A stretch of DNA of 64,000 bases from NCBI GenBank assembly GCA_000004985.1, contig GG738865.1; one strand, written 5' to 3'. Each line of letters starts with the position of its first letter. Within the stretch, counting starts at the first letter, position 1. Source of the stretch: Naegleria gruberi (taxonomy: Eukaryota). The notes under the pieces are model-generated. The model made no database searches. It had not been told where the DNA came from and saw only the letters and a list, made by a program, of their open reading frames with translations. Position numbers and translations under genes: made by a program. Shown here piece after piece: positions 1 through 64,000 of the stretch.

Positions 1-9
1 AACAAAAAA

Positions 10-3000
10 ATGAAGTTGTTTGATGGTGGACAAAATAAACAACTACATCAGCGACGTGGTTTTGATGGGTTGAAATGTGTAATCATTTTGATGATGACAA
101 TTTTCTCTTTAATTTATGTAATTTCTGCTAATAATAGCAGCACTGATCAAGTTAGGAGCAAGCTTGATATTGAATTAAAAGCAACATGGAAGGAAACATC
201 ATTGTTGATGGAAGCTTTGTAAGTTTTAAATTTTCGGAATTTGTTTATCGGAATTTATTATTTAGTGAATATTTTTCTGATAAATTGCCAGATCGCAAGA
301 CATCTTTTTTAAAGTCAATCCCTTGTGAAAAAGTTGATCAGATCAAGAATGATAGAAATGCTATTTTGACTCTTGCTCAACAAAGCAAAGCTACTGTTGC
401 TGAAGTTTCACTTCTCGATTTTGCACTCGATACTAGACATTATTCTCCAAGAGTTAAAGTTCAATACACCAAGAATACGAACATTGTTAAATCGAATTTA
501 AATACCATTGTTCCTAAGAATGTTGAGGATATTGAAGTTTTGGATCATACTTTTAACATTAATTCCGAAACACAAATTAATTTTATTTATTCAGACATCA
601 CAACACAAGAGGGATGTAAATTTGTAAAGGAAAATATTGATTCAATTAAACCAATCGTTTTACGATTGGTAAGACTTGATTCAACAGGTTCAATTGACAA
701 GGAAGAAATGATAAAGGAAAAATACATGGAAGAAGCCTCAAGTGATTTACTCTCTATTCGTGGTTATGGTGTGGAATTACAAATCAAAAATATGGAATAC
801 AAACAAACTGCCGACGATGATGTTGTTAGTGGAAATGACACCTTCTATAAGGGTGTTAACTTTAACAAGTTGAAGAAGAATTATCCTCACTTGTCAAATG
901 ACTTGGATACCCTCAAGCTTCACATTCAACAAAGTGATTCCAAATCGGAGAAGCTTAAGGTTTGGGAAATGAAATATTTTGGTGTACAAGCAATGAAAAA
1001 GATTAGCGACCAACCTTCATTTGATGAAAAAATCAAAATGTTACAAGATATTTCACAAAACTTCCCAAGTTACATGAAAGAATTGAAGAATACAGCATTT
1101 GAAAACAGTTTTAAAGACCAAATCCAATCACATTTGTCCAGATATGATGGAGAATTCAAGTCTAGAAATCCAAACAATCCACAAGAAGTTATTAGAAGAA
1201 ATGCTTTGTTTTTGAATGGTTTAGAGTTGGATCTTACAAAGTTGTCTGTCTTCTCTTTGTTTGAAACTATGGATAAGGAATTGAAGCTTGTCAAGTCCCT
1301 TTCATCAGATTATCATCTTAGTTCCAATTCTGTTGAATCAGTCTTGTTTACTCCTTCTACTGCTAGCAAGGACTTGAGATTCAAGTTCTCCTCTGAATTA
1401 GAAAAGCAAGTTATTTGGTTCAATAATATTGAAAGTGATAGTTACAATAACTTCCCAAGAGATCTCAAGTCAATGCTCCATCCAACCATGTATGGACAAA
1501 TGAGATTTGTAAGAAGAAATTTGTTCAATGTTGTTTTCATTTTGGATCCTGCAAGTACACAAAAACAAGTAGCCCAATTACTTTACATCCTTGGTAACAT
1601 TATGAACAGAGGTTATCCAATTAGAATTGGTGCCTTGTTTATTCCAAAAGTTTCTTCCGGTTTTGTTGACGTTGACCTTACTGGATCATCCTCTGCCTCC
1701 CCTGAAACTGTTGATGAATTGTCTTTGCACGCTGTTTCTTTATTGGAACGTATGGCTAAGGAAAACAGAGCTGTTTTCCCAATTCTTAGGGAATTTATGG
1801 ATAGAGAATCCTTTGATAGTCAATTTGTTGATGATCTTCAAAAAAGATTCTTTGGCTCTGTAAGATTAATGTCGCAACAAGAACTTATTAGTAGATACAG
1901 AAGTTTTACAAATATGGGATTTGATGTTAAGTCATCTCCAATTGTAATGGTAAACGGTGCTGTAATTCAAGGCGAGGAGCAAGACTCTGGTGACCAACTT
2001 GTAATGAAGGGAGTTAGAGAACAATACGATGCTGTTAAGAATTTAATTGAAAATAATGTAGTTGTAGATAATGACAAGAACCTATTGGAAAAGATAATTA
2101 ACCACTATGGTGGGTTTGATAAGTTCAACTCTGAAATCTTCAGTAAGAAACAATATGGTATTGTATCCTTGGGTGATATTGATCAAATTAATTTTGTTCA
2201 ACATCCTGAAAGTGGAGGAGTTGTTAAAAAGACACACATTGTCTGTGTAGGTGATAACCAAGACGCATCATTATTAGTTAAGGAAGCTATTTCATTCATC
2301 TCCAAAAATCAGAAGACAAGAATTGGTTTCTTGAATGTTGCTGATTCTAGTTTTTCATCTCTTGCTAAATACCATGTTCTCTACAAACCTAATGGATCTA
2401 ATCAATTATCTGGTAAGAATTTCTGTTCCAAACACTTTAATGCCAAAGAATCTGGTATTATTTCTATGAATGGTAGAATCATCCCGCTTACTAATTTATT
2501 TACAAGCAAAGATATTACTATTCTTGATGCCTTCGAGGATGTTAACTCTGCCATTATTTCTACAATTGAATCAAATTCCTACTCAACTGTTGACCCTGAT
2601 ATTGTAACAAGTGATTACTTGAGCGATGTTCTCTTTGGTGTTTCATCTGTATTGAAGGTCTTCAATCAGTATAAGAGACAAGATTTGAACCATGTTCAAT
2701 CAAGCAGTGTTGCTACTCTTGAAACTGAGTCAAATCCATCTGCAGAAATCAAGTTGATTGCCATCCTCAATCCACTCTCCAAATTTGCTCAAAAAATTTC
2801 TCCACTTATTAGATTTGTTAAGGAAAAGCTTGGAAAATCTGTAAACGTGGTTGTTCATCTTAATCCAGATCTTGAAACTTCAAATTTACCTCTTCAAAGT
2901 TATTACACATATGTTTTATCTGGGTCAAGTGTTGCAGAATTCAATACTAGATTCTCAGATGTTAAAGGACGTATTTTCACCATGTGGATGGATGTTCCAG

Positions 3001-4400
3001 AATCTTGGTTGGTTGATAGTACTTACGCTAAAGAAGATTTGGATAACTTGAAGCTCGATGAATGTGCCTCTCAAAAGTGTTATGCTCGCTTCCAATTGGA
3101 ATACTTTGTTGCTTCAGGTACATGTATTGATGATAATGGAAGACCAGTTAGAGGATTACAATTACAACTGGTCCACAACTATGGTGTCAATGCTACAAAT
3201 GTTGACGATACTACATTGGTTATGGCAAACTATGGTTATTTCCAACTTAGAGCTTCTTCACCAAATATTTATTCTGTTAACCTTCCAAAGGGTAGACACT
3301 CTGATATTTATTCTGTTCAATCCACTAAGCAAGTAGATTTCTACTCTCAAAGTGAATTGCAACATTCTGATGGATATGGAAGTGCTGATACAAAGAAATT
3401 CCTTATTTCAGTTCATTCATTTGATGCACCATTTGCAAGAGTTGTTGTTAAGAGAAATAGTGGAATGGAAAAGGAAGATCTTTTAGCACCTACTCCATCT
3501 TCTGGTGGCTGGAGTTCATGGCTCTCTTCTAACAGCAACCAAGAAAAGAAGACCATTCACATTTTCTCTTTGGCATCAGGTTTGATGTATGAAAGATTGT
3601 TAAAGATTATGATCTTGTCAGTAAGAAAGCATTTGAAGAGAAGTGATGTCAAAGTCAAATTCTGGTTCTTGAAGCAATTCTTATCTCCTTCTTTGAAGCA
3701 ATTCTTACCAGAATATGCCAAAGCTTACAACTTTGAATACGGTTTAATCAGCTACCAATGGCCTCACTGGCTTCATAAGCAACAAACCAAGCAAAGATTA
3801 ATTTGGGCCTATAAGGTTCTCTTCCTTGACGTATTATTCCCACTTCAAGAAGTTAACAAGATTATCTTTGTGGATGCTGATCAAGTTTGTAGAACTGACA
3901 TGTCAGAATTATTCTTTGATTTGGATATGCAAGGTAAAGCTTTGGCCTACACTCCTTTCTGTGAATCTAGAAAGGAGATGGATGGTTACAGATTCTGGAA
4001 GACTGGTTATTGGGCCAACCATCTCGGTGGAAGACCATACCACATTTCTGCTCTCTATGTAGTTGATATTGATATGTTTAGAAGAAATTATCATGGTGAT
4101 CAATTTAGAATGGTTTATGATAATCTTGCCAGAGATCCAAATAGTTTATCCAATCTCGATCAAGATCTTCCAAACTATGCTCAACACAATGTTCCAATTC
4201 GTTCACTTCCTCAAGAATGGTTGTGGTGTGAAAGTTGGTGTTCAGATGAAAGCAAGGCTAAAGCCAAGACAATTGATCTTTGTAACAATCCACAAACTAA
4301 GGAACACAAATTGGCAAGTGCCAAGAGAATTATTCCTGAATGGACTGATTATGATAATGAAATTAAGGATTTCCAAAAGAAATTAGTTGTTGGAAAATAA
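10..4400 (+). CDS. UDP-glucose:glycoprotein glucosyltransferase (UGGT). Two exons, 10..218 and 266..4400, with a 47-nt GTAAGT..TAG intron at 219..265.
   Basis: The N-terminal exon encodes a signal peptide (VIILMMTIFSLIYVISA). After splicing, ...KATWKETSLLMEAFEYFSDK... aligns with the UGGT N-terminus (..TTKWFSTPLLLEASEFLAE..). The C-terminus has a GT8/glucosyltransferase-24 catalytic domain (DADQVCRTDMSELF...NNPQTKEHKL). The ATG at 10 is confirmed. Confidence 0.9.
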
Positions 4401-4823
4401 AGAATTTAATTACAATTTTAAACAAATCCATTCTTAATTCACAGCACCTGTAATGGATGACTTTTTAACAAGAGATTACTGAATTGGCTTGTACTTGTTA
4501 AATGACCATATTCCCAAAAACCTCCATTGGCGGCAACTTCCCTCCTTGTGTTTTTCATTTAAACAATTAATTGCAATTTGCAATAATTCAAAATAATCTC
4601 AATTTTTTGGATTTATTTATTGGCCATTTTCTTGAGTATCAATTGTAGAAAGATATTCTTCTTTAATTGGAGTATTTTCCATCAATTTGCAAGGATCTTT
4701 AATAACAAACTCTGGTGATACATATTTGGACAAAGTAGCAATACTGGTAAATATATGACTGATGTATTTGGATTTTTGTTTTGATTCAATGGTTTTGAAT
4801 TTGAGTTTAGCATTTGAATTTTC

Positions 4824-5315
4824 TTATTCCTTGCTTGTCTTGGCCAATTCTAAAGCAAGATAACTTTGTAATTGAATGGCATCATCTAATTTCTTCTGAA
4901 GTTCAATATTTTGACTCGAAAGACGATTCACCAAATTATCTTCTTTTTTATCGTTATTACCATTAATTGAAGTGACATTTGTTTCACCAACATCCTCCTC
5001 TTTGTTCATCTCTTCAGGGTCCAAACCTAACTCACTCAATAGAAAATCATCATTTTTCCCTAAACACTTATCCAATGGTTGATTCATATGTTGTTTTTTA
5101 GGTTGCATTGGTTTTGGGTCACTGTTGATAGAACTTTCGGAATTATCTTCTTCATGTCTTTTTCTTTTATTTGATGTGGTTGAGGTGTTAAAAGTAGTAT
5201 TGTCAGCCACTTGTAAGGATGGAGACTGGTTATTGCCATTACTTACAAATTTAAAAACACCTCCAGAAATCCTTTCAAGATCGGTTGCAAATTTTGCAAA
5301 GGCGTGTTTTACCAT
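4824..5315 (-). CDS. Hypothetical protein, Ser/Asn-rich with a C-terminal coiled coil. The start is re-anchored to ATG (MVKHAFAKF...), because the ORF-track start at 5357 is a GTG.
   Basis: The reading frame is open for 177 codons. I recognise no family. It lies convergent with the UGGT 3' end. Confidence 0.4.
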   Translation of the reverse strand: MVKHAFAKFATDLERISGGVFKFVSNGNNQSPSLQVADNTTFNTSTTSNKRKRHEEDNSESSINSDPKPMQPKKQHMNQPLDKCLGKNDDFLLSELGLDPEEMNKEEDVGETNVTSINGNNDKKEDNLVNRLSSQNIELQKKLDDAIQLQSYLALELAKTSKE

Positions 5316-5601
5316 TTTTTTCAAATTGTTTTGTTGTAATGGATTCAATCGATTCACTTGTTAGCTTACAATATCTAAAAAAAGATTGTTAAAATAACTT
5401 GAACCCAATCATCCTATCATGTTAACATAACCACAAATAGAGAAAGTTTGAAAATAAAAATGTCAAAGAAGCGAAAACCACCAATACATCAACTTCAAAG
5501 AAGAAGATACGAATCGTGGCAAAAGGAAAATACCAACAGTTTTGGGTCCACTAATAAAACTGTTGAAAAACAATTAAATTTATTTAAAATTTAAAAAAAA
5601 A

Positions 5602-6027
5602 ATGTTCAAACAAGGCTATCAAAAACACAACACACTGTTATTTTCTCTTCGTACCATGAAACAAGTTACTACTTTAAATAATTTATCGATAATGTCATCA
5701 TTAGGAAGAAATTATGTCACTCTATTCGGAGCACCAAAAACTGAAAAGAAAATGCCAGTGTGGTTTCCGATTTATAGAATGATTTTTAAATTGCACAGGG
5801 AAACATTTCCTCCTTCACAATTGGCAGAAACAAATAGAATGATGAGAGAAATATTTAGAGATTATATTCACAGATATAGAAAGGAATGTTCATCTTTTGA
5901 AGAACAAGAAATATTATTGGAAGAGGCAAAAGAAAGGGCTGTATCTTATATTGAAAATTTGAGAAAAATGTCATTTGGTGGATCTGAAAAATTGGAATTA
6001 CATTCAATTGATTTTTGGGATAGGTAA
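5602..6027 (+). CDS. LYR-motif (Complex1_LYR-like) small protein. It may instead be the 5' exon of the downstream methyltransferase.
   Basis: The sequence IYRMIFKLHRETF...REIFRDYIHRYR...EEAKERAVSYIENL fits the L-Y-R / K / F spacing of LYRM proteins. The ATG at 5602 is confirmed. The ORF ends at a GTAAGC donor (6024) that can splice in frame to 6062. Confidence 0.45.
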   Translation: MFKQGYQKHNTLLFSLRTMKQVTTLNNLSIMSSLGRNYVTLFGAPKTEKKMPVWFPIYRMIFKLHRETFPPSQLAETNRMMREIFRDYIHRYRKECSSFEEQEILLEEAKERAVSYIENLRKMSFGGSEKLELHSIDFWDR

Positions 6028-6062
6028 GCATTGTTGTGGATTTAATAACTCATCCAAAAAGA

Positions 6063-6743
6063 ATGTATTCAAAAATCAAATTGGATTATGAGGAAAAAAA
6101 GAAATTGAATAATGAATTAACACTTTCTCAATATTTTGAAAATGAGAAATATTTGGAAAGGGATTGGTACGGTGAATTTTCAGTGGTAAAGAAGCATTTG
6201 AAACCAATAATGAAGAATTTGAAAAAGGATTCTACAATTTTGATTTTGGGAGCTGGACTTTCAACACTTCCTGTTGATATTTACAAAATGGGTTACAAAA
6301 ATATTGTATGCACAGACATTTCTCAAAGTTTGTGTGAAATGATGAAAGAATATTCCATTGAAGTTTTAGGAGAGAATTCAATTCAATATATTTTACAAGA
6401 TATGAGAAATATGGAAAGTACATTTGCTGAAAACTCATTTGATATTGTGATTGATAAGGCAACATTAGACTCTTTATACATGGAAGAAGATGCAGAATCC
6501 TACGAAGAAGGAATTGTTGATAAAGGAATTGAAAATGTGAGAACAGTTCAACACCAAGTCATAAGAATTTTAAAACCAAAACGTAAATGGGTTGTATTTA
6601 GCCAATACGATTACTCATTAGAACCAGAAACTGAGGAAGAATCCAAAGATGACTTGATTTCATTCGACACCCACAATTGTTCAAAAATCAGCATTACACA
6701 TGATGATGAAGAAAGTTTGTTCGTCTATGTACTAACAAAATAA
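6063..6743 (+). CDS. Class I SAM-dependent methyltransferase, EEF1A lysine methyltransferase 4 / METTL13-N-like.
   Basis: The sequence YFENEKYLERDWYGEF...ILILGAGLSTLPVDI (motif I GxGxG)...VCTDIS...FDIVIDKATLDSL matches the EEF1AKMT4 layout (YWDQRY...DWFGDF...VLGCGNS...LEKGTLDAL). The ATG is at 6063. Confidence 0.7.
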   Translation: MYSKIKLDYEEKKKLNNELTLSQYFENEKYLERDWYGEFSVVKKHLKPIMKNLKKDSTILILGAGLSTLPVDIYKMGYKNIVCTDISQSLCEMMKEYSIEVLGENSIQYILQDMRNMESTFAENSFDIVIDKATLDSLYMEEDAESYEEGIVDKGIENVRTVQHQVIRILKPKRKWVVFSQYDYSLEPETEEESKDDLISFDTHNCSKISITHDDEESLFVYVLTK

Positions 6744-6754
6744 TACACCCAATC

Positions 6755-7039
6755 TTAGTATTTGACACCATTCTTCTTTTTCCATTCAAGCCATTCTTCA
6801 ACTAATTTCGGATCCGAAAATTCATCAGCCATTGGTTGCATTCCATTGGCAATTCTTCTCTGATTTAATCTATCTCTATCTTTGAAAATTCCTTCATGTC
6901 TTCTCCACTTGGTATCGGAATCATCTTTTAATACTTTAATTGATCCAATAAAACCTGCAACTGTGATGGCAGAGAAAATAACAACAGATTTATTATTTTT
7001 AAAAAGGTGTAAAACTCCCTTTGAAAAACTGCTGGACAT
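6755..7039 (-). CDS. Small single-pass membrane protein, possibly COX16-like. The start is re-anchored to ATG (MSSSFSKGV...).
   Basis: It is 94 aa. It has a basic N-terminal segment (LFKNNKS) followed by one TM helix (VVIFSAITVAGFIGSI) and a charged tail. This architecture resembles COX16 (FRKNKT-TM-...). Similarity was judged by eye only. Confidence 0.35.
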   Translation of the reverse strand: MSSSFSKGVLHLFKNNKSVVIFSAITVAGFIGSIKVLKDDSDTKWRRHEGIFKDRDRLNQRRIANGMQPMADEFSDPKLVEEWLEWKKKNGVKY

Positions 7040-7714
7040 TTTTTTTTTAATAATTTCAAAATAAATTAAAGATAATTTAATTATTATTAAATATTCAATC
7101 AAATTATTAATGTATTAACTGGTCAACCGCAAGAATGAACCATTTCGAGAATTTCAACAAATGTGATAACCCAGATGTGTAATGTTTCTTTTAAAGCGAT
7201 AAGGGTGAATATTCATATTTGAAGCTTCGGAAAATTTCGAAATTTAGCAAACTCAACATCAATTATGAAACCTGTGAAGTCTCTTCTTCCTCAACCTTCC
7301 AATAAATAGCTTACTCATCTGTGAAACTGTTCCTTTCTCAATGATTTGGTTGAATATTACCATCACAACAATATTGAGATCAACTGATAAATGATCCACT
7401 TCAGCTCCCTCTATGTATACGGATCAATAAGCTGATTTAATATTAAACAATTCAAAAACTCCTAATGTTGTGGCCTATGAATATTGTACGCTTATGCCTG
7501 CACCTTGCTTGTTCTTTCAGGAAATTTCAACAAAAAGCAACGCTCAATTTTAGCCCATTGCCTAGTGCACGCTCTCACTTCACGCCATCAACAACCGATT
7601 GGTTCGGACATGTACCGTCGCTTAAATCCCCTGGCTTGAATCTTTAATTTGCTATTAAAAAAAAACTACCACACCTGCTCTTTGTTGCGCTTCTCGTTAC
7701 TACACAGAGAGAAA

Positions 7715-9856
7715 ATGACTGTCAGTCGTGGTGAGGATACACAATTGCTGCTTCAACAGCAAGATCAGAATAATCTCTCTTGGGATGAAATCAAACGTTT
7801 ATTGCAAGATTCGGATGCTTTCCAATTGTCAAGTACCAAAGCTTGGTCTCAAGTTTTAATGACAATTGCCTTCCTTACTCTTGGTATTGTTGCTGCTGCC
7901 ATGTTTCCATGGTATTTACTTCCAATCAGTTGGTTCTTTGTTGGCTTGTGTGCCAGTGGTTTGATGGGTGTTGCTTATGCTTGTAGTGAAAATAGATTTT
8001 TCAATCAAAAGACAATGCCAAGTTGGGTCAATGATTTGGTTGGTATGATTTGCATGTTGCCATTGCTTTATCCATTTGAAGCTTTTAAGACCTTGGCAAA
8101 CAAGTCAGAAGAAGAAAAATCACAAAATGTCAATCAAGAAGATGAAGGTTTTGTTATGAAAGCTTTGGCTTTTGTTTTGAAGAGTCCATTGTGGTTTTTG
8201 AGTTCAATCTTTGATTGGTTCAGAGCTAACATTTATTTTGAAACTAAGAAGAGTATTGTTATCAATGCAGTTGTTCTCTATGTATTTGCTGCTGCATTCT
8301 TCTCTTTGATGGTTTACTTTGTTGGTTTGTGGGGATTGGTCAAGTTCTATGTTGCTCCACTTATTGCCTACCATTTGATCAACTCTACTTTTATGAAGGT
8401 CAATGATGCTGATGCTAAGAAGAATACCATTACTCATTTCCCATCTATTATTGAATTCTTGACTAACTATGCCAACCATTCTTATAGAATCAAGTTGAAG
8501 TGGAACAAGAAGGCCAATAATAACAATGAAACAATTACTCAAAACTTGAAGGAAAAGTTGATCAAGGTTGTTCCAAACTATAACTGGAATAAGGCTAAGA
8601 ATGCTCTCTGTGAAAAGTTTGGTAAGAATTTGGAAGGTATTGGTGGTACTACTTTCTTCTCTGATTTGGGAAAGACTTTTGAAAATGAAGTTGATTTGAG
8701 AAATATTGACTGGTTCATCACCATTTACTTGATTGGATCCGTTGTTGGTACTATTTATGGTGTTATGACTTGTGCTTTCAACTGGAAGACTTATGTTTTG
8801 AGCTTTGTTGGATATTACATTGCTGGTATTGGTATTACTGCTGGTTATCACAGAGTTTTTGCTCATCGTTCCTGTAAGGCAACATGGCCAGTTAGAGTTT
8901 TCTTAATGTTACTCGGTACAAGTGCTTTCCAAGGAAGTGTTGTTTCTTGGTCAGCTGATCACCGTAGACACCATCAATATGTTGATACTGAAAGAGATCC
9001 ATACAATATTAAGAACTCTTTCTTCTATGCTCACATGGGATGGTTGATGTGGAAGAGAGAAGTTGATACTACAAATGCTAAGGATTTACTTTCTGATCCT
9101 GTTATCAAATTCCATCATGAATATTATCCATATTTGGCTGTCTTTTTGGGATATTTGTGTCCAATGCTGATTGCTGGTTTATGTTGGGGCGATTATTATG
9201 GTGGCTTCTTCATCGCAGGTGTCTTGTCAAAGACTTTCCTCCAACATTGTACTTTCTTTATTAACAGTTTGGCTCACTCTTGGGGTGTTTCCACTTTCAA
9301 TGACGATCACACAGCTTGTGATTCATATATGGTCAGTTTGTTCACTTTTGGTGAAGGTTATCACAATTTCCATCACACATTCGCCTACGATTACAGAAAT
9401 GGTGTTCGTTGGTATCACTATGACCCAGGCAAATGGCTTCTCTATATGTTCTCTCTCTTTGGCATGACCTATGATTTGAAACGTTGTGATCCAATTCACT
9501 ACGAAAAGGGTAAACTTATCATGATGCAAAAGAGAATCGATGAAGAACAAAAGAAGATTGATGAAGAAAAGAAACTTTATGATTGGGGTACTCCTCTTGA
9601 AAAGTTGCCAACCAAATCATATGAAGAATTCCAAAAGGATTGCAAGACCAAATCTTTAATCATTATTGATAATGTTGTCCATGATGTCACTAACTTTATT
9701 GGTGAACATCCAGGTGGTGAAACTATCTTGAAAGCTTATCTTGGTAAGGATGCCACTAAGGCCTTCAAGGGTGATGTTTACTTGCACACTAACGTTGCCA
9801 AGAATATTTTGGCTCAAATCAGAATTTACAAACTTGCTCCCCAAAAGAGTGATTAA
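7715..9856 (+). CDS. Acyl-CoA delta-9 desaturase (OLE1 type) with a C-terminal cytochrome b5 domain and an N-terminal degenerate FAD2-like domain.
   Basis: The delta-9 histidine boxes are intact: HRVFAHR, HRRHHQY and HNFHHTF. Alignment to yeast OLE1 is clear (ITAGYHR.., GEGYHNFHH.., DYRN..WYHYDP). The cyt b5 motif HPGGE..LGKDAT.AF is present near the C-terminus. The ATG at 7715 is preferred over the upstream TTG. The N-terminal 230 aa aligns to delta-12/FAD2 desaturases, but the His boxes are replaced (HECGHH to ACSENR, HRRHH to ANKSE, HVAHH to LIAYH). Confidence 0.9.
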   Translation: MTVSRGEDTQLLLQQQDQNNLSWDEIKRLLQDSDAFQLSSTKAWSQVLMTIAFLTLGIVAAAMFPWYLLPISWFFVGLCASGLMGVAYACSENRFFNQKTMPSWVNDLVGMICMLPLLYPFEAFKTLANKSEEEKSQNVNQEDEGFVMKALAFVLKSPLWFLSSIFDWFRANIYFETKKSIVINAVVLYVFAAAFFSLMVYFVGLWGLVKFYVAPLIAYHLINSTFMKVNDADAKKNTITHFPSIIEFLTNYANHSYRIKLKWNKKANNNNETITQNLKEKLIKVVPNYNWNKAKNALCEKFGKNLEGIGGTTFFSDLGKTFENEVDLRNIDWFITIYLIGSVVGTIYGVMTCAFNWKTYVLSFVGYYIAGIGITAGYHRVFAHRSCKATWPVRVFLMLLGTSAFQGSVVSWSADHRRHHQYVDTERDPYNIKNSFFYAHMGWLMWKREVDTTNAKDLLSDPVIKFHHEYYPYLAVFLGYLCPMLIAGLCWGDYYGGFFIAGVLSKTFLQHCTFFINSLAHSWGVSTFNDDHTACDSYMVSLFTFGEGYHNFHHTFAYDYRNGVRWYHYDPGKWLLYMFSLFGMTYDLKRCDPIHYEKGKLIMMQKRIDEEQKKIDEEKKLYDWGTPLEKLPTKSYEEFQKDCKTKSLIIIDNVVHDVTNFIGEHPGGETILKAYLGKDATKAFKGDVYLHTNVAKNILAQIRIYKLAPQKSD

Positions 9857-10082
9857 ACTTTCCGATATTAATTTTTGAAGCAGAATTAGACATTGCACCA
9901 TTACACAATAAATAATAACCAAGTTCTGTTCTCAAAATTAATCAAAAACTCTTTTAGATTGCAATTTGCATACAATTATTTGTACAAACCTATGAAACAA
10001 CAAGTTATTTTTCGAAGGCTTTAAGGCATTCCTTAATGTTTCTAACCGCCATCCGCAGAAAGCAAACAAAAAAAACACAAAA

Positions 10083-11420
10083 ATGAGATTCGTTAAGGAA
10101 CACCTTGAGGTGATTACTTGTTACATTCCTTCTGCTCATGAAATTACCTCCACAATTGAAAGCTTTGACGAATTGAAACTGTGTAAGGATCATTTTCCTC
10201 CCAACACTTGTTTCAATGTTTTTTGGTTTAATCAGAAATCTTGGGCTGCCCCAATATGCAGGTATATTAGTGAATATTTTGATACTTTGAAGGAATTATC
10301 TAGTGCCAAAGAGGGTTCAATGGCTGTAGTTAGGTTGTGTGCATTGGACAAACAACGCGAATCCTCTCTACCAAAGAAGGTTGTAACATCAGGATCTGGT
10401 TTTTATATGCTTCCCAATTTGGTGATTACTAATTGCCATGTTAATGAAAAGATTGGAACAAATCCTTGCTTTGCATTTAGTAATGCATGGAATATTGGTT
10501 ATTTTGATGATGCTCTTAAACAAGTAGAGCAACTTCCAGAAAAGAAGAGATTATGTTTTTCAGGACAATTATTGAAACTAACTCCCTACGAAACCAAGTT
10601 CAAACAAACAAAAATATGGACAGGAATTGATGCAATTACTGGAGAGATTGGAGACTTTTCATTCTTTGATTTTTCTGCTGTCCTATTCACAGGCAAACCA
10701 AATAATGTGATTTTCATACCTTCATCAACAGTATTGCAACCAGGAGATGAAATTATTACTCTTTCCTATCCTGGTGATGAAGAAAACACTTCACCATTAA
10801 AAGATTATGCAAACTATGCTAGTTGGGCACCCAGTGAATTGGTTATGAAAAGCAATATCTTTAATGGTTATGGAACTTTGTGTGCAAGTTTCGGCAAAAT
10901 TTTACATCCTTTCAGAAACATCAATGATGAATGGGAGAAGGACGAAGAGTTCAGGTACAACTCTTCCAATCAAGAGTGTCTAGCTAGCTCTGAATGTCTA
11001 TTTTTTGGCAGCTCTGGAGGAGTTATGATTTCCAAATCATGCCAAGTGCATCATGTTAATAATTTAACTCTTGTTGAATTTCATGCCATTCATGTTGGAG
11101 GAGAATTTGTTAGATGCAATGATTGCTTAAGAAAACATAGTGTTGCCATGAGGGAGTTTTGGGAAGATAATCACAATTCAGATCAACGAATTAAAGTTGA
11201 CTGTCAACCACAAGATTGGAGAATTTGTGAAAAGTGCTTGAATGATTCAGATCTGAATTTCAATAATCCATTATCGTATTCAAATAGTATATCAGTTCAT
11301 TCGAAGCCATTCGTTGAGTTTTTTGAAATGATTATTCTACCAGAATTGAAAAAATTGATTAATGTTTCAGATGTTTCTTCACTTGTTGAATATTGCCAAG
11401 AACATGGGATTAATTATTGA
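10083..11420 (+). CDS. Trypsin-fold (PA clan, Trypsin_2-like) serine peptidase with a Cys-rich C-terminal region.
   Basis: A catalytic-His motif LVITNCHV and a catalytic-Ser motif FFGSSGGVM are in the right order and spacing. The C-terminal 110 aa has paired CxxC motifs (CNDCLRKHS...CEKCLNDSD). ATG is confirmed. Confidence 0.55.
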   Translation: MRFVKEHLEVITCYIPSAHEITSTIESFDELKLCKDHFPPNTCFNVFWFNQKSWAAPICRYISEYFDTLKELSSAKEGSMAVVRLCALDKQRESSLPKKVVTSGSGFYMLPNLVITNCHVNEKIGTNPCFAFSNAWNIGYFDDALKQVEQLPEKKRLCFSGQLLKLTPYETKFKQTKIWTGIDAITGEIGDFSFFDFSAVLFTGKPNNVIFIPSSTVLQPGDEIITLSYPGDEENTSPLKDYANYASWAPSELVMKSNIFNGYGTLCASFGKILHPFRNINDEWEKDEEFRYNSSNQECLASSECLFFGSSGGVMISKSCQVHHVNNLTLVEFHAIHVGGEFVRCNDCLRKHSVAMREFWEDNHNSDQRIKVDCQPQDWRICEKCLNDSDLNFNNPLSYSNSISVHSKPFVEFFEMIILPELKKLINVSDVSSLVEYCQEHGINY

Positions 11421-11491
11421 ACTGGTCAATTTATTTAATTTCTGATTATAAATAATAGTTTTATTATCAGCTTTCAGAATGTTGTAATCTC

Positions 11492-12232
11492 ATGAAATTA
11501 ATGCTAGCGCAGTCCAGTTCAACCAATCAGAAAAAAATGTCCCAACAGCAAACACAGCCCATCCACCAAGTGAGAACTTTTCTCTCACCTCTCTACGTTT
11601 TACTTTACAACAGATTCAAAAATGAAACTGTAAAATTGACTAACCAACAAAACGAATGCGAACACATTTTACAACAAACTCTTGCATTCACACATTATTT
11701 TCACCCATCAAAATTGAATAGATTTTTACACTTGTTGACCATTATTCCATTTTTTAGTGGATTATGGTTAATGTTTGGATTTTTAACAAGATTTACAACT
11801 GGATTGGAATTGACTCTGCCATTGATTTATTTGTGGAGTGTTTTATATGTGATATTTTCAATGGGAATTGATAGAATTGTTCCATATTTTTTGACATTTA
11901 TTTGTTTGGCTATTTCCTTATTTGTTAAATCAATTGTTTGCTTGAATAGTGGAGATCCAAATAGTCAATCATTTACAGTTTTATTCAATGCAGTTGGTTG
12001 TTTGTTAATTGCCTTAATTTTCCAAATCATTATAGGACATATTTTGATTGATGACAGAACTCCAGCATTTCTCTTACAAGAAGCATTTGTGATTACACCA
12101 ATTTATATGATCATGTCTTGTTTATTGATGGACAATCCACTTGTTGAATATTTACCTGAACTCAAAAGAGAAATTGAAACAAATGCAACAAGAGAAAGAT
12201 TTCACAAATTTGCAAGATTTAAAAAGACATAA
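11492..12232 (+). CDS. Mpo1/DUF962-family membrane protein (2-hydroxy fatty-acid dioxygenase-like).
   Basis: FTHYFHPSKLNRFLHLLTIIPFFSG aligns with yeast Mpo1 YKFYHHNPKNVLIHSIFVPTILFSG. IFQIIIGHILIDDRTPAFL..ITPIYMIM aligns with [29 protein letters not shown]. It has 4-5 TM helices. ATG is confirmed. Confidence 0.6.
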   Translation: MKLMLAQSSSTNQKKMSQQQTQPIHQVRTFLSPLYVLLYNRFKNETVKLTNQQNECEHILQQTLAFTHYFHPSKLNRFLHLLTIIPFFSGLWLMFGFLTRFTTGLELTLPLIYLWSVLYVIFSMGIDRIVPYFLTFICLAISLFVKSIVCLNSGDPNSQSFTVLFNAVGCLLIALIFQIIIGHILIDDRTPAFLLQEAFVITPIYMIMSCLLMDNPLVEYLPELKREIETNATRERFHKFARFKKT

Positions 12233-12516
12233 CTGCATGTTCTTTTCCCCAACAGATTACAATTCCAAAAACACCCAATTGATTATCTCAATAAAGTTCT
12301 TAGTAGTACCGTTTTATTTTCCCCAGTGACTGTATTTACGGTACTACTAAGAAATTGGGAGGATTGACACAACTTGATAATATATTGAAATCTAATTTTT
12401 TGAATGATTAGCACGGTTATTATTTTGGTCCGATATTATTGTAAAAATTCTTAATTTGTGAACAAATTTGTAACATTCATGGACATTGACGCGTTTCAAG
12501 GAAGATTCAAAAAAAA

Positions 12517-15500
12517 ATGCATCCAAACCATGCAACACCCATCCATCAGCCACATTGTTTTTATTTGGTCTTGTCGATTCTAATCTTCTTTTCATCATTT
12601 AGTTTGGCAAATAATGTGGAATTTTATATTCACTCCAGGATTGGACAAGATTCTCCCACATGTGGAATGATGGAAAGTTTACCATGTAAAACAATTCGAT
12701 ATCCTATTGATAATTTAATGAATAATACAAATTCAGGAAATAATATTCTAATTAAATTGATGAATAATTGGATAGGTGATTGTATTTTGTTTAATAATGA
12801 GAATGTGACTATTGATAGCATTCATTTTATGGGAACGAATCGATTGGTCAACTTGGAATGTAGTGCGGATCAGAACCAAGTCAAAATACCATTGGTTAGA
12901 TTTTCAAATTTGAATTTGGATTTGGTAATGTTTGGAGTTAGTCAATTGGAAATTTTCAACTGTACAATAGTTGATTTTGTGGTGAATGATATTCGGAGAA
13001 GTTTAATTCTGGATAATATACAAGTAGGAACAGAAAATTTGAAACAATTGCTTGAAAAAGATTCGAATATCGATTTGAAAAAGGTTATATTTAATATTTT
13101 CATTGAACTTGGATCAATAGATACGAGCAGTAAGGAAGTTATTGTAAGAAATTCACATATTATTGGCTGTAATTTATATGTTGGATCTACACTTTCGAAT
13201 GGTTCGTTGCTAGTTGAAAATTCCACATTTGAATATTCTCTTTTAGATTTAACTAATGGTTTAGGATACACTCCAAAATCGGTCCCTAGACCATCATTTT
13301 ATATTGCCAGTTCCAAATTTTATAGGTCATCCATTCAAGCACGTGAAGCACTTTCTGTTACTATTCAAAATTGTGAACTCATTCAAAATATTCCAAACAA
13401 ATTGGCAATTGTACTTTCATTAATACCCAATTCCATTTATGCAGCATTTTCAGTTACTTCCTCTGCAATCTGCAACGTATTAGTGTCAGCGTCTGTATTT
13501 TCCAATTGTCAATCAGTTGGTGCAATGTATTTAGAGGGAACTGGTATCAATGCAGAAGTAGAATGGTCACATTTTAAAGATAATTCGAATGTTAAGGGAG
13601 GAGCAGCTATTAATTTACAAACTATTTATAATCTATTTGCTCATAATACAATATTTGAGAATAACAAGCAAGTTTTAGATTCGAGTGAAAGTTTATCAAA
13701 TATTAAGGCAGACGAAAGAGGAGGCGGAGCTATTTTACAATATCAATCCCTATTAACAACAGAATCATGTATTTTTATTAACAATGAAGGAATTACAGGA
13801 GGTGCAGTTCTCAATTTTCAAGCTCATAAATACAAAAGTAGTGTAGATGTAAGTAGTTTCGTTAAGGTTGGCCTAATTGACCAAAAATTAATCAAAAATA
13901 GTATTTTTATAACAATACAGCATCTTATGGAGGTGCTTGTGCATCTATTGATTTTACCTATTCCTCTAGTGTTTATATATACTCATCAACATTTGAGAAA
14001 AACAAAGCCACCAAATATGGTGGAGCTATTTTCACATTGAAAACCGTCTTGAATCTTGGATTTCAAACATTTTCAATCAATAATAATTATGCAGGAATAT
14101 CTGGTGGAGGTGCCTATACTGTTGGAACGAAACAAGAGAATGGCGTACCTTTGATAGATCGGTGCAAAGACAATTACAATGGAAATGGAAAGCTTTCAAA
14201 TCATGATGCATTCCCAGAGATTATCAGTTTAAGAATTCCAGTAAAACAATTTCTATCAATGAGTAATGATAGCAATAGCAATGCTAAAATGTTGGAAACA
14301 TCATTTGGAGAGAAATTAGTGCTCAATTTAGATTTGTTTGACAATACATATGGAAATGATAATATTCCAGTGAATTCGTTCACTGAAATGGAACTCTCTG
14401 TGGAAACAAAACCTTCCAAGGACATGACATTTGAAATTCATCAGCCGACCACCAATGAAATTGATGGAATTCTATATTCTAGATCTACCAATGAAAAATT
14501 AAGAGGAAATGGAACTTTAATATTTACAATCAAGTCATCTCTATTCAAAACTGGAACATTTTCATCCCAAATAGAAATTGCTGTGACCCCAATGGAATGT
14601 AAACCTTGGTTCTCTCTTCAAGCGGATATGAAAAAGATTGTAAATGGTGGTTTTGCATACTCATGTGAATTTAACTCATACCTTATCATTCCATTTGTAG
14701 TGTCATCTGTACTTATTGTAGGATGTATAGTTTTTACTATTATTGGAATTGTTTGTTTCAAATTTTATGGAATGAAGAGTAAAATTAAAGTTCTTCATAA
14801 GAAGGAACAAGCAGAGGAAGAGTTGACTCAAAAATTATTGGATTTACAATCACTATATACATCTGAATTAGAATCCAAATATTCCATTAAGAATTGGCTA
14901 ATCAAGATTGAGGATATCAAGGTTATAAAAAAGATTGGTGAAGGAGGAATGGGAGTTGTCTATCTAGCTCTGTAAGTTTAATTCATGGACTCTATAATCT
15001 TATTCAATTATGTGAAATTTAGTTGGAAAAATGTTGAAGTTGCTTTGAAGACAATTAAATTAGAGGAAGATGATATGGATTCTAGTGAATTTGAACATGA
15101 ATCTTCAATGCTTTCATCTATAAGACATCCAAATGTTGTTAACCTTTATGGAGTGGTCTTATCAGATCAATCAAAATTCATGGTAACTGAATATATGAAT
15201 GGAGGATGTTTGGAAAAATTAATTTATGATTGTAAAATGAAGAAGAAACATATCAATCTGAGAGAAAAAGTTTCAATTCTTATTGGAATTGCAAATGGAA
15301 TGAGTTATTTACATGGTGGAAAGGATAATTGTATGATTATTCACAGGTGAGTTGATTTCGTATATTTTTAACTAATCAATTCAATCAGAGATTTGAAACC
15401 AGGAAATATTCTACTATCCAATGATTTAACACCTAAAATTGCTGACTTTGGTTTATCAACACTTTCCAATCAAAGCTCAAACACAACCAAAACACAGCAT

Positions 15501-16022
15501 ATTGGAACATTGCTCTACATGTGTCCAGAGATTCTATTAGGAAAAAATTACAATGAAAAATCAGATGTCTATAGTTTTTCTATTATAATGTGGCAATTGT
15601 TATTTGATGAGACAGTACTATTCCATCAAAACTATACAACAAATCCAAAAATTTCTACCATCATGTCAAAACAGGAAATTGAAACATTTTCATCACTTGC
15701 CAATCAAAGCTCTCTATTGTTTATTCCAAAATTGATTTCTGAAGGATTACGTTTACCAATTCCAACCTTGCCAATCAATTCTCATTCACAAATTATGAGA
15801 ATGTGGATTAGAGAATATTTTGTTGTGGAAGATTTCAAATTTACCAATCAAGGGAATGTGGGAAATAATCTTGGACTAGTTGATGATCCATTAGATAGTT
15901 ATATGAAAGCACTCGATGGATTATTTTCCATTTTAAAGATGGCATGGGCTGATGATTTCAATAATCGACCATCTTTTACTGAAATTTCAGTGGAATTGAT
16001 GCATATTAAACAAAACTTGTAA
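12517..16022 (+). CDS. Receptor-like protein kinase (TKL-type) with an extracellular GGxA / beta-helix-like repeat region. Four exons: 12517..13848, 13902..14971, 15023..15346, 15389..16022.
   Basis: It has a signal peptide, then repeated N.A..GGA(I/Y) motifs, then a TM helix (IIPFVVSSVLIVGCIVFTIIGIV), then a kinase domain. The kinase is reconstituted across introns (GEGGMGVVYLALW.NVEVALK, then HRDLKPGNILL, then DFGLS). All three introns are GTAAGT/GTGAGT..AG, 53/51/42 nt long, and restore the frame. The protein is about 1119 aa. Confidence 0.8.
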
Positions 16023-16150
16023 ACCTTCCAAAAATTAATTTGAAATTCATACGGATTTGCCATTGTGGTGGTAATGTGACCTAGCAATTCAGAACCAAAG
16101 AAGCAAATAGAAATTTATAAAGGATTCAATCAAATGAGACCTTCTTAATT

Positions 16151-17530
16151 CTATTTCATTGGATGTGGTTTTCTAGTTTCATATTTACAACCCCATTTAT
16201 CCACCTCAACTGGCTTCAGAAAAATACAATCGTCAAGCAATTGATGGGCTTCATCTGAGAAGACATTTCGTGACAGATTCAGCTCTTTCAAGTCGAGCAT
16301 ATTTCCAAATGTAAGTCCAATAATTCCAACTTCATTAATTTTGTTATTGGAAATATTGAGATATGTCAAATTATACAAATATTCACTAGAGCCAATTTTT
16401 AAACAGCCAACATTTCCTATTCCGGGATCACTGTTGCTTACATTCAGGGATGTGACATTCCTCATAATTGGTGATGTTATTAATGCTTCAAACCCAGATC
16501 CAATTCCATTATCCGCTAAGGAGAGATAGGTGAGGTTTCTGATAAGTCTATTGGAAGCAAGTGCTATAGCTTCCTCTTTTTTAATTTCACAGGAGTCAGC
16601 TATTAATGTTTTCATTGTTGACATGATATGACTTGAGAATAGTTTGACCAATCCTTCGTTTTCAATTAATAGTCGAGAAATATCCAAGTATCTCAATTTA
16701 GTTAAAAATGGATTGTTAGCTATTAAACAAATGCTGCTTTCAAAATACTCATAAGTTTGTGGTTGAACAGAGAGGTAAGTTAATTGAGATAAATTCTCAT
16801 TTTTGGAAAAGTATTCAAATACCTCATCATTCTCTTTTGTTACTCTAAATTCCAATGCTTTCAACTTGAAAGTGTCAACAAGAGCAATAATTGACAGTTT
16901 TTTCAGAGGTGAATGAGCATAAAACTCTTCCAATTTCTTCAAGTATGGACTATTTGTCATTGCCAAAATGCCATCATTTGTAAAATCACCAGAAACATGC
17001 AAAACTCTCAAATTTTTCATTCCCTCATTTTGGCTCAATATCACCAATGAATCATCACTAATACTATTAAATGAAAAATTCAAAGATTCCAATCTTAGAG
17101 TTGTTACAATAATCTTGAAACTCTCTGCATCACATCCTGTTCCAGTCAAGTTCAATTCTCTCAGTAAATGTGAATTAGCTCCTTTACAAAGGGAATTCAT
17201 TGATTTTCCATTCAAATTAACAAGAGAAGTTAGACGAATTTTCAATGATGAAACATTGTAATATTTCAAACATCCATCACGGAGTTTTTTCTTCAATTCT
17301 TTGTTTTTTGCAAAGTGAATATCTATTTTCAGGCCACATTCGTATTTGATAAATTGACGCCACTGGCTACAAACTTTCGAACAAGAATCGACAAGAAATT
17401 TCGTATTTTCTGCAGAATTGATGAAGGAAAAGATGAGTATACAAACATCGTTGGAAAATTTCTGAGGTTCAGCGTGTTCAATACTGTTTAGGTCACTTTC
17501 GGCAAGAGCTTTAGTATTTTGTGATCCCAT
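16151..17530 (-). CDS. F-box / leucine-rich-repeat (RNI-like) protein. The start is re-anchored to ATG (MGSQNTK...), a possible N-myristoylation context.
   Basis: An F-box-like segment (DVCILIFSFINSAENTKFLVDSCSKVCSQWRQFI) is followed by many L..L.L..N.I LRR units. Confidence 0.7.
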   Translation of the reverse strand: MGSQNTKALAESDLNSIEHAEPQKFSNDVCILIFSFINSAENTKFLVDSCSKVCSQWRQFIKYECGLKIDIHFAKNKELKKKLRDGCLKYYNVSSLKIRLTSLVNLNGKSMNSLCKGANSHLLRELNLTGTGCDAESFKIIVTTLRLESLNFSFNSISDDSLVILSQNEGMKNLRVLHVSGDFTNDGILAMTNSPYLKKLEEFYAHSPLKKLSIIALVDTFKLKALEFRVTKENDEVFEYFSKNENLSQLTYLSVQPQTYEYFESSICLIANNPFLTKLRYLDISRLLIENEGLVKLFSSHIMSTMKTLIADSCEIKKEEAIALASNRLIRNLTYLSLADNGIGSGFEALITSPIMRNVTSLNVSNSDPGIGNVGCLKIGSSEYLYNLTYLNISNNKINEVGIIGLTFGNMLDLKELNLSRNVFSDEAHQLLDDCIFLKPVEVDKWGCKYETRKPHPMK

Positions 17531-17896
17531 TTTTTTATGAATTTTCTTGATGGCTTTTAATGGAATACCTTTTTTGTCAGAATCTATCCTAAAGCACAAA
17601 CTTTCAATTTCTAAATAAATAGTAATGGTAAATAAGATAACCAAGTTTCATATGTTGTAACAAATTTATAAATATTTAGAAAGCAACAATTATCCCTTAA
17701 TAAGTTTAGTTAATGTTTCATTCGTCTTGAACCTCTTTTTGTGAGTCATCTTTCTGAAAGGAATTGATTTTAACTAATCTCTTTTAGAATTGATAACGTA
17801 ATTTCCACAAACACATTCAAGCAGAAGGATGCTTTCTGATAATTGAGCACTGGTAGCAAATTTCAAGATTTCATTCATGATATCCTTTAGAGGCAA

Positions 17897-17910
17897 TTAA
17901 GGCGCCAAAA
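17897..17910. promoter_or_regulatory. TTAAGGCGCCAAAA E2F-like site, 16 bp upstream of the kinase ATG (17926).
   Basis: It has the same GGCGCCAAAA core. It is the only GC hexamer in an otherwise AT-only promoter. Confidence 0.35.
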
Positions 17911-17925
17911 AATTATTTTAAAAAA

Positions 17926-19812
17926 ATGAGTAAAAGAAAAATTGGTCCTCTATTAACAAAATCGGCAACCCAACGATGGGAAGAGGCTTTCGAAGCAGTG
18001 GCTGATGACGATATCAAATTGGATATGGTACTGCAATACGTTGATAAATTGCAGGAAAGTTCCGAATTAAATTTCACGAAAACAGAATGGACAAAAACAC
18101 AATTCACCACCAAGTTTTGCTCCTTGTTGAATATTGTTCCCAAACCAGAAAATGAAAATCCTCTATGTGTTGAAGAATCACCCTTCCTGATCAGCCTTCT
18201 GTCATTGTATCAACAATTTCAAAGCAACAAGTTATCTGAATCCATTTCCTTATTTAAAGAATGTCAACAGAATATGATAAAAGAATTTGCACTTCCACCC
18301 CATAACAATACAGAGAAGGCACTCTTTTCTTTATTGTCTGCACTTGAACGATTGGAAAGAATTTCATTCGAGCGCAATTTAGGAGAGGTGGTTGTTTCTG
18401 GTGCAATGTTTTCGTTGTTAGATGTAATCTGCACACTAAAAGGTCACAAACAAAACGAGTAAGTTATGTTACTTGTTCATCACATTCAATTTTGTAGAGA
18501 CAAGCAAAACACAGTGATATTAGATGACAAAATCAAAAGCTTCAATGTAAGAAATGATGGCCTTATTCAAACTGAAAAAGACTATGTATATTGTAGAAGA
18601 GAGGATACATCTTTTGATGATCGCGTGGATTGGGAAGATTTTGGCATTGATGCCTATAAACTGATTATTTCAATGAAGAGCCAGCTGAAACAAAACATGA
18701 ATACAGTATTTATGTGCCAAGAAGAAATTAACAAATATAGCAAAGTCTTGGGGTTATGTTATACCAAATTAGATACATTCGTTTTTATATTAGATGCACA
18801 AATTAATAAGAAAGGAAATGAAAACATCCCAGAATATTCTCTCTACTTTCAAAGGTTTGATATGAAGTTGCATGGAGCGATATTATTGTTTACGTATATT
18901 ATGCAATTTATTTTGCAATACGTTCCTTCTAATATTTTCACAACCATCACTCCTTTCAGACCAGCCAATACACCAAATAAGCTTTTGATACCAACTGGGC
19001 AATTACTATCTGATATTCTCAGTTCAAAGAGGTGTAGTAAAATTTCCAAACACGGAAAAGTGGTGTTAAAAAAACACGAAGACGAAAAGAACGAAAGAGT
19101 CAACTATGTCCTACAATCAAACTCTTTCCTGAAAGTGGTTTCACCTGAAGAGAAAGAAATCATTCTGAAATTGATTAGTAATTCATGTTACTGCATGTAC
19201 TTGCCCCAAATTCTAAATGTGTATAAGAATGACGTAGAGTTTGAAAAGTTGAACAGTCTCCCAGAGAAAATGTCTGAAAAAGATATAATGGCCTTGGCAA
19301 TAGATATTTCCATAGCATTGAACCATCTCCATGGCCACAATATTATTCATAGAGATGTTAAGCCCGATAATATAATGACTAGATCACTCAGTGATCCATC
19401 AAGCTTCATGTGGTTTGTATTAATTGACTTTGGGTTAAGTTTAGAGTTTGTGGAAAAGAATGGAATATACTTTTGCAAAAATTCAGGAACTGAAATCAAC
19501 GAAAACTTAGGTACCAGTATTTTTAAAGCCCCAGAAGTTGCTGCTTCCCAACCATACACTGAGAAATGTGACATTTACTCATTGGGAGCCTCTTTATTGT
19601 ATCTGAAAAATGAATCAGTCTTTTTACAACTGTGGAGACAGGGTATTAAGAACATTCCAACAAACATGTTGAAAACTCTAGATTGGGATTACACTGAATT
19701 TGGTGATATCATTAGGGATATGGTGGCTGATGATCCAAAAATTAGACCTTCAGCAGAAAATATTGAAAATCGCCTTTCAACGTTATTCCAAAACTGCATT
19801 AACCTTGATTGA
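17926..19812 (+). CDS. Ser/Thr protein kinase with an N-terminal domain of unknown function. Two exons: 17926..18458 and 18498..19812.
   Basis: A 39-nt GTAAGT..TAG intron joins the ORFs in frame. The kinase has HRDVKPDN and DFGLS motifs plus APE-like and C-lobe motifs. ATG is confirmed. Confidence 0.7.
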
Positions 19813-20012
19813 AAATATCATGTGACCATATTTCTACAAAAAACAAGCATGCAATTCGAACATTGTAAACTAATGTTTGCTTTCTAATACTACTTCCAAA
19901 AGATTCTTCCAATCCGATTTGTTTATACAAACAAATATTTTTGCTGTTTATTTTTAATCACAACCTATTTTCTCGTCGCCAAGCAAAACTCTCTTGCTCT
20001 ACTCAAAAAAAA

Positions 20013-21185
20013 ATGAAAACACACCAAGAACAAACTACCCTCGAACGTTATGCCAAAGCAAAAGATGATCTAGAGGCTAAAATTTCCATGATGGATTTAT
20101 GTTCAGAATTGCAACAAGTTTACAAACAGCAAGAAGACAAAGCATTATATCAAAAATTGTTGAATGGAAATGTTGAAGAGGATATTCAAAGACTTGCTAC
20201 ATTAATGAGAAGAGATCCGACAAGTTATTTGGCCCATCAACATGAGAGAATTAGCCAAGCCTTTGAAAAGTTTAACGAAACTGAATTCGAAAGGTTTAAA
20301 CTAATCTTTTTGATCATGGGTCCCTATTTATTTGAAAGTGGTGGATTGATTAATGATTTTTTAGTGAGGCAATATTCACAAATTAAGAAAATCACATTAG
20401 AGAGTAAGATAATGAAATCTATTCCAATTGAAGATTTTTCACTCAGTTATTTGGAAGAAACTGATCGATTAGTTGGAAGCTTTGACATTGAACAAGAAAT
20501 TTATGATTTAAATCAAGAATTGTACAATGTTGAAACATTGAGAGAAGCCAGAAAATTGATTGATGACCTCTTGGATAAGATATATTACTATCGATGGAAT
20601 ACCATGAATAGGTTAAATGAGAAAAAATTCTGGGAACCTTGGTTGGATGATTCAATGACACACCTTTCTAGGCAAAAGAGAGACCTAGTTTCACGAATTG
20701 TTGCTTTATACACAACAGTTGATATTGTAAAGAAAGTACTGATAGCTATATCAATTATTTTAGTTGTGTCATTCATCATCTACTTGATATTTTTAGGTGT
20801 TAAGGGATTTATTATCAATCAGTCATATTATGGGACATGCAGCACAACAGAATCAAACTTTGAAAAGATTAAGACAGTTGCAACCAAATTTACGATTACC
20901 AAGTTCCATATTACTGTCTATGGAGCTACTGATTTTTTAAGATTTTTTTCTGCATTCTTAATACTTCCTGTTTCTCTTTCAACTTTCCTTCTATGGTATT
21001 GGATGGAAATATCATATTGGAAATTGATTGGGATTTCAAATCTACCAACCACAAAGGCAATTATTAATTTTCTGTTTTGGGATTCAGTTTTGAAACTACT
21101 TATTATTGGAGTTTATTATTTATCTGCTGTAGTTTGGATTATTGACCAAGTAGTGTATAATAGAATAGCTGGTTTGTGTGATTAA
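20013..21185 (+). CDS. Hypothetical protein with C-terminal multi-TM region. The start is re-anchored to ATG (MKTHQEQ...).
   Basis: The ORF is open for 390 codons. The C-terminal third contains 3-4 hydrophobic helices. I recognise no family. Confidence 0.45.
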   Translation: MKTHQEQTTLERYAKAKDDLEAKISMMDLCSELQQVYKQQEDKALYQKLLNGNVEEDIQRLATLMRRDPTSYLAHQHERISQAFEKFNETEFERFKLIFLIMGPYLFESGGLINDFLVRQYSQIKKITLESKIMKSIPIEDFSLSYLEETDRLVGSFDIEQEIYDLNQELYNVETLREARKLIDDLLDKIYYYRWNTMNRLNEKKFWEPWLDDSMTHLSRQKRDLVSRIVALYTTVDIVKKVLIAISIILVVSFIIYLIFLGVKGFIINQSYYGTCSTTESNFEKIKTVATKFTITKFHITVYGATDFLRFFSAFLILPVSLSTFLLWYWMEISYWKLIGISNLPTTKAIINFLFWDSVLKLLIIGVYYLSAVVWIIDQVVYNRIAGLCD

Positions 21186-21570
21186 TATTTCAAATAATTG
21201 TTGTAAATAAATTGAAATTGTTGTTGCCTTCCTTAATATTGTGGTAATCGTACATTGTTTCGAATAAATCAAAGGCTAGCAATCATGAAAAGGAGATGAT
21301 CATCAATTACTGTATTGAGTTTTACGATTGTTATCTACAGTCTTCTTACTATTTCAGTAACTATTCTCAAAAATCATGACAATAGAATTTGTTTGAACGT
21401 GATGATAACAATTGTTTGCCGCCAACAACTTTTCCGTTACGTTCATCAAGGCTTTTCCGAAGGCTTTGTGTGTAAAGAAGTCTACCTTGAAATTGCGCTC
21501 AAAATTTTTTCGCAAGAGAGTTTGGCTGCAACAGAACTCACTCCAATAAAAAAAACCAACAAAAAATACA

Positions 21571-22252
21571 ATGCCACCAAAGAAGAAGGCCGCTGCTGAT
21601 TCTGATGACGAAAAGCCAAAGAGAGCACCAACACCTCTTGCTTTGTTCAAAGAAGGTATGATTTATCATCATCATCATCAAGTTTTATTTAATATATTAT
21701 TCATCATTGATATATATAGATAATATGGAAAAAGTAAAGAAGGATAACGCAGGAAAGAAGCAAAATGAAATTAATAAGATCTTGTCTCAAATGTTTAAAG
21801 ATGCTGATGATGATGTAAAGGAAAAATACACTAAGAAGAGTAAGAAGCTCAAGGCTGAACTCGAAGGAGATGATGATGAAGAAGAAGAAGAAAAGACAAC
21901 AACAAAGGGATCAAAGAAGAGAGGTGCACCAAAGAAGTCTGACGAAGAAAAGACTACAACATCTGACAAGCCTAAGAGAGCCCAATCTGCTTTGCAAATT
22001 TTCCAAGCTGCCAAGTTAGAGGAAACTAAGAACAAGAAGGAAAATGAAGGAAAGAAACCTGCTGAACTTAAGAAGATCTTGAGTGAAATGTGGAAGGAAA
22101 TGGATGATGACGAAAAGAAGCCATATGTTGATTTGTCTAATCAACAAAAGGAACAAAACAAGGCTGCTAAGAAATCAAGTGCTCCTCCAAAGAAGAAGAA
22201 GAAGAAGGATGAATCTGAAGATGAAGAAGGAAGCGAATCTGATGAGGAATAA
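21571..22252 (+). CDS. HMG-box chromatin protein (two HMG boxes, acidic/basic tail). Two exons: 21571..21655 and 21720..22252.
   Basis: Exon 1 (MPPKKKAAADSDDEKPKRAPTPLALFKE) ends at a GTATGA donor. A 64-nt AT-rich intron follows and restores the frame. The second HMG box is KPKRAQSALQIFQ...KKILSEMWKEMDDDEKKPY. There is a poly-Lys/Asp/Glu tail. Confidence 0.75.
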
Positions 22253-22301
22253 ATTGTAGAGATGTAAATTATTTATCAAAATTGCAGTGATGAGCTTTTT
22301 G

Positions 22302-25300
22302 TTAATGGATTTTAGTTTTCTTTCTTGGTTGACGAATACTGGTTGATTGTTTCCTATTATGATTGTTGTCATCTTGTGATTTTCTCTTGTTTTTTGATGA
22401 ATTAGAGGAAGAAGAAGAAGAAGCATTCTTGATTGAAGTGTTGATTTTCTCTGATTTTCTAAAAAGTCTTTCAATGGCTTCTTCCTTATCAGCAGTGGAA
22501 TTGAAATTCTTCTTGAATTCCTTTGAAAGTGCTTGTAATCTTGCTCTTTCTCTTGGTCCAACTGAGAGAATTTCACAATCTTGAGCTCCAATCAAATGTT
22601 TTGATCTTCTCTTACTCTTCTGAACTTGTTGATAATAATTTACTCTGACAGGATTATGAATATATTCAACTCGAGTTGTCTTGTCATCTAAAGTGGTTGT
22701 CTTTTTAACATATTGATTATTGAGTGAAATCTTCTTCTTTCGTCCTCTTTTCTTCTTATTTCCATTTTCTTCTATTGGATTCTCATCCAATATTTCACTT
22801 CTTGAATGGGTTGACAATGAATCATTACTTGCGATATCTGCATTTATAGCATTGTTAGTGCGATGACCTTTCTTTTTCAAGATTAGCTCTTGAACTTCTT
22901 TTTCAGATGTTTCATAAAAGTTTAATCCATTCGAAAGTTTGATTGATTCTTTCCAATAAACATCTCGAAGGGCATCTTTGAAAACATTAATCCTGGCAAG
23001 TGTTTTGGCTGATCTTTTATCTAATTCTGAATCTACTTTCGAATATTCTTCACTTTGTTTCAACAACGTTCTGGCTTGGAACTTTCTTTCAGATCTGCTC
23101 ATATTACTAATAGTTTCGTCTTGGAATAGTTTGGAATCGATTAGAATCTTTCTTGCTTGTGAATCAGTCAAAGATGGAAGAATTTCTTCAGCTTCCATTT
23201 CAATTTGTTTGTTAATTTCACTCACAAACAACTCAACATTTTTCACATTCTGCTGAACTAGCTCTAATAATTCTAATTTGACATTTTCCTTATTACTCTT
23301 AAAGCAAAGTTGGAAATTGCTTGTCTGTTCCCAAGGTAAATTATTTTTAATTCTCTGAATTGCATTAATTAATTTACGATACTTGTCTTCTAATTTGGCA
23401 TATGACAGCTCATAAGCAACCATGTCAGATCTGTCATCAATATGTTGTCTATTAAACTTGTAGTCTCCTAATATCATTGATTCATTCACACAAATCATTT
23501 CAGGTGTCACTAATCTTTGTAATTCTTCATCGGTTGGCAATTTTTCTTTAATTGCAACCCAAACATTTCCTTTTCTGTCCAAAGTGGCAAATTCTTTGAG
23601 TTTTTCTCTAATAGTTTGACGAGGAATATCATCAAACTTTGAAGTTATATCCTTTACACTTATTTTTGCCTTCTTTCCATTTCTAATTTTATCCTTAAAG
23701 AATTTACATATATGGTAAGAGAGTGCATTATTAATGTAGGAATCTAGTGAACGAGTTCTTGGAGGATAAACTTCAATTTGAGGCTGAATATGTCCAACTA
23801 GATATTCATTCGGTATTTCTCTTATAAACCATGTGCTTCTACCATCTGTGGTTGTTCTTTGACATAAAAGGAAATCAGAATTCTTAACTTTTTGTTCATA
23901 AATTTGTGACGAGTACATGTTATTTTGTGCAGTAATTATTTTATCATTAGATTCTAGATTAGTCAACAATGGTATCTCATCCTCATTATCAACCATTATA
24001 GTTATTCCATTTTTGTTAATTGGAATTGGTTGAAATGTTTCTGGTTTCTTACAATAGTTTACAATATTTGTTGCCATTCCAAATTTGTTAATGAGTGAAG
24101 GGGATCTTTCCAAAAATTCCATTAAAACAAGTTGATTATCAACAGCAGATAAATCCATTCTTGATTGAATCGATTTAATCTTTCTTTTTGGTTTCGAATA
24201 ATTCAAGCGGATAGATTCGTTCTTCTTGAAATGTGACAATTTCTTTTGACTAACTTCCTTTCCTTTAGGGAAGAGGTTATAATATTTGGAATCTAACTCT
24301 ATGGCCGGTTTCGAATGTTGAACATGATACTTCTTTGGAATTATTTCATTTCTATTCGAAACTTGATTACAAGAAGATTGATAAAGAAATTCAACTGAAA
24401 TTTCATCATTATCTTTGATTTCTAAATCAATATCATAAATCATTGATTTATCATTCAGGTCAAGAATTAGTTTTTCTTCGTTTGGTTTCGGTTGATTATC
24501 ATCCCAATAAATTTCGTCCAACCAATCACAATTGAGTAGATCAGTATTAAGGAATTGAAGATTTTCTTCTTTTAAATTAGATTTATCTATCAATTTGTTT
24601 GGAGAAACTTGAACATTTTCTTGAGGAGAGTCGAATTTCTTTTTCTTTCGGTATTTTCTCTTCTTTTTCAGAGAGGTTTCGGATAGGAAAGGAGTTTCTT
24701 CTAGAATGGAATTGGATAAAGGTACAGTAGTAATTGTTATTGATTTAGGCAAAGGAATAATTGCTTCCTCCTCAGACGAAACATGAATCATTCCCCAATT
24801 ACCAGAATTATGTTCATAACCAATTACTGATAATTCTTCTAGTATCGAATAACTTTGTTTACCAATTTCAACTCTACTATCATCTTCCCAAACAATTTCA
24901 TCTTCCCATTTCACCATATCAACATTTTCCACATTAACTCTCTCAGGAGGAATAAAGTTATCAATTTCATCTCTCTTCTTGAAATTATTCGAATCAACTT
25001 TAACCTTTCCATTCGAAACAGCTTTAATTTCAATCAAATTATCAAAATAGAAATTTTCCATTCCCTCCTGAACTTGTAAATCATCATTTCTTATCTTTGC
25101 ATAACTTTTTTTGGTAATCTTTTCAATTAAACCACCAAGAAAAAGAGTTTTATATTCATATTCACATTCTTCTTTAGATTTTCTGTTGTGCAAAATTAAT
25201 TCTTCTTCTTCATTATCAGAATTATCAAGTTGACAGTTGACTTCAAATTGCTGACCTATTCCACTTAAACTTTGAACCATATCTTGATCCATGGATTCAA

Positions 25301-25349
25301 AATTACCCAATAGGAGTGATAATCCTATATTTGTTGCCTTTTTAACCAT
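22302..25349 (-). CDS. TFIID subunit TAF1 (TAF(II)250 homolog, compact form).
   Basis: It has the TAF1 central domain signatures VKWEDEIVWEDD and DWLDEIYWDDNQ. A collinear match to human TAF1 DUF3591 is clear: ISVKDITSKF..IREKLKEFATLDR / NVWVAIKEKLPTDEELQRLVTPEM.. ATG is confirmed. Confidence 0.8.
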   Translation of the reverse strand: MVKKATNIGLSLLLGNFESMDQDMVQSLSGIGQQFEVNCQLDNSDNEEEELILHNRKSKEECEYEYKTLFLGGLIEKITKKSYAKIRNDDLQVQEGMENFYFDNLIEIKAVSNGKVKVDSNNFKKRDEIDNFIPPERVNVENVDMVKWEDEIVWEDDSRVEIGKQSYSILEELSVIGYEHNSGNWGMIHVSSEEEAIIPLPKSITITTVPLSNSILEETPFLSETSLKKKRKYRKKKKFDSPQENVQVSPNKLIDKSNLKEENLQFLNTDLLNCDWLDEIYWDDNQPKPNEEKLILDLNDKSMIYDIDLEIKDNDEISVEFLYQSSCNQVSNRNEIIPKKYHVQHSKPAIELDSKYYNLFPKGKEVSQKKLSHFKKNESIRLNYSKPKRKIKSIQSRMDLSAVDNQLVLMEFLERSPSLINKFGMATNIVNYCKKPETFQPIPINKNGITIMVDNEDEIPLLTNLESNDKIITAQNNMYSSQIYEQKVKNSDFLLCQRTTTDGRSTWFIREIPNEYLVGHIQPQIEVYPPRTRSLDSYINNALSYHICKFFKDKIRNGKKAKISVKDITSKFDDIPRQTIREKLKEFATLDRKGNVWVAIKEKLPTDEELQRLVTPEMICVNESMILGDYKFNRQHIDDRSDMVAYELSYAKLEDKYRKLINAIQRIKNNLPWEQTSNFQLCFKSNKENVKLELLELVQQNVKNVELFVSEINKQIEMEAEEILPSLTDSQARKILIDSKLFQDETISNMSRSERKFQARTLLKQSEEYSKVDSELDKRSAKTLARINVFKDALRDVYWKESIKLSNGLNFYETSEKEVQELILKKKGHRTNNAINADIASNDSLSTHSRSEILDENPIEENGNKKKRGRKKKISLNNQYVKKTTTLDDKTTRVEYIHNPVRVNYYQQVQKSKRRSKHLIGAQDCEILSVGPRERARLQALSKEFKKNFNSTADKEEAIERLFRKSEKINTSIKNASSSSSSNSSKNKRKSQDDNNHNRKQSTSIRQPRKKTKIH

Positions 25350-25811
25350 ATATGTTTATACTTTTTTGAAGTTTACGCAACAGTGTCACATTCTTTGACA
25401 TTTCAACTTTTCAATTTTTGTAAAGTTCTTTAAATTGTTATGGTTTTCATATTATTTAAGGCAAATAAATAGTGAACTTGATGAATTTACAAATTTCACC
25501 AACTTCATATCCAATTGTTTGAAAAAAATATCATCAAATCAACAACATGCTGCAATTCATATTGGTCACCACATTACGTGCTTCTTGATCCTTCTTGAGG
25601 GAGGAATAAAAAAATAGTTTACAAAATTTAGGAGATTTTGGATTTTAAACAAAATACTCAAACAGTAGTACATCATGATATTTATGTCATCTGTGCTTGA
25701 ACGAATCCAATAATGTGGTGACCAAGCCATTGGAAAGATTGTCATCATATAAACTTGTGTGAATTTCAGAAGTTCACAACCTTGAGAATTTCAAAAACCA
25801 ACACAAAAAAA

Positions 25812-26357
25812 ATGGCGCAACATTCCCTGTGCAACAATGATGAATGCAACAAACGAATTCGATCCACCATTGAACAATTACCCACCGAATGTTGGTTAAA
25901 TATTTTCAAATATTTAGAATTGCAAGAAATTAAAAGAATTTCCCTCCTAATGAGTCCTGTCATTACTTGGCAATTATTGGACACAACTGATCAGAGTTTT
26001 TTCCGATTATTGTGTGAAGCAAATTTAAAAAGTGATTTGGAGAAGGTTATTCAATCCATTATAGAAAGACCTCAGGTACCACAGTTAGCATACAAGGTGT
26101 TGAAAGGAGCAAGTGCATTGCCACGTAGTCAATTCGTGTACTCCATTTCACAATTGAGAGAAAAACTTAGAATTTGTGTTTTAAAATCAAAAGTATTGTT
26201 TCCTAATTGGTTTAAAGAGGAATCTTTGAATGAATCAATTGATGAAGCTGTTCAGTATTCCTATTCGATTAATAGACCAGTAGTTTTTGATGATGATGAA
26301 AATGATGAAATTGTTGGAAATTATGTGGAAAAGCAAAGACGAAAGGCATCAATTTAG
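25812..26357 (+). CDS. F-box protein, N-terminal part, terminated by a single in-frame TAG (see findings).
   Basis: An F-box motif LPTECWLNIFKYLELQEIKRISLL is present. ATG is at 25812. The frame continues open immediately after the TAG at 26355..26357. Confidence 0.55.
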   Translation: MAQHSLCNNDECNKRIRSTIEQLPTECWLNIFKYLELQEIKRISLLMSPVITWQLLDTTDQSFFRLLCEANLKSDLEKVIQSIIERPQVPQLAYKVLKGASALPRSQFVYSISQLREKLRICVLKSKVLFPNWFKEESLNESIDEAVQYSYSINRPVVFDDDENDEIVGNYVEKQRRKASI

Positions 26358-27517
26358 AAGAGATTAAAATTGAAGAGCTACACTTTTTTGAAAGATTTGC
26401 AAAAGCAAGTTGACAAACAATCAAAAAGACCTACTAAATGGAAATCAGTATGGAATGGTTATTGTAATCAGCACGTTATCAATGATATTACAAATTACAC
26501 ATTAGAATTGGAACATTCCGTGCTAAAAGAAGATGAATTAGTTCCAGATGATTTATATAGATTTATAGAAAAAATCAACAAGTTGTTTGATATGGAACCT
26601 CTATTAAGAAGAAAGATAATGTTCGAAACCATGGCGTTTCCTACCAAGAAATCTAGGACGGCCAATACACATTTTAGGAGGTTCAATACGGAAGTGTATC
26701 GTATTGATTTCCAAGACAGCTCAGTTTTCTTTTCTAAAATTGTGAGAATTTTCTCAAAATTCAGAACAACCATATCTTCTTACTATGTTGCAGAGAAGTA
26801 TAAGAATATCATTGACTTTTTTGTGCAGGAATCAATTGAATATGGAGTTAAAATTCCAATTCTTGTTGATTGTAAGTTTTTTATTCATGTTTGATTTACA
26901 AGTTTTTAGGTTTCTTGGAGAATAATGCACCAATTCACTCGATTCTAACATCCGACTATGGCGGATTGGGTTTGCATATTATTAGAAAGTACCCTCATTT
27001 CATTAAGGAAAGCTCAATAGATTTCAGATTCTATATTCTAGTCAGGTGTTTGAAACATCACTTGGATATCAATATCATTCATTCACTCTTTTATAGTGGG
27101 ATACTCGATTCTAATGTTTTGGAGCATGTACACCGTAATCAATCTGGAGCTACGCCTATAAATCGTTGTAGTATTGGAAAAAGGAATCAAGATACACTTG
27201 ATGGGTCAATGCCTTTATATTTCATGTATGCCATTCATCGACAATATCTTACGAATGAGAATAGATGTTACTTTAGAGAAATATTTAATTTATTTATTGA
27301 TTGCTTTGAAGGAAGAAAAATCCCAGAGTCAAGAAATCCAAATTCTGGAAATTCATTTCATAGATCTGAAAATCATCAATTCCAACAATTCTTGGAAGGA
27401 GCTCTTAATTTCCATTATTATTCATTTAAGGATTTTGCTAAAGAAATGGAAGAACTCAAATTTCCCAAGGACCAAGAAATTGAAACCAACATCTATCAAG
27501 AAGGAGATGAATGGTAA
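26358..27517 (+). pseudogene. Downstream continuation of the F-box reading frame. Two exons: 26358..26871 and 26910..27517, joined by a 38-nt GTAAGT..TAG intron. It is either the C-terminal domain of the F-box protein (with a stop interruption or sequence error) or a separate gene with an internal ATG.
   Basis: It has the same frame as 25812..26357. There is no ATG for the first 74 codons, and the ORF-track start at 26370 is a TTG. The intron restores the frame (..ILVD|CFLENNAPIHS..). Confidence 0.45.
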
Positions 27518-27557
27518 ATTTATGAATGTGGTTTGTCACATACCTCTTGGACAGGAT

Positions 27558-28866
27558 TTATTTTCTAATAAATTCATCAATTTCCTTAATAAACTTTTCT
27601 CCATAAAATTGAATCCAATGAGAACTCTCTTTCACAATAAAAACCTTTGATTCCTTCTGAGCTCTTTCGGTCAATGCTTCCTTCAATGCAAAGTGTGCAC
27701 TTTCCTCAGTTAAATATCTGTCATTTTCTGCATGCAAAAACAAAACTGGCACATCAACCTTCTCCTTATCAAAACTTCTAGTCGATTGAGTACGAAATGC
27801 AGCTCTGTAAAATGAAGTTGCTGTAATGTAGCTCGATTTAATATTTTCCAACCAGAGTTTAGCTTCTTCAGCACTCAATCTTCCTTGATGAGCTTCTTGG
27901 TCGAAACCTGCTGTATTGAAGAACATGGCATAGTCGTTTCTTGTGGAAATTAATTCACTCAATCCAACCAATTGAAGGAAGAAAATGTACCAACTCTTGG
28001 TCAATTGCCTGAAGAATTTTGCAGTATGTTCCTTGATATATTTACCTTCATTTACACGCATTGCAAGTCCAAGAACTGATTTTTCAATAATTTCTGGATA
28101 TTCTCTGAGAAATTGAATTTAAAGTTTACAATGAGTCAACTTACTTCATGGTGAAACCCAATGCTGCTGCACCCCAATCGTGAGAAATGAAGATAGCCTT
28201 TTCTCTCTTGGCATATTCTGTAACTAAAAGTTGATAATCTTTGGCCAATTTCACATCAACATATTCATATGGAATTGAATTGAGATCCTTGAGATATTTC
28301 TTTAAAGATTCAAAGGACATGTCAGTTGGCAGTCCTTTGCTAACTTGTTCCAAATCAACACCTTCTGGAACTGGTTTAGAGCTTGCATTGTATCCTCTAT
28401 TATCGAAAAAAGGAGGAAATATATTTCAAATAAATATTCGAAACTATTGAAACACATACCTCATATCAGGAGCAATGACCCAATATCCTTGTTGAATGAA
28501 ATGATCCAGATATCTTCCGAAACACAACAAGGCAGTTTCTGGATAGCCATGCATAAAAATCAATAACTTTTGATTCGTTTCTCCTTCCTTTCTTCCTCCT
28601 TCCAATGCATTAAAAATAATTCCATTCGAAAGTGAAATCTTGACAAAATTAGCCAATTTAGGTGGGAAATTCATAGTAATACCATTGGCTTTCATAATGG
28701 GATTCATCTTTTCATGATATTCCTCCAATGTTTGGATTGGCCAATCTTTACTCAACTGGTCAAGGTTTGGAAATGGATAAAAAGCTAAAAAACCAAACCA
28801 AGCCGAAATGAGAAGAATGATGGAAAGGAAAACAGTTCGACAACAGGTGGAGAGCAATCCTGACAT
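27558..28866 (-). CDS. Epoxide hydrolase (alpha/beta-hydrolase fold, N-terminally membrane-anchored EPHX3/4-like). Three exons: 28460..28866, 28145..28396, 27558..28104.
   Basis: It has the HGYPE oxyanion motif, the SHDWGA nucleophile motif, and C-terminal ..VPVLFLHAENDRY..ESSHW.. with the catalytic His. Introns of 63 and 40 nt (GTATGT/GTAAGT..AG) restore alignment to soluble epoxide hydrolase (..VIAPDMRGYNAS.., ..FTMKEYPEII..). An N-terminal TM helix is present. Confidence 0.8.
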
Positions 28867-29085
28867 TTTTTTTTCAATCAAGATCTTGTGAAAAACTGTT
28901 GAAAGAAACGAAAGCTTCCGAAATGGAACGTGGGAGGAGATTCATGATGTGGTAACCAATCAATTGATTACATTATTTTTTCTTTACAATTAATTGTACA
29001 ATTTATTTATTAATATAATATAATTTAAATATATATTGTTCGTCTTTTTAACAAAATTTTGATATTGAACTGATAAGAAATCAAA

Positions 29086-31026
29086 TTATTCAACGTCAAG
29101 ATCATTAAAAGTTGGAGCTTTTGTTTCTGTTGGTTCTGATTGAAATGAATCAGAGGAAGCAGCAGATTGAGGAGAATGAATGTTAGCCATAATTGGAGAA
29201 CAAATTCTTTCTAATTGTTGCTTCTTTTGTTCAATTTCTTCCAATGAACAACTCAATACATTATTCATATTATCTAACCATGATTGAATCTCATTACATG
29301 CAGAGTTGACCTTACTCTTATCATCTTGTGAGATCTTTGTTGAATAGTTAGGATCTTCCATGGTAGATTTGATGGAGAAGACATAATTTTCCAATGAATT
29401 CTTTGCATCAATCTTTTCCTTTGCAATTTTATCTTGAGCTTCCATTTCTTGAGCTTGTTTTAACATTTCTTTGATTTCTTCATCGGATAATCTTCCTTTT
29501 TCATTGTTAATAGTTAAAGATTCAGTCTTACCAGAACATTGAGCAGAAACTGTCATGATACTATTAGTGTCAACATTAAATGTCACATCAATTACTGGAA
29601 CACCTCTTTTAGCAGGTGGAATTCCTTCCAAATTGAATTTACCCAATAAGTGATTATCCTTTGTCAATGGTCTTTCACCTTCATACACTTGAATAGTGAC
29701 AGCTGTCTGATTATCAGCATAGGTAGAAAATTGCATGGTTTTCTTACATGGAATCTTTGAATTTCTATCAATCAATTTAGTCATTACTCCACCAGCAGTT
29801 TCAATTCCCAATGACAATGGAGCAACATCAACCAATAGAACTTTCTTTTCCTTTCCTGTCAACACAGCACCTTGAACAGCAGCTCCATAAGCAACTGCTT
29901 CATCTGGATTGATTGACTTGCAAAGTTCTTTACCATTGAAGAAGTCTTTGAGCATATCTTGAACTTTTGGAATACGAGTTGAACCACCAACCAAAACAAT
30001 GTCATCAATTTGTGACTTGTCATAACCAGAATCTTGAATTACCTTCTTGACAGGTTCGAAACATTTCTTGAACAATTCCAAATTCAATTGTTCAAATTTG
30101 GCACGTGTCATGACAATGTCCATATCCAATCCATCCATAATGGCATCCACGTTAATGGAAGCATTCGATGCTGCAGATAAATTTCTCTTTGCTCTTTCAC
30201 ATGCAGTTCTCAATCTTCTTAATGCTCTTGGATTTTCCTTAACATTCTTCTTGAACTTTCTCTTGAATTCTTCACAACAGAATTCGACCATCAAATTATC
30301 AAAATCTTCACCTCCTAAATGGGTATCACCTGCTGTTGCTTTCACTTCAAATAATTCACCATCATCAATGTCAAGAATTGAAACATCAAATGTACCACCA
30401 CCCAAATCGAATATCAAAACAGTTCTTTCACCTTTCTTATTTAAACCATAGGCAATAGCAGCAGCTGTTGGTTCATTAACAATTCTCAAAACATCTAAAC
30501 CAGCAATGGTTCCACTATCTTTGGTGGATTGTCTTTGAGAGTCATTGAAATAGGCAGGAACTGTGATGACTGCCTTCTTTACAGTTTTACCCAAATATTG
30601 TTCAGCAATGTCTTTCATTTTGGTTAGAACCATGGCTGAGATTTGTTCTGGAGTGAATGTGTGAATTTCACCTTTGAATTCGACTTGAATTTTAGGTTTA
30701 TCATCACCTGTTTCAGAGACAACTTTGAATGGCCAATGTTTCATATCATCTTGAACAGTTTCCTCTGAAAACTTTCTACCAATTAAACGTTTAGCATCGA
30801 ATACAGTATTGTGTGGGTTCATTGCCACTTGATTCTTTGCAGAATCACCAATCAATCTCTCTTGATCTGTGAATGCAACATAGGAAGGAGTTGTTCTATT
30901 ACCTTGATCATTTGGAACAATTTCAATAGTATCATTCATGTAAACACCAACACAGGAATAGGTTGTTCCCAAATCAATTCCAATAGCACCGTCAAATAGT
31001 TCAGAAGTTGTTGAAGTAGTAGACAT
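29086..31026 (-). CDS. Cytosolic Hsp70 (HSPA/Hsc70 family), intronless.
   Basis: It has [20 protein letters not shown] and the full NBD/SBD. It is 646 aa. The C-terminus ends ..FNDLDVE rather than canonical EEVD. Confidence 0.95.
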
Positions 31027-31332
31027 TTTGAAATTATAGTATATTAATTACAATAGTATTGTTTTTTTTCAGTTTGTGATTTTGTTGCTGCTGTTGATAA
31101 ATGTTGCATTGGTGGTTTTTATATAGATTGTTGTTTGTGGATTTTGTCATGGAAGTTATTTCGGTAAATAAGGAAGTGAAACCGAAAATCAAGGAAATTA
31201 AGGAACTGAGATACCGAAGTTACCGAGAGTGAAAATTAGATATTTTTCAGACCATTTTTGTAAACAACCAACTTTCAATCAGAATCCAAAAGTAATATTT
31301 TTAAATTCTTTAATGTTTAGTAATAGTATAAA

Positions 31333-31344
31333 TTTTGGCGCCAA
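31333..31344. promoter_or_regulatory. TTTTGGCGCCAA palindromic E2F-like site, 15 bp upstream of the Ser-rich protein ATG (31359).
   Basis: It shares the GGCGCCAA core with the sites at 33531 and 17897. Confidence 0.4.
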
Positions 31345-31358
31345 TCAAATACAAAAAA

Positions 31359-33518
31359 ATGTTTCGAGGTGGTAAACCCACTGCTTCTCGGGTTTCTACG
31401 AATATACAAAAACCATCCACGAATAGGGTATTACCCTCATCAGCATCATCAAAAGGTGGTACTTCTGCTTCTTCGGGAGTAAAAGGAGTAGTCACTACAC
31501 CATCCACTCCAAAGACAAGGCTATCAGCAGCATCATCGGTGGTGAGAACTTCCTCTTCATCGCAACCTCAACCATCTAAGAGCCCTAGTAATATTGGAAA
31601 GAATAATATACATTATAATCATAGAAATCCTAGTGAGGATATATCCCGAGAATCAAATAATAGTAAAATTGAGGAAGAAGATGACGACGATATGGAAATA
31701 ATGTCAGTCAATGACCAATATCAATATTTAAAAGACTCGAACAAATCTAAGGATCAAAATTCTAGTATCAAGTCAATTAGATCAAGTCGATCGAGTAAAT
31801 CTAATAGATCTACAATGTCGGAAATGGGTATGTCTGACGATTCAATCCCTTTGAAAATGAAAAAGAAGGTTCAAATTGAAACTCCAAGAGAAAGGGACTA
31901 CAGAGATTCAAGAGATTCTAGTAGTACTCGTTCAATACCAACTGAGGAGCAAAATGAGGACTTTGGGGAAGAGCAAAGTGTATCCAGTTCAAATAATTCT
32001 CTTCATATTTTATCTTCTGTGAGAAGAAAGTTAAAGGAGGAAGAGGCAGAAGAAGAGCAACCTGTAAATAACAATCCCAGACCTTCAAGAATTGCTGAAT
32101 ATATCAAAAGATTTAGAACAGCTCCTCCTACACAGAGGAGTGAACGAAAACGTTTGGAATTTGAGGATGAAAAGGAAGAACCAATACCAGTACCAAGAAA
32201 TGAGAGAAGGAAATCACCAGAGTTAGAATCTCTGGTTACTAATTCTAGAGAAGATAATCGATCATGGATGAAGAGAGCAATGCAAAGCTCCATAGATAGC
32301 TCTCATCCTTCCATAAGAAACATTAATCAAATGAAAGAATCGATCAAGCAAGAAATAATGGATGTGGAGGACAACATTGAGCGTGCAAAAAGATACTCTC
32401 AATTTAACCTAGATGAAGAGGAAGCCCTGGCCCTTTCAACACAAGATCATTTTTCATATATGGATACTCTAGACTTTAATATCAACGAACTTAATAATAT
32501 TACAGATTTAGCTCTGGAAAATGGAAGTTTCAAAATGTTTGGGAATGTTGAAAGTATTCTGTCGAAGCTGTCTAACGAAAAAACCAATCAATCTAAGGAC
32601 TCGATAAATTCTGAAAAGAAAATGGATGAAACTAGTGATTCAAGTGACGAAGAAAAACTAGATGAAATGTTTAGAAAAGGAGTATTATCGAGATTACAAT
32701 CCATTGGGCTTCACGAGTCATATTTGGATCTGGAAAGTTATGATATTCTAAGTAGTAACGAGAAACCAAAAATTGAGAATGTCAAAGTTGATAAACTGGA
32801 TGAGTTAAAGAAGGAAAGCGAGCAAGTTGAAAAATTGCTTCAAGGGAAAAAAAGCCGAGAGAATTCAATTATTTTAGAGAAAGAAAAGGAATTACCAAAA
32901 CTTACTCAAAAAGATTCAAATCATTCAATACTAAGTAGTGTGAAATCCTCTTCCCAATCTTTGTTGTCTGAGGAAAAGTCACCTTCAAAATATGAGATTA
33001 GTATAGATCATGAAGATATGGAGGAAGGTTTCTTCCCTGTAGTAACCATTAAATCAGACAAGTCTGGCCCAGTTGTTTCTCAATCAATGGAATCATTAGA
33101 GAGTGACAATAGTGCGTTTGAGTCGAGACAATTAGACTTTGTTGACGAAGAAGAATTAATTCAAAGACAAAAGAAAAGCGAGCTAACACCACCAATGATG
33201 ACAGAAAGTATTGACAGTCTTCTTGGTAAATCCATTGAGTCTGTTTCATCAGTATCATCTGCAAATGATAATGATATGAGTACTATGGGATATTGTCAAC
33301 GAATGATTGAACAAATGGTTAGTTCAGAACCAGAACCTGAACCAGAAAAACCAATCATTGAAAAATCAATAGAAAAGAAAGAAGTAATTGATATTAATGA
33401 TGATAATCATGAACTCTTTACCAATGATTACATTTGCCAAACACTACGACAAAAAATAGATCAATTGAAAAGCAGATTAGTAGAGTTGGAGAAGAAGGAT
33501 TCCCTTCTCAAATACTAA
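31359..33518 (+). CDS. Ser-rich acidic low-complexity protein with a C-terminal coiled coil. The start is re-anchored to ATG (MFRGGKPTAS...).
   Basis: The ORF is open for about 720 codons. It has S/T runs, acidic blocks, and a terminal heptad segment (LRQKIDQLKSRLVELEKK). I recognise no family. Confidence 0.5.
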   Translation: MFRGGKPTASRVSTNIQKPSTNRVLPSSASSKGGTSASSGVKGVVTTPSTPKTRLSAASSVVRTSSSSQPQPSKSPSNIGKNNIHYNHRNPSEDISRESNNSKIEEEDDDDMEIMSVNDQYQYLKDSNKSKDQNSSIKSIRSSRSSKSNRSTMSEMGMSDDSIPLKMKKKVQIETPRERDYRDSRDSSSTRSIPTEEQNEDFGEEQSVSSSNNSLHILSSVRRKLKEEEAEEEQPVNNNPRPSRIAEYIKRFRTAPPTQRSERKRLEFEDEKEEPIPVPRNERRKSPELESLVTNSREDNRSWMKRAMQSSIDSSHPSIRNINQMKESIKQEIMDVEDNIERAKRYSQFNLDEEEALALSTQDHFSYMDTLDFNINELNNITDLALENGSFKMFGNVESILSKLSNEKTNQSKDSINSEKKMDETSDSSDEEKLDEMFRKGVLSRLQSIGLHESYLDLESYDILSSNEKPKIENVKVDKLDELKKESEQVEKLLQGKKSRENSIILEKEKELPKLTQKDSNHSILSSVKSSSQSLLSEEKSPSKYEISIDHEDMEEGFFPVVTIKSDKSGPVVSQSMESLESDNSAFESRQLDFVDEEELIQRQKKSELTPPMMTESIDSLLGKSIESVSSVSSANDNDMSTMGYCQRMIEQMVSSEPEPEPEKPIIEKSIEKKEVIDINDDNHELFTNDYICQTLRQKIDQLKSRLVELEKKDSLLKY

Positions 33519-33530
33519 TAACATGGTTTG

Positions 33531-33548
33531 AATTTTGGCGCCAAAATT
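33531..33548. promoter_or_regulatory. Perfect 18-bp palindrome AATTTTGGCGCCAAAATT, an E2F-like site. It lies 37 bp upstream of the APC8/Cdc23 ATG.
   Basis: The sequence is read directly from the window. TTTGGCGC matches the TTTSSCGC E2F consensus on both strands. Confidence 0.5.
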
Positions 33549-33584
33549 AAAAAGAATTTTCACGTTTAAACAAATTAAAAAAAA

Positions 33585-35624
33585 ATGAATGAATTCTCGC
33601 CAACAACATCAACCCTAACAACGAGAGACGAACTCAGGAGAGTCATCACGGAAACATCAGAAAGAGGTCTTATTCATACATCAAAATGGCTCGGAGAACA
33701 ATTAATATCACTGCCAAATGAAATACTTTCTAGAGTTGCAACCTCTACAAGTATTTGCACAAATACAATACAAGCAAATGAACAATCTTTATATGATCAT
33801 TATACATTCGCAAAAACACTATTTGATTCAAAGGAATATTCTAGATGTGCTTTTATTTTACAAAAACAAACTAAACCATCGACAATGGAGTTGAATCAAA
33901 ACAAAACTAGTCTATCATCATTCAGTAAGAAATGTTTATTTGTTGAATATTATGCTCTCTTCCTATCGGGTGAGCAACAAAAACAACAAGAAGTATTGGA
34001 ATATAGTTTAAATAATTCATCAAGTACAACAGCTACTGGGGTAGGAACCAATGCTAATGCTCATCATCAAATGATTCATCAACAAAGAAATCAACAAAAA
34101 CATCACAATCAAACTCAAAACAAATATCTTAGAACTATATTGAATGATCTTAAAACATTGCATACATTGGATCAAATGGATTCCTATCTCTACTATTTGT
34201 TTGGAGTCATACTAAAGGAAATGGAAATGAAGAGTAAAGCTCTCGATTGCTTTATCAAAAGTGTAAATTATGAACCACTTATGTGGGGAAGTTGGTTGGA
34301 AATTGTTTATATTCTTATTGATTTAATGCAAGATACTACTCAAAATGACAATCAATCCACTTTAATGTCTAACACATTTAAAAAGTTCAAAAGTATTTTA
34401 AAACAACATTGGATGATGAAGGTTTTCAAATCTAGACTTCAATTGGAAACTCTTTCAAGCCAAGGCAGTTTTACTCAATTAGATTTGGATGATGGCAATG
34501 AAAATCAAACATTCAACTTGATTCAAGATTTATGTTCACAATTTCCAAACTCTAATTATTTATATTCTCAACTAGCAATGTTGAGCTACCATCAACAAGA
34601 CTTCCAACAAGCTCAAGAATATTTCGAACACATCAAAAAGAAAGATCCTTTTAGATTAGAGTTTTTGGATACATACTCTAATATTTTATATGTGAGAGAA
34701 GAAAAAGCTGAATTGAGTAAATTGGCACACGAACTACACTCAATAGATAAGTATAGAGTTGAGACATGTTGTGTTATTGGCAACTATTACAGTTTAAGAG
34801 GTGATCATGAAAAAGCTGTCTTGTATTTTAAGAGAGCACTTTCATTAGATCCAAAATATTTATCAGCTTGGACATTGATGGGACACGAGTATATTGAAAT
34901 GAAGAATACTAAAGCTGCTGTTAATGCCTATAGAAGTGCAGTTGAAATTCAATCAACAGATTACAGAGCTTGGTATGGTTTAGGCCAAACCTATGAAATG
35001 TTAGACATGTCTGATTATGCTTTGTATTATTATAGCAAATCGTGTAGTTTAAGACCATATGATGGAAGAATGTGGTCTGCTCTTGCAAATTGTTATGAAT
35101 CATTAGAACAATTTGATGATGCACTCAAATGTTATCAACGAGCATATGATAACAGAGGTGAACAATTGAGTACACTACTCAAGATGGCTAACATATTTAG
35201 AAGATTAGATCAAAATGATAGAGCAGTTGAATTATATTCGAAATGTTTAGGACACTATGAATCAGACAATGTTCCAAATCAACTTCATCAACAATTAAGT
35301 TCTGCTGATGAAGCTGGTATTTTACTTTTCCTTGCTGATTATTATTATGAAGTAGCTCAACAAGATGAACAATATATTGAAAGTGTGAAACAATATTGTA
35401 TGTTACTAATGGATGATAGATTTACAGGTCTTCCAGAAAGAGATACAGCTACCCAATTACTTCATTCACTCAATTCTAATAACCTGTTACAACCTTCCTC
35501 ATTTGAAAATCAGTTAGAATCAATTTCACAACAGCAATCCACACAAAGAATATTTGGTGGAGGAGTTTTAAATCCTCAAGATTATTCGATTGGTGGCAGT
35601 GATTCTCTAAACTTTTTGAAATAA
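33585..35624 (+). CDS. Anaphase-promoting complex subunit 8 (Cdc23/APC8), a TPR protein.
   Basis: C-terminal TPR array: CVIGNYYSLRGDHEKAVLYFKRALSLDPKYLSAWTLMGHEYIEMKNTKAAVNAYRSAVEIQSTDYRAWYGLGQTYEMLDM..YYYSKSCSLRPYDGRMW matches the Cdc23 consensus. ATG is confirmed. Confidence 0.85.
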   Translation: MNEFSPTTSTLTTRDELRRVITETSERGLIHTSKWLGEQLISLPNEILSRVATSTSICTNTIQANEQSLYDHYTFAKTLFDSKEYSRCAFILQKQTKPSTMELNQNKTSLSSFSKKCLFVEYYALFLSGEQQKQQEVLEYSLNNSSSTTATGVGTNANAHHQMIHQQRNQQKHHNQTQNKYLRTILNDLKTLHTLDQMDSYLYYLFGVILKEMEMKSKALDCFIKSVNYEPLMWGSWLEIVYILIDLMQDTTQNDNQSTLMSNTFKKFKSILKQHWMMKVFKSRLQLETLSSQGSFTQLDLDDGNENQTFNLIQDLCSQFPNSNYLYSQLAMLSYHQQDFQQAQEYFEHIKKKDPFRLEFLDTYSNILYVREEKAELSKLAHELHSIDKYRVETCCVIGNYYSLRGDHEKAVLYFKRALSLDPKYLSAWTLMGHEYIEMKNTKAAVNAYRSAVEIQSTDYRAWYGLGQTYEMLDMSDYALYYYSKSCSLRPYDGRMWSALANCYESLEQFDDALKCYQRAYDNRGEQLSTLLKMANIFRRLDQNDRAVELYSKCLGHYESDNVPNQLHQQLSSADEAGILLFLADYYYEVAQQDEQYIESVKQYCMLLMDDRFTGLPERDTATQLLHSLNSNNLLQPSSFENQLESISQQQSTQRIFGGGVLNPQDYSIGGSDSLNFLK

Positions 35625-35704
35625 ATCATACATTCCTAATCACGACAGAGTTAGGGGAATTCGATAGAAGCTAGATTCTTGTGATGAGAAATACATTAGT
35701 TGTT

Positions 35705-36487
35705 TTATTGATACTTTCGAAGAATATTCTGAATTGTATCAAGCAGTTTGTCATGCACTATTGATACTCTTTTGAAACGAGAGTTGAGATTTTTCAACGA
35801 GCTTAGATTTATCTTTAGAATATTGATATAGTCAACTGGAACAAACCCATCATGAGGTCCTCTACTTATCTGATTATTACATCTCAAACCAGTTTCAATA
35901 CTTTTCACCACTTGAAGGTTGACACGAGTTGCCATGATAAAGAATGGAATCATAAACATACTACAATTATTGAAATATTCTTTCTGAGACAAGTATGTAA
36001 TTCTTAAACTTGATTCTTCTATTAAATCCTTTCTACTTGTAATAGATATCATTATACCCAATCTCAGACCCTCAATAAGAATATCTTGTGTGAATTGAAT
36101 TCCATTCAAATATTCATCACAAATCTCATTTGAATTTTTGAAAATCTTGTCTCTAATATTGGCAATTAACAATTTGATAACTTCACTTCCAGTTTTCATC
36201 ATGTCCATACTATTTTCGTGTGAAATTTTTTCGAGTAGGAGATTAGCAATTTGAGGATGCAATCGAACACCAGTCACCATTTCATAGAGCATTGGCAAAC
36301 TTGACGAGAATTGTAAAACATCAATTTCTTGTAATGAGAAATTCTCAACAAATGAAATAGTTTTCACAGATTTGGTTTCCTGACTGGATAAGATTGGTTT
36401 CATGATATTTTGTGAATAGAATTTGGCAGAGTGGAGATGAAACTTTGAAATTTTCAATTCACCACAACCCATTTCGTACAATGCCAA
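35705..36487 (-). CDS. Hypothetical protein, 3' exon(s). The 5' end is unresolved.
   Basis: The ORF-track start is a TTG. The frame stays open a further 52 codons upstream without an ATG. A strong polypyrimidine tract plus AG lies at about 36590..36632 and suggests an intron acceptor. The protein is helical, with no family assignment. Confidence 0.4.
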   Translation of the reverse strand: MALYEMGCGELKISKFHLHSAKFYSQNIMKPILSSQETKSVKTISFVENFSLQEIDVLQFSSSLPMLYEMVTGVRLHPQIANLLLEKISHENSMDMMKTGSEVIKLLIANIRDKIFKNSNEICDEYLNGIQFTQDILIEGLRLGIMISITSRKDLIEESSLRITYLSQKEYFNNCSMFMIPFFIMATRVNLQVVKSIETGLRCNNQISRGPHDGFVPVDYINILKINLSSLKNLNSRFKRVSIVHDKLLDTIQNILRKYQ

Positions 36488-36982
36488 ATTAAGATAACTG
36501 TACGAGTTGAGTAGAGAAAGAGAATCATTACCCTTTGAAATGAACTTTCTTGATTTGAGTGCTGCTTGTTGTGCTTGTTCTTGATCACCACTTGATTGGA
36601 AACAAAGAGATTGAATAGAAAAGAAAAAGCGCTCCTCTCTTTCTTATTCGAATCTGATAGGCCACATTGTTTCATATTGCTGAATATACTTATCAAACTC
36701 TTCCCTTACCAAGTGAGGGTTTCTCTTTCGAAGACAAATGAAAAAGTTCAGTTGTAAAGGATTGGAAAAGTACCAAGAAAGAAACTCTATCGAATTTTCC
36801 AAATCAATCACTGCAAGTTTCTTATTTGGTGAAATTGGTTCGAAGAATTATCAGCCACATATAAATCTTCTCTTTTTTAAGTAGGATCTTGGGTCAAGCA
36901 TTATATTGCTCGCAGAGTCTTTTAAATCAACAAACGTTATTGAATAAGTCTTTTATTGTGAAAATTTCGAAGCCTGCCAAGT

Positions 36983-38167
36983 CTAGTTATCATCACCACA
37001 CAAATATTCAGTAACTTTTTCTTTTAGAATGTCATTCAAGGATTTGTCTGCTCCCCCCTCAAGATTTGAAGAAATAGAATCAAACCAATTTCCATTATTA
37101 ACTCTTTCCAATTCTTCAGAATTGTTTAACAAAATACTTTCCAAAAAAATTTCGTCATTTGGATCAAGTTTGTTCAATAAGGTTAATACTTTTTGACAAT
37201 TTTCGTTATTGGAGTACCTTTTAGTGTTTTGGTGACCAGCTCTATTAGATCTTAAAACGCATTTAGGAACAGGATCGCTCTCAGAGATTGGAGAATACCA
37301 TAAAGTGATCTTTGTATCTTTGGTGTACAATTTTTTCTCGTCTTTTTCTTGGATAAAATTTTTAATTCCAACATTCAATACCTTTCGTTGGGAACCAGTG
37401 AAATAAACGTTTAAAAAAGAAGATAAGGAATGATCCTTATCTTCTGCAAGTTCCAGATGGGAATAATATTCTTTAAATATTGCTCTTTCTCTATAGTTTG
37501 CTGACAACAAGAGTTCAACCGAAAATGTTTCAAATTCAAATCTTTCTGGCAACATTAAAAGATTATCTCTATATTTCTCAACCACTTGGTAAACATCTTC
37601 TTTAATGCTTTCTAATGCATGTCTTTCATAATTCAACCTATCCATAATTACCATTGAGTTATACACTTGGAATTTGTTATATTTCTCATTACCTGCTAAT
37701 CTTTCAAAATTAGCTTGTGATGATAATCTTGTCTCAATTTTACTTTTGTCAAGAGCTGAGACCAAAGCTCCAAGAGTTGAAATCGCACCACCTCCAATCA
37801 ATAAAGATCTAGTTCTTTGATTCATTGCTGCAAAAGTGTAAATAAAGAAAACGCCAAGTGCATAAACGAGATATTTAAATGAGAATTCTATGTCAAGATA
37901 TTTCCTGTCTTGGAATTCATAAGAATCAAGGGTCAATAACGGTGCAATCAGTAACAGAAGAGCAATACACCAGTGCCATGAGCTTAGGCTCTTCCACTTC
38001 CAAGTATCAGTAGGCTTCTTGGTTAATGGCTCTTGTTCTTGCTCAGACAAGCTTTCAACCACTACTTTGAATGACCTAAATCTCTTAACATTCAAGTTCT
38101 GCAAAAAAATTGGAGCAGAAAGCTTGGGGTTTCGTTTGGGAACAGCTTTAAGTAGGCTTCTTAACAT
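36983..38167 (-). CDS. Hypothetical membrane protein with a presequence-like N-terminus (MLRSLLKAVPKRNPKLS), possibly mitochondrial.
   Basis: It is 394 aa. ATG is confirmed. It has two hydrophobic helices near the N-terminus, including a glycine-zipper (IGGGAISTLGALVSAL), and a long soluble C-terminal domain. Confidence 0.5.
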   Translation of the reverse strand: MLRSLLKAVPKRNPKLSAPIFLQNLNVKRFRSFKVVVESLSEQEQEPLTKKPTDTWKWKSLSSWHWCIALLLLIAPLLTLDSYEFQDRKYLDIEFSFKYLVYALGVFFIYTFAAMNQRTRSLLIGGGAISTLGALVSALDKSKIETRLSSQANFERLAGNEKYNKFQVYNSMVIMDRLNYERHALESIKEDVYQVVEKYRDNLLMLPERFEFETFSVELLLSANYRERAIFKEYYSHLELAEDKDHSLSSFLNVYFTGSQRKVLNVGIKNFIQEKDEKKLYTKDTKITLWYSPISESDPVPKCVLRSNRAGHQNTKRYSNNENCQKVLTLLNKLDPNDEIFLESILLNNSEELERVNNGNWFDSISSNLEGGADKSLNDILKEKVTEYLCGDDN

Positions 38168-39372
38168 TTTTTAATAATGGAAAAAAAAATTTTGATAATG
38201 ATTATTTTATACATAATCTTTTTAGTAACAGAAATGGATAGAGATTCCATTTTGAACAAGAAATCATTATTATAATTATAATTATTATAAATTTGGAAAT
38301 TCCTTTTATTGATTTTTAATTCAATTAACAACTTGGTTTTGGGAATGGCATTTTTAAACAAATACAGTTCTGTACGTTTTTATTTTAAAAACATTATTAC
38401 CAATTTTACAATACCAAACAATGATTTAGAAATGAATCCATTTAAAGACCTACCCTCTATCTATTCAGCATTGAAAACTCCACAGTAATAATGTATTTCA
38501 TACTCTCCCAATAATACACCCTCAATTATATTCTTCATAAAATCCTATTAAACTTCCTCTCCTCAATATTCCATTATCATCATCACTACAACCTTCTCTC
38601 CCTATTACATAACACCTCCAGAAGAACATTCCTCCAATAATAACAGCACGTTTATCAACTTCTTACTTTGAGGCTTATTTAAAATTGTTTGTGCTTTAGA
38701 AATTTTTTAAAGTTTGAAAAAAATCAGCGAAGAGATAGACGACAATAGACCAAACAACAACGTGAAAATATATATTTATTTCATGTGAAACCTACAAAAT
38801 TCAAAATGAATGAATCTTTTCTCTGTCAATGAAAAAAGAGGATATACACTTTTTAATTTATTTCTTTTTTCGAATTTCACGCTCTTCTGTTCCGATTAGA
38901 TTCGAATATTGATATTTAGATATGTTCCAGCCAAATGTGTGAAAAACAACAAGCATTATTGTGTATTAAGTCAACTCCAAAATATATAAAAAAATTGAGA
39001 AATTACGAATTATACATCATTAGTTCTGTATTTTTTGATTGCGTTCAGGAGGAAGCAATTTGAAAAAAGCAATTCGGAGGTTAATGAAATAATTCAATTA
39101 AGGGTGATGCACGATGAAGAAAATTGATAGCTGTAGCATAAATCATTCAATTTACAATTAGATATTAATTTTTATTGAATATGAACATTTTCATATTTGA
39201 TTTTATTGTCTTATACATATTCATTAAAATCCATCTCACTACTTTCTATTTTGCTTTGTTGTGAATACTATCACAAGTTGATACATCTTGTTCTTCAACC
39301 TTCATCTATATTGTTTTCGGAGGCTTGTTGAAAAATTCTTCATCAAATCATCAAATAAAATATTAAAAAAAA

Positions 39373-41036
39373 ATGTCTTCATCACAAAACAATAACTCGC
39401 TGCGTAATTCTTCATCCATGATGATGAACGGAATGAATCAGCAAAAGATGGGCAATAATAATAATACAAGTAGATCGCAACATCCTAATCAACATTATGA
39501 TCATTTTGCGAGAGAGGTACTACAACGTGTAATTTCGGATACATGTAGATATTATGGATTTCATGCTATTAAAAGTAGTACAAGTGATTTTTTAATTGAT
39601 TTGGTGCAAATGTTTATTCAAAAAATTGCCACAACAAGTGTAATGTATAGTAGTCATTGTGGAAGAACAGAACCAAATGTATTTGATGTTGAAAAATCAT
39701 TAAATCATCATATGGGCTTGGATATTAACGATTTATTATCTTTCTTTTACATTTTACAAGATAAATCTGAAGAAAATTCTGTTGATTTGTCAACATTTGA
39801 ATTTGGTAAGTTTGATAAAAATAATCAAATAACCTTTAACTTTATTTAGACATTCCTGATATTCCTAAAGCACCACTTTCAAGTTTAATGTCATGTCCAC
39901 AAACTCATTTCCATTTACTCTATAAAAACAAAGCAAAATCACTTTTATTTATTGATGAAGAAGAGGAAGAAGAACATGAAAGACAAATTAAATTAATTGA
40001 ACAACAAAAACCAACATTTCTACCAGCTTTACCACCTAAACATACATTTAGATTTACTCCTATTATGAATAAGAGAACAAGAGATCAATATAGAATTCAA
40101 TTAGAAAAGACAAGACAAAGAAGACATATTGAAGAATCTTTAACAAGACTTCATGAAGCTGAATTGAAACAAGTTCGTGATTTATTAGAATTGAATGAAG
40201 TAAATGGAGAAAATGCATCACAACAATTGGAACAATTAATTAAAACCAAGAAAAAGACAATTGTCCAAAAGAATGATGTTTTATTACATCTTGAAAAGAA
40301 ACCAACTACAAATGTATTAACTCAAAAGAAGAAGGAAGAACAAGCAATTCAACAATCTATTACAGAAGATGATGAGGAACCTGTTGAAGAGGTTGCTGTA
40401 GAGGATAACATTCAAACAATTGTTAATCCATATTTACAAATTGAAAAACAAAGAGTTTCATTGGCAGTTCAAAGAAATGTTACAAACAGTTCATCAAATC
40501 CTCATAATGTCACAAGGTTGACCAATATTCTAACAACACCTAAAAAGAGCACAACTATTAAGAAACCTTTTATTTCACTTATTACAAGAGATGACAGTGC
40601 AGAAGTTCAAGCAAATAATTTAATGAAAAGTGGTGCTATTGCTAATACTACTCAAACATTATCAACAATATCAAATGATGATGGTTATATTGATAATGCT
40701 CAAATAACTCCAAAACAAAAAAAGAATTCCATAATGGAAACATCTATTGGAGGTTCAATCAACAGATCTGCTTCATCATCTGTTTTGAATGATTCAACTT
40801 TAATGCCACCACCTTCTTCTCTTCCTCCTCAATTTGCACCTCCAACCTTCCTCTCTAGTCTTATGGGTTCAAATACTGCTGTAAATAATGAAGTTATTGA
40901 ACCAATCATTAGTAATAATCAACCAATGTTAAATATTGGAAGTTCTATTGCCCCTCCTCCCTCATCTGATTTTGAAGAGGATGAATTTGAAGAAGTTGAA
41001 ATTGATGAACCAAATTCTAAAAAGTTGAAATTTTAA
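39373..41036 (+). CDS. TFIID subunit TAF8-like (Bromo_TP / histone-fold domain). Two exons: 39373..39805 and 39850..41036.
   Basis: A BTP-like histone fold (FAREVLQRVISDTCRYYGFHAIKSSTSDFLIDLVQMFIQKIA..) is present. A 44-nt GTAAGT..TAG intron follows. The conserved TAF8 motif LPALPPKHTFRFTP comes immediately after the splice. Confidence 0.7.
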
Positions 41037-41138
41037 ACTAGGAAAACAAATACTTCTAAGTACGATTATAATAATAAATATAATGTTACAAAATTGTATT
41101 TGACACTCTAATTTACACAGTTATTTTACAAAAATGAA

Positions 41139-42359
41139 TTAAGCATACACACATTTGTGCAGTAAGAAACCGAAATATTTGTACCAATCAATCTTTCTAA
41201 TCAAATTAACTCTGGTAATATAATTTCCAGTTACGAGTCTAAAATATCCAGGAGTTGTTTTACTCCAATCAATGAATTGTTGTTGAAAGGTATTAATTAC
41301 ATCAACCAACCATAAACTGGAAGATGAAACAACTTCATTATTGAAAATAATTTCATGCTGTAAATAATCATCTGTAAATTCTGCAGTACTATTTTGAGCA
41401 CTATATGAATTTAACCACCAACTAATAATATCATAAATAAGAGTTGGTTGTTTTGAAATGGCTACCATCTTTTTTTCACATCCATCTGCAAATAATCTGG
41501 TAAATTTAACAAGTGAGGCATCCATTAATGGTGTTTTTGCCACATAATTAACAGGAAATAGATAAATCTTACTTCTCAATTCATCATATGAAAATATTAC
41601 ATCTCTAGATTTAACATCAAAACCCATATTATATTCTCCATCAAAATCTGTTTGATTTGTTGTTCCTCCATATAAAACAATTTTACCAATTTTATCAAAT
41701 ATATATTCATCCCTTTCTCTACAATATTGTAGAGTTTTAGCTAAATTAGTAACTGGTCCTAATACCAGAAAGTTAATAGTATCAGAAGCAGATTTAATAA
41801 TCTGATATGACTTTTCTAAATAATCATCTTGAAATTCATAATTAAGATCATATTTTCCAGTTCTATTTTGTAAAACTTTGTGTATAAAATCTCCTAACAT
41901 GTATTTTCTCATACGTATACCATCTTCAGATGAAAATCTTTGTCCTTTATCATTAGTCATATGGTCTCCTCTTAATAATAAAGTATTATTAATATTATAT
42001 GTTTGTCTATTATAAATGAATGTATTTCTCTTATTTAAAAACATTTTCCAAATATCAGAAATTGCAAATGTTTCATCTCCTATTTTTAATTCATCAAAAT
42101 CATCACCACTATCCTGTAATTCACTTGATGTTGTTACAAGTGCCATTAATGTTTTGTTTTTTGAATTTCTAATCATTAAATTCAAAGAAATTAAATGATT
42201 AACAGAAATATCCGAATGAATAATCCATTGATCTGTATTCTTTATTTTAGTAGTATAGGGTTGTCTCACTACATTTATGAATATCCCAATCACTGCCGCT
42301 ATAAACACAACTGCTAATCCAATAGAAAATAAAAGAGTTTGAGCTGTGTGTTCTTTCAT
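41139..42359 (-). CDS. Inosine-uridine nucleoside hydrolase-like protein with an N-terminal TM anchor.
   Basis: LVLGPVTNLAKTL corresponds to IUNH LGPLTNIA. VLYGGTTNQTDFDGEYNMGFDV corresponds to VLMGGG..EFNI..D. The N-terminal Asp cluster is altered (ELQDSGDDFD versus DxDPGxDD). ATG is confirmed. Confidence 0.55.
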   Translation of the reverse strand: MKEHTAQTLLFSIGLAVVFIAAVIGIFINVVRQPYTTKIKNTDQWIIHSDISVNHLISLNLMIRNSKNKTLMALVTTSSELQDSGDDFDELKIGDETFAISDIWKMFLNKRNTFIYNRQTYNINNTLLLRGDHMTNDKGQRFSSEDGIRMRKYMLGDFIHKVLQNRTGKYDLNYEFQDDYLEKSYQIIKSASDTINFLVLGPVTNLAKTLQYCRERDEYIFDKIGKIVLYGGTTNQTDFDGEYNMGFDVKSRDVIFSYDELRSKIYLFPVNYVAKTPLMDASLVKFTRLFADGCEKKMVAISKQPTLIYDIISWWLNSYSAQNSTAEFTDDYLQHEIIFNNEVVSSSSLWLVDVINTFQQQFIDWSKTTPGYFRLVTGNYITRVNLIRKIDWYKYFGFLLHKCVYA

Positions 42360-42776
42360 TTTTTTTTACTGCATGATGAAATTTTCCAAAGCCTTTGCAA
42401 AAAGATAATCAATTGATTATGATGATGATTTACTTTTTATTTATTTTTTAATGGAAATTCATACAAATGATGAATGAAGAATGTTTATAGCCAAGAAAAT
42501 TACAATTTCAATATTTTCTGATATTCTTCATCGGGTGATGAAAGTTTATTTAATTATTTATCATACATCAGGCGGGAAAAATATTCAATTAAAATTTGTG
42601 ATGAAAAAATTACTTCATAAAAAAAAGTGAAAAAAAAAAGCATCAACAAATTTTCAGAGTTGTTCTGAGAACATTAAATTTATAACCATCAACAAATTTT
42701 AAAGCGGATTCACACAATTTTGACCATATTATCATCATAGTTAACAAAACAATAACAACAATATCATTGGAAAATT

Positions 42777-44578
42777 ATGAAAAGAGATAAAAAATTTGCC
42801 AATATCAAGAATAAGATTCAAAATCTTAAAAAGAGAAAAACAACTCCAAATGAAAAGAAGAGACAAGTACAGTATAATGAAGATGATGATATTATTCATT
42901 CATCGGAAGAAGAATTTGAAGTGAGTGCTGAACAATTAGCTAAAACAGCTGATGATGATGATGAAAAAGTTATTAGAGATGCAAGTGAAGTTGTTGAACA
43001 AAAAGAAGAAGAAGAAAAATTGACAGCTGCAGAAAAGAGAGTTTTAAATGCTAAACAATTTTTAGATAATTTGAAACAATATGAAGGTAAAGTATTTCAT
43101 TTTGAAATTTTATAATTTTCATGATATTTAACAGAGGATAAAGAGGATCAAGATGAATACAATCAAATGTTAAATGAACAAGATCCTATTGCTCAAGCTC
43201 TTAAAAGAGAAGCTGTAAGTATTGATTTAATATTTCTATTATTTACTTACTTTTTATAATAATACATGATATTTACATTTAATATAATACTTAACATTTA
43301 CTTTATAATACTTAACATTTACTTGATAACTACTTGATATTTACTTAACATTTACCTTTTTTTGATAAAAATTATTAACTTTAATAGTTAAAAGCAAAGA
43401 AACAAATACCTTCAAGTTATCATAAATATCTTGAAGAATTAGATTTCAAAGATGAAGGAGTAGTGACATTTTTGAAAGGACATAAAAAACCACCTACTTG
43501 TATTTCATTGGATAATACAAATTCACAACAATTAAAAGGATTTTCAGTTGGTAAAGATGGATGTATTATAAATTGGGATTTTAACAAGGGAAGTAAAATA
43601 TCAATTACCAAAAAAGCACATGATAATTTAGAAATTTTATCTTGTGCACTAAGTTTTGATGGAAATATATTAGCAACAGGAGGAAAAGATTGTAAAATTC
43701 GATTATGGGATACAAAAACAATGAAACAAATTGATGTTTTAGATGGACATTTTAAACCAGTTACAAGTTTAGCATTCCAAATGGGACATTTATCAAATAT
43801 TACTGGTTCTTCAAATAATTCTTCATATGCTTATCAATTATATTCAGGTTCTATGGATAGAACTGTTAAAGTTTGGGATGCTAAAGAATGTTCATTTGTT
43901 GATACTTTATATGGTCATGAAAGTGAAGTACAAGGTATTGATACAATGATTACTCCACACGCTCTAAGTTGTGGTTCTGATGCAACTTTAAGATATTGGA
44001 AAGTTGAAGATGAAACTCAACTCATTTACAAATCTTCTACTACTAAATATAGTATTGATTGCATGAAAATGTTAAGAGAAAATTGCTTTTTAAGTGGTTC
44101 ACAAGATGGTTCTCTTTCTTTATGGTTAAAGACAAAGAAAAAACCAATTTCACATTTCCCTTCTGCTCATGGTGGTGAATGGATTACTTCTGTTGGTGCT
44201 TTACGTTTCTCTGATATTGCTGCAAGTGGTTCTTCAGATGGTTATATGAAATTATGGAGATGTGATCCAAATACAAAGGTTTTACAATTGAAGAATAATA
44301 TTCCAATGGCTGGTTTCATTAATTCTATAGAATTTAATTCAAATGGTCAATTTTTAGCTGCTGCAATTGGTCAAGAACATCGTTTAGGAAGATGGTCAAG
44401 AAGACCACAAGCCAAGAATGGTATTGCAATTGTTAAATTATTATCAGAAGAAACGATAGAAAAGGCAAAATTAGATCCATCCAATAATTATGTTAAACAT
44501 TCTGATCGTGATAATGAATATGACGATTTTGCAGGTGACGAAGAAGAGGAAGATGATAGTGGTAACTTTTTCTTATAA
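42777..44578 (+). CDS. U3 snoRNP protein RRP9 / U3-55K (WD40). Three exons: 42777..43086, 43135..43214 and 43388..44578.
   Basis: An acidic N-terminal region is followed by WD repeats. ..LWDTKT.., ..DRTVKVWD.., ..LRYWKVEDETQLIY.. and ..AAAIGQEHRLGRWSRR.. align with human RRP9 (..GQEHRLGRWWRI..). The introns are 48 and 173 nt and restore the frame. Confidence 0.8.
43215..43387 (+). repeat. Intron 2 of RRP9 (173 nt, the largest intron in the window) containing about 3 tandem copies of a ~20-nt unit (ataatacttaacatttactt).
   Basis: The repeats are visible directly in the sequence. It is bounded by GTAAGT and AATAG. Confidence 0.6.
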
Positions 44579-44680
44579 ATAAATTATTTTAGTTCAATCT
44601 TAAATTCCAGCCAATAGGTTTTACTCTTTGTGGAGCCATAGTTCAATAGTTAATGATCAGCTTATTGTAAAGAATGGCGT

Positions 44681-45784
44681 TTATTCATCATCTTCCATAT
44701 CAGAGAATGGTTCTGAAATATCTGAAATGGCTGAATCTTCTTCATCTTGTTCTTCTTCTACTTTGGTTGGATTTTCTTCATATTTCACATACTGTAATTT
44801 ACCTTGTTGAATTCTCTTAGATTCTTCAGCTTGAAGGAATTGTTTAAGTGTTTCAGTAATTTCCTTTGATTTAACAGATCCAATTTGAGCACATTCTAAA
44901 ATTTGATCCTTTGTCAAAGCCAAACCACCACCTTTTTGAATGGCACACAATTCCTTGTGAGCATTAAGGGCAATGGTCATAAAACCTTCTGCAATCATTT
45001 CCTCTTTTTTACATGGATCAACAACGAATAAAGTAGCCGAATCATGATCAAAGAATGAAAAAGATGTACAAATAGGAATGTGATGAACACTCAATGGAAC
45101 TGGTTGTCTATCTTGAACAGTGTGAACAACAACTCTATCACCTTCAATTGTAACTTCAGGTCTCTTAAAATGTAAAAGTGCAGCAACAGCAGCTAAATGA
45201 CAACAATCAAAAACATTTCCATCATCTTGTAAAATATGTACATCAACACGTAAACTCCAAACCTTTCTTCCTGCAATAATACATAAAGCTTCTGTATCAA
45301 TAGATCTTGATCCTCTTAAAGAACGATCAATAACTCTTCCAATTTCAATACATAATTCTCTTTGTTGAGATGTTTGTTTTGTTCCTATTGGTCTTGAACC
45401 AACTGTACTAAAATCTATTTGAAATGTTAAAAATCCTTCGTTTGGTCTATCCATATATGGTTCCATAATACTACAAGAAACAATTCCCAATGCAATTGTA
45501 TTTCCTAATGTAACTTGAACTTGTCCTGAAGGAACAGCAAGTTCTTGTGAAGATGTTGGTAAAGAAAATTCAATACTTCTATAATCATATAAATCACGTC
45601 CATCAATTCTTAAAATACTCGGGAGTGAGGATGATGATGATGACGATACTATTGGAGTTGATTTCTTTGAATCCGATTTATTTGTACTTGTTGGAGTATT
45701 AGATTCAATAGGCTTGTTTTCATCAAGTGTTGTTAGAATAAAATTCTTTTCATTGCTCGAAAGTGCTGAAGGCTTTAAAGACAT
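44681..45784 (-). CDS. Exosome component RRP45 / EXOSC9 (RNase PH-like).
   Basis: LRIDGRDLYDYR, ..VWSLRVDVHILQDDGNVFDCCHLAAVAALLHFKRPEV.. and ..PLSVHHIPICTSFSFF.. are collinear with EXOSC9. An acidic C-terminal tail is present. Confidence 0.85.
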   Translation of the reverse strand: MSLKPSALSSNEKNFILTTLDENKPIESNTPTSTNKSDSKKSTPIVSSSSSSSLPSILRIDGRDLYDYRSIEFSLPTSSQELAVPSGQVQVTLGNTIALGIVSCSIMEPYMDRPNEGFLTFQIDFSTVGSRPIGTKQTSQQRELCIEIGRVIDRSLRGSRSIDTEALCIIAGRKVWSLRVDVHILQDDGNVFDCCHLAAVAALLHFKRPEVTIEGDRVVVHTVQDRQPVPLSVHHIPICTSFSFFDHDSATLFVVDPCKKEEMIAEGFMTIALNAHKELCAIQKGGGLALTKDQILECAQIGSVKSKEITETLKQFLQAEESKRIQQGKLQYVKYEENPTKVEEEQDEEDSAISDISEPFSDMEDDE

Positions 45785-45955
45785 TTTTTTATAAATTTAA
45801 ATTCCAAAACATTTTTGAAATAATTATTTTATGATGAAATATTATGAATTCATTGGTTTTATAATGTTGATTGAATCTAAATTTCACTAATAGATTGACT
45901 ATCAATTTGTAAAGATAACGAAAGATTTTATTAATATTAAATTTAATATAAAAAA

Positions 45956-46210
45956 ATGGAGAATATGCAAAGAATAGTTCAACTTTCATGGATTCCCGAT
46001 AAGAAGGTTGATATTGATAGAGATTGTGATATGTGTATATTATTTCATGATTCACCATGTGCTAATCAATTTGATTCCTTCTTAACAAGTAAGAATGAAA
46101 CAGATTTTGATAAAGTTAAACAATGTTTGGATGCTAACAAGGCTCTTTTTGATACGAGACAAGAGGAAATTCATCAAAAGATTCAACCATTCTTTCCAAA
46201 GAATAATTAA
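45956..46210 (+). CDS. Small Cys-containing hypothetical protein (84 aa).
   Basis: ATG is confirmed. It has a Cx2C...C pattern (DCDMCILFHDSPC) and sits in a 765-bp divergent intergenic region. No family assigned. Confidence 0.3.
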   Translation: MENMQRIVQLSWIPDKKVDIDRDCDMCILFHDSPCANQFDSFLTSKNETDFDKVKQCLDANKALFDTRQEEIHQKIQPFFPKNN

Positions 46211-46562
46211 ACCACGAGGAAGAAGAAGTGGTAATTGTTCTATCTAACAAGAACAAAAACAACAACAAGAATTTTCCTTCTATTAATGATTGGCTATATG
46301 AAACTAACAAGAAAGAGGAGTAAAAAAGGACTAATAGCTCCACAAAGATTACATTTTGAACTAGTCACGACACTATAATAACATGATAATTCATCATTGT
46401 GATGATGATAAGATTGAAGGCTTTAAATTATTTAATTGAATTTAATTAAAAAAATAAATGCAAAACATTCAACAAGAAGCCTAATTTTATCATACATTAA
46501 TAATAACTAATAACTAAATAATCCTACAAAGAGGAAGATAAAGTTTATAATTGTATATAATA

Positions 46563-49500
46563 ATGCCACCAAAGAAAAACAATCAACCTAAAATAACTGC
46601 CTTTATTTCAAAAAAGTCTTCTTCAACTAATGAATCATCTTCCGAAGAGCCTTTAAAACTGTCAGATCTACTACCACCATCATTAGCTTCATTTGCATCA
46701 TCATCATTAATAGAACAATCAAAGGAACATCATCATGGAGAACATATACAAATTGCAACAGAACATCAAGAAACCTTTCAACCACCACCATCATCATCAT
46801 TCTTATCTGGAACACCAGGATTATCTTTACCTAATAATGATGGTTCTTTATTGTCACTATTTGGAGGAGAATACTTGACTGAAATCATTCCAATTGAACA
46901 AGATAATCAACATCATCCAACAACACTTTTTGAAACTAATATTTCAAAATCATTGGAAAATCAGAATGCTCCATTAAATATTAGTGATCTTATGATGGAT
47001 GATTTACATATTGGTGGAATTGGTAGTGGAGTTGATTCAACCCCAAGTTTGGATGAATTAAAGAATCTTGATATTGGAAAATATATTGAAGAACAAACAG
47101 GTTCAGCTACAAATCAAGTACAAACAGCAATGCAAATTTGTAACATTTTCAGAGAACCTGGTAATCAACAAAATTCAGAATTGTTAAAACAAGCAACAAG
47201 TTCCTTGATAGATCAACAAGAAAATGAAAGTGATGATGATGATAATAGAAGTGTAATGACAGAATCATCTCAAGTAACATCTGAAAATTATAAAGGAGAT
47301 GATTTTGATGAAATTTATGGACCAGATGAGGGTGAAGGAGATTATGATTATTTGGATGATATCTTGAAAGGAATGTTAAAAAGAAAAAAGAGAAAGAGAG
47401 CAATGAAATCTAAAAAAACTAGGAAAAAGAAGGAAGACAAAATACCAAAAGAGGTTAAAGAAATGTTAGGTGAAGCAAATCTTGAATTTATTGGTGCAAA
47501 TTTTTCAAAAGCAGTTCAAATTTTATTAGAAGTTATTCGTGTTTGTCCAAATATTTCTGATCCATATCATACACTGGGTCTTATTTATGAAGAATTGGGT
47601 ATTTTAGATAAGGCAACTGATTTTTATTTAATTGCTGGTTTACTTTCACCAACAAATTTAGAGTTTTGGAATAGACTTTCAGAATTATGCATCTCAACAA
47701 ACAAACTTCAACTTGCTGCTTATTGTTTGAGAAGAATTTACTTAATTGATCCAAAGAATTATAACGCAAGAATCAAACAATGTGAACTTTTCATGATACT
47801 TAATCAACCACAAAGAGCCATTAATGGATACAAATCACTTTTGAAACAATTTCCTGGTGATGTTCCAGTTGTAATGTCATTGGCAAAGATTTACTATGAA
47901 CTTAATAGAGTTTTTGATGCTATTGATGTTTTACAAGAGGCAATTTCTAGAGATGAACAACGTGTAGATTTAACTCTAGTGAACATGCTCGCAGAGTTAT
48001 TCATCAATGAAGGTTGGTATGAAAAGGCTGTCAAACTTATTGAAAGAATTAGTGTTCAACAAAATTGTCCAATTGAAATTATGCCACCTGATATTTCTTC
48101 AAAATATGCAATTTCTCAAACCTATTTAGGAAAGCTTTCTAATGAAAAAGTTGAAAGTATTTTTGAAGATATTTTAAAATCACCTGTTGCAGAATTTGGT
48201 GATTTATTTTTCAGTATTGCAGAAATGTATTACGTTGTCAATGAATTTAGGAAAGCACTTAATGTTTACTCACTACTTACAACAAGTGAAGTTTATAATA
48301 AGGCATCAATTTGGTTAAGAATTGCTGAATGTTACAAATCTTTGAATGAAGTTGATGAATCAATCAAGTATTGTGAAATGGTTCTCCATGTAATTCCTGA
48401 CAATGTTGAAGCTAGAATATTATTGAGTGAAATTTATAAGGATATTGGTGATATTCAAAAGGCTGTTGATGTTCTTGAACATTCTGGTAGTGAAAGAGCA
48501 AAGAAAGATTTGGCCTCTCTCAGAAAATCATTTGACAAGTCTAGTAATGGTAACGATGATGATTACAACAGTGATGATGATGATAGTGATAAAGAGGGAG
48601 ACTATTCATCTGATGAAGATACAGAACAAGAGAAGGATCCAGATTTTAACCCTGAAGATATAGAACCAAGTGATGATGACATTAATTTACCTGACGATAT
48701 GGAAGATGAAAAAACTGAGGAACAAAATAGAACTGAAAAAGTTAAAGATATTAGAATTATGGTTAAGAAAGCTTGGATTTTACATTCGACTGGACAACAT
48801 GAGGAATTTATCAAAACTGCTCTTCCAGTAGTTTTGAGTATTCTTGATCTTGATCAGGAAAATCCAGAATGGATGAAAGAATTAGGAAAGAGGAAGAAAC
48901 GTATCATTCTCAATTATGATATTGGTCTCAAGAGACAAAGAAAAAAGATTGTTGATGTATCTAAGGAAGATGGTTGGACATGGACTGAAGCATTAAGTGC
49001 TATGGGAGATTATAATCTTTATACTTTTATTGTTGCTCTGTGTAAAGTATTGGCATATTGTCAACAGAATGAGGAATGTTTAAGAATATTATCAGTTTTA
49101 CTTTTAAATTCAAGATCCACAAGAAAAAAGTTTACATTCAAATCACATGAAGAAAAACAAAGAAAGAGGCAACATTTAAGATATTTATATGTTGCTGTTT
49201 CGTATAATAGTGGATTTTACAAACGTGCCTATAATGCAATTCGTCCAATTATTTCAGACAAACCATACAGCATACCATTACTTAATCTTTTCAATAAGAT
49301 TACAACTAGAGTTGGTAATATTTTAGCAAATCATGGTTTCATGTTAAGATTATTGGACAAACATCCACAATCAGTTCCATTAATGCTCCTGGTTGGTCAT
49401 AATTGTGCTATGAGTGGAAGTCACAAATTAGCTATTGGTGAATATTTTAGAGCTTATAGATTTATGCCAAATGAACCAATAATTAGTTTGTGTCTAGGAT

Positions 49501-49829
49501 TGAGTTATCTCAATTTAGTTATGAATAGAAGAACTGCTAATAGAAATCTTCATGTCATGCAAGCATTCACATTCCTGTATAGATATTTTGAATTACGAGA
49601 GGGAAATCAAGAAGCTCACTTTAATTTGGCTCGTGCATATCATCAACTTCGTTTATATCATTTAGCAACACCTTATTATAAGAAAGTACTTGAATTATCT
49701 GATTCTGGTAAAATTCAACCTGATTCTGATTTGAAGAGAGAAGCTGCTTATAATTTATCATTAATTTATAAGGAATCGAGTAATTATTCACTTGTAGAAT
49801 ATTTAACTGAAAAGTATTTGACAATTTAA
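46563..49829 (+). CDS. TFIIIC TPR subunit (TFC4 / GTF3C3-like). The start is re-anchored to ATG (MPPKKNNQPK...).
   Basis: An N-terminal acidic region is followed by TPRs (..AVQILLEVIRVCPNISDPYHTLGLIYEELGILDKATDFYLIAGLLSPTNLEFWNRL..). It has the overall size and architecture of TFC4. Confidence 0.7.
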   Translation: MPPKKNNQPKITAFISKKSSSTNESSSEEPLKLSDLLPPSLASFASSSLIEQSKEHHHGEHIQIATEHQETFQPPPSSSFLSGTPGLSLPNNDGSLLSLFGGEYLTEIIPIEQDNQHHPTTLFETNISKSLENQNAPLNISDLMMDDLHIGGIGSGVDSTPSLDELKNLDIGKYIEEQTGSATNQVQTAMQICNIFREPGNQQNSELLKQATSSLIDQQENESDDDDNRSVMTESSQVTSENYKGDDFDEIYGPDEGEGDYDYLDDILKGMLKRKKRKRAMKSKKTRKKKEDKIPKEVKEMLGEANLEFIGANFSKAVQILLEVIRVCPNISDPYHTLGLIYEELGILDKATDFYLIAGLLSPTNLEFWNRLSELCISTNKLQLAAYCLRRIYLIDPKNYNARIKQCELFMILNQPQRAINGYKSLLKQFPGDVPVVMSLAKIYYELNRVFDAIDVLQEAISRDEQRVDLTLVNMLAELFINEGWYEKAVKLIERISVQQNCPIEIMPPDISSKYAISQTYLGKLSNEKVESIFEDILKSPVAEFGDLFFSIAEMYYVVNEFRKALNVYSLLTTSEVYNKASIWLRIAECYKSLNEVDESIKYCEMVLHVIPDNVEARILLSEIYKDIGDIQKAVDVLEHSGSERAKKDLASLRKSFDKSSNGNDDDYNSDDDDSDKEGDYSSDEDTEQEKDPDFNPEDIEPSDDDINLPDDMEDEKTEEQNRTEKVKDIRIMVKKAWILHSTGQHEEFIKTALPVVLSILDLDQENPEWMKELGKRKKRIILNYDIGLKRQRKKIVDVSKEDGWTWTEALSAMGDYNLYTFIVALCKVLAYCQQNEECLRILSVLLLNSRSTRKKFTFKSHEEKQRKRQHLRYLYVAVSYNSGFYKRAYNAIRPIISDKPYSIPLLNLFNKITTRVGNILANHGFMLRLLDKHPQSVPLMLLVGHNCAMSGSHKLAIGEYFRAYRFMPNEPIISLCLGLSYLNLVMNRRTANRNLHVMQAFTFLYRYFELREGNQEAHFNLARAYHQLRLYHLATPYYKKVLELSDSGKIQPDSDLKREAAYNLSLIYKESSNYSLVEYLTEKYLTI

Positions 49830-49922
49830 ATAAATTTCAATAAGAATTGATTGGAAAATTTCAAATAATATTTCAAATAAAAATAATTCAAGAAACAATT
49901 TATATTAAATTATAATAATAAA

Positions 49923-50978
49923 TTATTGGAACAACTTTTTAGCAATGGTAGTAACATGTTTTCCTTGGAATCTTGCCATTTCCTTTTCTTGATCAGATGG
50001 CAATCTTTCACCTTTTCCACCAGCTATTCAAGTAATTAACGTTAATAAATATCAAAAATGATGATTCTCAAACTTACCAATAGTAGCACAACCATATGGT
50101 GAACCTCCCTTAATTTCATCCAAACCCATTTGAGTTGAACATGAATAAGGTAAACCAACATAAACCATACCATGGTGAAGAAGGACTGTTGAAAAAAATG
50201 AAATAATTGTTAAATAGAGGACCGTAATTGTACCAAATAAAGTTAAAAACGGTAAATGGTTGTTTACCAAATATAGTATAAGCTATACTCACCTGGTAAC
50301 GAAGAAAGCACCGTAACCTCATTTCCTCCATGTTGTGTAGCACTGGAAGTAAAGAAGGAACCAACCTTACCAACCAAAGCACCACTTGCCCAATGTCCAC
50401 CAGTTGCATCCAAGAAGGACTTTAATTGAGCTGTCATGGTACCAAATCTGGTTGGAGAACCGAAAATAATTGCATCATAGGATGGAAGTTCAGCAGTAGT
50501 TGCCTATTACATGTTTTGAAAATGATAATATCAATAATTTCGATTTCGAATTTTAAAGTTAGTTATTTGATCATCAATGAATTCAAATATCAAAATAAAC
50601 ATCAATCAAATAAAATATGAAAACATACAATTGGAATGTGAGCAAAAGCCTTTTGAGCATCAATAGCATTCATCTTTTCTAAAACTTCAACTGGCAGAGT
50701 TTCTGGAACTCTCTTTACAACAACTTCAGCTCCTTCAACTTGTCTTGCACCTTCAGCAATGGCCTCTATGAGAATTATTTAATTAGAAAGTATTGATCAA
50801 AATTGGATCATGTTTTTTGAGTTTGTAATAATTGAATGGTTGATCAAATTAATTGAAGAATAAATACTGTGAACAGAGAGTTTAGAATAGATATTATTAT
50901 CAAACAATAACTTACCTAACCAGCCATTTGCCAGATGTGACCATATGTTGAGTAAAAGAGAACGAGTACCTTGACCAT
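49923..50978 (-). CDS. WrbA-type NAD(P)H:quinone oxidoreductase (flavodoxin-like). Five exons: 50921..50978, 50629..50765, 50293..50503, 50078..50185 and 49923..50023.
   Basis: The spliced protein (204 aa) is [42 protein letters not shown]...[43 protein letters not shown]...[13 protein letters not shown]...[23 protein letters not shown]... It is collinear with E. coli WrbA. The four introns are 155, 125, 107 and 54 nt, all GT..AG. The first donor is GTTAGG. Confidence 0.85.
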
Positions 50979-51405
50979 TTATTGTGTTGATTTGTTTTTT
51001 TTGATTTGTTTGAATTTGATCTTTTGGTGTTTTAGGATTTTGTGATTTATTTGTAACCTTGTTAACATTGATCAGTGTTGTAAAGTCAAAATCAATGAAT
51101 TTCAAAGATTCTTTAAAGATTGATTTATATTTTCAATTACAATTTCATATTCCTCTTGTCAGTTATTGAAATAGTCAATTACACAATTTACTAATTTCTT
51201 TGATACTTCAATTCTACCATCCATTCATTTCAGAATTTGAATCAAAATGTTCCTCACAACCTCTCCTTCGCATTCTCTTTTAACAATCGAATGCACATAA
51301 ACCAATCATTGGTTCATTTTCAAAATTTATTCTTCACGGCACTGCAAATTTAATTCTTTTTTTAAATTCCAACAATAAAAAAATAGCAAAAAACAGTCGA
51401 GAGAG

Positions 51406-54400
51406 ATGGGTAAGAATACAGAGCAAAGAAAACCAAAATCACAAAAAGGTGCTATTAGTGCTTCTCAAGCAGCGAATGTACTTTCTAGTAAATCTGGTAG
51501 TAGTTCTAGTGGTGGTTTATTGGGAAGCTCATTGATGGAAGCCTTTAGTAAAAAATCAAGCCTTGGCTCATCATCATTGGATTCATCTTCATCATCTTCA
51601 TCATCATCATCACTCGATCCAACTGTACAATCCTATTTAAAACATTTAAATAAGAGAGATCCAACAACAAGATGTAAAGCATTACAATCTCTTACACAAT
51701 ACATTTCCGAACAACAACCAGAAGATCAAACTAATACATGTAAAAACATTTTAGAACATTTTGAAGAAGTATTTAAAAAGATTGCAGTGATAGACCTTGA
51801 TAGAAAAGTTAGATTAAATTTATTTATTTTATGGAAATTAATTGTTCAAAATGTAGGAAAGAAATTAGGTTTTCATATTAAAAAGATTATGCCATATTGG
51901 TTAATGGAAATGGTTGGAATTGATGATAGAGATGTTTCTAAAGCTGCTATTGCTGCATTTCATCAAGGATTTCCTCCAGAAAAGAGAGATGCTGCTATTT
52001 TATACTGCGATAATGAAATTATGAATAATTTATTTGAAAATTTTAATCAAACTGTAGAATCTTTAAGTTTAAACGAAACTGAACAACAAAGTATTACTAA
52101 AGAAGAAGCAGAAGAAAGATATTCAAGATTTATTACTAGTTCTATTCTAATGTTAAACAAAATGATTGATTTAACTACCCAACAACAACAACAAACAAGT
52201 CAACCAGCAACAGGTGAATCCTATAAGAAAATATTTGGATCTAAGAATTTTTGGAAGTTTTTAGGTATTAAATCTTATACAAATATTAGAGAAGCTATGA
52301 GTAGATTGACAATTACTTTACTCAAGAATGATTTATTGAAAAAGGATGATCCTGAAGTAGTTGAACATATTGTTCCATTTGTTGCTCCAATTTTTATTGG
52401 ATGTTTTAATCAACAACCTTTAGAAAGAACAACTTTGGATTCTTTAATTTTGTTTTTACAAAAATTTGCTCCTGAATGTTGGGCTCATGTTAATGTTTGG
52501 AAACAAACATTCCCTAGATTCTTTTCATTCCTTAAAGATCCATCTAATCCATCAATTAACTATCCAATTGTATTACCTTTCATTTCAATGTTAAATACTT
52601 CTATTTATGGAGCTGATAAGTCAATCAAATTTGTTTCTGATTTATTTGAAAATATGTGGATTGGTTTTGAAAAGTATTGTTCTTCAAATAATCCAAATGT
52701 AAATTCTGCTACTAATAGACAAGCTATTAAAGCTGATAGAGATGCAATTATTGATTCTATTTGTAATTGTATTATTTACATTGCTTTGCAAACTGAAAAA
52801 TATTGCACTGAAGAACAAAAACCAGAAATTCTCAAAATTACTAGATCTACCTTAGAAAAGATTACCATTTATTATTTAACAAATTCAAATACTGTTAATT
52901 ATGGTAAATATCTTTCAGCTGCAATTACAAAGATACAATCAAAACCAGAATTAGCAGAATATATGAATCAATTTTGGAGTGAAATTACAAACTTTACTTT
53001 GAATAATATTAACAAGATTGATGTAGTTTCAATTGAAATTTTCATTTCTAGGTGTGTTAAAGAAAAATTGGAACATGTTTTTAAACTTGCTCATGAATTA
53101 TTTGACAAGTGTATGATGATTGGACAAATTGATGTTGCATCCGCAGTTGCATTCTCCTATCCAACTGTATTGAAATCAACATTATTTGAAGATACTTTGA
53201 AAACTTTATGGCAAACAAGTCAATTCAATGAACATGTTCAACAAATTGTTGGTCTCTATTTTACTCAATTCCAAGATCAATTTGAAAAGTTTGAAAAAGT
53301 TTTAGAAGAAGAAATTAAAGAAGGAAGAGCTCAAGTTCCAATTTTCCCACTCCTCAGATCACTCTACTCTGAGGAAGAAACATTCAGCAAGACTAGTGTT
53401 TCATTGGAAAAGTCATTGTTGGCTAGAAGAGATCTCGACAGTATTGAATATCTCATCACTCACAAACTCTATTCATCAAAGGAAGATTTGAGAAGACTTT
53501 TAACTGATATCATTTCCAATGGAGATGATTTACAAGAAAGAGCTGTTGAATTTATCATTTCTACACCAAGTGAATATAGTATTGACAAGAGTGTTTTGTT
53601 TGCTTTATTCAAGGGTGCTCATTATGGTACTTTGGCTCAATTAATTTCTGATAAACCAAAGCAACAAGAAGACGATGAGGAGGAAGAACAAGATCATGAT
53701 GAAGAGGAAGTTTACACCAATGTTATTACAAGTGAAATGAAGAGTGAATTGTTGAATGATATTACCATCTATTTGAAAGATATCATTACACAAGATTCCA
53801 AGATTACCAATGATATTATTTTAGATCAATTCCTTAAACTTGTAGAATTATCTGGTAGTAATACTCTTGCTGATTCTGTTTTATTGAATTATGAAAATGA
53901 TTCAGTTTGGTCTTTTATTAGAAATCAATGTGCATCCAATCTTAAACCAATTGTTATTGGTAATCAAGTTATTTGGAATAGTACAAAAGATACCAATGTT
54001 TCTGAATTGGAAAAGTCAGTTATCAAGTATAGTCGTTTAGTTTGTGTTGTATTGTCCTATGTTGAAGCAATTCACAAGAATCAAATGGAAATTAGAGAAC
54101 AAAAATGGGAATGGCTTGTTAGAGAAGTTTTACATTCCTTCTATTTTGAATTCTTATTCAATGATTTTACCAAGAATTTAATTAACAAATTCTTAGCTCA
54201 TGTTAATTCAACTGAAGGTTTAAATCTTGAATTTTGTGAATATTTAGCTCATAGACATGAATTGGAATTGTTAAAGATTTACATTTCCATGAATTCTGAT
54301 AAGGTTTCTGGTTTAGATTGTAGCAAGTTATTATTCAAAACAGAAGATGTTAATGATGTTATTTCTGATAAGAACAAATCTAATACTTTCTATGAACTTG

Positions 54401-56148
54401 TTCAATCATTATTTGATAATGACACTGATTTGAGAGGTTTAACAATTTCCAATGAAAAAGTAACTGAATGGTTACTTGGATGTATTAGTATTTCAAGTAC
54501 ATTGGATAATCTTTCAGAGAGTAGCTATGATCACTTAAATTTAATCAAAGTACAAGCAGCTTTATCAATTGTCTATTGTAAACAATTTGTCAATACTTTA
54601 GAAGATGAAGAAGAAATTACCATTGATTCTATTATTGATTTTGCTAAAGAATTTTATGAACAAATCAAACAATCAAATTCTTCTACTGAATTGAATCAAA
54701 TTAGTATTATTGTTGCTAATTTATTAATTAGTGTTTATGGAACTAATGATACAGTTAAAATTGAAGATAATACCTTTGTTGAACAATTTATTACTTCAAA
54801 CTTGCAAGAATTAACAAATAATTTAGAAAATAATTTCGAGTTACTTGATAAGATTATTCATTTATCAGCATGTGTCGCTAAACACAAGAAGAATATTATG
54901 ATTGTTGAAAAACTCATTCATACATTCTTACTTTTGAATAGAGAATCTTTAAATCTCTCAAATCAATATCCAACTGTTATGGAGAGACTTATTAGTAGAA
55001 GTTCAAAATATTTGAAACCATTACAATTATATCAAAATTATTCTGAAATTAAATTAGAAAGTAATTATATTAAGGAAATTTTAGAAATTATTGAAAATAG
55101 TCAAATTGCCAATGCTAAAATTGTTGCAACTGATTTACTGTTATTAACAAATTATCATCAAGATGGTGAAAAAGTTTTAAAACTTATGGAAAATATGAAG
55201 AAACATGTACCTGAACAATTTAATAATATTCTTCAAGAAAGTGCAGTTAGAAATAAGCACATGACACAATTTGTTCAATTATATTCTGAATATAGTAATG
55301 ATAATAATAATGAGTTACCATATTTATTATCTTGGTATTATATTCTTTGTTTAATTGAAACAGATGCAATTTCTCAAGATCAAAATGATAATTCCTTTGA
55401 TTTATTTACCAAACTTAAAGAAAGTCAAGCTTATGCACCAATTTTAAGTTTATTAACATGTTTCTTATATAGTGGTGAGGATGCAATGTTTTCAATGGAA
55501 TTTAGAGAATTTGGAGATGATTTAATGTACAAATTTTCTAAAGTTTTACCTTTATTTGTTAGAATGTGGTTTAATAATTGTAATGATACAGTTACAATTG
55601 ATTGGATTCAAAAGAGATTTTCTGATTCATATAGTCCTGCCATTATTAGAGATGAAATTTCAAAGATTAAAAAATCAGATGCACTCTCAAAATCACTTGG
55701 AGCTAAAATTTCAATGGGAAATCAAATTATTGCCAAATATGAACAAGATGAAGTAGTGTTAAAATTAACAATCAAAATACCAGATTTATATCCATTGAAA
55801 CCACTTCAAATTGAATCTAATGAACATTCAGCAGTTGATGAAAATAAGTATAGAAAATGGATATTGAAAATGACAACCATGTTATTTAGTCAAGTAACAA
55901 GTAATGGTGTTTCAGATGTTTTAGTTTTATGGAAGGAGAATTTAGACAAACATTTCCAAGGAGTTGAACCATGTCCAATTTGTTACAGTGTTGTTTCTGG
56001 AAGAGATCACCAAATACCAAAAGTTGAATGTAAAATTTGTCATAACAAATTCCATGGTGCTTGTATTTATAGATGGTTCTCTACAAGTGGAAATCAAACT
56101 TGTCCAATGTGTCGTAGTATTGGTCAATTTGTTTCAAATCATAAATAA
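51406..56148 (+). CDS. E3 ubiquitin ligase Listerin (Ltn1/RKR1), intronless, 1580 aa.
   Basis: A HEAT-like body is followed by a C-terminal RWD region and a RING-CH domain (CPICYSVV..CKICHNKFHGACIYRWFSTSGNQTCPMCR). ATG is confirmed. Confidence 0.9.
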   Translation: MGKNTEQRKPKSQKGAISASQAANVLSSKSGSSSSGGLLGSSLMEAFSKKSSLGSSSLDSSSSSSSSSSLDPTVQSYLKHLNKRDPTTRCKALQSLTQYISEQQPEDQTNTCKNILEHFEEVFKKIAVIDLDRKVRLNLFILWKLIVQNVGKKLGFHIKKIMPYWLMEMVGIDDRDVSKAAIAAFHQGFPPEKRDAAILYCDNEIMNNLFENFNQTVESLSLNETEQQSITKEEAEERYSRFITSSILMLNKMIDLTTQQQQQTSQPATGESYKKIFGSKNFWKFLGIKSYTNIREAMSRLTITLLKNDLLKKDDPEVVEHIVPFVAPIFIGCFNQQPLERTTLDSLILFLQKFAPECWAHVNVWKQTFPRFFSFLKDPSNPSINYPIVLPFISMLNTSIYGADKSIKFVSDLFENMWIGFEKYCSSNNPNVNSATNRQAIKADRDAIIDSICNCIIYIALQTEKYCTEEQKPEILKITRSTLEKITIYYLTNSNTVNYGKYLSAAITKIQSKPELAEYMNQFWSEITNFTLNNINKIDVVSIEIFISRCVKEKLEHVFKLAHELFDKCMMIGQIDVASAVAFSYPTVLKSTLFEDTLKTLWQTSQFNEHVQQIVGLYFTQFQDQFEKFEKVLEEEIKEGRAQVPIFPLLRSLYSEEETFSKTSVSLEKSLLARRDLDSIEYLITHKLYSSKEDLRRLLTDIISNGDDLQERAVEFIISTPSEYSIDKSVLFALFKGAHYGTLAQLISDKPKQQEDDEEEEQDHDEEEVYTNVITSEMKSELLNDITIYLKDIITQDSKITNDIILDQFLKLVELSGSNTLADSVLLNYENDSVWSFIRNQCASNLKPIVIGNQVIWNSTKDTNVSELEKSVIKYSRLVCVVLSYVEAIHKNQMEIREQKWEWLVREVLHSFYFEFLFNDFTKNLINKFLAHVNSTEGLNLEFCEYLAHRHELELLKIYISMNSDKVSGLDCSKLLFKTEDVNDVISDKNKSNTFYELVQSLFDNDTDLRGLTISNEKVTEWLLGCISISSTLDNLSESSYDHLNLIKVQAALSIVYCKQFVNTLEDEEEITIDSIIDFAKEFYEQIKQSNSSTELNQISIIVANLLISVYGTNDTVKIEDNTFVEQFITSNLQELTNNLENNFELLDKIIHLSACVAKHKKNIMIVEKLIHTFLLLNRESLNLSNQYPTVMERLISRSSKYLKPLQLYQNYSEIKLESNYIKEILEIIENSQIANAKIVATDLLLLTNYHQDGEKVLKLMENMKKHVPEQFNNILQESAVRNKHMTQFVQLYSEYSNDNNNELPYLLSWYYILCLIETDAISQDQNDNSFDLFTKLKESQAYAPILSLLTCFLYSGEDAMFSMEFREFGDDLMYKFSKVLPLFVRMWFNNCNDTVTIDWIQKRFSDSYSPAIIRDEISKIKKSDALSKSLGAKISMGNQIIAKYEQDEVVLKLTIKIPDLYPLKPLQIESNEHSAVDENKYRKWILKMTTMLFSQVTSNGVSDVLVLWKENLDKHFQGVEPCPICYSVVSGRDHQIPKVECKICHNKFHGACIYRWFSTSGNQTCPMCRSIGQFVSNHK

Positions 56149-56426
56149 TTTGTTCTTTTTTCATATGTTGTTATTAGTACTCTCTTTGTTCATTGTTGTT
56201 GTATCCAATATATATTGGAACACTTTCATTCATAGGTAAGGTTACATTGGCTGTTTGTTGAATAATGAAGCAGAGAATTCAACATGTTTTCAGACTAGTC
56301 AATAAATATCTTAGAGTCATCATTACTAAAGAATCTTCCTTATTGCTGTTTCATACATCAATGATTGCTTCAAACCTATTTAAAATCACCATTTGATGAT
56401 CAATTAAAATCAAAAATCATTAAAAA

Positions 56427-58334
56427 ATGCAAAATTCAACCTCTTCATCTACTTCATCACTCGGAGGAAGTAGCAATGGTAGCACAAAGCCTAAAGTTAA
56501 ACCACTTCCAACAGCTCCACTCACCTCCAATCATCACCAACAACAACAACAACAATATTCAAAATCACCAAATACAACAACTTTTTATCCTCCTCCATCA
56601 TCTTCATCATCTTCATCATTAGCCTCTCATTCATCCAATAATACAAATCATACAAATCATCATCATACAAATAATAATCAATATGAATCTAATCTAACAG
56701 ATCAAGATCAACAAACATTAACCAATACAATTATTAAAGAATATTTAACAGCACAAGATGTAATTGATACATTTAAATTAGATGAACAATATCCATCATT
56801 AAAAACAAGTGAATTATCTTATTTTTATGATTTACTAGATGATGAATTTGATGATTATGGTGAAAATTTATCAATTTTTGAAAAATTTTATTACCATAAT
56901 TCAACTATTCAAAATTTAGATCATTTTAATAATAATTTATCTAATAATAATAATAATTTATTAAATAATAATAATTTATCTAATAATAATAATTCTAATA
57001 ATTTAAATAATTTATCTAATAATAATTTAAATAATAATAATTTAATTAATTCAAATTTTAATATTGAAAGTAAAATTGATGAAAAAATGATAATTAATGA
57101 ATTAAATTCCAATTCTGAAATGACAAGATTAAAATCAATTAGAGATTTAAAATTACTTGTAAAATATAAAAAAGAATATTCCATATTTATATTACCACAA
57201 TTATTTTCCTTATATAGTACAATTGAAGATGAAGAACATTATAAACAAAATTATGAATTTAATTCAACATTTCAAATATTACAAGTTATTACTTTTATTA
57301 GTGAAAATTATTCAATTGAATGTAAAAAAGAATATTCAAATCATTTTTATAACATGTTATATATTTTATCAAAAAGGAAATTACCTAAAAAGTATACAAA
57401 CAAATTTATTATAATTAATTTTTTAAAATTATTAAATATTTACATGCCAAATTATTTAATTGATAAAAATGATTTTTATGAATTTGAAAATATTGCATTT
57501 CCTTATTATATTAAATTTATTTCTTTAAATTTTATTTTATTTAATTCTTTATATTTTAATTTTATTTTAAAATCTTTAAAAATTACAAATTTGGAAATTA
57601 AAAATGAAATTGAAAATATTATTGATTTTTATTTTTATATTTTTAATGAATTTAAATATACTAAATATGTAATTAATCAATTAAAAGATTTATTTTCAAT
57701 TATTAATGAAAAATATTTAAATTCTACTTTACAATATTTTATTAATTTATTTAAAAATGAAAAATTAATTTTAGTAATGATTTTAAATAGTATTAATTTT
57801 AAATATTTAAAAAATTTAAATATTTTAGAAATTTTAAATGAAAATTTATTAAATAATTTTGAAAATAATTTAAAATTACTTGATATAGGTGAACAAGTAA
57901 TTTTATTTAATAATTTATTTAATTTATTTAATATTTTATTTAAATTTAATGATAATTTAATTTCTATTTTTATTAAATTACATGAAAATTATTTTGAAAA
58001 TATTTATAAACCATATCATTCATGTTTAAATTTTATTAATAATAGAATTAAATATACAAAATTAGAAAATGTTAAAATACAAGATGTTACAATTAAAATT
58101 TTAATTATTTTTAAAAATTTAATTAAAAAATCAAATTTTGATGAAATTATTTATAATTATTATAAATATTCAATTATTAATAATAATTTTAATATTTTAA
58201 ATTTAAATGAATTTAATCAATGTTTAATTCAAATATTAAAAAATAATAATAATTTAAATATTGATTTATTAAATGAAATTAAATTATTAACAGATAATGA
58301 TGATTTAATTCAATTAATTAATGAAAAATGTTAA
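56427..58334 (+). CDS. Low-complexity Asn/Ile/Leu/Lys-rich protein of unknown function.
   Basis: It is an uninterrupted 635-codon frame. The first third has ordinary composition with Ser/Gln/His runs. The last roughly 1.4 kb is nearly 90% AT, with long AAT (Asn) codon arrays, yet has no stop codon in frame. Confidence 0.5.
   Translation: MQNSTSSSTSSLGGSSNGSTKPKVKPLPTAPLTSNHHQQQQQQYSKSPNTTTFYPPPSSSSSSSLASHSSNNTNHTNHHHTNNNQYESNLTDQDQQTLTNTIIKEYLTAQDVIDTFKLDEQYPSLKTSELSYFYDLLDDEFDDYGENLSIFEKFYYHNSTIQNLDHFNNNLSNNNNNLLNNNNLSNNNNSNNLNNLSNNNLNNNNLINSNFNIESKIDEKMIINELNSNSEMTRLKSIRDLKLLVKYKKEYSIFILPQLFSLYSTIEDEEHYKQNYEFNSTFQILQVITFISENYSIECKKEYSNHFYNMLYILSKRKLPKKYTNKFIIINFLKLLNIYMPNYLIDKNDFYEFENIAFPYYIKFISLNFILFNSLYFNFILKSLKITNLEIKNEIENIIDFYFYIFNEFKYTKYVINQLKDLFSIINEKYLNSTLQYFINLFKNEKLILVMILNSINFKYLKNLNILEILNENLLNNFENNLKLLDIGEQVILFNNLFNLFNILFKFNDNLISIFIKLHENYFENIYKPYHSCLNFINNRIKYTKLENVKIQDVTIKILIIFKNLIKKSNFDEIIYNYYKYSIINNNFNILNLNEFNQCLIQILKNNNNLNIDLLNEIKLLTDNDDLIQLINEKC
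56935..57060 (+). repeat. AAT/AAT-TTA codon microsatellite array encoding poly-Asn/Leu (NNNLSNNNNNLLNNNN...).
   Basis: Read directly from the sequence. It lies within CDS 56427..58334. Confidence 0.7.
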
Positions 58335-58883
58335 ATATTTGATTAATTATTATAATAAAAATACAAATTTGTAATTTTATCAAGTTATTCTTATCTAAAT
58401 GATCCAATTCAATAATTTTACAGTAATAAATGTTCTATATGAACTCCTTTCCCTTGTCAGTTAAAATCTGATCATTAATCACATATAATTAGATGTTATA
58501 TGTTCATATCAATATTTAGCAGTTAATTGTTTGTGTGTTCTGATATTCCTTTTTTCCTCATCTTCTATTTCATTTTCAATTAGAAGATGAAAGAGTTCGC
58601 ATCACCACACAGAAAAACACAAACGTTGAACTCTATTAATAAATCCATGATGAAAATGCAACACTTTTAAAAAAATAGAAGAAAATAACAATAGCTGTAC
58701 AAATCATTAACGTGATCTGATCAACAACAAAAGCCTTTATTTTTGAAAAATCAAAACAACACGACTACATTTTGATCATATTATACAATATCGGATCAGC
58801 CTCATCACCTACAATAATATAACTCGTTATTATTAAATCATTAAATCAAAATACATCAACCTATATAAATATATAAAAATAAA

Positions 58884-59516
58884 ATGTTAGAAGCAATATT
58901 TGGTAAGAAAAAGACACCTAAAGAATTACTTCGTGAATATAAAAGAAATATTGAACGTACAATGAGACAAATGGAAAGAGAAAGATTAAAATTACAAAAT
59001 CAAGAAAAGAAATTAATTAATGATATGCGTCGTTTGGCAAGACAAAATCAAATGGAAACAGTTAAAATTATGGCTAAAGATTTAGTTCGTACACGTAATC
59101 ATATAACTAAAATGCACAAAATGAATGCTCAACTTCAAGCAATTTCATTAAAATTGACAACTTTAAATTCAACAAATGAAATGACACAAGCAATGAAAGG
59201 AATGACAAGAACAATGACATTAATGAACAAACGTTTAAATTTACCTGAAATGCAAAAGATTATGCAAGAATTTATGAAACAAAATGAAATGATGGATATG
59301 AAAGAAGAAATGATGGGAGATATGATGGATGATGTTATGGAAGATGATGAAGTTGAAGAAGATGAATTAGTAAATCAAGTTTTAGATGAAATTGGTTTAG
59401 ATATGAGTGGTAAATTAGGTAAAACTCCAAATAATAAGATTTTAAATGAAGAAACAGAACAACAAGATAATACAGATGATTTACAAGAACGTTTAGAAAA
59501 TTTAAGAAAGAATTAA
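58884..59516 (+). CDS. ESCRT-III subunit CHMP2 / Vps2 (Snf7 family).
   Basis: MLEAIFGKKKTPKELLREYKR...IMAKDLVRTR...AMKGMTRTM...MQEFMKQNEMMDMKEEMM...LQERLENLRKN is collinear with human CHMP2A (MDLLFGRRKTPEELLRQNQR...LEERLKNLRRD). Confidence 0.85.
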   Translation: MLEAIFGKKKTPKELLREYKRNIERTMRQMERERLKLQNQEKKLINDMRRLARQNQMETVKIMAKDLVRTRNHITKMHKMNAQLQAISLKLTTLNSTNEMTQAMKGMTRTMTLMNKRLNLPEMQKIMQEFMKQNEMMDMKEEMMGDMMDDVMEDDEVEEDELVNQVLDEIGLDMSGKLGKTPNNKILNEETEQQDNTDDLQERLENLRKN

Positions 59517-59701
59517 TTTTTTAGTACCCTTTCTTTGTAAATATATTAAACAATTTTTGTAATTCTATTATTTTTTAATTTGATCTCTATTATTATTATT
59601 TGTTTTTACTCAAATCATTCGAGAATTGAGGTGAAAATAAATTTCAATCAAGGCTTGATGTTTTTTTTAAAAAAATGAAAAGCCTTTAATCGGATCACAA
59701 C

Positions 59702-59751
59702 NNNNNNNNNNNNNNNNNNNNNNNNNNNNNNNNNNNNNNNNNNNNNNNNNN
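59702..59751. other. Assembly gap (50 N).
   Basis: Run of N. Confidence 1.
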
Positions 59752-60374
59752 TTGTTGGGACTACTGCTCTTGATTGCATTTTGCAGCTCGACTTCTTTCA
59801 TTCATGCACAAGAAGAACAACAAGCAGGAAGACAACATCCACAACCTTCAGGAATGAGACCAAGACCACCACGTCCAATTCATTCAGGAGAAAGACCACC
59901 AAGACCTCATCCTGAACACTCTGGAATAAGACCAAGACCATCTGGAGGACACAAACTCCATCCACAGCCAAGACCTTCAGGAATGAGACCACGTCCATCT
60001 TATGCTCGTCCAAGACCTTCTGGACCAAAACCTCGTCCACCAGGACCAAAACATTCAGGACAAAGACCACCACGTCCACAGCTCCACCAAAAGATTCTAC
60101 AACTATTGAGCCAGACAATGATATTGCTCAAAATCAAACTGGAGAAATTTACCATGGAGAAAAGGAAGGAAATGAATTGACAATGGAAATTATCATCTTT
60201 TCTAGTGTTGGAGCTGGAATTTTATTGATTGGAGTTGTAATTGCTATTGCTCTTGTTAATTTCTTGATTTTGAAAAATAACAAGACTAAATTTCAAACTC
60301 ATACTGAACTTGTGGATGATGAAGCTGATACTACAAGAATTTTGGGTATTAACGATGGATCTGTTCATGCCTAA
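59752..60374 (+). CDS. Pro/Arg-rich repeat type-I membrane protein. It is 5'-truncated by the gap and has an internal frame discontinuity.
   Basis: A signal-peptide-like start (LGLLLLIAFCSSTSFIHA) lies immediately after the N-gap. RP(R/P)PSG repeats follow in frame 1 to 60180. The TM helix (IIIFSSVGAGILLIGVVIAIALVNFLIL) and cytoplasmic tail are in another frame, open from 59916 to 60374. Confidence 0.4.
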
Positions 60375-60660
60375 ATAAAAAGTCAATATAATTCAAACCT
60401 TGATATTACACCAAGTTTACAACACAGTTTTATTCAATTTTAGAAAGATCCAATGGTAAGATTTTGTTCTTTCAAGGAAACAATCTTTTGAGGACTCGAA
60501 AATTTCAACACCCATCACTAGCAATCGTATATCTCTCTTCATTCAAAACTGTCAAAGATCTTATTAACTGAGGTCAGTACCTCCATCCAAATCCTTTAAA
60601 AACCTTCTTTAATCCTCACTCCCAAATCTCTCCCAGCAACGTTTTTTCCCACAATGGTCA

Positions 60661-63600
60661 NNNNNNNNNNNNNNNNNNNNNNNNNNNNNNNNNNNNNNNN
60701 NNNNNNNNNNNNNNNNNNNNNNNNNNNNNNNNNNNNNNNNNNNNNNNNNNNNNNNNNNNNNNNNNNNNNNNNNNNNNNNNNNNNNNNNNNNNNNNNNNNN
60801 NNNNNNNNNNNNNNNNNNNNNNNNNNNNNNNNNNNNNNNNNNNNNNNNNNNNNNNNNNNNNNNNNNNNNNNNNNNNNNNNNNNNNNNNNNNNNNNNNNNN
60901 NNNNNNNNNNNNNNNNNNNNNNNNNNNNNNNNNNNNNNNNNNNNNNNNNNNNNNNNNNNNNNNNNNNNNNNNNNNNNNNNNNNNNNNNNNNNNNNNNNNN
61001 NNNNNNNNNNNNNNNNNNNNNNNNNNNNNNNNNNNNNNNNNNNNNNNNNNNNNNNNNNNNNNNNNNNNNNNNNNNNNNNNNNNNNNNNNNNNNNNNNNNN
61101 NNNNNNNNNNNNNNNNNNNNNNNNNNNNNNNNNNNNNNNNNNNNNNNNNNNNNNNNNNNNNNNNNNNNNNNNNNNNNNNNNNNNNNNNNNNNNNNNNNNN
61201 NNNNNNNNNNNNNNNNNNNNNNNNNNNNNNNNNNNNNNNNNNNNNNNNNNNNNNNNNNNNNNNNNNNNNNNNNNNNNNNNNNNNNNNNNNNNNNNNNNNN
61301 NNNNNNNNNNNNNNNNNNNNNNNNNNNNNNNNNNNNNNNNNNNNNNNNNNNNNNNNNNNNNNNNNNNNNNNNNNNNNNNNNNNNNNNNNNNNNNNNNNNN
61401 NNNNNNNNNNNNNNNNNNNNNNNNNNNNNNNNNNNNNNNNNNNNNNNNNNNNNNNNNNNNNNNNNNNNNNNNNNNNNNNNNNNNNNNNNNNNNNNNNNNN
61501 NNNNNNNNNNNNNNNNNNNNNNNNNNNNNNNNNNNNNNNNNNNNNNNNNNNNNNNNNNNNNNNNNNNNNNNNNNNNNNNNNNNNNNNNNNNNNNNNNNNN
61601 NNNNNNNNNNNNNNNNNNNNNNNNNNNNNNNNNNNNNNNNNNNNNNNNNNNNNNNNNNNNNNNNNNNNNNNNNNNNNNNNNNNNNNNNNNNNNNNNNNNN
61701 NNNNNNNNNNNNNNNNNNNNNNNNNNNNNNNNNNNNNNNNNNNNNNNNNNNNNNNNNNNNNNNNNNNNNNNNNNNNNNNNNNNNNNNNNNNNNNNNNNNN
61801 NNNNNNNNNNNNNNNNNNNNNNNNNNNNNNNNNNNNNNNNNNNNNNNNNNNNNNNNNNNNNNNNNNNNNNNNNNNNNNNNNNNNNNNNNNNNNNNNNNNN
61901 NNNNNNNNNNNNNNNNNNNNNNNNNNNNNNNNNNNNNNNNNNNNNNNNNNNNNNNNNNNNNNNNNNNNNNNNNNNNNNNNNNNNNNNNNNNNNNNNNNNN
62001 NNNNNNNNNNNNNNNNNNNNNNNNNNNNNNNNNNNNNNNNNNNNNNNNNNNNNNNNNNNNNNNNNNNNNNNNNNNNNNNNNNNNNNNNNNNNNNNNNNNN
62101 NNNNNNNNNNNNNNNNNNNNNNNNNNNNNNNNNNNNNNNNNNNNNNNNNNNNNNNNNNNNNNNNNNNNNNNNNNNNNNNNNNNNNNNNNNNNNNNNNNNN
62201 NNNNNNNNNNNNNNNNNNNNNNNNNNNNNNNNNNNNNNNNNNNNNNNNNNNNNNNNNNNNNNNNNNNNNNNNNNNNNNNNNNNNNNNNNNNNNNNNNNNN
62301 NNNNNNNNNNNNNNNNNNNNNNNNNNNNNNNNNNNNNNNNNNNNNNNNNNNNNNNNNNNNNNNNNNNNNNNNNNNNNNNNNNNNNNNNNNNNNNNNNNNN
62401 NNNNNNNNNNNNNNNNNNNNNNNNNNNNNNNNNNNNNNNNNNNNNNNNNNNNNNNNNNNNNNNNNNNNNNNNNNNNNNNNNNNNNNNNNNNNNNNNNNNN
62501 NNNNNNNNNNNNNNNNNNNNNNNNNNNNNNNNNNNNNNNNNNNNNNNNNNNNNNNNNNNNNNNNNNNNNNNNNNNNNNNNNNNNNNNNNNNNNNNNNNNN
62601 NNNNNNNNNNNNNNNNNNNNNNNNNNNNNNNNNNNNNNNNNNNNNNNNNNNNNNNNNNNNNNNNNNNNNNNNNNNNNNNNNNNNNNNNNNNNNNNNNNNN
62701 NNNNNNNNNNNNNNNNNNNNNNNNNNNNNNNNNNNNNNNNNNNNNNNNNNNNNNNNNNNNNNNNNNNNNNNNNNNNNNNNNNNNNNNNNNNNNNNNNNNN
62801 NNNNNNNNNNNNNNNNNNNNNNNNNNNNNNNNNNNNNNNNNNNNNNNNNNNNNNNNNNNNNNNNNNNNNNNNNNNNNNNNNNNNNNNNNNNNNNNNNNNN
62901 NNNNNNNNNNNNNNNNNNNNNNNNNNNNNNNNNNNNNNNNNNNNNNNNNNNNNNNNNNNNNNNNNNNNNNNNNNNNNNNNNNNNNNNNNNNNNNNNNNNN
63001 NNNNNNNNNNNNNNNNNNNNNNNNNNNNNNNNNNNNNNNNNNNNNNNNNNNNNNNNNNNNNNNNNNNNNNNNNNNNNNNNNNNNNNNNNNNNNNNNNNNN
63101 NNNNNNNNNNNNNNNNNNNNNNNNNNNNNNNNNNNNNNNNNNNNNNNNNNNNNNNNNNNNNNNNNNNNNNNNNNNNNNNNNNNNNNNNNNNNNNNNNNNN
63201 NNNNNNNNNNNNNNNNNNNNNNNNNNNNNNNNNNNNNNNNNNNNNNNNNNNNNNNNNNNNNNNNNNNNNNNNNNNNNNNNNNNNNNNNNNNNNNNNNNNN
63301 NNNNNNNNNNNNNNNNNNNNNNNNNNNNNNNNNNNNNNNNNNNNNNNNNNNNNNNNNNNNNNNNNNNNNNNNNNNNNNNNNNNNNNNNNNNNNNNNNNNN
63401 NNNNNNNNNNNNNNNNNNNNNNNNNNNNNNNNNNNNNNNNNNNNNNNNNNNNNNNNNNNNNNNNNNNNNNNNNNNNNNNNNNNNNNNNNNNNNNNNNNNN
63501 NNNNNNNNNNNNNNNNNNNNNNNNNNNNNNNNNNNNNNNNNNNNNNNNNNNNNNNNNNNNNNNNNNNNNNNNNNNNNNNNNNNNNNNNNNNNNNNNNNNN

Positions 63601-64000
63601 NNNNNNNNNNNNNNNNNNNNNNNNNNNNNNNNNNNNNNNNNNNNNNNNNNNNNNNNNNNNNNNNNNNNNNNNNNNNNNNNNNNNNNNNNNNNNNNNNNNN
63701 NNNNNNNNNNNNNNNNNNNNNNNNNNNNNNNNNNNNNNNNNNNNNNNNNNNNNNNNNNNNNNNNNNNNNNNNNNNNNNNNNNNNNNNNNNNNNNNNNNNN
63801 NNNNNNNNNNNNNNNNNNNNNNNNNNNNNNNNNNNNNNNNNNNNNNNNNNNNNNNNNNNNNNNNNNNNNNNNNNNNNNNNNNNNNNNNNNNNNNNNNNNN
63901 NNNNNNNNNNNNNNNNNNNNNNNNNNNNNNNNNNNNNNNNNNNNNNNNNNNNNNNNNNNNNNNNNNNNNNNNNNNNNNNNNNNNNNNNNNNNNNNNNNNN
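60661..64000. other. Assembly gap (3340 N) to the end of the window.
   Basis: Run of N. Confidence 1.

What the first reader, a model, noticed from the sequence alone, without database searches (positions are those of the whole stretch)
7715..9856. Tripartite desaturase with a catalytically dead FAD2-like domain ahead of an intact delta-9 desaturase and cytochrome b5
The delta-9 (OLE1-type) core and the C-terminal cytochrome b5 are canonical. The first roughly 230 residues align position-for-position with membrane delta-12/FAD2-type desaturases. The aligned segments are FPWYLLPISWFFVGLCASGLMGVAYACSENRFF..NDLVGMICMLPLLYPFEAFK and [46 protein letters not shown]. All three di-iron histidine boxes are replaced there: HECGHH by ACSENR, HRRHH by ANKSE, and HVAHH by LIAYH. 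The segment between boxes 2 and 3 is shortened by roughly 80 aa. This looks like an inactivated second desaturase fold fused in cis to an active one, a pseudo-enzyme module. I am not aware of such an arrangement in described delta-9 desaturases. It could act as a regulatory, oligomerisation or substrate-channelling domain, or it could be a fossil of a tandem desaturase gene pair merged by loss of a stop or intron.
Basis: partly seen in the sequence, partly recalled or inferred. Interest (0 to 1): 0.75.

Follow-up and report, generated by a model that had tools for sequence, protein, structure and literature searches.

The report
Dead FAD6-like domain on delta-9 desaturase
This amoeba gene encodes a working fatty-acid delta-9 desaturase with its own cytochrome b5, preceded by a whole second desaturase domain of the delta-12 type that has lost every metal-binding histidine but is still strongly conserved, so it probably has a non-catalytic job that nobody seems to have described.

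Summary
Window 7715..9856 (+) is one uninterrupted 713-aa ORF from a Naegleria-like heterolobosean (80% identical to N. fowleri FDP41_010547). Residues 331-704 are a canonical acyl-CoA delta-9 desaturase plus cytochrome b5 with all ligands intact.

Residues ~34-307 are a complete second membrane-desaturase domain. It passes Pfam PF00487 on its own (E 5e-9) and aligns end to end with cyanobacterial DesA / plastid FAD6 delta-12 desaturases (29-31% identity, pairwise E 1e-39). It keeps 0 of 8 histidine ligands.

- The relative is FAD6/DesA-type rather than ER FAD2.
- LIAYH is a conserved TM4 motif, not box 3. The real box-3 site (aa 250-290) is replaced by an insertion.
- The "80-aa shortening" is therefore an artefact.
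- The host is not a dictyostelid.

The domain is not a fossil: dN/dS against N. fowleri is 0.09, the same as the active core. About 45 homologues, plus further clusters, share the architecture, including Dictyostelium ScdA. A glaucophyte transcript and one unnamed protein keep 8/8 histidines.

The best structural match is Chlamydomonas FADL/FAD6a, a non-catalytic FAD6-like subunit with a bound fatty acid. I found no description in the literature I could search. The domain's function is inferred, not shown.

The parts
7715..9856 (+). Complete intron-less coding sequence, 713 aa plus stop: pseudo-desaturase, delta-9 desaturase and cytochrome b5
   Evidence: ORF list and sequence. 80% identical over 97% of its length to N. 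fowleri FDP41_010547, which is also a single uninterrupted CDS.
7715..7813 (+). Poorly conserved cytosolic N-terminal tail (aa 1-33)
   Evidence: pLDDT below 50 for aa 1-19/21. 59% identity and dN/dS 0.31 against N. fowleri for aa 1-39.
7814..8635 (+). FAD6/DesA-type pseudo-desaturase domain (aa 34-307), four membrane helices, no di-iron ligands
7976..7990 (+). Former His box 1: YACSE in place of HDCGH (aa 88-92); the Cys is retained
   Evidence: Alignment with DesA and with the intact fusion P0036. C90 is invariant.
8096..8110 (+). Former His box 2: ANKSE in place of HxxHH (aa 128-132)
   Evidence: Alignment. These positions are highly variable among the 40 dead-domain homologues.
8360..8374 (+).
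   Evidence: Aligns with PWMVYH of DesA. H220 is invariant or nearly so.
8462..8584 (+). True box-3 region (aa 250-290): HDINVHxPHH replaced by TNYANHSYRIKLKW plus a ~25-aa insertion, ending in the conserved (I/V)PxYN
   Evidence: Alignment. The full-length AF2 model predicts a beta hairpin at aa 262-277, with block-mean pLDDT of about 54-60 in that model and below 50 for aa 258-275 in the N-domain-only model.
8636..8704 (+). Linker between the two desaturase domains (aa 308-330)
   Evidence: Low pLDDT and variable length among homologues.
8705..9514 (+). Acyl-CoA delta-9 desaturase core (aa 331-600). His boxes at 8849-8866 (HRVFAH), 8960-8974 (HRRHH) and 9362-9376 (HNFHH), plus NSLAH at 9263-9277
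   Evidence: PF00487 E 6.8e-14. Foldseek match to SCD1 structures 6wf2/4ymk/4zyo, E 1e-13, 30% identity. The ligand residues are invariant in 29 homologues.
9623..9826 (+). Cytochrome b5 domain (aa 637-704), HPGG at 9707-9718, second haem His at aa 691
   Evidence: PF00173 E 5.5e-16. Foldseek matches to cytochrome b5 structures. H665 and H691 are nearly invariant.

Best explanation
The gene encodes one ER-type membrane polypeptide with three modules.

Shown by sequence and model:
- The C-terminal two modules form an OLE1-like enzyme: an acyl-CoA delta-9 desaturase with a complete di-iron ligand set, fed with electrons by its own fused cytochrome b5.
- The N-terminal module is a full-length homologue of plastid FAD6 / cyanobacterial DesA delta-12 (omega-6) acyl-lipid desaturases.
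- This module keeps the four-helix membrane scaffold and the fold-defining residues but has lost all eight histidine ligands, with no conserved replacement. It cannot hold a di-iron centre and is catalytically dead.

Inferred:
- It descends from a fusion of an active FAD6-type desaturase with a delta-9 desaturase and cytochrome b5. Two homologues still carry all eight ligands in that domain: Cyanoptyche gloeocystis P0036 (all three modules) and the unnamed P0301 (no cytochrome b5 domain detected).
- After the delta-12 chemistry was lost, the domain was kept under purifying selection as strong as on the active core. It therefore does something the delta-9 enzyme needs.
- Most likely it is a permanently tethered, non-catalytic partner, an intramolecular 'pseudo-heterodimer'. 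It would stabilise or position the delta-9 domain in the membrane and/or bind an acyl chain or glycerolipid next to it. The partly degenerate FAD6-like subunit FADL/FAD6a of the Chlamydomonas chloroplast import motor does something comparable: it holds a fatty acid without iron.

The exact role (stability, lipid sensing or regulation, hand-over of product) is not determined.
For: Architecture and homology:
- Pfam finds two PF00487 stretches plus PF00173, and the N-terminal 330 aa score 36.7 bits alone.
- BLASTP of aa 1-335 against two cyanobacterial DesA proteins gives 29-31% identity over ~290-345 columns, E 3e-39 and 1e-39.
- A profile of 14 N-domains hits DesA/omega-6 desaturases at about 1e-80.

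Dead centre:
- 0/8 His in the window protein and in 40 homologues.
- Seven of the eight former ligand columns are among the most variable (top-residue frequency 0.15-0.46 against a domain mean of 0.50).
- 27 of the 30 best-conserved columns keep the DesA residue.

Fold:
- AF2 gives pLDDT above 90 in the membrane helices.

Selection:
- dN/dS is 0.094 (82% aa identity) for the dead core against 0.103 (84%) for the delta-9 core, versus N. fowleri.
- Among 8 dictyostelids the mean identities are 67% (dead domain), 79% (delta-9) and 66% (b5).

Ancestry:
- Cyanoptyche P0036 has 8/8 His, and its N-domain is 53-59% identical to plant FAD6 and Synechocystis DesA.
- P0301 has 8/8. Stenamoeba P0040, P0192 and P0234 have 6/8. 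Others have 1-4.

Active half:
- Delta-9 and b5 ligands are invariant or nearly so, and the model matches SCD1 and cytochrome b5.
Against: - No experiment bears on the role of the N-domain. The partner or lipid-binding function rests on analogy with FADL and on purifying selection alone.
- I could not inspect inter-domain contacts. No coordinates or PAE were returned, and pTM is only 0.64.
- dS is about 1.2-1.3, close to saturation, so the dN/dS values are approximate.
- Common descent of the dead domains from the intact Cyanoptyche-type fusion is not resolved. In NJ trees the degenerate N-domains form a clade (85%) that may be inflated by long-branch attraction. P0036 groups weakly with stand-alone eukaryotic FAD6. 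All fusions together are recovered in only 1 of 100 replicates. Deep nodes of the delta-9 tree have under 50% support.
- At deep divergence the dead domain evolves faster than the delta-9 core: 36% against 56% mean identity.
Confidence: 0.7

Rival explanations
1. The N-terminal domain is a decaying evolutionary remnant of a once bifunctional enzyme, tolerated but functionless.
For: All catalytic ligands are gone and box 3 is overwritten by a lineage-variable insertion. At deep divergence the domain changes faster than the delta-9 core. Pfam no longer detects it in D. discoideum ScdA, where only one PF00487 stretch is found.
Against: dN/dS is 0.094 and aa identity to N. fowleri is 82%, equal to the active core. 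It is as conserved as cytochrome b5 within dictyostelids. It is retained full length, with no frameshift or stop, in Heterolobosea, Dictyostelia, Physarum, Balamuthia and others. Fold-defining residues are conserved in 27 of the 30 top columns. It is kept in both Naegleria paralogues.
Confidence: 0.07
2. The N-domain is still an enzyme, a desaturase or hydroxylase that uses a non-histidine metal site or another chemistry.
For: The fold and the hydrophobic scaffold are intact. Some acidic residues occupy former ligand positions in the window protein: E92 and E132.
Against: Former ligand positions are not conserved even among close homologues. They show mixtures of K, R, Q, T, I and E with a top-residue frequency of 0.15-0.46. 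The box-3 helix is replaced by insertions of different length and sequence. No membrane desaturase of this superfamily is known to work without the His cluster (my knowledge).
Confidence: 0.04
3. The fused reading frame is an artefact: two adjacent genes (a degenerate desaturase and a delta-9/b5 gene), or an assembly error, read as one.
For: There are no transcript data for this particular genome. Its proteins are not in the searched collection.
Against: 2,139 nt run without a stop across both domains. The same continuous CDS is found in N. fowleri on two independent assemblies and in Willaertia. Full-length fusion proteins come from transcript assemblies: an MMETSP contig of Cyanoptyche (ORF 138-2468), an EukProt Trinity entry in the cluster of Stenamoeba stenopodia P0040, and a Physarum transcript entry. 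The linker is only ~23 aa.
Confidence: 0.02
4. The N-domain is specifically a membrane-lipid sensor or regulator. It binds a glycerolipid acyl chain and tunes the activity or turnover of the delta-9 domain according to membrane saturation. This is a sharper version of the main explanation.
For: Its ancestors act on acyl chains of membrane glycerolipids (family knowledge of FAD6/DesA). The related FADL/FAD6a keeps a bound fatty acid without iron. Purifying selection is strong.
Against: Nothing here tests ligand binding or regulation. A purely structural role explains the same data.
Confidence: 0.25

Closest known systems
Fungal OLE1-type acyl-CoA delta-9 desaturase with C-terminal cytochrome b5 (mammalian SCD1 for the core)
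   Same: Residues 331-704 have the same order (desaturase, then b5), the same three His boxes plus the Asn/His of NSLAH, and HPGG haem binding. They are 42-45% identical to stand-alone delta-9/b5 proteins and 30% identical, with a fold match, to SCD1.
   Different: OLE1/SCD1 have only a short cytosolic N-terminus. Here about 300 extra residues form a second, dead desaturase domain with four more membrane helices.
Plastid FAD6 / cyanobacterial DesA omega-6 (delta-12) acyl-lipid desaturases
   Same: End-to-end homology of aa 34-307 (E 1e-39), the same fold, and the same conserved scaffold residues. Fusion N-domains fall on the eukaryotic FAD6 side of the split from cyanobacterial DesA (92% NJ bootstrap). 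They share T/E at two sites where half of the stand-alone set, including the cyanobacterial proteins shown, has His.
   Different: 0 of 8 His ligands. Box 3 is replaced by an insertion. It is fused to another enzyme. The hosts have no plastid.
Chlamydomonas FADL / FAD6a, the FAD6-like subunit of the Orf2971(Ycf2)-FtsHi chloroplast import motor (PDB 8xks, 8xqw)
   Different: FADL is a separate plastid inner-envelope protein in a protein-import complex. It keeps about half of its His residues and is not fused to a desaturase. Only about 20% identical.
Dictyostelium ScdA and other '~700-aa delta-9 desaturases' of Amoebozoa and Heterolobosea
   Same: Same three-part architecture and a dead N-domain (0/8 His), 40-44% identical over 95% of the length. 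These are homologues of the window protein.
   Different: They are annotated only as delta-9 desaturase. ScdA is used as a metabolic control gene and as a phylogenetic marker. Pfam misses the N-domain in D. discoideum.
Cyanoptyche gloeocystis transcript P0036 (three modules) and unnamed P0301 (two modules): fusions with an intact FAD6-like domain
   Same: Same domain order. P0036 has all three modules. The delta-9 part is homologous.
   Different: Their N-domain keeps 8/8 His and is 53-59% identical to active FAD6/DesA (shown for P0036), so they may be genuinely bifunctional. P0301 (639 aa, source organism unknown) shows no cytochrome b5 domain in Pfam. Common origin with the dead forms is unresolved.

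Membership tests
Acyl-CoA delta-9 desaturase (SCD/OLE1 type), residues 331-600 | Three His boxes HxxxxH, HxxHH, HxxHH plus the extra Asn/His ligand segment | tested here: met
   HRVFAH 379-384, HRRHH 416-420, NSLAH 517-521, HNFHH 550-554. Invariant in 29 homologues.
Acyl-CoA delta-9 desaturase (SCD/OLE1 type), residues 331-600 | Sequence and fold membership (PF00487; SCD1-like structure) | tested here: met
   PF00487 E 6.8e-14. Foldseek 6wf2/4ymk/4zyo E ~1e-13, target TM 0.71-0.77.
Acyl-CoA delta-9 desaturase (SCD/OLE1 type), residues 331-600 | Delta-9 regiospecific desaturation of 16:0/18:0-CoA | not testable with these tools
   Needs heterologous expression and fatty-acid analysis.
Cytochrome b5 fusion domain, residues 637-704 | PF00173 with HPGG and a second axial His | tested here: met
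   PF00173 E 5.5e-16. HPGG 665-668 and H691. Fold matches to cytochrome b5.
FAD6/DesA-type omega-6 (delta-12) acyl-lipid desaturase, residues 34-307 | Full-length sequence homology and Pfam membership | tested here: met
   PF00487 36.7 bits, above GA 29.7, on aa 1-330 alone. BLASTP E 1e-39. Profile hits about 1e-80.
FAD6/DesA-type omega-6 (delta-12) acyl-lipid desaturase, residues 34-307 | Eight His ligands in boxes HDCGH, HxxHH, HxxHH | tested here: not met
   0/8. YACSE, ANKSE, and box 3 replaced by an insertion. So it is a homologue of the family, not a functional member.
FAD6/DesA-type omega-6 (delta-12) acyl-lipid desaturase, residues 34-307 | Four-helix membrane desaturase fold | tested here: met
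   All retrieved relatives are FAD6/DesA-type, and the intact fusions carry HDCGH. No verified FAD2 sequence was compared directly.
Non-catalytic FAD6-like proteins (Chlamydomonas FADL/FAD6a) | FAD6 fold with degenerate His boxes | tested here: met
Non-catalytic FAD6-like proteins (Chlamydomonas FADL/FAD6a) | Subunit of the plastid Ycf2/Orf2971-FtsHi import motor | tested here: not met
   Here the domain is covalently fused to a delta-9 desaturase. As far as I know the host lineage has no plastid; that was not tested here. Only about 20% identity.

The most novel reading that the evidence does not exclude
A previously unrecognised class of pseudo-enzyme. A FAD6-derived 'pseudo-desaturase' domain would be an obligatory, lipid-binding regulatory partner of the essential delta-9 desaturase across several eukaryotic supergroups, including the model Dictyostelium and the pathogen N. 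fowleri. It would descend from a natural single-chain FAD6-type/delta-9/cytochrome b5 enzyme that is still intact in glaucophytes and could make linoleate from stearate on one polypeptide. The FAD6-type ancestry in plastid-less amoebae would further imply an ancient alga-to-amoeba gene transfer.
Probability: 0.3. Interest if true: 0.75.

Novelty: new variant of a known kind. Interest (0 to 1): 0.6.

Why it matters
Delta-9 desaturases set membrane fluidity and are essential or drug-target enzymes in many eukaryotes. They are thought of as a single desaturase core, with or without cytochrome b5.

Here the enzyme of a whole set of protists carries a second, dead desaturase domain that selection has kept. 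The set includes Naegleria (with the brain-eating N. fowleri), dictyostelids, Physarum and Balamuthia.

If that domain is needed for stability, regulation or lipid hand-over, three things follow:
- It is a new regulatory principle for a central lipid enzyme.
- It is a second, independent case, after Chlamydomonas FADL, of the FAD6 fold being reused without its iron.
- It is a parasite-specific feature absent from human SCD1.

The intact glaucophyte version suggests natural bifunctional desaturase fusions, which would interest lipid engineering. The question is directly testable in Dictyostelium and in yeast.

Tried and rejected
- NCBIfam gave nothing for the N-domain, and only sub-threshold generic hits for the delta-9 core and for a true DesA.
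- My first bootstrap script timed out. I rewrote it with numpy distances.
- NJ trees of the delta-9/b5 part and of the N-domain do not resolve whether all fusions share one origin. I therefore do not claim a single fusion event or a stepwise 8-6-4-0 histidine loss series as shown.
- An exact-match look-up of the window's HSP70 found no record, so the species stays unidentified beyond 'Naegleria-like'.
- Eight literature searches found no description of the dead domain, but subscription journals are not covered. Terms included Dictyostelium/Naegleria delta-9 desaturase, scdA, pseudoenzyme with histidine box, two desaturase domains and desaturase-like inactive. A further search found the FADL/FAD6a preprint.
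- I considered and rejected an ordinary low-complexity N-terminal extension (Pfam and BLAST say otherwise).
- I considered and rejected an alternative metal site (ex-ligand columns are variable).
- I considered and rejected a merged gene model (continuous CDS in three genera plus transcript-derived homologues).
Full report
**What is in the window**

Window 7715..9856 (+) is a single ORF with no internal stop. It encodes 713 aa from the first ATG. The window is 33% GC.

The best database match is Naegleria fowleri FDP41_010547, at 80% identity over 97% of the length. Willaertia magna follows at 68%. No cluster at 90% identity or more exists, and the window's HSP70 is not on record by exact match. 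So the source is a Naegleria-like heterolobosean whose proteins are not in the searched collection.

UGGT (186-4400) and listerin (51406-56148) lie in the window. Both also flank the N. fowleri orthologue.

**The active half**

Pfam finds FA_desaturase (aa 364-575) and Cyt-b5 (aa 637-704).
- The delta-9 ligand set is complete: HRVFAH 379-384, HRRHH 416-420, NSLAH 517-521 and HNFHH 550-554.
- The b5 has HPGG 665-668 and His691.
- These residues are invariant or nearly so in 29 aligned homologues.
- The full-length AlphaFold model (pLDDT 80.7, pTM 0.64) matches SCD1 crystal structures (E ~1e-13, 30% identity) and many cytochrome b5 structures.

**The N-terminal domain is a real, complete desaturase homologue**

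- Residues 1-330 alone hit PF00487 at E 5.3e-9 and 36.7 bits, above the 29.7 gathering score. The match covers aa 66-257 and HMM positions 3-194.
- BLASTP of aa 1-335 against two cyanobacterial DesA proteins of 347-350 aa gives 29-31% identity across essentially their whole length, E 3e-39 and 1e-39.
- A profile of 14 such N-domains hits 'acyl-lipid omega-6 (delta-12) desaturases' of cyanobacteria at about 1e-80.
- The AF2 model of the domain has pLDDT above 90 in its membrane helices.
- Hydropathy and the model give two helical hairpins in each half, at aa 43-91 and 178-218 in the N-domain and at aa 333-383 and 471-522 in the delta-9 core. That is 4 + 4 membrane helices, so both ends of each module face the same side.

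**The catalytic centre is gone**

I aligned the fusion N-domains with DesA and counted histidines at the eight canonical ligand positions.
- The window protein has 0 of 8.
- Box 1 HDCGH is YACSE (aa 88-92), with the Cys kept.
- Box 2 HxxHH is ANKSE (aa 128-132).
- The box-3 site HDINVHxPHH corresponds to aa ~250-290, TNYANHSYRIKLKW...VVPNYN. There the motif is replaced and about 25 residues are inserted.

It aligns with the conserved PW-x-x-YH of the fourth helix, which active enzymes also have. The supposed 80-aa deletion between boxes 2 and 3 is therefore an artefact of that misassignment.

Among 40 homologues with 0/8 His, seven of the eight former ligand columns are among the most variable. 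Their top-residue frequency is 0.15-0.46 against a domain mean of 0.50, with mixtures of K, R, Q, T, I and E. In contrast, 27 of the 30 best-conserved columns carry the same residue as active DesA. The scaffold is conserved, the metal site is not, and there is no conserved substitute ligand set.

**It is not a fossil**

- Against the N. fowleri orthologue (intron-less CDS, L001 6001-8148), Nei-Gojobori dN/dS is 0.094 for the dead core (aa 40-310, 82% identity). It is 0.103 for the delta-9 core (84%) and 0.20 for cytochrome b5.
- dS is about 1.2-1.3, so the ratios are approximate. The equality between the two cores is still clear.
- Among eight dictyostelids the dead domain is 67% identical on average, against 79% for the delta-9 core and 66% for b5.
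- Both Naegleria paralogues keep the domain.

**Distribution and ancestry**

About 45 proteins in the first search share the architecture, and an exhaustive profile search found further clusters. They include:
- Naegleria (two paralogues) and Willaertia
- many dictyostelids, annotated 'Delta 9 fatty acid desaturase ScdA'
- Physarum, Balamuthia and Stenamoeba
- Ancoracysta
- a sequence filed under a locust genome
- many environmental transcripts

Histidine counts vary:
- 8/8 in the glaucophyte Cyanoptyche gloeocystis (P0036, from a single 2,886-nt MMETSP contig) and in the unnamed P0301
- 6/8 in Stenamoeba P0040, P0192 and P0234
- 1-4 in several others
- 0/8 in most

The Cyanoptyche N-domain is 53-59% identical over its full length to plant chloroplast FAD6 and to Synechocystis DesA.

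In an NJ tree, fusion N-domains plus eukaryotic FAD6 separate from cyanobacterial DesA with 92% bootstrap. At two sites where half of the stand-alone set, including the cyanobacterial proteins I displayed, has His, the fusions mostly have T/E, as do the plant FAD6 proteins I displayed. The domain is therefore FAD6/DesA-type, and apparently of the plastid-lineage kind, rather than ER FAD2.

Whether all fusions go back to one event is unresolved:
- The degenerate N-domains cluster at 85%, which may be long-branch attraction.
- The intact ones do not join them.
- All fusions together are recovered in 1 of 100 replicates.
- Deep nodes of the delta-9 tree are unsupported.

**A precedent for a non-catalytic FAD6 fold**

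8xks_K is the only PDB chain that matches the N-domain profile by sequence (E 3.7e-25). In that alignment it has one of the two box-1 His, an intact box 2 and no box 3.

A preprint on the same Chlamydomonas Orf2971-FtsHi import motor describes this subunit (FAD6a). Its His boxes are only partly conserved, it shows no iron density, and a fatty-acid-shaped density lies in the tunnel that overlaps the substrate of SCD1 (bioRxiv 10.1101/2024.09.02.610899). A FAD6-derived protein can therefore persist as a lipid-holding structural subunit.

**Most likely mechanism**

Shown:
- The polypeptide carries one competent delta-9 di-iron site with a dedicated b5 electron donor.
- In front of it sits a FAD6-type membrane domain that cannot bind iron but is under strong constraint.

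Inferred:
- The domain acts as a permanently attached non-catalytic partner of the delta-9 core.
- It could stabilise or orient the core in the membrane, or hold an acyl chain or glycerolipid beside it.
- Regulation by membrane lipid state is a sharper variant of this idea.

From my own knowledge, membrane desaturases are reported to form homo- and heterodimers. I did not check this in the literature here, but it would make an intramolecular 'pseudo-dimer' plausible.

I could not test contacts, because no coordinates or PAE were returned.

**Comparison with what is known, and novelty**

The two active modules are an ordinary OLE1-type enzyme. The homologous ~700-aa proteins are in public databases, but they are labelled only as delta-9 desaturases. 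ScdA serves as a 'metabolic enzyme' control and as a phylogenetic marker in Dictyostelium work. Pfam detects only one desaturase stretch in D. discoideum ScdA, which may explain why the N-domain went unnoticed.

Searches of the open literature found no description of a dead desaturase domain on delta-9 desaturases. Subscription papers are not covered.

I rate this a new variant of a known kind: a conserved pseudo-desaturase module on a known enzyme, with a possibly bifunctional intact relative. Interest is moderate to high, because it is unexpected, phylogenetically broad and directly testable in Dictyostelium and yeast. Its function remains an inference.

Noticed in passing
not in window; P0003 (N. 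gruberi), P0006 (N. fowleri), P0011 (N. lovaniensis): Naegleria has a second paralogue with the same dead FAD6-like domain and intact delta-9 boxes. It has no cytochrome b5 domain (no HPGG; it ends in a charged coiled tail). The two paralogues group together with 100% bootstrap, so the duplication came after the domain died.
   Followed up: partly
not in window; P0277 / P0448 (Euglena longa, 883-1010 aa): A different tandem-desaturase architecture: a delta-9 core followed by a C-terminal FAD2-like domain ([11 protein letters not shown]; 7/8 His in my alignment). Multi-desaturase fusions are therefore not limited to the family studied here.
   Followed up: partly
window 7814-8635 and homologues: The dead domain is of the FAD6 type, although Naegleria and dictyostelids are not known to have a plastid (my knowledge). 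Fusion N-domains plus eukaryotic FAD6 separate from cyanobacterial DesA at 92% NJ bootstrap and share two T/E substitutions with the plant FAD6 proteins shown. This hints at an ancient transfer from an alga, or at a very old eukaryotic FAD6.
   Followed up: partly
window 186-4400 (+) and 51406-56148 (+): UDP-glucose:glycoprotein glucosyltransferase and the listerin E3 ligase are in the window. Both also flank the orthologous desaturase in N. fowleri (L001), but there they lie within a few kb. Here about 41 kb of other genes (kinase, LRR protein, DUF3591, HSP70, APC8/Cdc23 and others) separate the desaturase from listerin.
   Followed up: partly
window 10083-11420 (+), 12517-14040 (+), 56427-58334 (+): Three long ORFs (445, 507 and 635 aa) next to or near the desaturase have no Pfam match at E 1e-5.
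   Followed up: no
window 59702-59751 and 60661-64000: A 50-N assembly gap, and N padding from 60661 to the end, so real sequence stops at 60660. From about 54 kb on the sequence is more AT-rich (GC 0.26 at 54-56 kb, against 0.29-0.36 in most 2-kb bins). The still lower values beyond 58 kb are partly due to the N runs. Directly after the gap lies a Pro/Arg-rich repetitive coding stretch (RPRP, GxRP units) followed by a hydrophobic segment.
   Followed up: no
window 8204-8866 (-): A 220-aa antisense ORF overlaps the desaturase CDS. It is Asn/Ser/Ile-rich, as expected from reading an AT-rich coding region backwards, and is probably spurious.
   Followed up: no

What the first reader, a model, noticed from the sequence alone, without database searches (positions are those of the whole stretch)
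33531..33548. Recurrent palindromic GGCGCCAA(AA) E2F-like motif placed 15-40 bp upstream of three start codons, including APC8/CDC23
In promoters that are otherwise over 85% AT, the same GC core appears three times. AATTTTGGCGCCAAAATT (33531..33548, a perfect 18-bp palindrome) sits inside the 67-bp spacer before APC8. TTTTGGCGCCAA (31333..31344) sits before the Ser-rich gene. TTAAGGCGCCAAAA (17897..17910) sits before a protein kinase gene. TTTGGCGC is the textbook E2F/DP binding consensus. APC8 is a core cell-cycle gene. This suggests a conserved E2F-type cell-cycle cis-element in this lineage. It also provisionally links the two unannotated neighbours (the Ser-rich coiled-coil protein and the kinase) to cell-cycle-regulated expression. 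A weaker GGCGGGAAA site at about 42545 may be a fourth.
Basis: partly seen in the sequence, partly recalled or inferred. Interest (0 to 1): 0.55.

Follow-up and report, generated by a model that had tools for sequence, protein, structure and literature searches.

The report
E2F-type promoter sites in Naegleria
Three short GC-rich palindromes just upstream of genes in this Naegleria gruberi segment match the classic binding site of the E2F cell-cycle transcription factor. A similar site precedes the APC8/CDC23 gene in five related genomes, so it is most likely a real, ancient promoter element, though an expected kind rather than a new one.

Summary
**Observation: confirmed.** GGCGCC occurs three times in 60.6 kb against 0.24 expected. 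Each copy lies in a TT(T)GGCGCCAA context, 14-36 nt before an ATG (a divergent kinase, a Ser-rich protein, and APC8).

**Source.** The window is Naegleria gruberi.

**Evidence that these are E2F-family sites**
- They match TTTSGCGCSAAA/TTTSSCGC exactly.
- GGCGCC ranks first in an unbiased 6-mer test of upstream regions.
- N. gruberi encodes E2F, DP, a DEL/E2F7-8-like protein and RB. Its E2F and DP recognition helices are the same as in human E2F4/DP2 apart from one Met-to-Leu difference in DP.
- An E2F-like core lies in the upstream spacer of APC8 in five other genomes: within 50 nt of the ATG in N. lovaniensis, Acrasis kona and two uncultured relatives, and about 205 nt upstream in a third uncultured relative.
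- Two Naegleria-type cyclin A genes carry a conserved pair of E2F-like sites 25 bp apart, though inside the reading frame.

**Rejected:** RNA hairpin, repeat family, chance.

**Not shown:** protein binding, cell-cycle expression, and any role for the two unannotated neighbour genes. In Cryptosporidium the same motif is not tied to one expression class.

**Verdict:** a real element and a new lineage record of a well-known kind. Interest is moderate.

The parts
33531..33548 (.). Perfect 18-bp palindrome AATTTTGGCGCCAAAATT. It amounts to two overlapping inverted E2F half-sites (TTTGGCGC on each strand). It sits in the 66-bp spacer between the stop codon of the Ser-rich gene (33518) and the APC8 ATG (33585).
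   Evidence: TTTSGCGC matches on both strands.
31333..31344 (.). TTTTGGCGCCAA, an E2F-like dyad. The + strand half is the full TTTGGCGC; the - strand half is ATTGGCGC. It ends 14 nt before the ATG of the Ser-rich gene and lies about 310 nt from the divergent HSP70 ATG (31026).
17897..17912 (-). TTAAGGCGCCAAAAAA, which reads TTTTTTGGCGCC on the - strand. It has one full E2F half-site plus the palindromic core, and ends 13 nt before the kinase ATG.
33585..35624 (+). APC8/CDC23 gene, intronless, 679 aa.
   Evidence: Pfam ANAPC8 7.6e-37. Matches the N. gruberi model P0002 at 473 of 474 residues apart from a 12-residue segment that model lacks. The N-terminus is conserved in the relatives.
31359..33518 (+). 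Ser-rich gene of 719 aa, function unknown.
   Evidence: No Pfam or PDB match.
17926..19812 (+). Divergent protein kinase gene, 615 aa after removal of one 39-bp intron (18459-18497, GTAAGT...TTGTAG). The N-terminal 380 aa are unannotated.
42571..42579 (-). GGCGGGAAA (TTTCCCGCC on the - strand), a weaker candidate E2F site. It lies mid-way in the 418-bp divergent spacer between a nucleoside-hydrolase-like gene (ATG 42359, - strand) and a WD40 gene (ATG 42778, + strand).
   Evidence: There is no counterpart in the orthologous N. lovaniensis spacer.
21415..21425 (+). TTTGCCGCCAA, a weaker candidate E2F site about 150 nt upstream of the ATG (21572) of an HMG-box gene.

Best explanation
The GGCGCC-centred motifs are binding sites for the Naegleria E2F family: an E2F-DP heterodimer and/or the two-domain DEL/E2F7-8-like protein. 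They act as proximal promoter elements.

Proposed mechanism. Each winged-helix domain reads one half of the CGCG-type core through its RRxYD helix. The flanking T/A tracts give the canonical TTTSSCGC. The perfect dyad before APC8 offers the site in both orientations, as in the mammalian DHFR promoter (TTTCGCGCCAAA). By analogy with animals and plants, activator E2F would switch these genes on in proliferating cells, and RB-bound E2F or DEL would repress them outside that window.

Shown here.
- The sequence matches the consensus.
- The sites are non-random and promoter-proximal.
- The cognate factors are encoded, with conserved DNA-contact residues.
- An E2F-like core upstream of APC8 is conserved deeply across Heterolobosea-like lineages.

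Inferred, not shown.
- Actual protein binding.
- The direction and timing of regulation.
- Whether the kinase and the Ser-rich gene are cell-cycle genes.
For: 1. Consensus and statistics. GGCGCC occurs 3 times against 0.24 expected, and TTGGCGCC gives 5 strand hits against 0.07 expected. TTSSCGC gives 8 strand hits against 1.22 expected, with 0 of 100 shuffles reaching that. GGCGCC is the top 6-mer in upstream regions, p = 8e-5. This holds in a CpG-depleted genome (CpG observed/expected 0.37).
2. Cognate factors. NgruE2F, NgruDP, NgruDEL and NgruRB are in the Medina 2016 source data. NgruE2F aligns to E2F4 in 1CF7 with [24 protein letters not shown] identical. NgruDP aligns to DP2 with KNIRRRVYDALNVLMA identical.
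3. Footprint upstream of APC8.
- N. lovaniensis has ATCCCGCC ending 45 nt before the ATG. It holds the only GGCGGG in 22 kb.
- Acrasis kona has GGCGGGAA ending 5 nt before the true ATG. It is the only TTSSCGCS in 7.7 kb.
- Metagenome locus L006 has GAGCGCCAA ending 5 nt before the ATG. It is the only TTSSCGC in 5.95 kb.
- Locus L007 has TTTTCCCGCC ending 16 nt before the ATG, inside a 43-bp divergent spacer. It is the only TTSSCGC in 9.3 kb.
- Locus L008 has TTTGGCGC ending 205 nt before the ATG. It is the only TTSSCGC in 8 kb.
- Taking observed motif densities, the chance of a TTSSCGC within 60 nt of the ATG in four of five loci is about 1e-7. This is my own arithmetic.
4. Cyclin A. Two TTSSCGC sites lie exactly 25 bp apart at the homologous place in an N. 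gruberi-type contig and in a relative with 66% protein identity. The CC-to-GG change at the first site keeps the consensus.
5. Precedent. The same TGGCGCCA and TTTGGCGGGAA motifs dominate upstream regions in Cryptosporidium parvum, another AT-rich compact protist genome that encodes E2F/DP (PMC3734150).
Against: - There are no binding or expression data of any kind.
- APC8 is not a textbook E2F target.
- The two other downstream genes have no recognisable function.
- The N. lovaniensis APC8 site is one or two bases off the strict consensus, and its T/A flanks are inverted.
- The cyclin A sites lie inside the reading frame rather than in the promoter, so their conservation could partly reflect protein constraint (SNGKxGxK).
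- No canonical S-phase gene (MCM, PCNA, RNR) could be examined.
- In Cryptosporidium the E2F-like motif is not linked to any particular expression profile, so 'E2F site' does not by itself mean 'cell-cycle regulated'.
- The sample is 60 kb plus about 70 kb of related loci, not a genome.
Confidence: 0.75

Rival explanations
1. These are genuine E2F-family sites, but they work as general or constitutive promoter elements, not as a cell-cycle switch. In very short spacers they would simply recruit an abundant activator or position the transcription machinery, as is suspected in Cryptosporidium. The downstream genes would then not be co-regulated with the cell cycle.
For: - In C. parvum, E2F-like motifs occur upstream of genes in 163 of 200 expression clusters with no common profile.
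- The downstream genes here are heterogeneous: a divergent kinase, a Ser-rich protein and APC8. Weaker candidates precede an HMG-box gene and a WD40 gene.
- The sites sit in extremely short spacers of 43-66 bp, where they may be the only specific element.
Against: - N. gruberi, unlike Cryptosporidium, retains RB together with E2F, DP and DEL, which is the full repressor/activator module.
- Only about 3-5 of roughly 30 genes in the window carry a site, so it is selective, not general.
- The two genes with recognisable cell-cycle roles that could be checked, APC8 and cyclin A, both carry sites.
Confidence: 0.25
2. The motif is a functional promoter element read by some other DNA-binding protein, for example a lineage-specific factor or a GC-box/KLF-type zinc finger, and only resembles the E2F site.
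For: - No binding data exist.
- Orientation and distance to the ATG vary among sites and species.
- The N. lovaniensis version (AAATCCCGCCTTTG) fits the strict E2F consensus poorly.
Against: - What the sites share across six lineages is exactly TT-SS-CGC-S with T/A-rich flanks. That is the E2F signature, not GGGGCGGGG (a GC box) and not TTGGC-N5-GCCAA (NFI).
- Substitutions between orthologous sites (GGCGCC to GGCGGG) stay within the E2F degeneracy.
- The Naegleria E2F and DP recognition helices are the same as those that read this sequence in 1CF7, apart from one Met-to-Leu difference in DP.
Confidence: 0.12
3. The palindromes act at the RNA level, as hairpins in the 3' end of the upstream transcript or the 5' UTR of the downstream one. 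They would serve, for example, in 3'-end formation or translational control.
For: The APC8 palindrome starts 13 nt after the stop codon of the upstream gene, so it is probably transcribed as part of that gene's 3' UTR.
Against: - Predicted folding of the three spacers is no better than shuffled sequence: z = -0.15, +1.17 and +0.59.
- Two of the three sites lie in divergent spacers with no upstream 3' end.
- The orthologous sites (GGCGGGAA, TTTTCCCGCC) are not palindromes.
Confidence: 0.03
4. The motif is a chance recurrence, a low-complexity artefact, or copies of a small repeated element.
For: There are only three sites in a single 60-kb window.
Against: - 0 of 100 dinucleotide-preserving shuffles reach 3 GGCGCC.
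- All three copies fall in the 4% of sequence just upstream of start codons.
- The flanks beyond about 8 bp do not align, so they are not copies of a repeat.
- E2F-like sites recur independently at APC8 in five other genomes.
Confidence: 0.01

Closest known systems
Canonical E2F/DP binding site (TTTSSCGC; palindromic optimum TTTSGCGCSAAA) of animal and plant G1/S promoters, for example the inverted overlapping E2F sites TTTCGCGCCAAA of the mammalian DHFR promoter. The E2F4-DP2-DNA structure is 1CF7.
   Same: - The sequence is identical in form: TTTGGCGCCAAA lies within 33534-33545.
- The position is promoter-proximal.
- The genome encodes E2F, DP, an atypical two-domain E2F (DEL) and RB.
- The RRxYD recognition helices are the same as in the solved complex, apart from one Met-to-Leu difference in DP.
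   Different: - The lineage is Heterolobosea (Discoba). I found no published description of E2F sites in its promoters in the held library.
- The target genes seen here are not the classic replication genes.
- The sites lie only 5-45 nt from the ATG, in spacers as short as 43-66 bp.
- Binding and periodic expression are untested.
E2F-like upstream motifs of Cryptosporidium parvum: 5'-TGGCGCCA-3' (DTTGSCGCCH) and TTTGGCGGGAAV (Oberstaller et al. 2013, PMC3734150).
   Same: - Both are AT-rich, compact protist genomes.
- The same two variants occur, a palindromic GGCGCC core and GGCGGGAA.
- The sites lie just upstream of genes.
- E2F and DP are encoded.
- In both cases the identification is computational.
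   Different: - In C. parvum the motif is upstream of most genes (about 2,400), shows no common expression profile, and no RB is found.
- In this Naegleria window only about one gene in ten carries it, and RB is present.
- That leaves room for a classical RB-E2F switch.
CDE/CHR tandem element of animal G2/M promoters, which binds the DREAM complex: a CDE (GGCGG-type) followed 4 nt later by the CHR TTTGAA.
   Same: A TTTGAA lies next to the GC core in the APC8 promoters of N. gruberi (TTTGAA-TTTT-GGCGCC, 33527-33542) and N. lovaniensis (CCCGCC-TTTGAA). APC8 is a mitotic gene.
   Different: - The order and spacing are wrong. TTTGAA lies upstream of the core in N. gruberi and abuts it in N. lovaniensis.
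- TTTGAA is absent next to the APC8 site in Acrasis and L007, and next to the other two window sites.
- TTTGAA is common in AT-rich DNA.
- I do not file the element under this family.

Membership tests
E2F/DP-family binding site | The sequence matches TTTSSCGC (strict TTTSGCGC). | tested here: met
   All four TTTSGCGC strand hits in the window belong to the three sites. The APC8 site matches on both strands.
E2F/DP-family binding site | The motif is over-represented and concentrated in promoter-proximal DNA. | tested here: met
   - GGCGCC: 3 against 0.24 expected.
- TTSSCGC: 8 against 1.22 expected.
- GGCGCC is the top 6-mer in 26 upstream regions, p = 8e-5.
- The test covers only a 60-kb window, not the genome.
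E2F/DP-family binding site | The organism encodes E2F and DP with the DNA-contacting RRxYD helices intact. | tested here: met
   N. gruberi E2F, DP, DEL and RB sequences come from PMC4862756 source data. Alignment to 1CF7 chains A and B shows recognition helices matching apart from one Met-to-Leu difference in DP.
E2F/DP-family binding site | The site is conserved at orthologous promoters (phylogenetic footprint). | tested here: met
   An E2F-like core lies 5-45 nt before the APC8 ATG in N. lovaniensis, Acrasis kona, L006 and L007, and 205 nt before it in L008. It is the only TTSSCGC match in L006, L007 and L008. The kinase and Ser-rich orthologues could not be obtained.
E2F/DP-family binding site | The motif is present at canonical E2F target genes. 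| tested here: inconclusive
   - Cyclin A carries a conserved pair of sites, but about 550-650 nt inside the reading frame.
- The N. gruberi-type contig also has one GGCGCC about 820 nt upstream of the cyclin A ATG.
- No MCM, PCNA, RNR or CDC6 locus could be retrieved.
E2F/DP-family binding site | E2F-DP (or DEL) physically binds the sequence. | not testable with these tools
   This needs EMSA, DAP-seq, ChIP or CUT&RUN.
E2F/DP-family binding site | Transcription of the downstream genes is periodic with the cell cycle and depends on RB. | not testable with these tools
   No expression data are available here. The Cryptosporidium precedent shows the motif alone does not guarantee this.
CDE/CHR (DREAM) element | A CHR (TTTGAA) lies 4 nt downstream of the CDE on the same strand. 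| tested here: not met
   TTTGAA lies 4 nt upstream of the core in N. gruberi, abuts it in N. lovaniensis, and is absent at the other sites.
NFI site (TTGGC-N5-GCCAA) | Two half-sites are separated by a 5-bp spacer. | tested here: not met
   The half-sites abut (TTGGC|GCCAA) with no spacer. The orthologous sites (GGCGGGAA) lack the NFI halves.
Interspersed repeat or MITE terminal sequence | The copies share homologous flanks beyond the core. | tested here: not met
   Alignment of +/-50 nt shows identity only in AATT..GGCGCCAA.

The most novel reading that the evidence does not exclude
An E2F-to-APC8/CDC23 regulatory link has been kept since the common ancestor of Naegleria and Acrasis, a deep split with only 46% APC8 protein identity.

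In these compact genomes the E2F dyad may be the principal, perhaps the only, sequence-specific promoter element in spacers of 43-66 bp. In divergent spacers it may serve both neighbouring genes.

In addition, cyclin A may carry a conserved intragenic E2F module: two sites 25 bp apart, embedded in coding sequence. It would act as an internal regulatory element or as an alternative promoter.
Probability: 0.3. Interest if true: 0.6.

Novelty: new member of a known kind. Interest (0 to 1): 0.42.

Why it matters
E2F-RB control of the cell cycle is thought to date back to the last eukaryotic common ancestor. That view rests mainly on the presence of the proteins, and the cis-elements have been documented mostly in animals, plants and a few protists.

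Recognisable, positionally conserved E2F sites in Heterolobosea, a lineage far from animals and plants, would add DNA-level evidence that the network's wiring is ancient as well as its parts.

It would also give Naegleria researchers, including those working on the pathogen N. fowleri, a first candidate promoter element and a way to predict proliferation-linked genes.

It is nonetheless the expected result, not a surprise.

Tried and rejected
**Searches that failed or gave nothing usable**
- I looked for the exact N. gruberi contigs through window proteins (APC8, HSP70) and model P0002. None is on record, so no further N. gruberi genome sequence could be scanned.
- To save capped searches I concatenated several proteins into one query. 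One search (Ser-rich plus kinase) returned nothing. One search (E2F, cyclin A and kinase) returned only proteins of at least 626 aa. The candidate filter appears to exclude hits much shorter than the query. As a result, orthologues of the kinase, the Ser-rich protein, E2F, DP, DEL and RB were not obtained. Only two cyclin A loci came back.
- L004 and L009 (APC8 relatives) start inside the gene and have no upstream DNA.

**Annotation of the two unannotated neighbour genes**
- Pfam at E <= 5 and PDB sequence searches gave nothing for the Ser-rich protein or for the kinase N-terminal 380 aa.
- The kinase domain matches only generic CAMK-like kinases, with a weak BUB1 hit at 35 bits among many others.

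**Explanations rejected**
- RNA hairpin or terminator: folding is no better than shuffled sequence.
- Repeat family: the flanks do not align.
- CDE/CHR reading: the order and spacing are inconsistent.
- A short - strand ORF starting at 17879, which would have made the kinase site a 46-bp bidirectional promoter. The LRR gene more plausibly starts at 17530 (MGSQNTK after an A-run).

**Weaker sites**
- GGCGGGAAA at 42571 has no counterpart in the orthologous N. lovaniensis spacer.
- The TTTGGCGC at L001 21294 lies at the 3' end of an ORF and does not look like a promoter site.

Full report
**1. What is in the sequence**

- AATTTTGGCGCCAAAATT at 33531-33548 is a perfect 18-bp palindrome. It lies in the 66-bp spacer between the stop codon at 33518 and the ATG at 33585.
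- TTTTGGCGCCAA at 31333-31344 ends 14 nt before the ATG at 31359.
- TTAAGGCGCCAAAAAA at 17897-17912 ends 13 nt before the ATG at 17926.

These are the only three GGCGCC in the window, against 0.24 expected; none of 100 dinucleotide-preserving shuffles reaches 3. TTGGCGCC gives 5 strand hits against 0.07 expected. The tetramer GCGC occurs at only nine places in 60.6 kb, and three of them are these sites. No other all-G/C palindromic hexamer occurs at all.

The window is strongly CpG-depleted, with an observed/expected ratio of 0.37. A CpG-centred hexamer that survives only next to start codons therefore stands out.

In an unbiased 6-mer test on 26 upstream-100-nt regions, GGCGCC ranks first. 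All 3 of its occurrences fall in 4.3% of the sequence, p = 8e-5.

The three sites share only AATT..GGCGCCAA and are not copies of a repeat.

- The spacers are 69-77% AT rather than above 85%.
- The 'fourth' site GGCGGGAAA is at 42571-42579.
- Real sequence stops at 60660.

**2. Organism and genes**

The gene after the 18-bp palindrome is APC8/CDC23 (Pfam ANAPC8, 7.6e-37). Its product matches the Naegleria gruberi model P0002 at 473 of 474 residues, apart from a 12-residue segment that model lacks. It is 80% identical to the N. lovaniensis protein. The window is therefore N. gruberi.

The gene at 17926 is a divergent protein kinase with one 39-bp GTAAGT...TTGTAG intron. The gene at 31359 is a 719-aa Ser-rich protein. 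Neither that protein nor the kinase's 380-aa N-terminal region matches anything in Pfam or the PDB.

HSP70 lies divergently upstream of the Ser-rich gene. An LRR gene lies divergently upstream of the kinase and most plausibly starts at 17530. Both sites are therefore proximal to the + strand genes.

**3. Does the lineage have the factor?**

The source data of Medina et al. 2016 (PMC4862756) contain N. gruberi E2F, DP, a two-domain DEL (E2F7/8-like) protein and RB.

Searched against solved structures, NgruE2F aligns to the E2F4 DNA-binding domain of 1CF7, with the recognition helix [24 protein letters not shown] identical. NgruDP aligns to DP2, with KNIRRRVYDALNVLMA identical. From established knowledge of that structure, the RRxYD residues read the CGCG core. 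The expected specificity is therefore the canonical TTTSSCGC.

**4. Conservation**

This is the strongest new evidence. APC8 loci could be retrieved from other genomes.

| Locus | APC8 identity to window | Site | Gap from site end to ATG | Rarity in locus |
|---|---|---|---|---|
| N. lovaniensis (L001) | 80% | AAATCCCGCCTTTG | 45 nt | only GGCGGG in 22 kb |
| Acrasis kona (L005) | 46% | GGCGGGAA | 5 nt | only TTSSCGCS in 7.7 kb |
| Metagenome L006 | 52% | TTTTGAGCGCCAA | 5 nt | only TTSSCGC in 5.95 kb |
| Metagenome L007 | 45% | TTTTCCCGCC | 16 nt, in a 43-bp divergent spacer | only TTSSCGC in 9.3 kb |
| Logan contig L008 | 40% | TTTGGCGC | 205 nt | only TTSSCGC in 8 kb |

For Acrasis the true ATG was recognised by the conserved N-terminus.

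Taking the observed motif density in each locus, the chance that four of five loci have a TTSSCGC within 60 nt of the ATG is of order 1e-7. This is my own arithmetic.

The surrounding spacers are otherwise unalignable. Gene order upstream of APC8 also differs between the two Naegleria species. What is kept is therefore the element, not the neighbourhood.

**5. A canonical target**

The only other cell-cycle gene I could reach was cyclin A.

On an N. gruberi-type contig (L002) the reading frame starts at 885 with the published N-terminus and a destruction-box-like REILRDVTN. GGCGCC occurs at 64 (about 820 nt upstream). A cluster GGGCGCCAAAA...GCGGCAAAAAAATCCCGCC lies at 1437-1481, inside the open frame.

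A relative with 66% identity (L003) has GGGCGGGAAA and GGCGGGAA at the homologous place.

In both, two TTSSCGC hits on the minus strand are exactly 25 bp apart. The first sits in a roughly 35-bp DNA block that is far better conserved than its surroundings, and the CC-to-GG difference keeps the E2F consensus.

This supports a link between the motif class and a classic E2F target. The intragenic position means protein-level constraint cannot be excluded, so I score this test as inconclusive.

**6. Rivals**

- RNA structure is not supported. The three spacers fold no better than shuffled sequence, and the orthologous sites are not palindromes.
- A CDE/CHR reading is tempting because TTTGAA adjoins the core in both Naegleria APC8 promoters. 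However, the order and spacing are wrong, and TTTGAA is missing next to the Acrasis and L007 sites and the other two window sites.
- NFI (which needs a 5-bp spacer) and the GC box do not fit what the sites have in common.
- The rival I take most seriously is that these are true E2F-family sites without cell-cycle specificity. In Cryptosporidium parvum the same TGGCGCCA and TTTGGCGGGAA motifs are the commonest upstream motifs but track no expression class (PMC3734150).
- Against that, Naegleria keeps RB, and only about one gene in ten in this window carries a site.

**7. Other candidate sites in the window**

- TTTGCCGCCAA at 21415 lies about 150 nt before an HMG-box gene.
- GGCGGGAAA at 42571 lies in the middle of a 418-bp divergent spacer. 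It has no counterpart in N. lovaniensis and should be treated as weak.

**8. Known or new**

E2F sites are textbook. E2F, DP and RB in N. gruberi are published. CpG depletion in Naegleria is published (PMC12695648).

I found no paper in the held library that describes E2F sites in Naegleria or heterolobosean promoters. That is absence within this library only.

I therefore rate this as a new member of a known kind. It is real, well supported computationally, moderately interesting for the deep conservation at APC8, and not surprising.

**9. Limits**

- Nothing here shows binding or periodic expression.
- Only about 130 kb of sequence was examined.
- Orthologues of the kinase and the Ser-rich gene could not be obtained, because two capped protein searches were lost to a query design that failed.

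Noticed in passing
L002 1400-1485 and L003 7915-7980 (cyclin A loci): A pair of E2F-like sites exactly 25 bp apart lies inside the cyclin A reading frame, between the destruction-box region and the cyclin box. The pair is conserved between an N. gruberi-type contig and a relative with 66% protein identity. The first site sits in a roughly 35-bp block (TTTCAAATTYGAGTAACGGTAAAKTGGGCGSSAAA) that is much better conserved than its surroundings. It could be an intragenic regulatory module, an internal promoter, or a protein motif (SNGKxGxK).
   Followed up: partly
window, the ~10 nt before most start codons (e.g. 17916-17925, 31350-31358, 33575-33584, 39363-39372, 42360-42369): Most genes have a run of A immediately before the ATG (AAAAAAAATG). 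TAAAAA, CAAAAA and AAAAAA are among the most enriched 6-mers upstream of start codons. It looks like a strong A-rich initiation context or a very short 5' leader.
   Followed up: no
whole window compared with L001 (N. lovaniensis): The CpG observed/expected ratio is 0.37 in this N. gruberi window but 0.70 in the orthologous N. lovaniensis region, while GpC is about 0.82-0.85 in both. CpG depletion in Naegleria despite very low 5mC has been reported (PMC12695648). The difference between the two species was not pursued.
   Followed up: partly
window 33885-33923 region (APC8 residues 102-113) and L002 ~1375-1820: The published N. gruberi gene models appear to splice out stretches that are in-frame and open. 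One is 12 residues of APC8. The other is 148 residues of cyclin A, and it includes the E2F-like cluster. These predicted introns may be spurious.
   Followed up: partly
window 33527-33532 and L001 9956-9961: A TTTGAA, the sequence of the animal CHR element, lies next to the E2F-like core in the APC8 promoters of both Naegleria species: 4 nt upstream of the core in N. gruberi and directly abutting it in N. lovaniensis. It is absent next to the APC8 site in Acrasis and L007, and could be chance in AT-rich DNA.
   Followed up: partly
L007 3260-3302: In an uncultured relative, APC8 and a divergent EamA/PUNUT transporter gene are separated by only 43 bp between their start codons. The TTTTCCCGCC site lies in the middle, so it may be a minimal bidirectional promoter.
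   Followed up: no
window 29086-45784 compared with L001: Gene order downstream of APC8 is conserved between N. gruberi and N. lovaniensis: an unknown 260-aa gene, TAF8, a nucleoside-hydrolase-like gene, a WD40 gene and an RNase PH gene. The upstream neighbours differ: HSP70 plus the Ser-rich gene in one, a divergent serine carboxypeptidase in the other. N. lovaniensis also has an extra pectate-lyase-like gene and about 1 kb of extra DNA before the RNase PH gene.
   Followed up: no
window 60661-64000: The last 3.3 kb of the window are N padding. Real sequence ends at 60660, so the window reaches the end of a contig or scaffold.
   Followed up: yes
window 12517-14975 and 25755-27517: Several adjacent ORFs abut or overlap by a few bases: 12517-14040 with 14037-14975, and 26370-26894 with 26891-27517. 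None has a Pfam match. They may be single genes split by short introns or frameshifts.
   Followed up: no

What the first reader, a model, noticed from the sequence alone, without database searches (positions are those of the whole stretch)
56900..58334. A 1.4 kb segment of about 90% AT that is nevertheless a single uninterrupted reading frame
From about 56900 to 58334 the sequence is composed almost entirely of A and T. It is dominated by AAT, ATT, TTA and AAA codons. Random sequence of this composition would be expected to hit TAA, TAG or TGA every few dozen codons, yet about 480 codons stay open in the frame of the gene starting at 56427. Stop codons are frequent in the other five frames. 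This indicates selection for an open frame in an extreme low-complexity Asn/Ile/Leu/Lys/Phe protein (..FILFNSLYFNFILKSLKITNLEIKNEIENIIDFYFYIFNEF..). Composition shifts sharply relative to the gene's own 5' third and to neighbouring genes. It may be a prion-like or intrinsically disordered tail, a lineage-specific expansion, or a coding region invaded by AT-rich repeat expansion.
Basis: seen in the sequence. Interest (0 to 1): 0.5.

Follow-up and report, generated by a model that had tools for sequence, protein, structure and literature searches.

The report
Extremely AT-rich but genuine amoeba gene
The 90%-AT stretch is the real coding body of a Naegleria gruberi gene for a helical-repeat protein; it appears to have drifted to the local mutational extreme because its sequence is only loosely constrained, which makes it an extreme example of a known effect.

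Summary
Positions 56900-58334 are 10.4% GC. They hold 478 codons with no in-frame stop, against 25-120 stops in the other five frames (chance about 1e-25).

The window is Naegleria gruberi NEG-M. The ORF 56427-58334 (635 aa) lies between the listerin and CHMP2a genes. It has colinear, full-length, syntenic orthologs in N. lovaniensis (788 aa), N. fowleri (821 aa) and Willaertia magna (497 aa). It is therefore a real gene, not UTR and not a chance frame.

The AT-rich part (residues 217-635) is predicted to be about 22 helices forming a HEAT/ARM-like alpha-solenoid. It does not look like a prion-like or disordered tail. Only residues 159-216 (56913-57063) are a lineage-specific Asn/Leu/Ser codon-repeat insert.

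The W. magna ortholog is equally extreme (7.6-10.7% GC). The N. lovaniensis and N. fowleri-like orthologs are 33-35% GC. In each species the gene's first and second codon positions sit much closer to the local four-fold-site GC than the neighbours' do. In N. gruberi the block's four-fold-site GC (0.058) does not differ from that of nearby genes (0.089, p=0.62). What the block lacks is G/C-ending two-fold codons and GC-rich amino acids.

Best reading: directional AT mutation pressure acting on a weakly constrained, probably weakly expressed solenoid protein. The mechanism is ordinary; the degree is extreme. Protein function is unknown.

The parts
56427..58334 (+). Complete single-exon CDS of a 635-aa protein, stop codon included. 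It belongs to an uncharacterised family seen only in Naegleria and Willaertia.
   Evidence: ORF. Orthologs P0001, P0002/P0008 and P0005/P0007. Colinear alignments. Synteny with CHMP2a.
56427..56723 (+). N-terminal Ser/Thr/Gln/His-rich region (residues 1-99), predicted disordered. It contains the conserved PKVKPLP motif. GC is 0.34.
   Evidence: pLDDT below 50. The motif aligns with N. lovaniensis and N. fowleri. GC.
56724..56900 (+). Conserved acidic/aromatic segment (residues 100-158: NTIIKEYLTAQDVID...ELSYFYDLLDDEFDDYGE). It is 61-63% identical to the other Naegleria orthologs. GC begins to fall here (0.19).
   Evidence: Invariant columns; segment identities and GC.
56901..57074 (+). Lineage-specific Asn/Leu/Ser codon-repeat insert (residues 159-216). 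The tandem array is at 56913-57063 with periods of 18, 36 and 39 nt. GC is 0.069. It is the only truly low-complexity, possibly disordered part of the AT-rich block.
   Evidence: TRF. The insert is a gap in all orthologs. Entropy 2.26 bits. pLDDT below 50. No GT dinucleotide before 57070, so it is not a canonical intron.
57075..58331 (+). Alpha-solenoid (HEAT/ARM-like) domain, residues 217-635, about 22 helices. It is encoded at 8-16% GC, with Gly, Ala, Arg and Pro together only about 2-3% of residues.
58335..58400 (+). AT-rich 3' flank, inferred to be the 3' UTR. GC returns to about 0.25-0.29 immediately downstream.
   Evidence: 100-bp GC profile and sequence. The UTR status is an inference and was not tested.
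51406..56148 (+). Upstream neighbour: E3 ubiquitin ligase listerin (XP_002677748.1), GC 0.281. It identifies the organism and serves as a composition control.
   Evidence: Exact match; Pfam; composition.
58884..59516 (+). Downstream neighbour: CHMP2a / Snf7 family (XP_002677750.1), GC 0.269. It is the syntenic anchor in all four species.
   Evidence: Exact match; Pfam; synteny; 82% identity to N. lovaniensis.
39888..59516 (.). Domain of about 20 kb in which four-fold-site GC is very low (0.00-0.14 per ORF, against 0.15-0.36 upstream). The target gene lies inside it.
   Evidence: Per-ORF GC4; GC3.

Best explanation
The AT-rich segment is the coding body of a genuine, vertically inherited Naegleria gruberi gene. 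Its 635-aa product has a disordered Ser/Thr-rich N-terminus, a conserved acidic motif, a species-specific Asn-repeat insert, and an alpha-solenoid (HEAT/ARM-like) domain of about 420 aa.

The frame stays open because the protein is under purifying selection. The DNA is about 90% AT because this part of the N. gruberi genome has a very AT-biased equilibrium at freely evolving coding sites (four-fold-site GC about 6-9%). This solenoid tolerates nearly any substitution that keeps the helical hydrophobic/polar pattern. Its first and second codon positions have therefore slid most of the way to that equilibrium: Gly/Ala/Arg/Pro are lost and Asn/Ile/Leu/Lys/Phe/Tyr are gained.

The gene also lacks the G/C-ending two-fold codons (AAG, TTC, Leu-G/C) that its neighbours use. 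This is consistent with weak or absent selection on codon usage, that is, low expression.

Shown: the gene is real, it is orthologous, the fold class is predicted, and the composition follows the pattern described.

Inferred: weak constraint plus mutation pressure as the cause; low expression; a scaffold/adaptor role for the protein.
For: 1. The open frame is far beyond chance: 0 stops in 478 codons against 54 expected, P about 1e-25. The W. magna ortholog shows the same: 0 stops in 397 codons at 7.6% GC, P about 1e-22.

2. Orthologs are full-length and colinear. N. lovaniensis C9374_009157 scores E 3e-72 and the N. fowleri-like protein E 8e-65. W. magna KAL9643926.1 scores E 1e-17 with a profile. 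All lie next to the CHMP2a(Snf7)-Gpi16-UCH genes.

3. The predicted fold is all-alpha for residues 217-635, with block pLDDT mostly 60-84. The best structural matches are all HEAT/ARM solenoids.

4. The block's four-fold-site GC is 3/52 = 0.058 against 126/1414 = 0.089 in nearby genes (Fisher p = 0.62). No special mutational process is needed at these sites.

5. Across species the gene's GC1/GC2 lie much closer to local GC4 than the neighbours' do. N. lovaniensis: GC4 0.31-0.36, target 0.35/0.33, neighbours 0.44/0.38. N. gruberi: GC4 0.06-0.09, target 0.167/0.115, neighbours 0.41/0.32. W. magna: GC4 0.06-0.09, target 0.134/0.068, neighbours 0.34/0.29.

6. Replacements are directional. Where N. 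lovaniensis and the N. fowleri-like protein agree and N. gruberi differs, 75 changes go into the FYMINK class and 39 go out. 21 changes go out of the GARP class and 3 go in.

7. Within the block, GC follows constraint. Residues 217-345 are 64% identical to orthologs with GC 0.158. Residues 411-635 are about 30% identical with GC 0.083-0.089.

8. The gene evolves fast: 37-44% identity to N. lovaniensis, against 82% for the neighbouring CHMP2a.

9. The block has 14 G/C-ending codons (5 of them obligatory ATG) against 77 expected from its amino-acid content and the neighbours' synonymous usage. AAG is 2% vs 35%, TTC 0% vs 28%, and G/C-ending Leu 1% vs 25%.
Against: - No transcript or peptide evidence was available. 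The exact 635-aa product is not in a 15-billion-protein collection, and no N. gruberi protein was retrieved.
- Non-ORF DNA in the window is 21-35% GC. This is much higher than four-fold sites. 'Mutational equilibrium about 6-9% GC' therefore holds only for coding or transcribed DNA, or else the spacers are constrained. This is unexplained.
- The two-fold-site deficit could reflect a gene-specific process rather than a lack of codon selection.
- The trough coincides with the CDS in two genera. A purely regional mutation bias does not predict this by itself; it needs the added assumption of unusually weak protein constraint.
- The structural model rests on only 6 sequences (mean pLDDT 55.8 overall), and its similarity to known folds is generic.
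Confidence: 0.75

Rival explanations
1. A gene-specific process makes this gene AT-extreme. One option is locally elevated C-to-T / G-to-A mutation, for example through heavy cytosine methylation, duplex breathing of AT-rich DNA (a positive-feedback deamination model), or transcription-associated damage. The other is selection for AT-rich DNA or RNA, for example deliberately non-optimal codons or an unstructured mRNA. In either case the process is inherited from the Naegleria/Willaertia ancestor or has recurred.
For: - The trough follows the CDS and about 65 nt of 3' flank rather than the region as a whole.
- The same shape is seen in N. gruberi and W. magna: a normal 5' end, decay to 1-10% GC, and sharp recovery after the stop.
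- Two-fold synonymous sites are about 12 times poorer in G/C than in neighbours (0.012 vs 0.142).
- The gene is the local GC minimum even in N. lovaniensis (inside 0.326 vs outside 0.374, sd 0.029).
- Spacers are far richer in GC than the gene.
Against: - Four-fold sites are no more AT-rich than in neighbouring genes (p = 0.62).
- RIP-type indices are not met: TpA/ApT is 0.84 and (CpA+TpG)/(ApC+GpT) is 2.07.
- No paralog was found that could trigger a repeat-induced process.
- In W. magna the gene's GC3 (0.048) lies within the range of its neighbours (0.033-0.147).
- Residual GC sits where the protein is most conserved, as simple mutation-selection balance predicts.
Confidence: 0.15
2. The AT trough is primarily a cis-acting chromosomal DNA element, such as a centromere-like, origin-like or matrix-attachment AT island of the kind seen in Plasmodium or diatoms. 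It happens to overlap a coding sequence.
For: - It is the only trough below 17% GC in 60 kb.
- Its size of about 1.5 kb is similar to AT-rich point or regional centromeres of some protists (own knowledge, not tested here).
- It lies near a scaffold end (real sequence stops at 60660).
- A trough at the orthologous gene exists in W. magna.
Against: - The trough is a strongly maintained ORF with a conserved, foldable product.
- Its edges match the CDS, not an intergenic space.
- The N. lovaniensis and N. fowleri-like orthologs have no trough.
- Composition is explained by GC4 tracking.
- W. magna has a separate non-coding 3%-GC tract nearby, so such tracts there need not be genic.
Confidence: 0.04
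3. The open frame is not a functional gene. It would be a chance ORF, a decaying pseudogene, UTR or intergenic DNA, or an assembly chimera or contaminant from a very AT-rich organism such as Dictyostelium.
For: - No exact or near-exact N. gruberi protein is in the public collections searched.
- The composition resembles Dictyostelium or Plasmodium coding DNA.
- No Pfam domain is found.
Against: - The probability of zero stops is about 1e-25.
- The frame runs continuously from the normal-GC 5' part, whose N-terminus aligns with Naegleria orthologs.
- There are 198 columns invariant across three Naegleria sequences, including long motifs inside the block (IRDLKLLVKYK, FILPQLFS, EYSNHFYNML).
- Synteny is conserved.
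- N. gruberi is no closer to W. magna (34%) than N. lovaniensis is (34%), so there is no sign of foreign origin.
Confidence: 0.02
4. The block encodes a prion-like or intrinsically disordered Asn-rich tail produced by repeat expansion.
For: - Asn makes up 20% of residues 159-635.
- Residues 159-216 are a tandem Asn/Leu/Ser codon array absent from orthologs and of low model confidence.
Against: - For residues 217-635, I+L+F+Y make up about 45% of residues, helices are predicted throughout at moderate confidence, and there are solenoid fold matches.
- The block aligns colinearly with orthologs of normal composition.
- N. gruberi is shorter than its orthologs, having lost their Ser/Thr/Gly-rich loops rather than gained repeats.
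- TRF gives only weak, short, low-score hits outside 56913-57063.
Confidence: 0.04

Closest known systems
Proteins reshaped by directional AT mutation pressure: the FYMINK-up / GARP-down shift described for Plasmodium falciparum, Dictyostelium discoideum, AT-rich mitochondria and reduced endosymbionts (Sueoka 1988; Foster et al. 1997; Singer & Hickey 2000; cited from my own knowledge)
   Same: FYMINK residues make up 59% and GARP 2.3% of the block. Replacements are directional. Codon positions 1 and 2 follow the synonymous-site composition across four species.
   Different: In the classic cases the whole proteome shifts. Here a single gene reaches about 10% GC while its immediate neighbours stay at 27-28% GC, with GARP 12-19%, in a window that is 31% GC overall. 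The degree is at or beyond that of the most AT-rich genomes I know of (own knowledge).
HEAT/ARM alpha-solenoid scaffold proteins (e.g. importin-alpha, beta-catenin, CTF3/CENP-I, Pds5, KAP3, MMS19)
   Different: No Pfam HEAT/ARM or other family is matched by any of the six homologs. No PDB sequence relative is found. Sequence identity to structural hits is 5-14%, TM-scores are only 0.26-0.40, and no single family stands out. The family is detected only in Naegleria and Willaertia, plus one 122-aa fragment of unknown origin.
Asn-rich low-complexity inserts and prion-like domains of AT-rich eukaryotes (Plasmodium, Dictyostelium; own knowledge)
   Same: Residues 159-216 (56913-57063) are a species-specific array of AAT-rich codons with periods that are multiples of 3. 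The insert sits between conserved blocks.
   Different: This applies to only about 12% of the AT-rich block. The rest is orthologous, non-repetitive and predicted folded.
RIP-mutated AT-rich regions of fungi
   Same: A sharp local AT-rich block lies in a genome of moderate GC.
   Different: RIP indices are not met. No duplicate copy is detected. The reading frame is intact, whereas RIP creates stops. Four-fold sites match the neighbours.

Membership tests
Functional protein-coding gene (versus chance ORF, UTR or pseudogene) | Open frame much longer than composition allows | tested here: met
   0 stops in 478 codons against 54 expected, P about 1e-25; the other frames have 25-120 stops.
Functional protein-coding gene (versus chance ORF, UTR or pseudogene) | Full-length colinear orthologs in related species at a syntenic position | tested here: met
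   N. lovaniensis, N. fowleri and W. magna orthologs align to the C-terminus. All are adjacent to CHMP2a/Gpi16/UCH.
Functional protein-coding gene (versus chance ORF, UTR or pseudogene) | Evidence of transcription and translation | not testable with these tools
   No N. gruberi transcript or proteome data are reachable. No identical protein or fragment is in the collections. Literature searches for the ortholog accessions found nothing.
HEAT/ARM alpha-solenoid | Tandem helical hairpins forming a superhelix, with structural similarity to solved solenoids | tested here: met
HEAT/ARM alpha-solenoid | Match to a curated HEAT/ARM (or other) sequence family | tested here: not met
   No Pfam hit at E<=1 for the N. 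gruberi protein. Among all six homologs there is only one hit, a chance-level one (E 0.87). No PDB sequence hit is better than E 1.6.
Prion-like / Q/N-rich intrinsically disordered domain | Polar Q/N-rich composition with few hydrophobic residues | tested here: not met
   In residues 215-635, Asn is 15.7% but I 15.0, L 14.3, F 8.8 and Y 7.4%. The feature is met only by the insert at 159-216.
Prion-like / Q/N-rich intrinsically disordered domain | Predicted lack of stable structure | tested here: not met
   Helices are predicted with block pLDDT mostly 60-84 over 217-635. Only residues 1-216 and 343-360 fall below 50. This is a prediction, not an experiment.
Tandem or microsatellite repeat expansion within a CDS | Head-to-tail repeat units detectable across the segment | tested here: not met
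   TRF finds one real array, at 56913-57063 (scores 96-145). Elsewhere there are only short hits of score 31-90, typical of biased composition. The feature is met for the insert alone.
RIP-like hypermutated DNA | TpA/ApT above 0.89 and (CpA+TpG)/(ApC+GpT) below 1.03, with a duplicated template | tested here: not met
   The indices are 0.84 and 2.07. No paralog was found.
Composition set by directional mutation pressure on a weakly constrained protein | Synonymous four-fold sites are the same as in neighbouring genes | tested here: met
   GC4 is 0.058 vs 0.089, Fisher p = 0.62.
Composition set by directional mutation pressure on a weakly constrained protein | Non-synonymous positions track synonymous-site GC across orthologs, and replacements are directional | tested here: met
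   GC1/GC2 against local GC4 in three genomes. 75 changes go into FYMINK and 39 out; 21 go out of GARP and 3 in. GC within the block scales with conservation.
Composition set by directional mutation pressure on a weakly constrained protein | The same behaviour in other weakly constrained genes of the genome | not testable with these tools
   Only this 64-kb window of N. gruberi is available. No other such gene occurs in it.
AT-rich centromere- or origin-type DNA element | A non-coding AT island, one per chromosome, bound by CenH3 or ORC | tested here: not met
   The island is a selected ORF. Copy number per chromosome and protein binding cannot be tested here.

The most novel reading that the evidence does not exclude
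The extreme AT content is not just drift. On this reading the orthologous gene body in two genera (Naegleria gruberi and Willaertia magna) is subject to a gene-specific process. That process could be a hyper-local mutational regime or selection on the DNA or RNA itself, for example a chromosomal AT element such as a centromere- or origin-like island embedded in, or co-opting, a coding sequence. The protein would then survive on a nearly Gly/Ala/Arg/Pro-free alphabet as a side effect.
Probability: 0.07. Interest if true: 0.7.

Novelty: new member of a known kind. Interest (0 to 1): 0.33.

Why it matters
First, this looks like a real N. gruberi gene that I could not find in public protein sets. 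Its family is restricted to Naegleria and Willaertia and has no known function. That is relevant to lineage-specific biology, because N. fowleri is a pathogen and carries the ortholog FDP41_010525.

Second, it is a striking natural experiment. The same alpha-solenoid is encoded at 33-35% GC in two species and at 6-16% GC in two others. One version has a single Gly and a single Ala in about 420 residues. This shows how far nucleotide bias can rewrite a foldable protein, which is useful for work on reduced amino-acid alphabets, solenoid design and models of mutation-selection balance.

Third, such sequences are easily missed or mis-modelled by gene finders and low-complexity filters, and they saturate word-indexed homology searches.

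The mechanism itself, directional mutation pressure, is long established. The finding is an extreme case rather than a new principle.

Tried and rejected
- **Bacterial promoter/terminator scan.** The genome is eukaryotic, so the scan is irrelevant. Hits were fewer than in shuffles.
- **Rfam scan of 55500-60660.** No RNA family was found.
- **RIP indices.** Not RIP-like.
- **Intron hypothesis for the Asn insert.** No GT occurs before 57070, the insert is in frame, and it is not a canonical intron.
- **Introgression or foreign origin.** N. gruberi-W. magna identity equals N. lovaniensis-W. magna identity at 0.34.
- **Recovering the N. gruberi scaffold and its annotation.** Looking up CHMP2a returned only a 1.2-kb metagenome contig. 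Looking up listerin found no record. I therefore could not see what, if anything, is annotated between EFC45004 and EFC45006.
- **Homology searches.** Two word-indexed searches with the full ORF and with a 3-sequence profile found only the two Naegleria clusters. The exhaustive HMMER profile search added only W. magna and one 122-aa fragment.
- **Family and structure databases.** Pfam on all six homologs and PDB by sequence gave nothing.
- **AFDB fold search.** The library was unavailable.
- **First AlphaFold run with 3 sequences.** Quality was poor (pLDDT 46). The run was repeated with 6 sequences.
- **Literature searches.** Searches for AT-rich regions or centromeres in Naegleria and for the ortholog accessions found nothing relevant.
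Full report
**1.

Positions 56900-58334 are 10.4% GC. The 5' part of the same ORF is 28.8% GC, and the two flanking genes are 27-28%. The frame that starts at the ATG at 56427 runs 478 codons through the block without a stop. The other five frames contain 25-120 stops.

Mononucleotide shuffles give a mean of 54 in-frame stops, never fewer than 31 in 2000 trials. Shuffles that keep codon-position composition give a mean of 36, never fewer than 19. The analytic probability of no stop is about 1e-25.

AAT, TTA, ATT, AAA and TTT are the commonest codons, and 340 of 478 codons contain no G or C. The block is the only one of its kind in the 60.6 kb of real sequence. Outside it, 300-bp windows average 0.316 GC (sd 0.038, minimum 0.20). 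Inside they are 0.07-0.16. GC decays gradually inside the CDS and recovers abruptly about 65 nt after the stop codon.

**2. Where the window comes from**

The upstream ORF (51406-56148) is an exact match to Naegleria gruberi NEG-M listerin, XP_002677748.1. The downstream ORF (58884-59516) is an exact match to N. gruberi CHMP2a, XP_002677750.1 (Pfam). The window is therefore nuclear DNA of the heterolobosean amoeboflagellate N. gruberi. Real sequence ends at 60660, and a 50-N gap lies at 59701-59751.

The exact 635-aa product of ORF 56427-58334 is not in the 15-billion-protein collection. No N. gruberi protein was retrieved by any homology search. As far as these tools can tell, the gene is unannotated or differently modelled. 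The accession numbering does leave one slot (EFC45005 / XP_002677749) between the neighbours, which I could not inspect.

**3. It is a real, vertically inherited gene**

The ORF has clear homologs:
- N. lovaniensis C9374_009157, 788 aa, E 3e-72.
- A cluster containing N. fowleri FDP41_010525, 821 aa.
- Willaertia magna KAL9643926.1 and KAL9643733.1, 497 and 498 aa, found at E 1e-17 by an exhaustive profile search of 1.84 billion representatives. These two lie on two contigs with the same gene order, which I read as allelic haplotypes.
- One 122-aa fragment of unknown origin. Nothing else was found.

The alignments are colinear from the N-terminal PKVKPLP motif to the C-terminus. 198 columns are invariant among the three Naegleria sequences. 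These include long motifs inside the AT-rich block: IRDLKLLVKYK, FILPQLFS, KQNYE.NS.FQILQ and EYSNHFYNML.

In all species the gene sits beside CHMP2a(Snf7)-Gpi16-UCH, although in W. magna these genes lie on the opposite strand on the other side.

The W. magna ortholog is independently kept open: 397 codons at 7.6% GC with no stop, against 31-84 stops in the other frames, P about 1e-22.

**4. What the AT-rich block encodes**

With a six-sequence alignment, AlphaFold2 predicts that residues 1-216 are unstructured (pLDDT below 50). Residues 217-635 are predicted as about 22 helices with block pLDDT mostly 60-84. An earlier three-sequence run was poorer.

No Pfam family matches any homolog, and no PDB sequence relative exists.

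The block is therefore not a prion-like or disordered tail. It is a HEAT/ARM-like solenoid written in a very reduced alphabet. In residues 215-635, N, I, L, K, F, Y and E make up about 79% of residues, and there is one Gly and one Ala.

The only truly low-complexity piece is residues 159-216. This is an Asn/Leu/Ser codon array (TRF periods 18, 36 and 39 at 56913-57063) that is a gap in every ortholog. It has no GT, so it is not a canonical intron. Outside this insert N. gruberi is shorter than its Naegleria orthologs, because it lacks their Ser/Thr/Gly-rich loops. Repeat invasion therefore does not explain the block.

**5. Why it is so AT-rich**

The N. lovaniensis and N. fowleri-like orthologs have ordinary composition: GC 0.346 and 0.325, flat across codon positions at about 0.35/0.33/0.36. 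The W. magna ortholog is as extreme as the N. gruberi one. Its GC is 0.107 overall, with 100-bp windows of 1-6%, and it shows the same normal 5' end and sharp recovery after the stop.

Three results point to ordinary directional mutation pressure acting on an unusually permissive protein.

(i) Four-fold degenerate sites in the block (3/52 = 0.058 GC) do not differ from those of the surrounding genes (126/1414 = 0.089; Fisher p = 0.62). The whole stretch from about 39 kb to the scaffold end has very low GC4: 0.00-0.14 per ORF, against 0.15-0.36 upstream.

(ii) In each species the gene's GC1/GC2 lie far closer to the local GC4 than the neighbours' do:

| Species | Local GC4 | Target GC1/GC2 | Neighbours GC1/GC2 |
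|---|---|---|---|
| N. lovaniensis | 0.31-0.36 | 0.35/0.33 | 0.44/0.38 |
| N. gruberi | 0.06-0.09 | 0.167/0.115 | 0.41/0.32 |
| W. magna | 0.06-0.09 | 0.134/0.068 | 0.34/0.29 |

(iii) Replacements are directional. 75 go into the FYMINK class and 39 out. 21 go out of the GARP class and 3 in. Many of the commonest are pattern-preserving hydrophobic swaps: L/I, Y to F, L to F, V to I.

Two further observations fit. The residual GC sits where the protein is most conserved: residues 217-345 are 64% identical to orthologs with GC 0.158, and residues 411-635 are about 30% identical with GC 0.083-0.089. The gene also evolves much faster than its neighbour, at 37-44% identity against 82% for CHMP2a.

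The remaining synonymous difference is at two-fold sites. AAG is 2% in the block against 35% in neighbours, TTC 0% against 28%, and G/C-ending Leu 1% against 25%. Overall there are 14 G/C-ending codons where 77 are expected. I interpret this as absence of selection for preferred codons, that is, low expression. This is an inference.

**6. What does not fit neatly**

Non-ORF DNA in the window is 21-35% GC. That is well above the four-fold-site GC of adjacent genes, so the very AT-biased equilibrium seems to apply to coding or transcribed DNA, or else the short spacers are constrained.

The trough follows the CDS in two genera. The gene is also the local GC minimum, mildly, in N. lovaniensis (0.326 inside against 0.374 outside). 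These facts leave some room for a gene-specific mutational or selective process. They also leave room, remotely, for a DNA-level role of the AT island. I give these two readings about 15% and 4%.

RIP-type mutation is not supported (indices 0.84 and 2.07, no paralog). Foreign origin is not supported either: N. gruberi-W. magna identity equals N. lovaniensis-W. magna identity at 0.34.

**7. Comparison with what is known**

The behaviour matches the long-established effect of nucleotide bias on amino-acid composition, the FYMINK/GARP shift seen in Plasmodium, Dictyostelium, AT-rich organelles and reduced endosymbionts (my own knowledge). What is unusual is the scale. One gene reaches about 10% GC beside neighbours at 27-28%, the shift is present in two genera but not in two others, and the product is still predicted to fold.

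At fold level the protein is a HEAT/ARM-like solenoid, but it fails sequence-family membership. The Asn insert resembles the Asn-rich inserts of Plasmodium and Dictyostelium proteins.

I therefore classify the finding as a new member of a known kind: an apparently unannotated, lineage-restricted solenoid gene showing an extreme case of a known compositional effect.

**8. Limits**

There are no expression data. Only one 64-kb window of N. gruberi is available, so genome-wide generality is untested. The structural model is shallow (six sequences). The word-indexed protein search is saturated by low-complexity candidates for this query. The AFDB fold library was unavailable. The protein's cellular function remains unknown; a scaffold or adaptor role is inferred from fold class only.

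Noticed in passing
window 186-59516 (step near 38-40 kb): Four-fold-site GC of long ORFs drops stepwise along the window. It is 0.15-0.36 for ORFs up to 38167 and 0.00-0.14 for ORFs from 39888 to the scaffold end (GC3 0.22-0.37 against 0.12-0.17). This looks like an isochore-like domain of at least 20 kb at the end of the scaffold.
   Followed up: partly
window, gaps between long ORFs (e.g. 56149-56426, 58335-58883, 49830-51405): Non-ORF DNA is 21-35% GC. That is clearly richer in GC than the four-fold sites of adjacent genes (0-14%), the opposite of Plasmodium and Dictyostelium. It suggests either constraint on the spacers or an AT bias specific to coding or transcribed DNA.
   Followed up: no
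window 56427-58334: The 635-aa product is absent from a 15-billion-protein collection, and no N. gruberi protein was retrieved. The neighbours are EFC45004 and EFC45006 (XP_002677748 and XP_002677750), which leaves one accession slot that I could not inspect. The gene may be missing or mis-modelled in the reference annotation.
   Followed up: partly
window 59752-60374, next to the 50-N gap at 59701-59751: An ORF begins right at the gap and encodes a Pro/Arg/Ser-rich repeat (RPRPSG-like units). A 65-aa ORF with a hydrophobic, transmembrane-like segment follows in another frame (60177-60374). This may be one gene with a frameshift or intron, truncated by the gap. Neither ORF has a Pfam hit.
   Followed up: no
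L004:20001-20500 (Willaertia magna JBEGDK010000150.1): A 500-bp tract of about 3% GC has no ORF of 60 aa or more. W. magna therefore also has extreme AT tracts that are non-coding.
   Followed up: partly
L004 and L005 (W. magna contigs JBEGDK010000150.1 and JBEGDK010000151.1): Two contigs carry the same gene order (UCH, Gpi16, CHMP2a-like, target) with 497- and 498-aa versions of the protein. They are probably two haplotypes assembled separately. The CHMP2a-Gpi16-UCH block is on the opposite strand and the opposite side compared with Naegleria.
   Followed up: partly
L003 (ENA ERZ929261, contig k127_515800, 1169 bp): A metagenome contig encodes a protein identical to N. gruberi CHMP2a, which suggests that N. 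gruberi-like DNA is present in that environmental sample.
   Followed up: no
L001:8762-9907 and L002:8208-9344 versus window 51406-56148: Upstream synteny is not conserved. In N. lovaniensis and the N. fowleri-like contig the gene upstream of the target is a protein of about 380 aa with no Pfam hit (preceded in N. lovaniensis by a PAP2 gene). In N. gruberi it is listerin.
   Followed up: no
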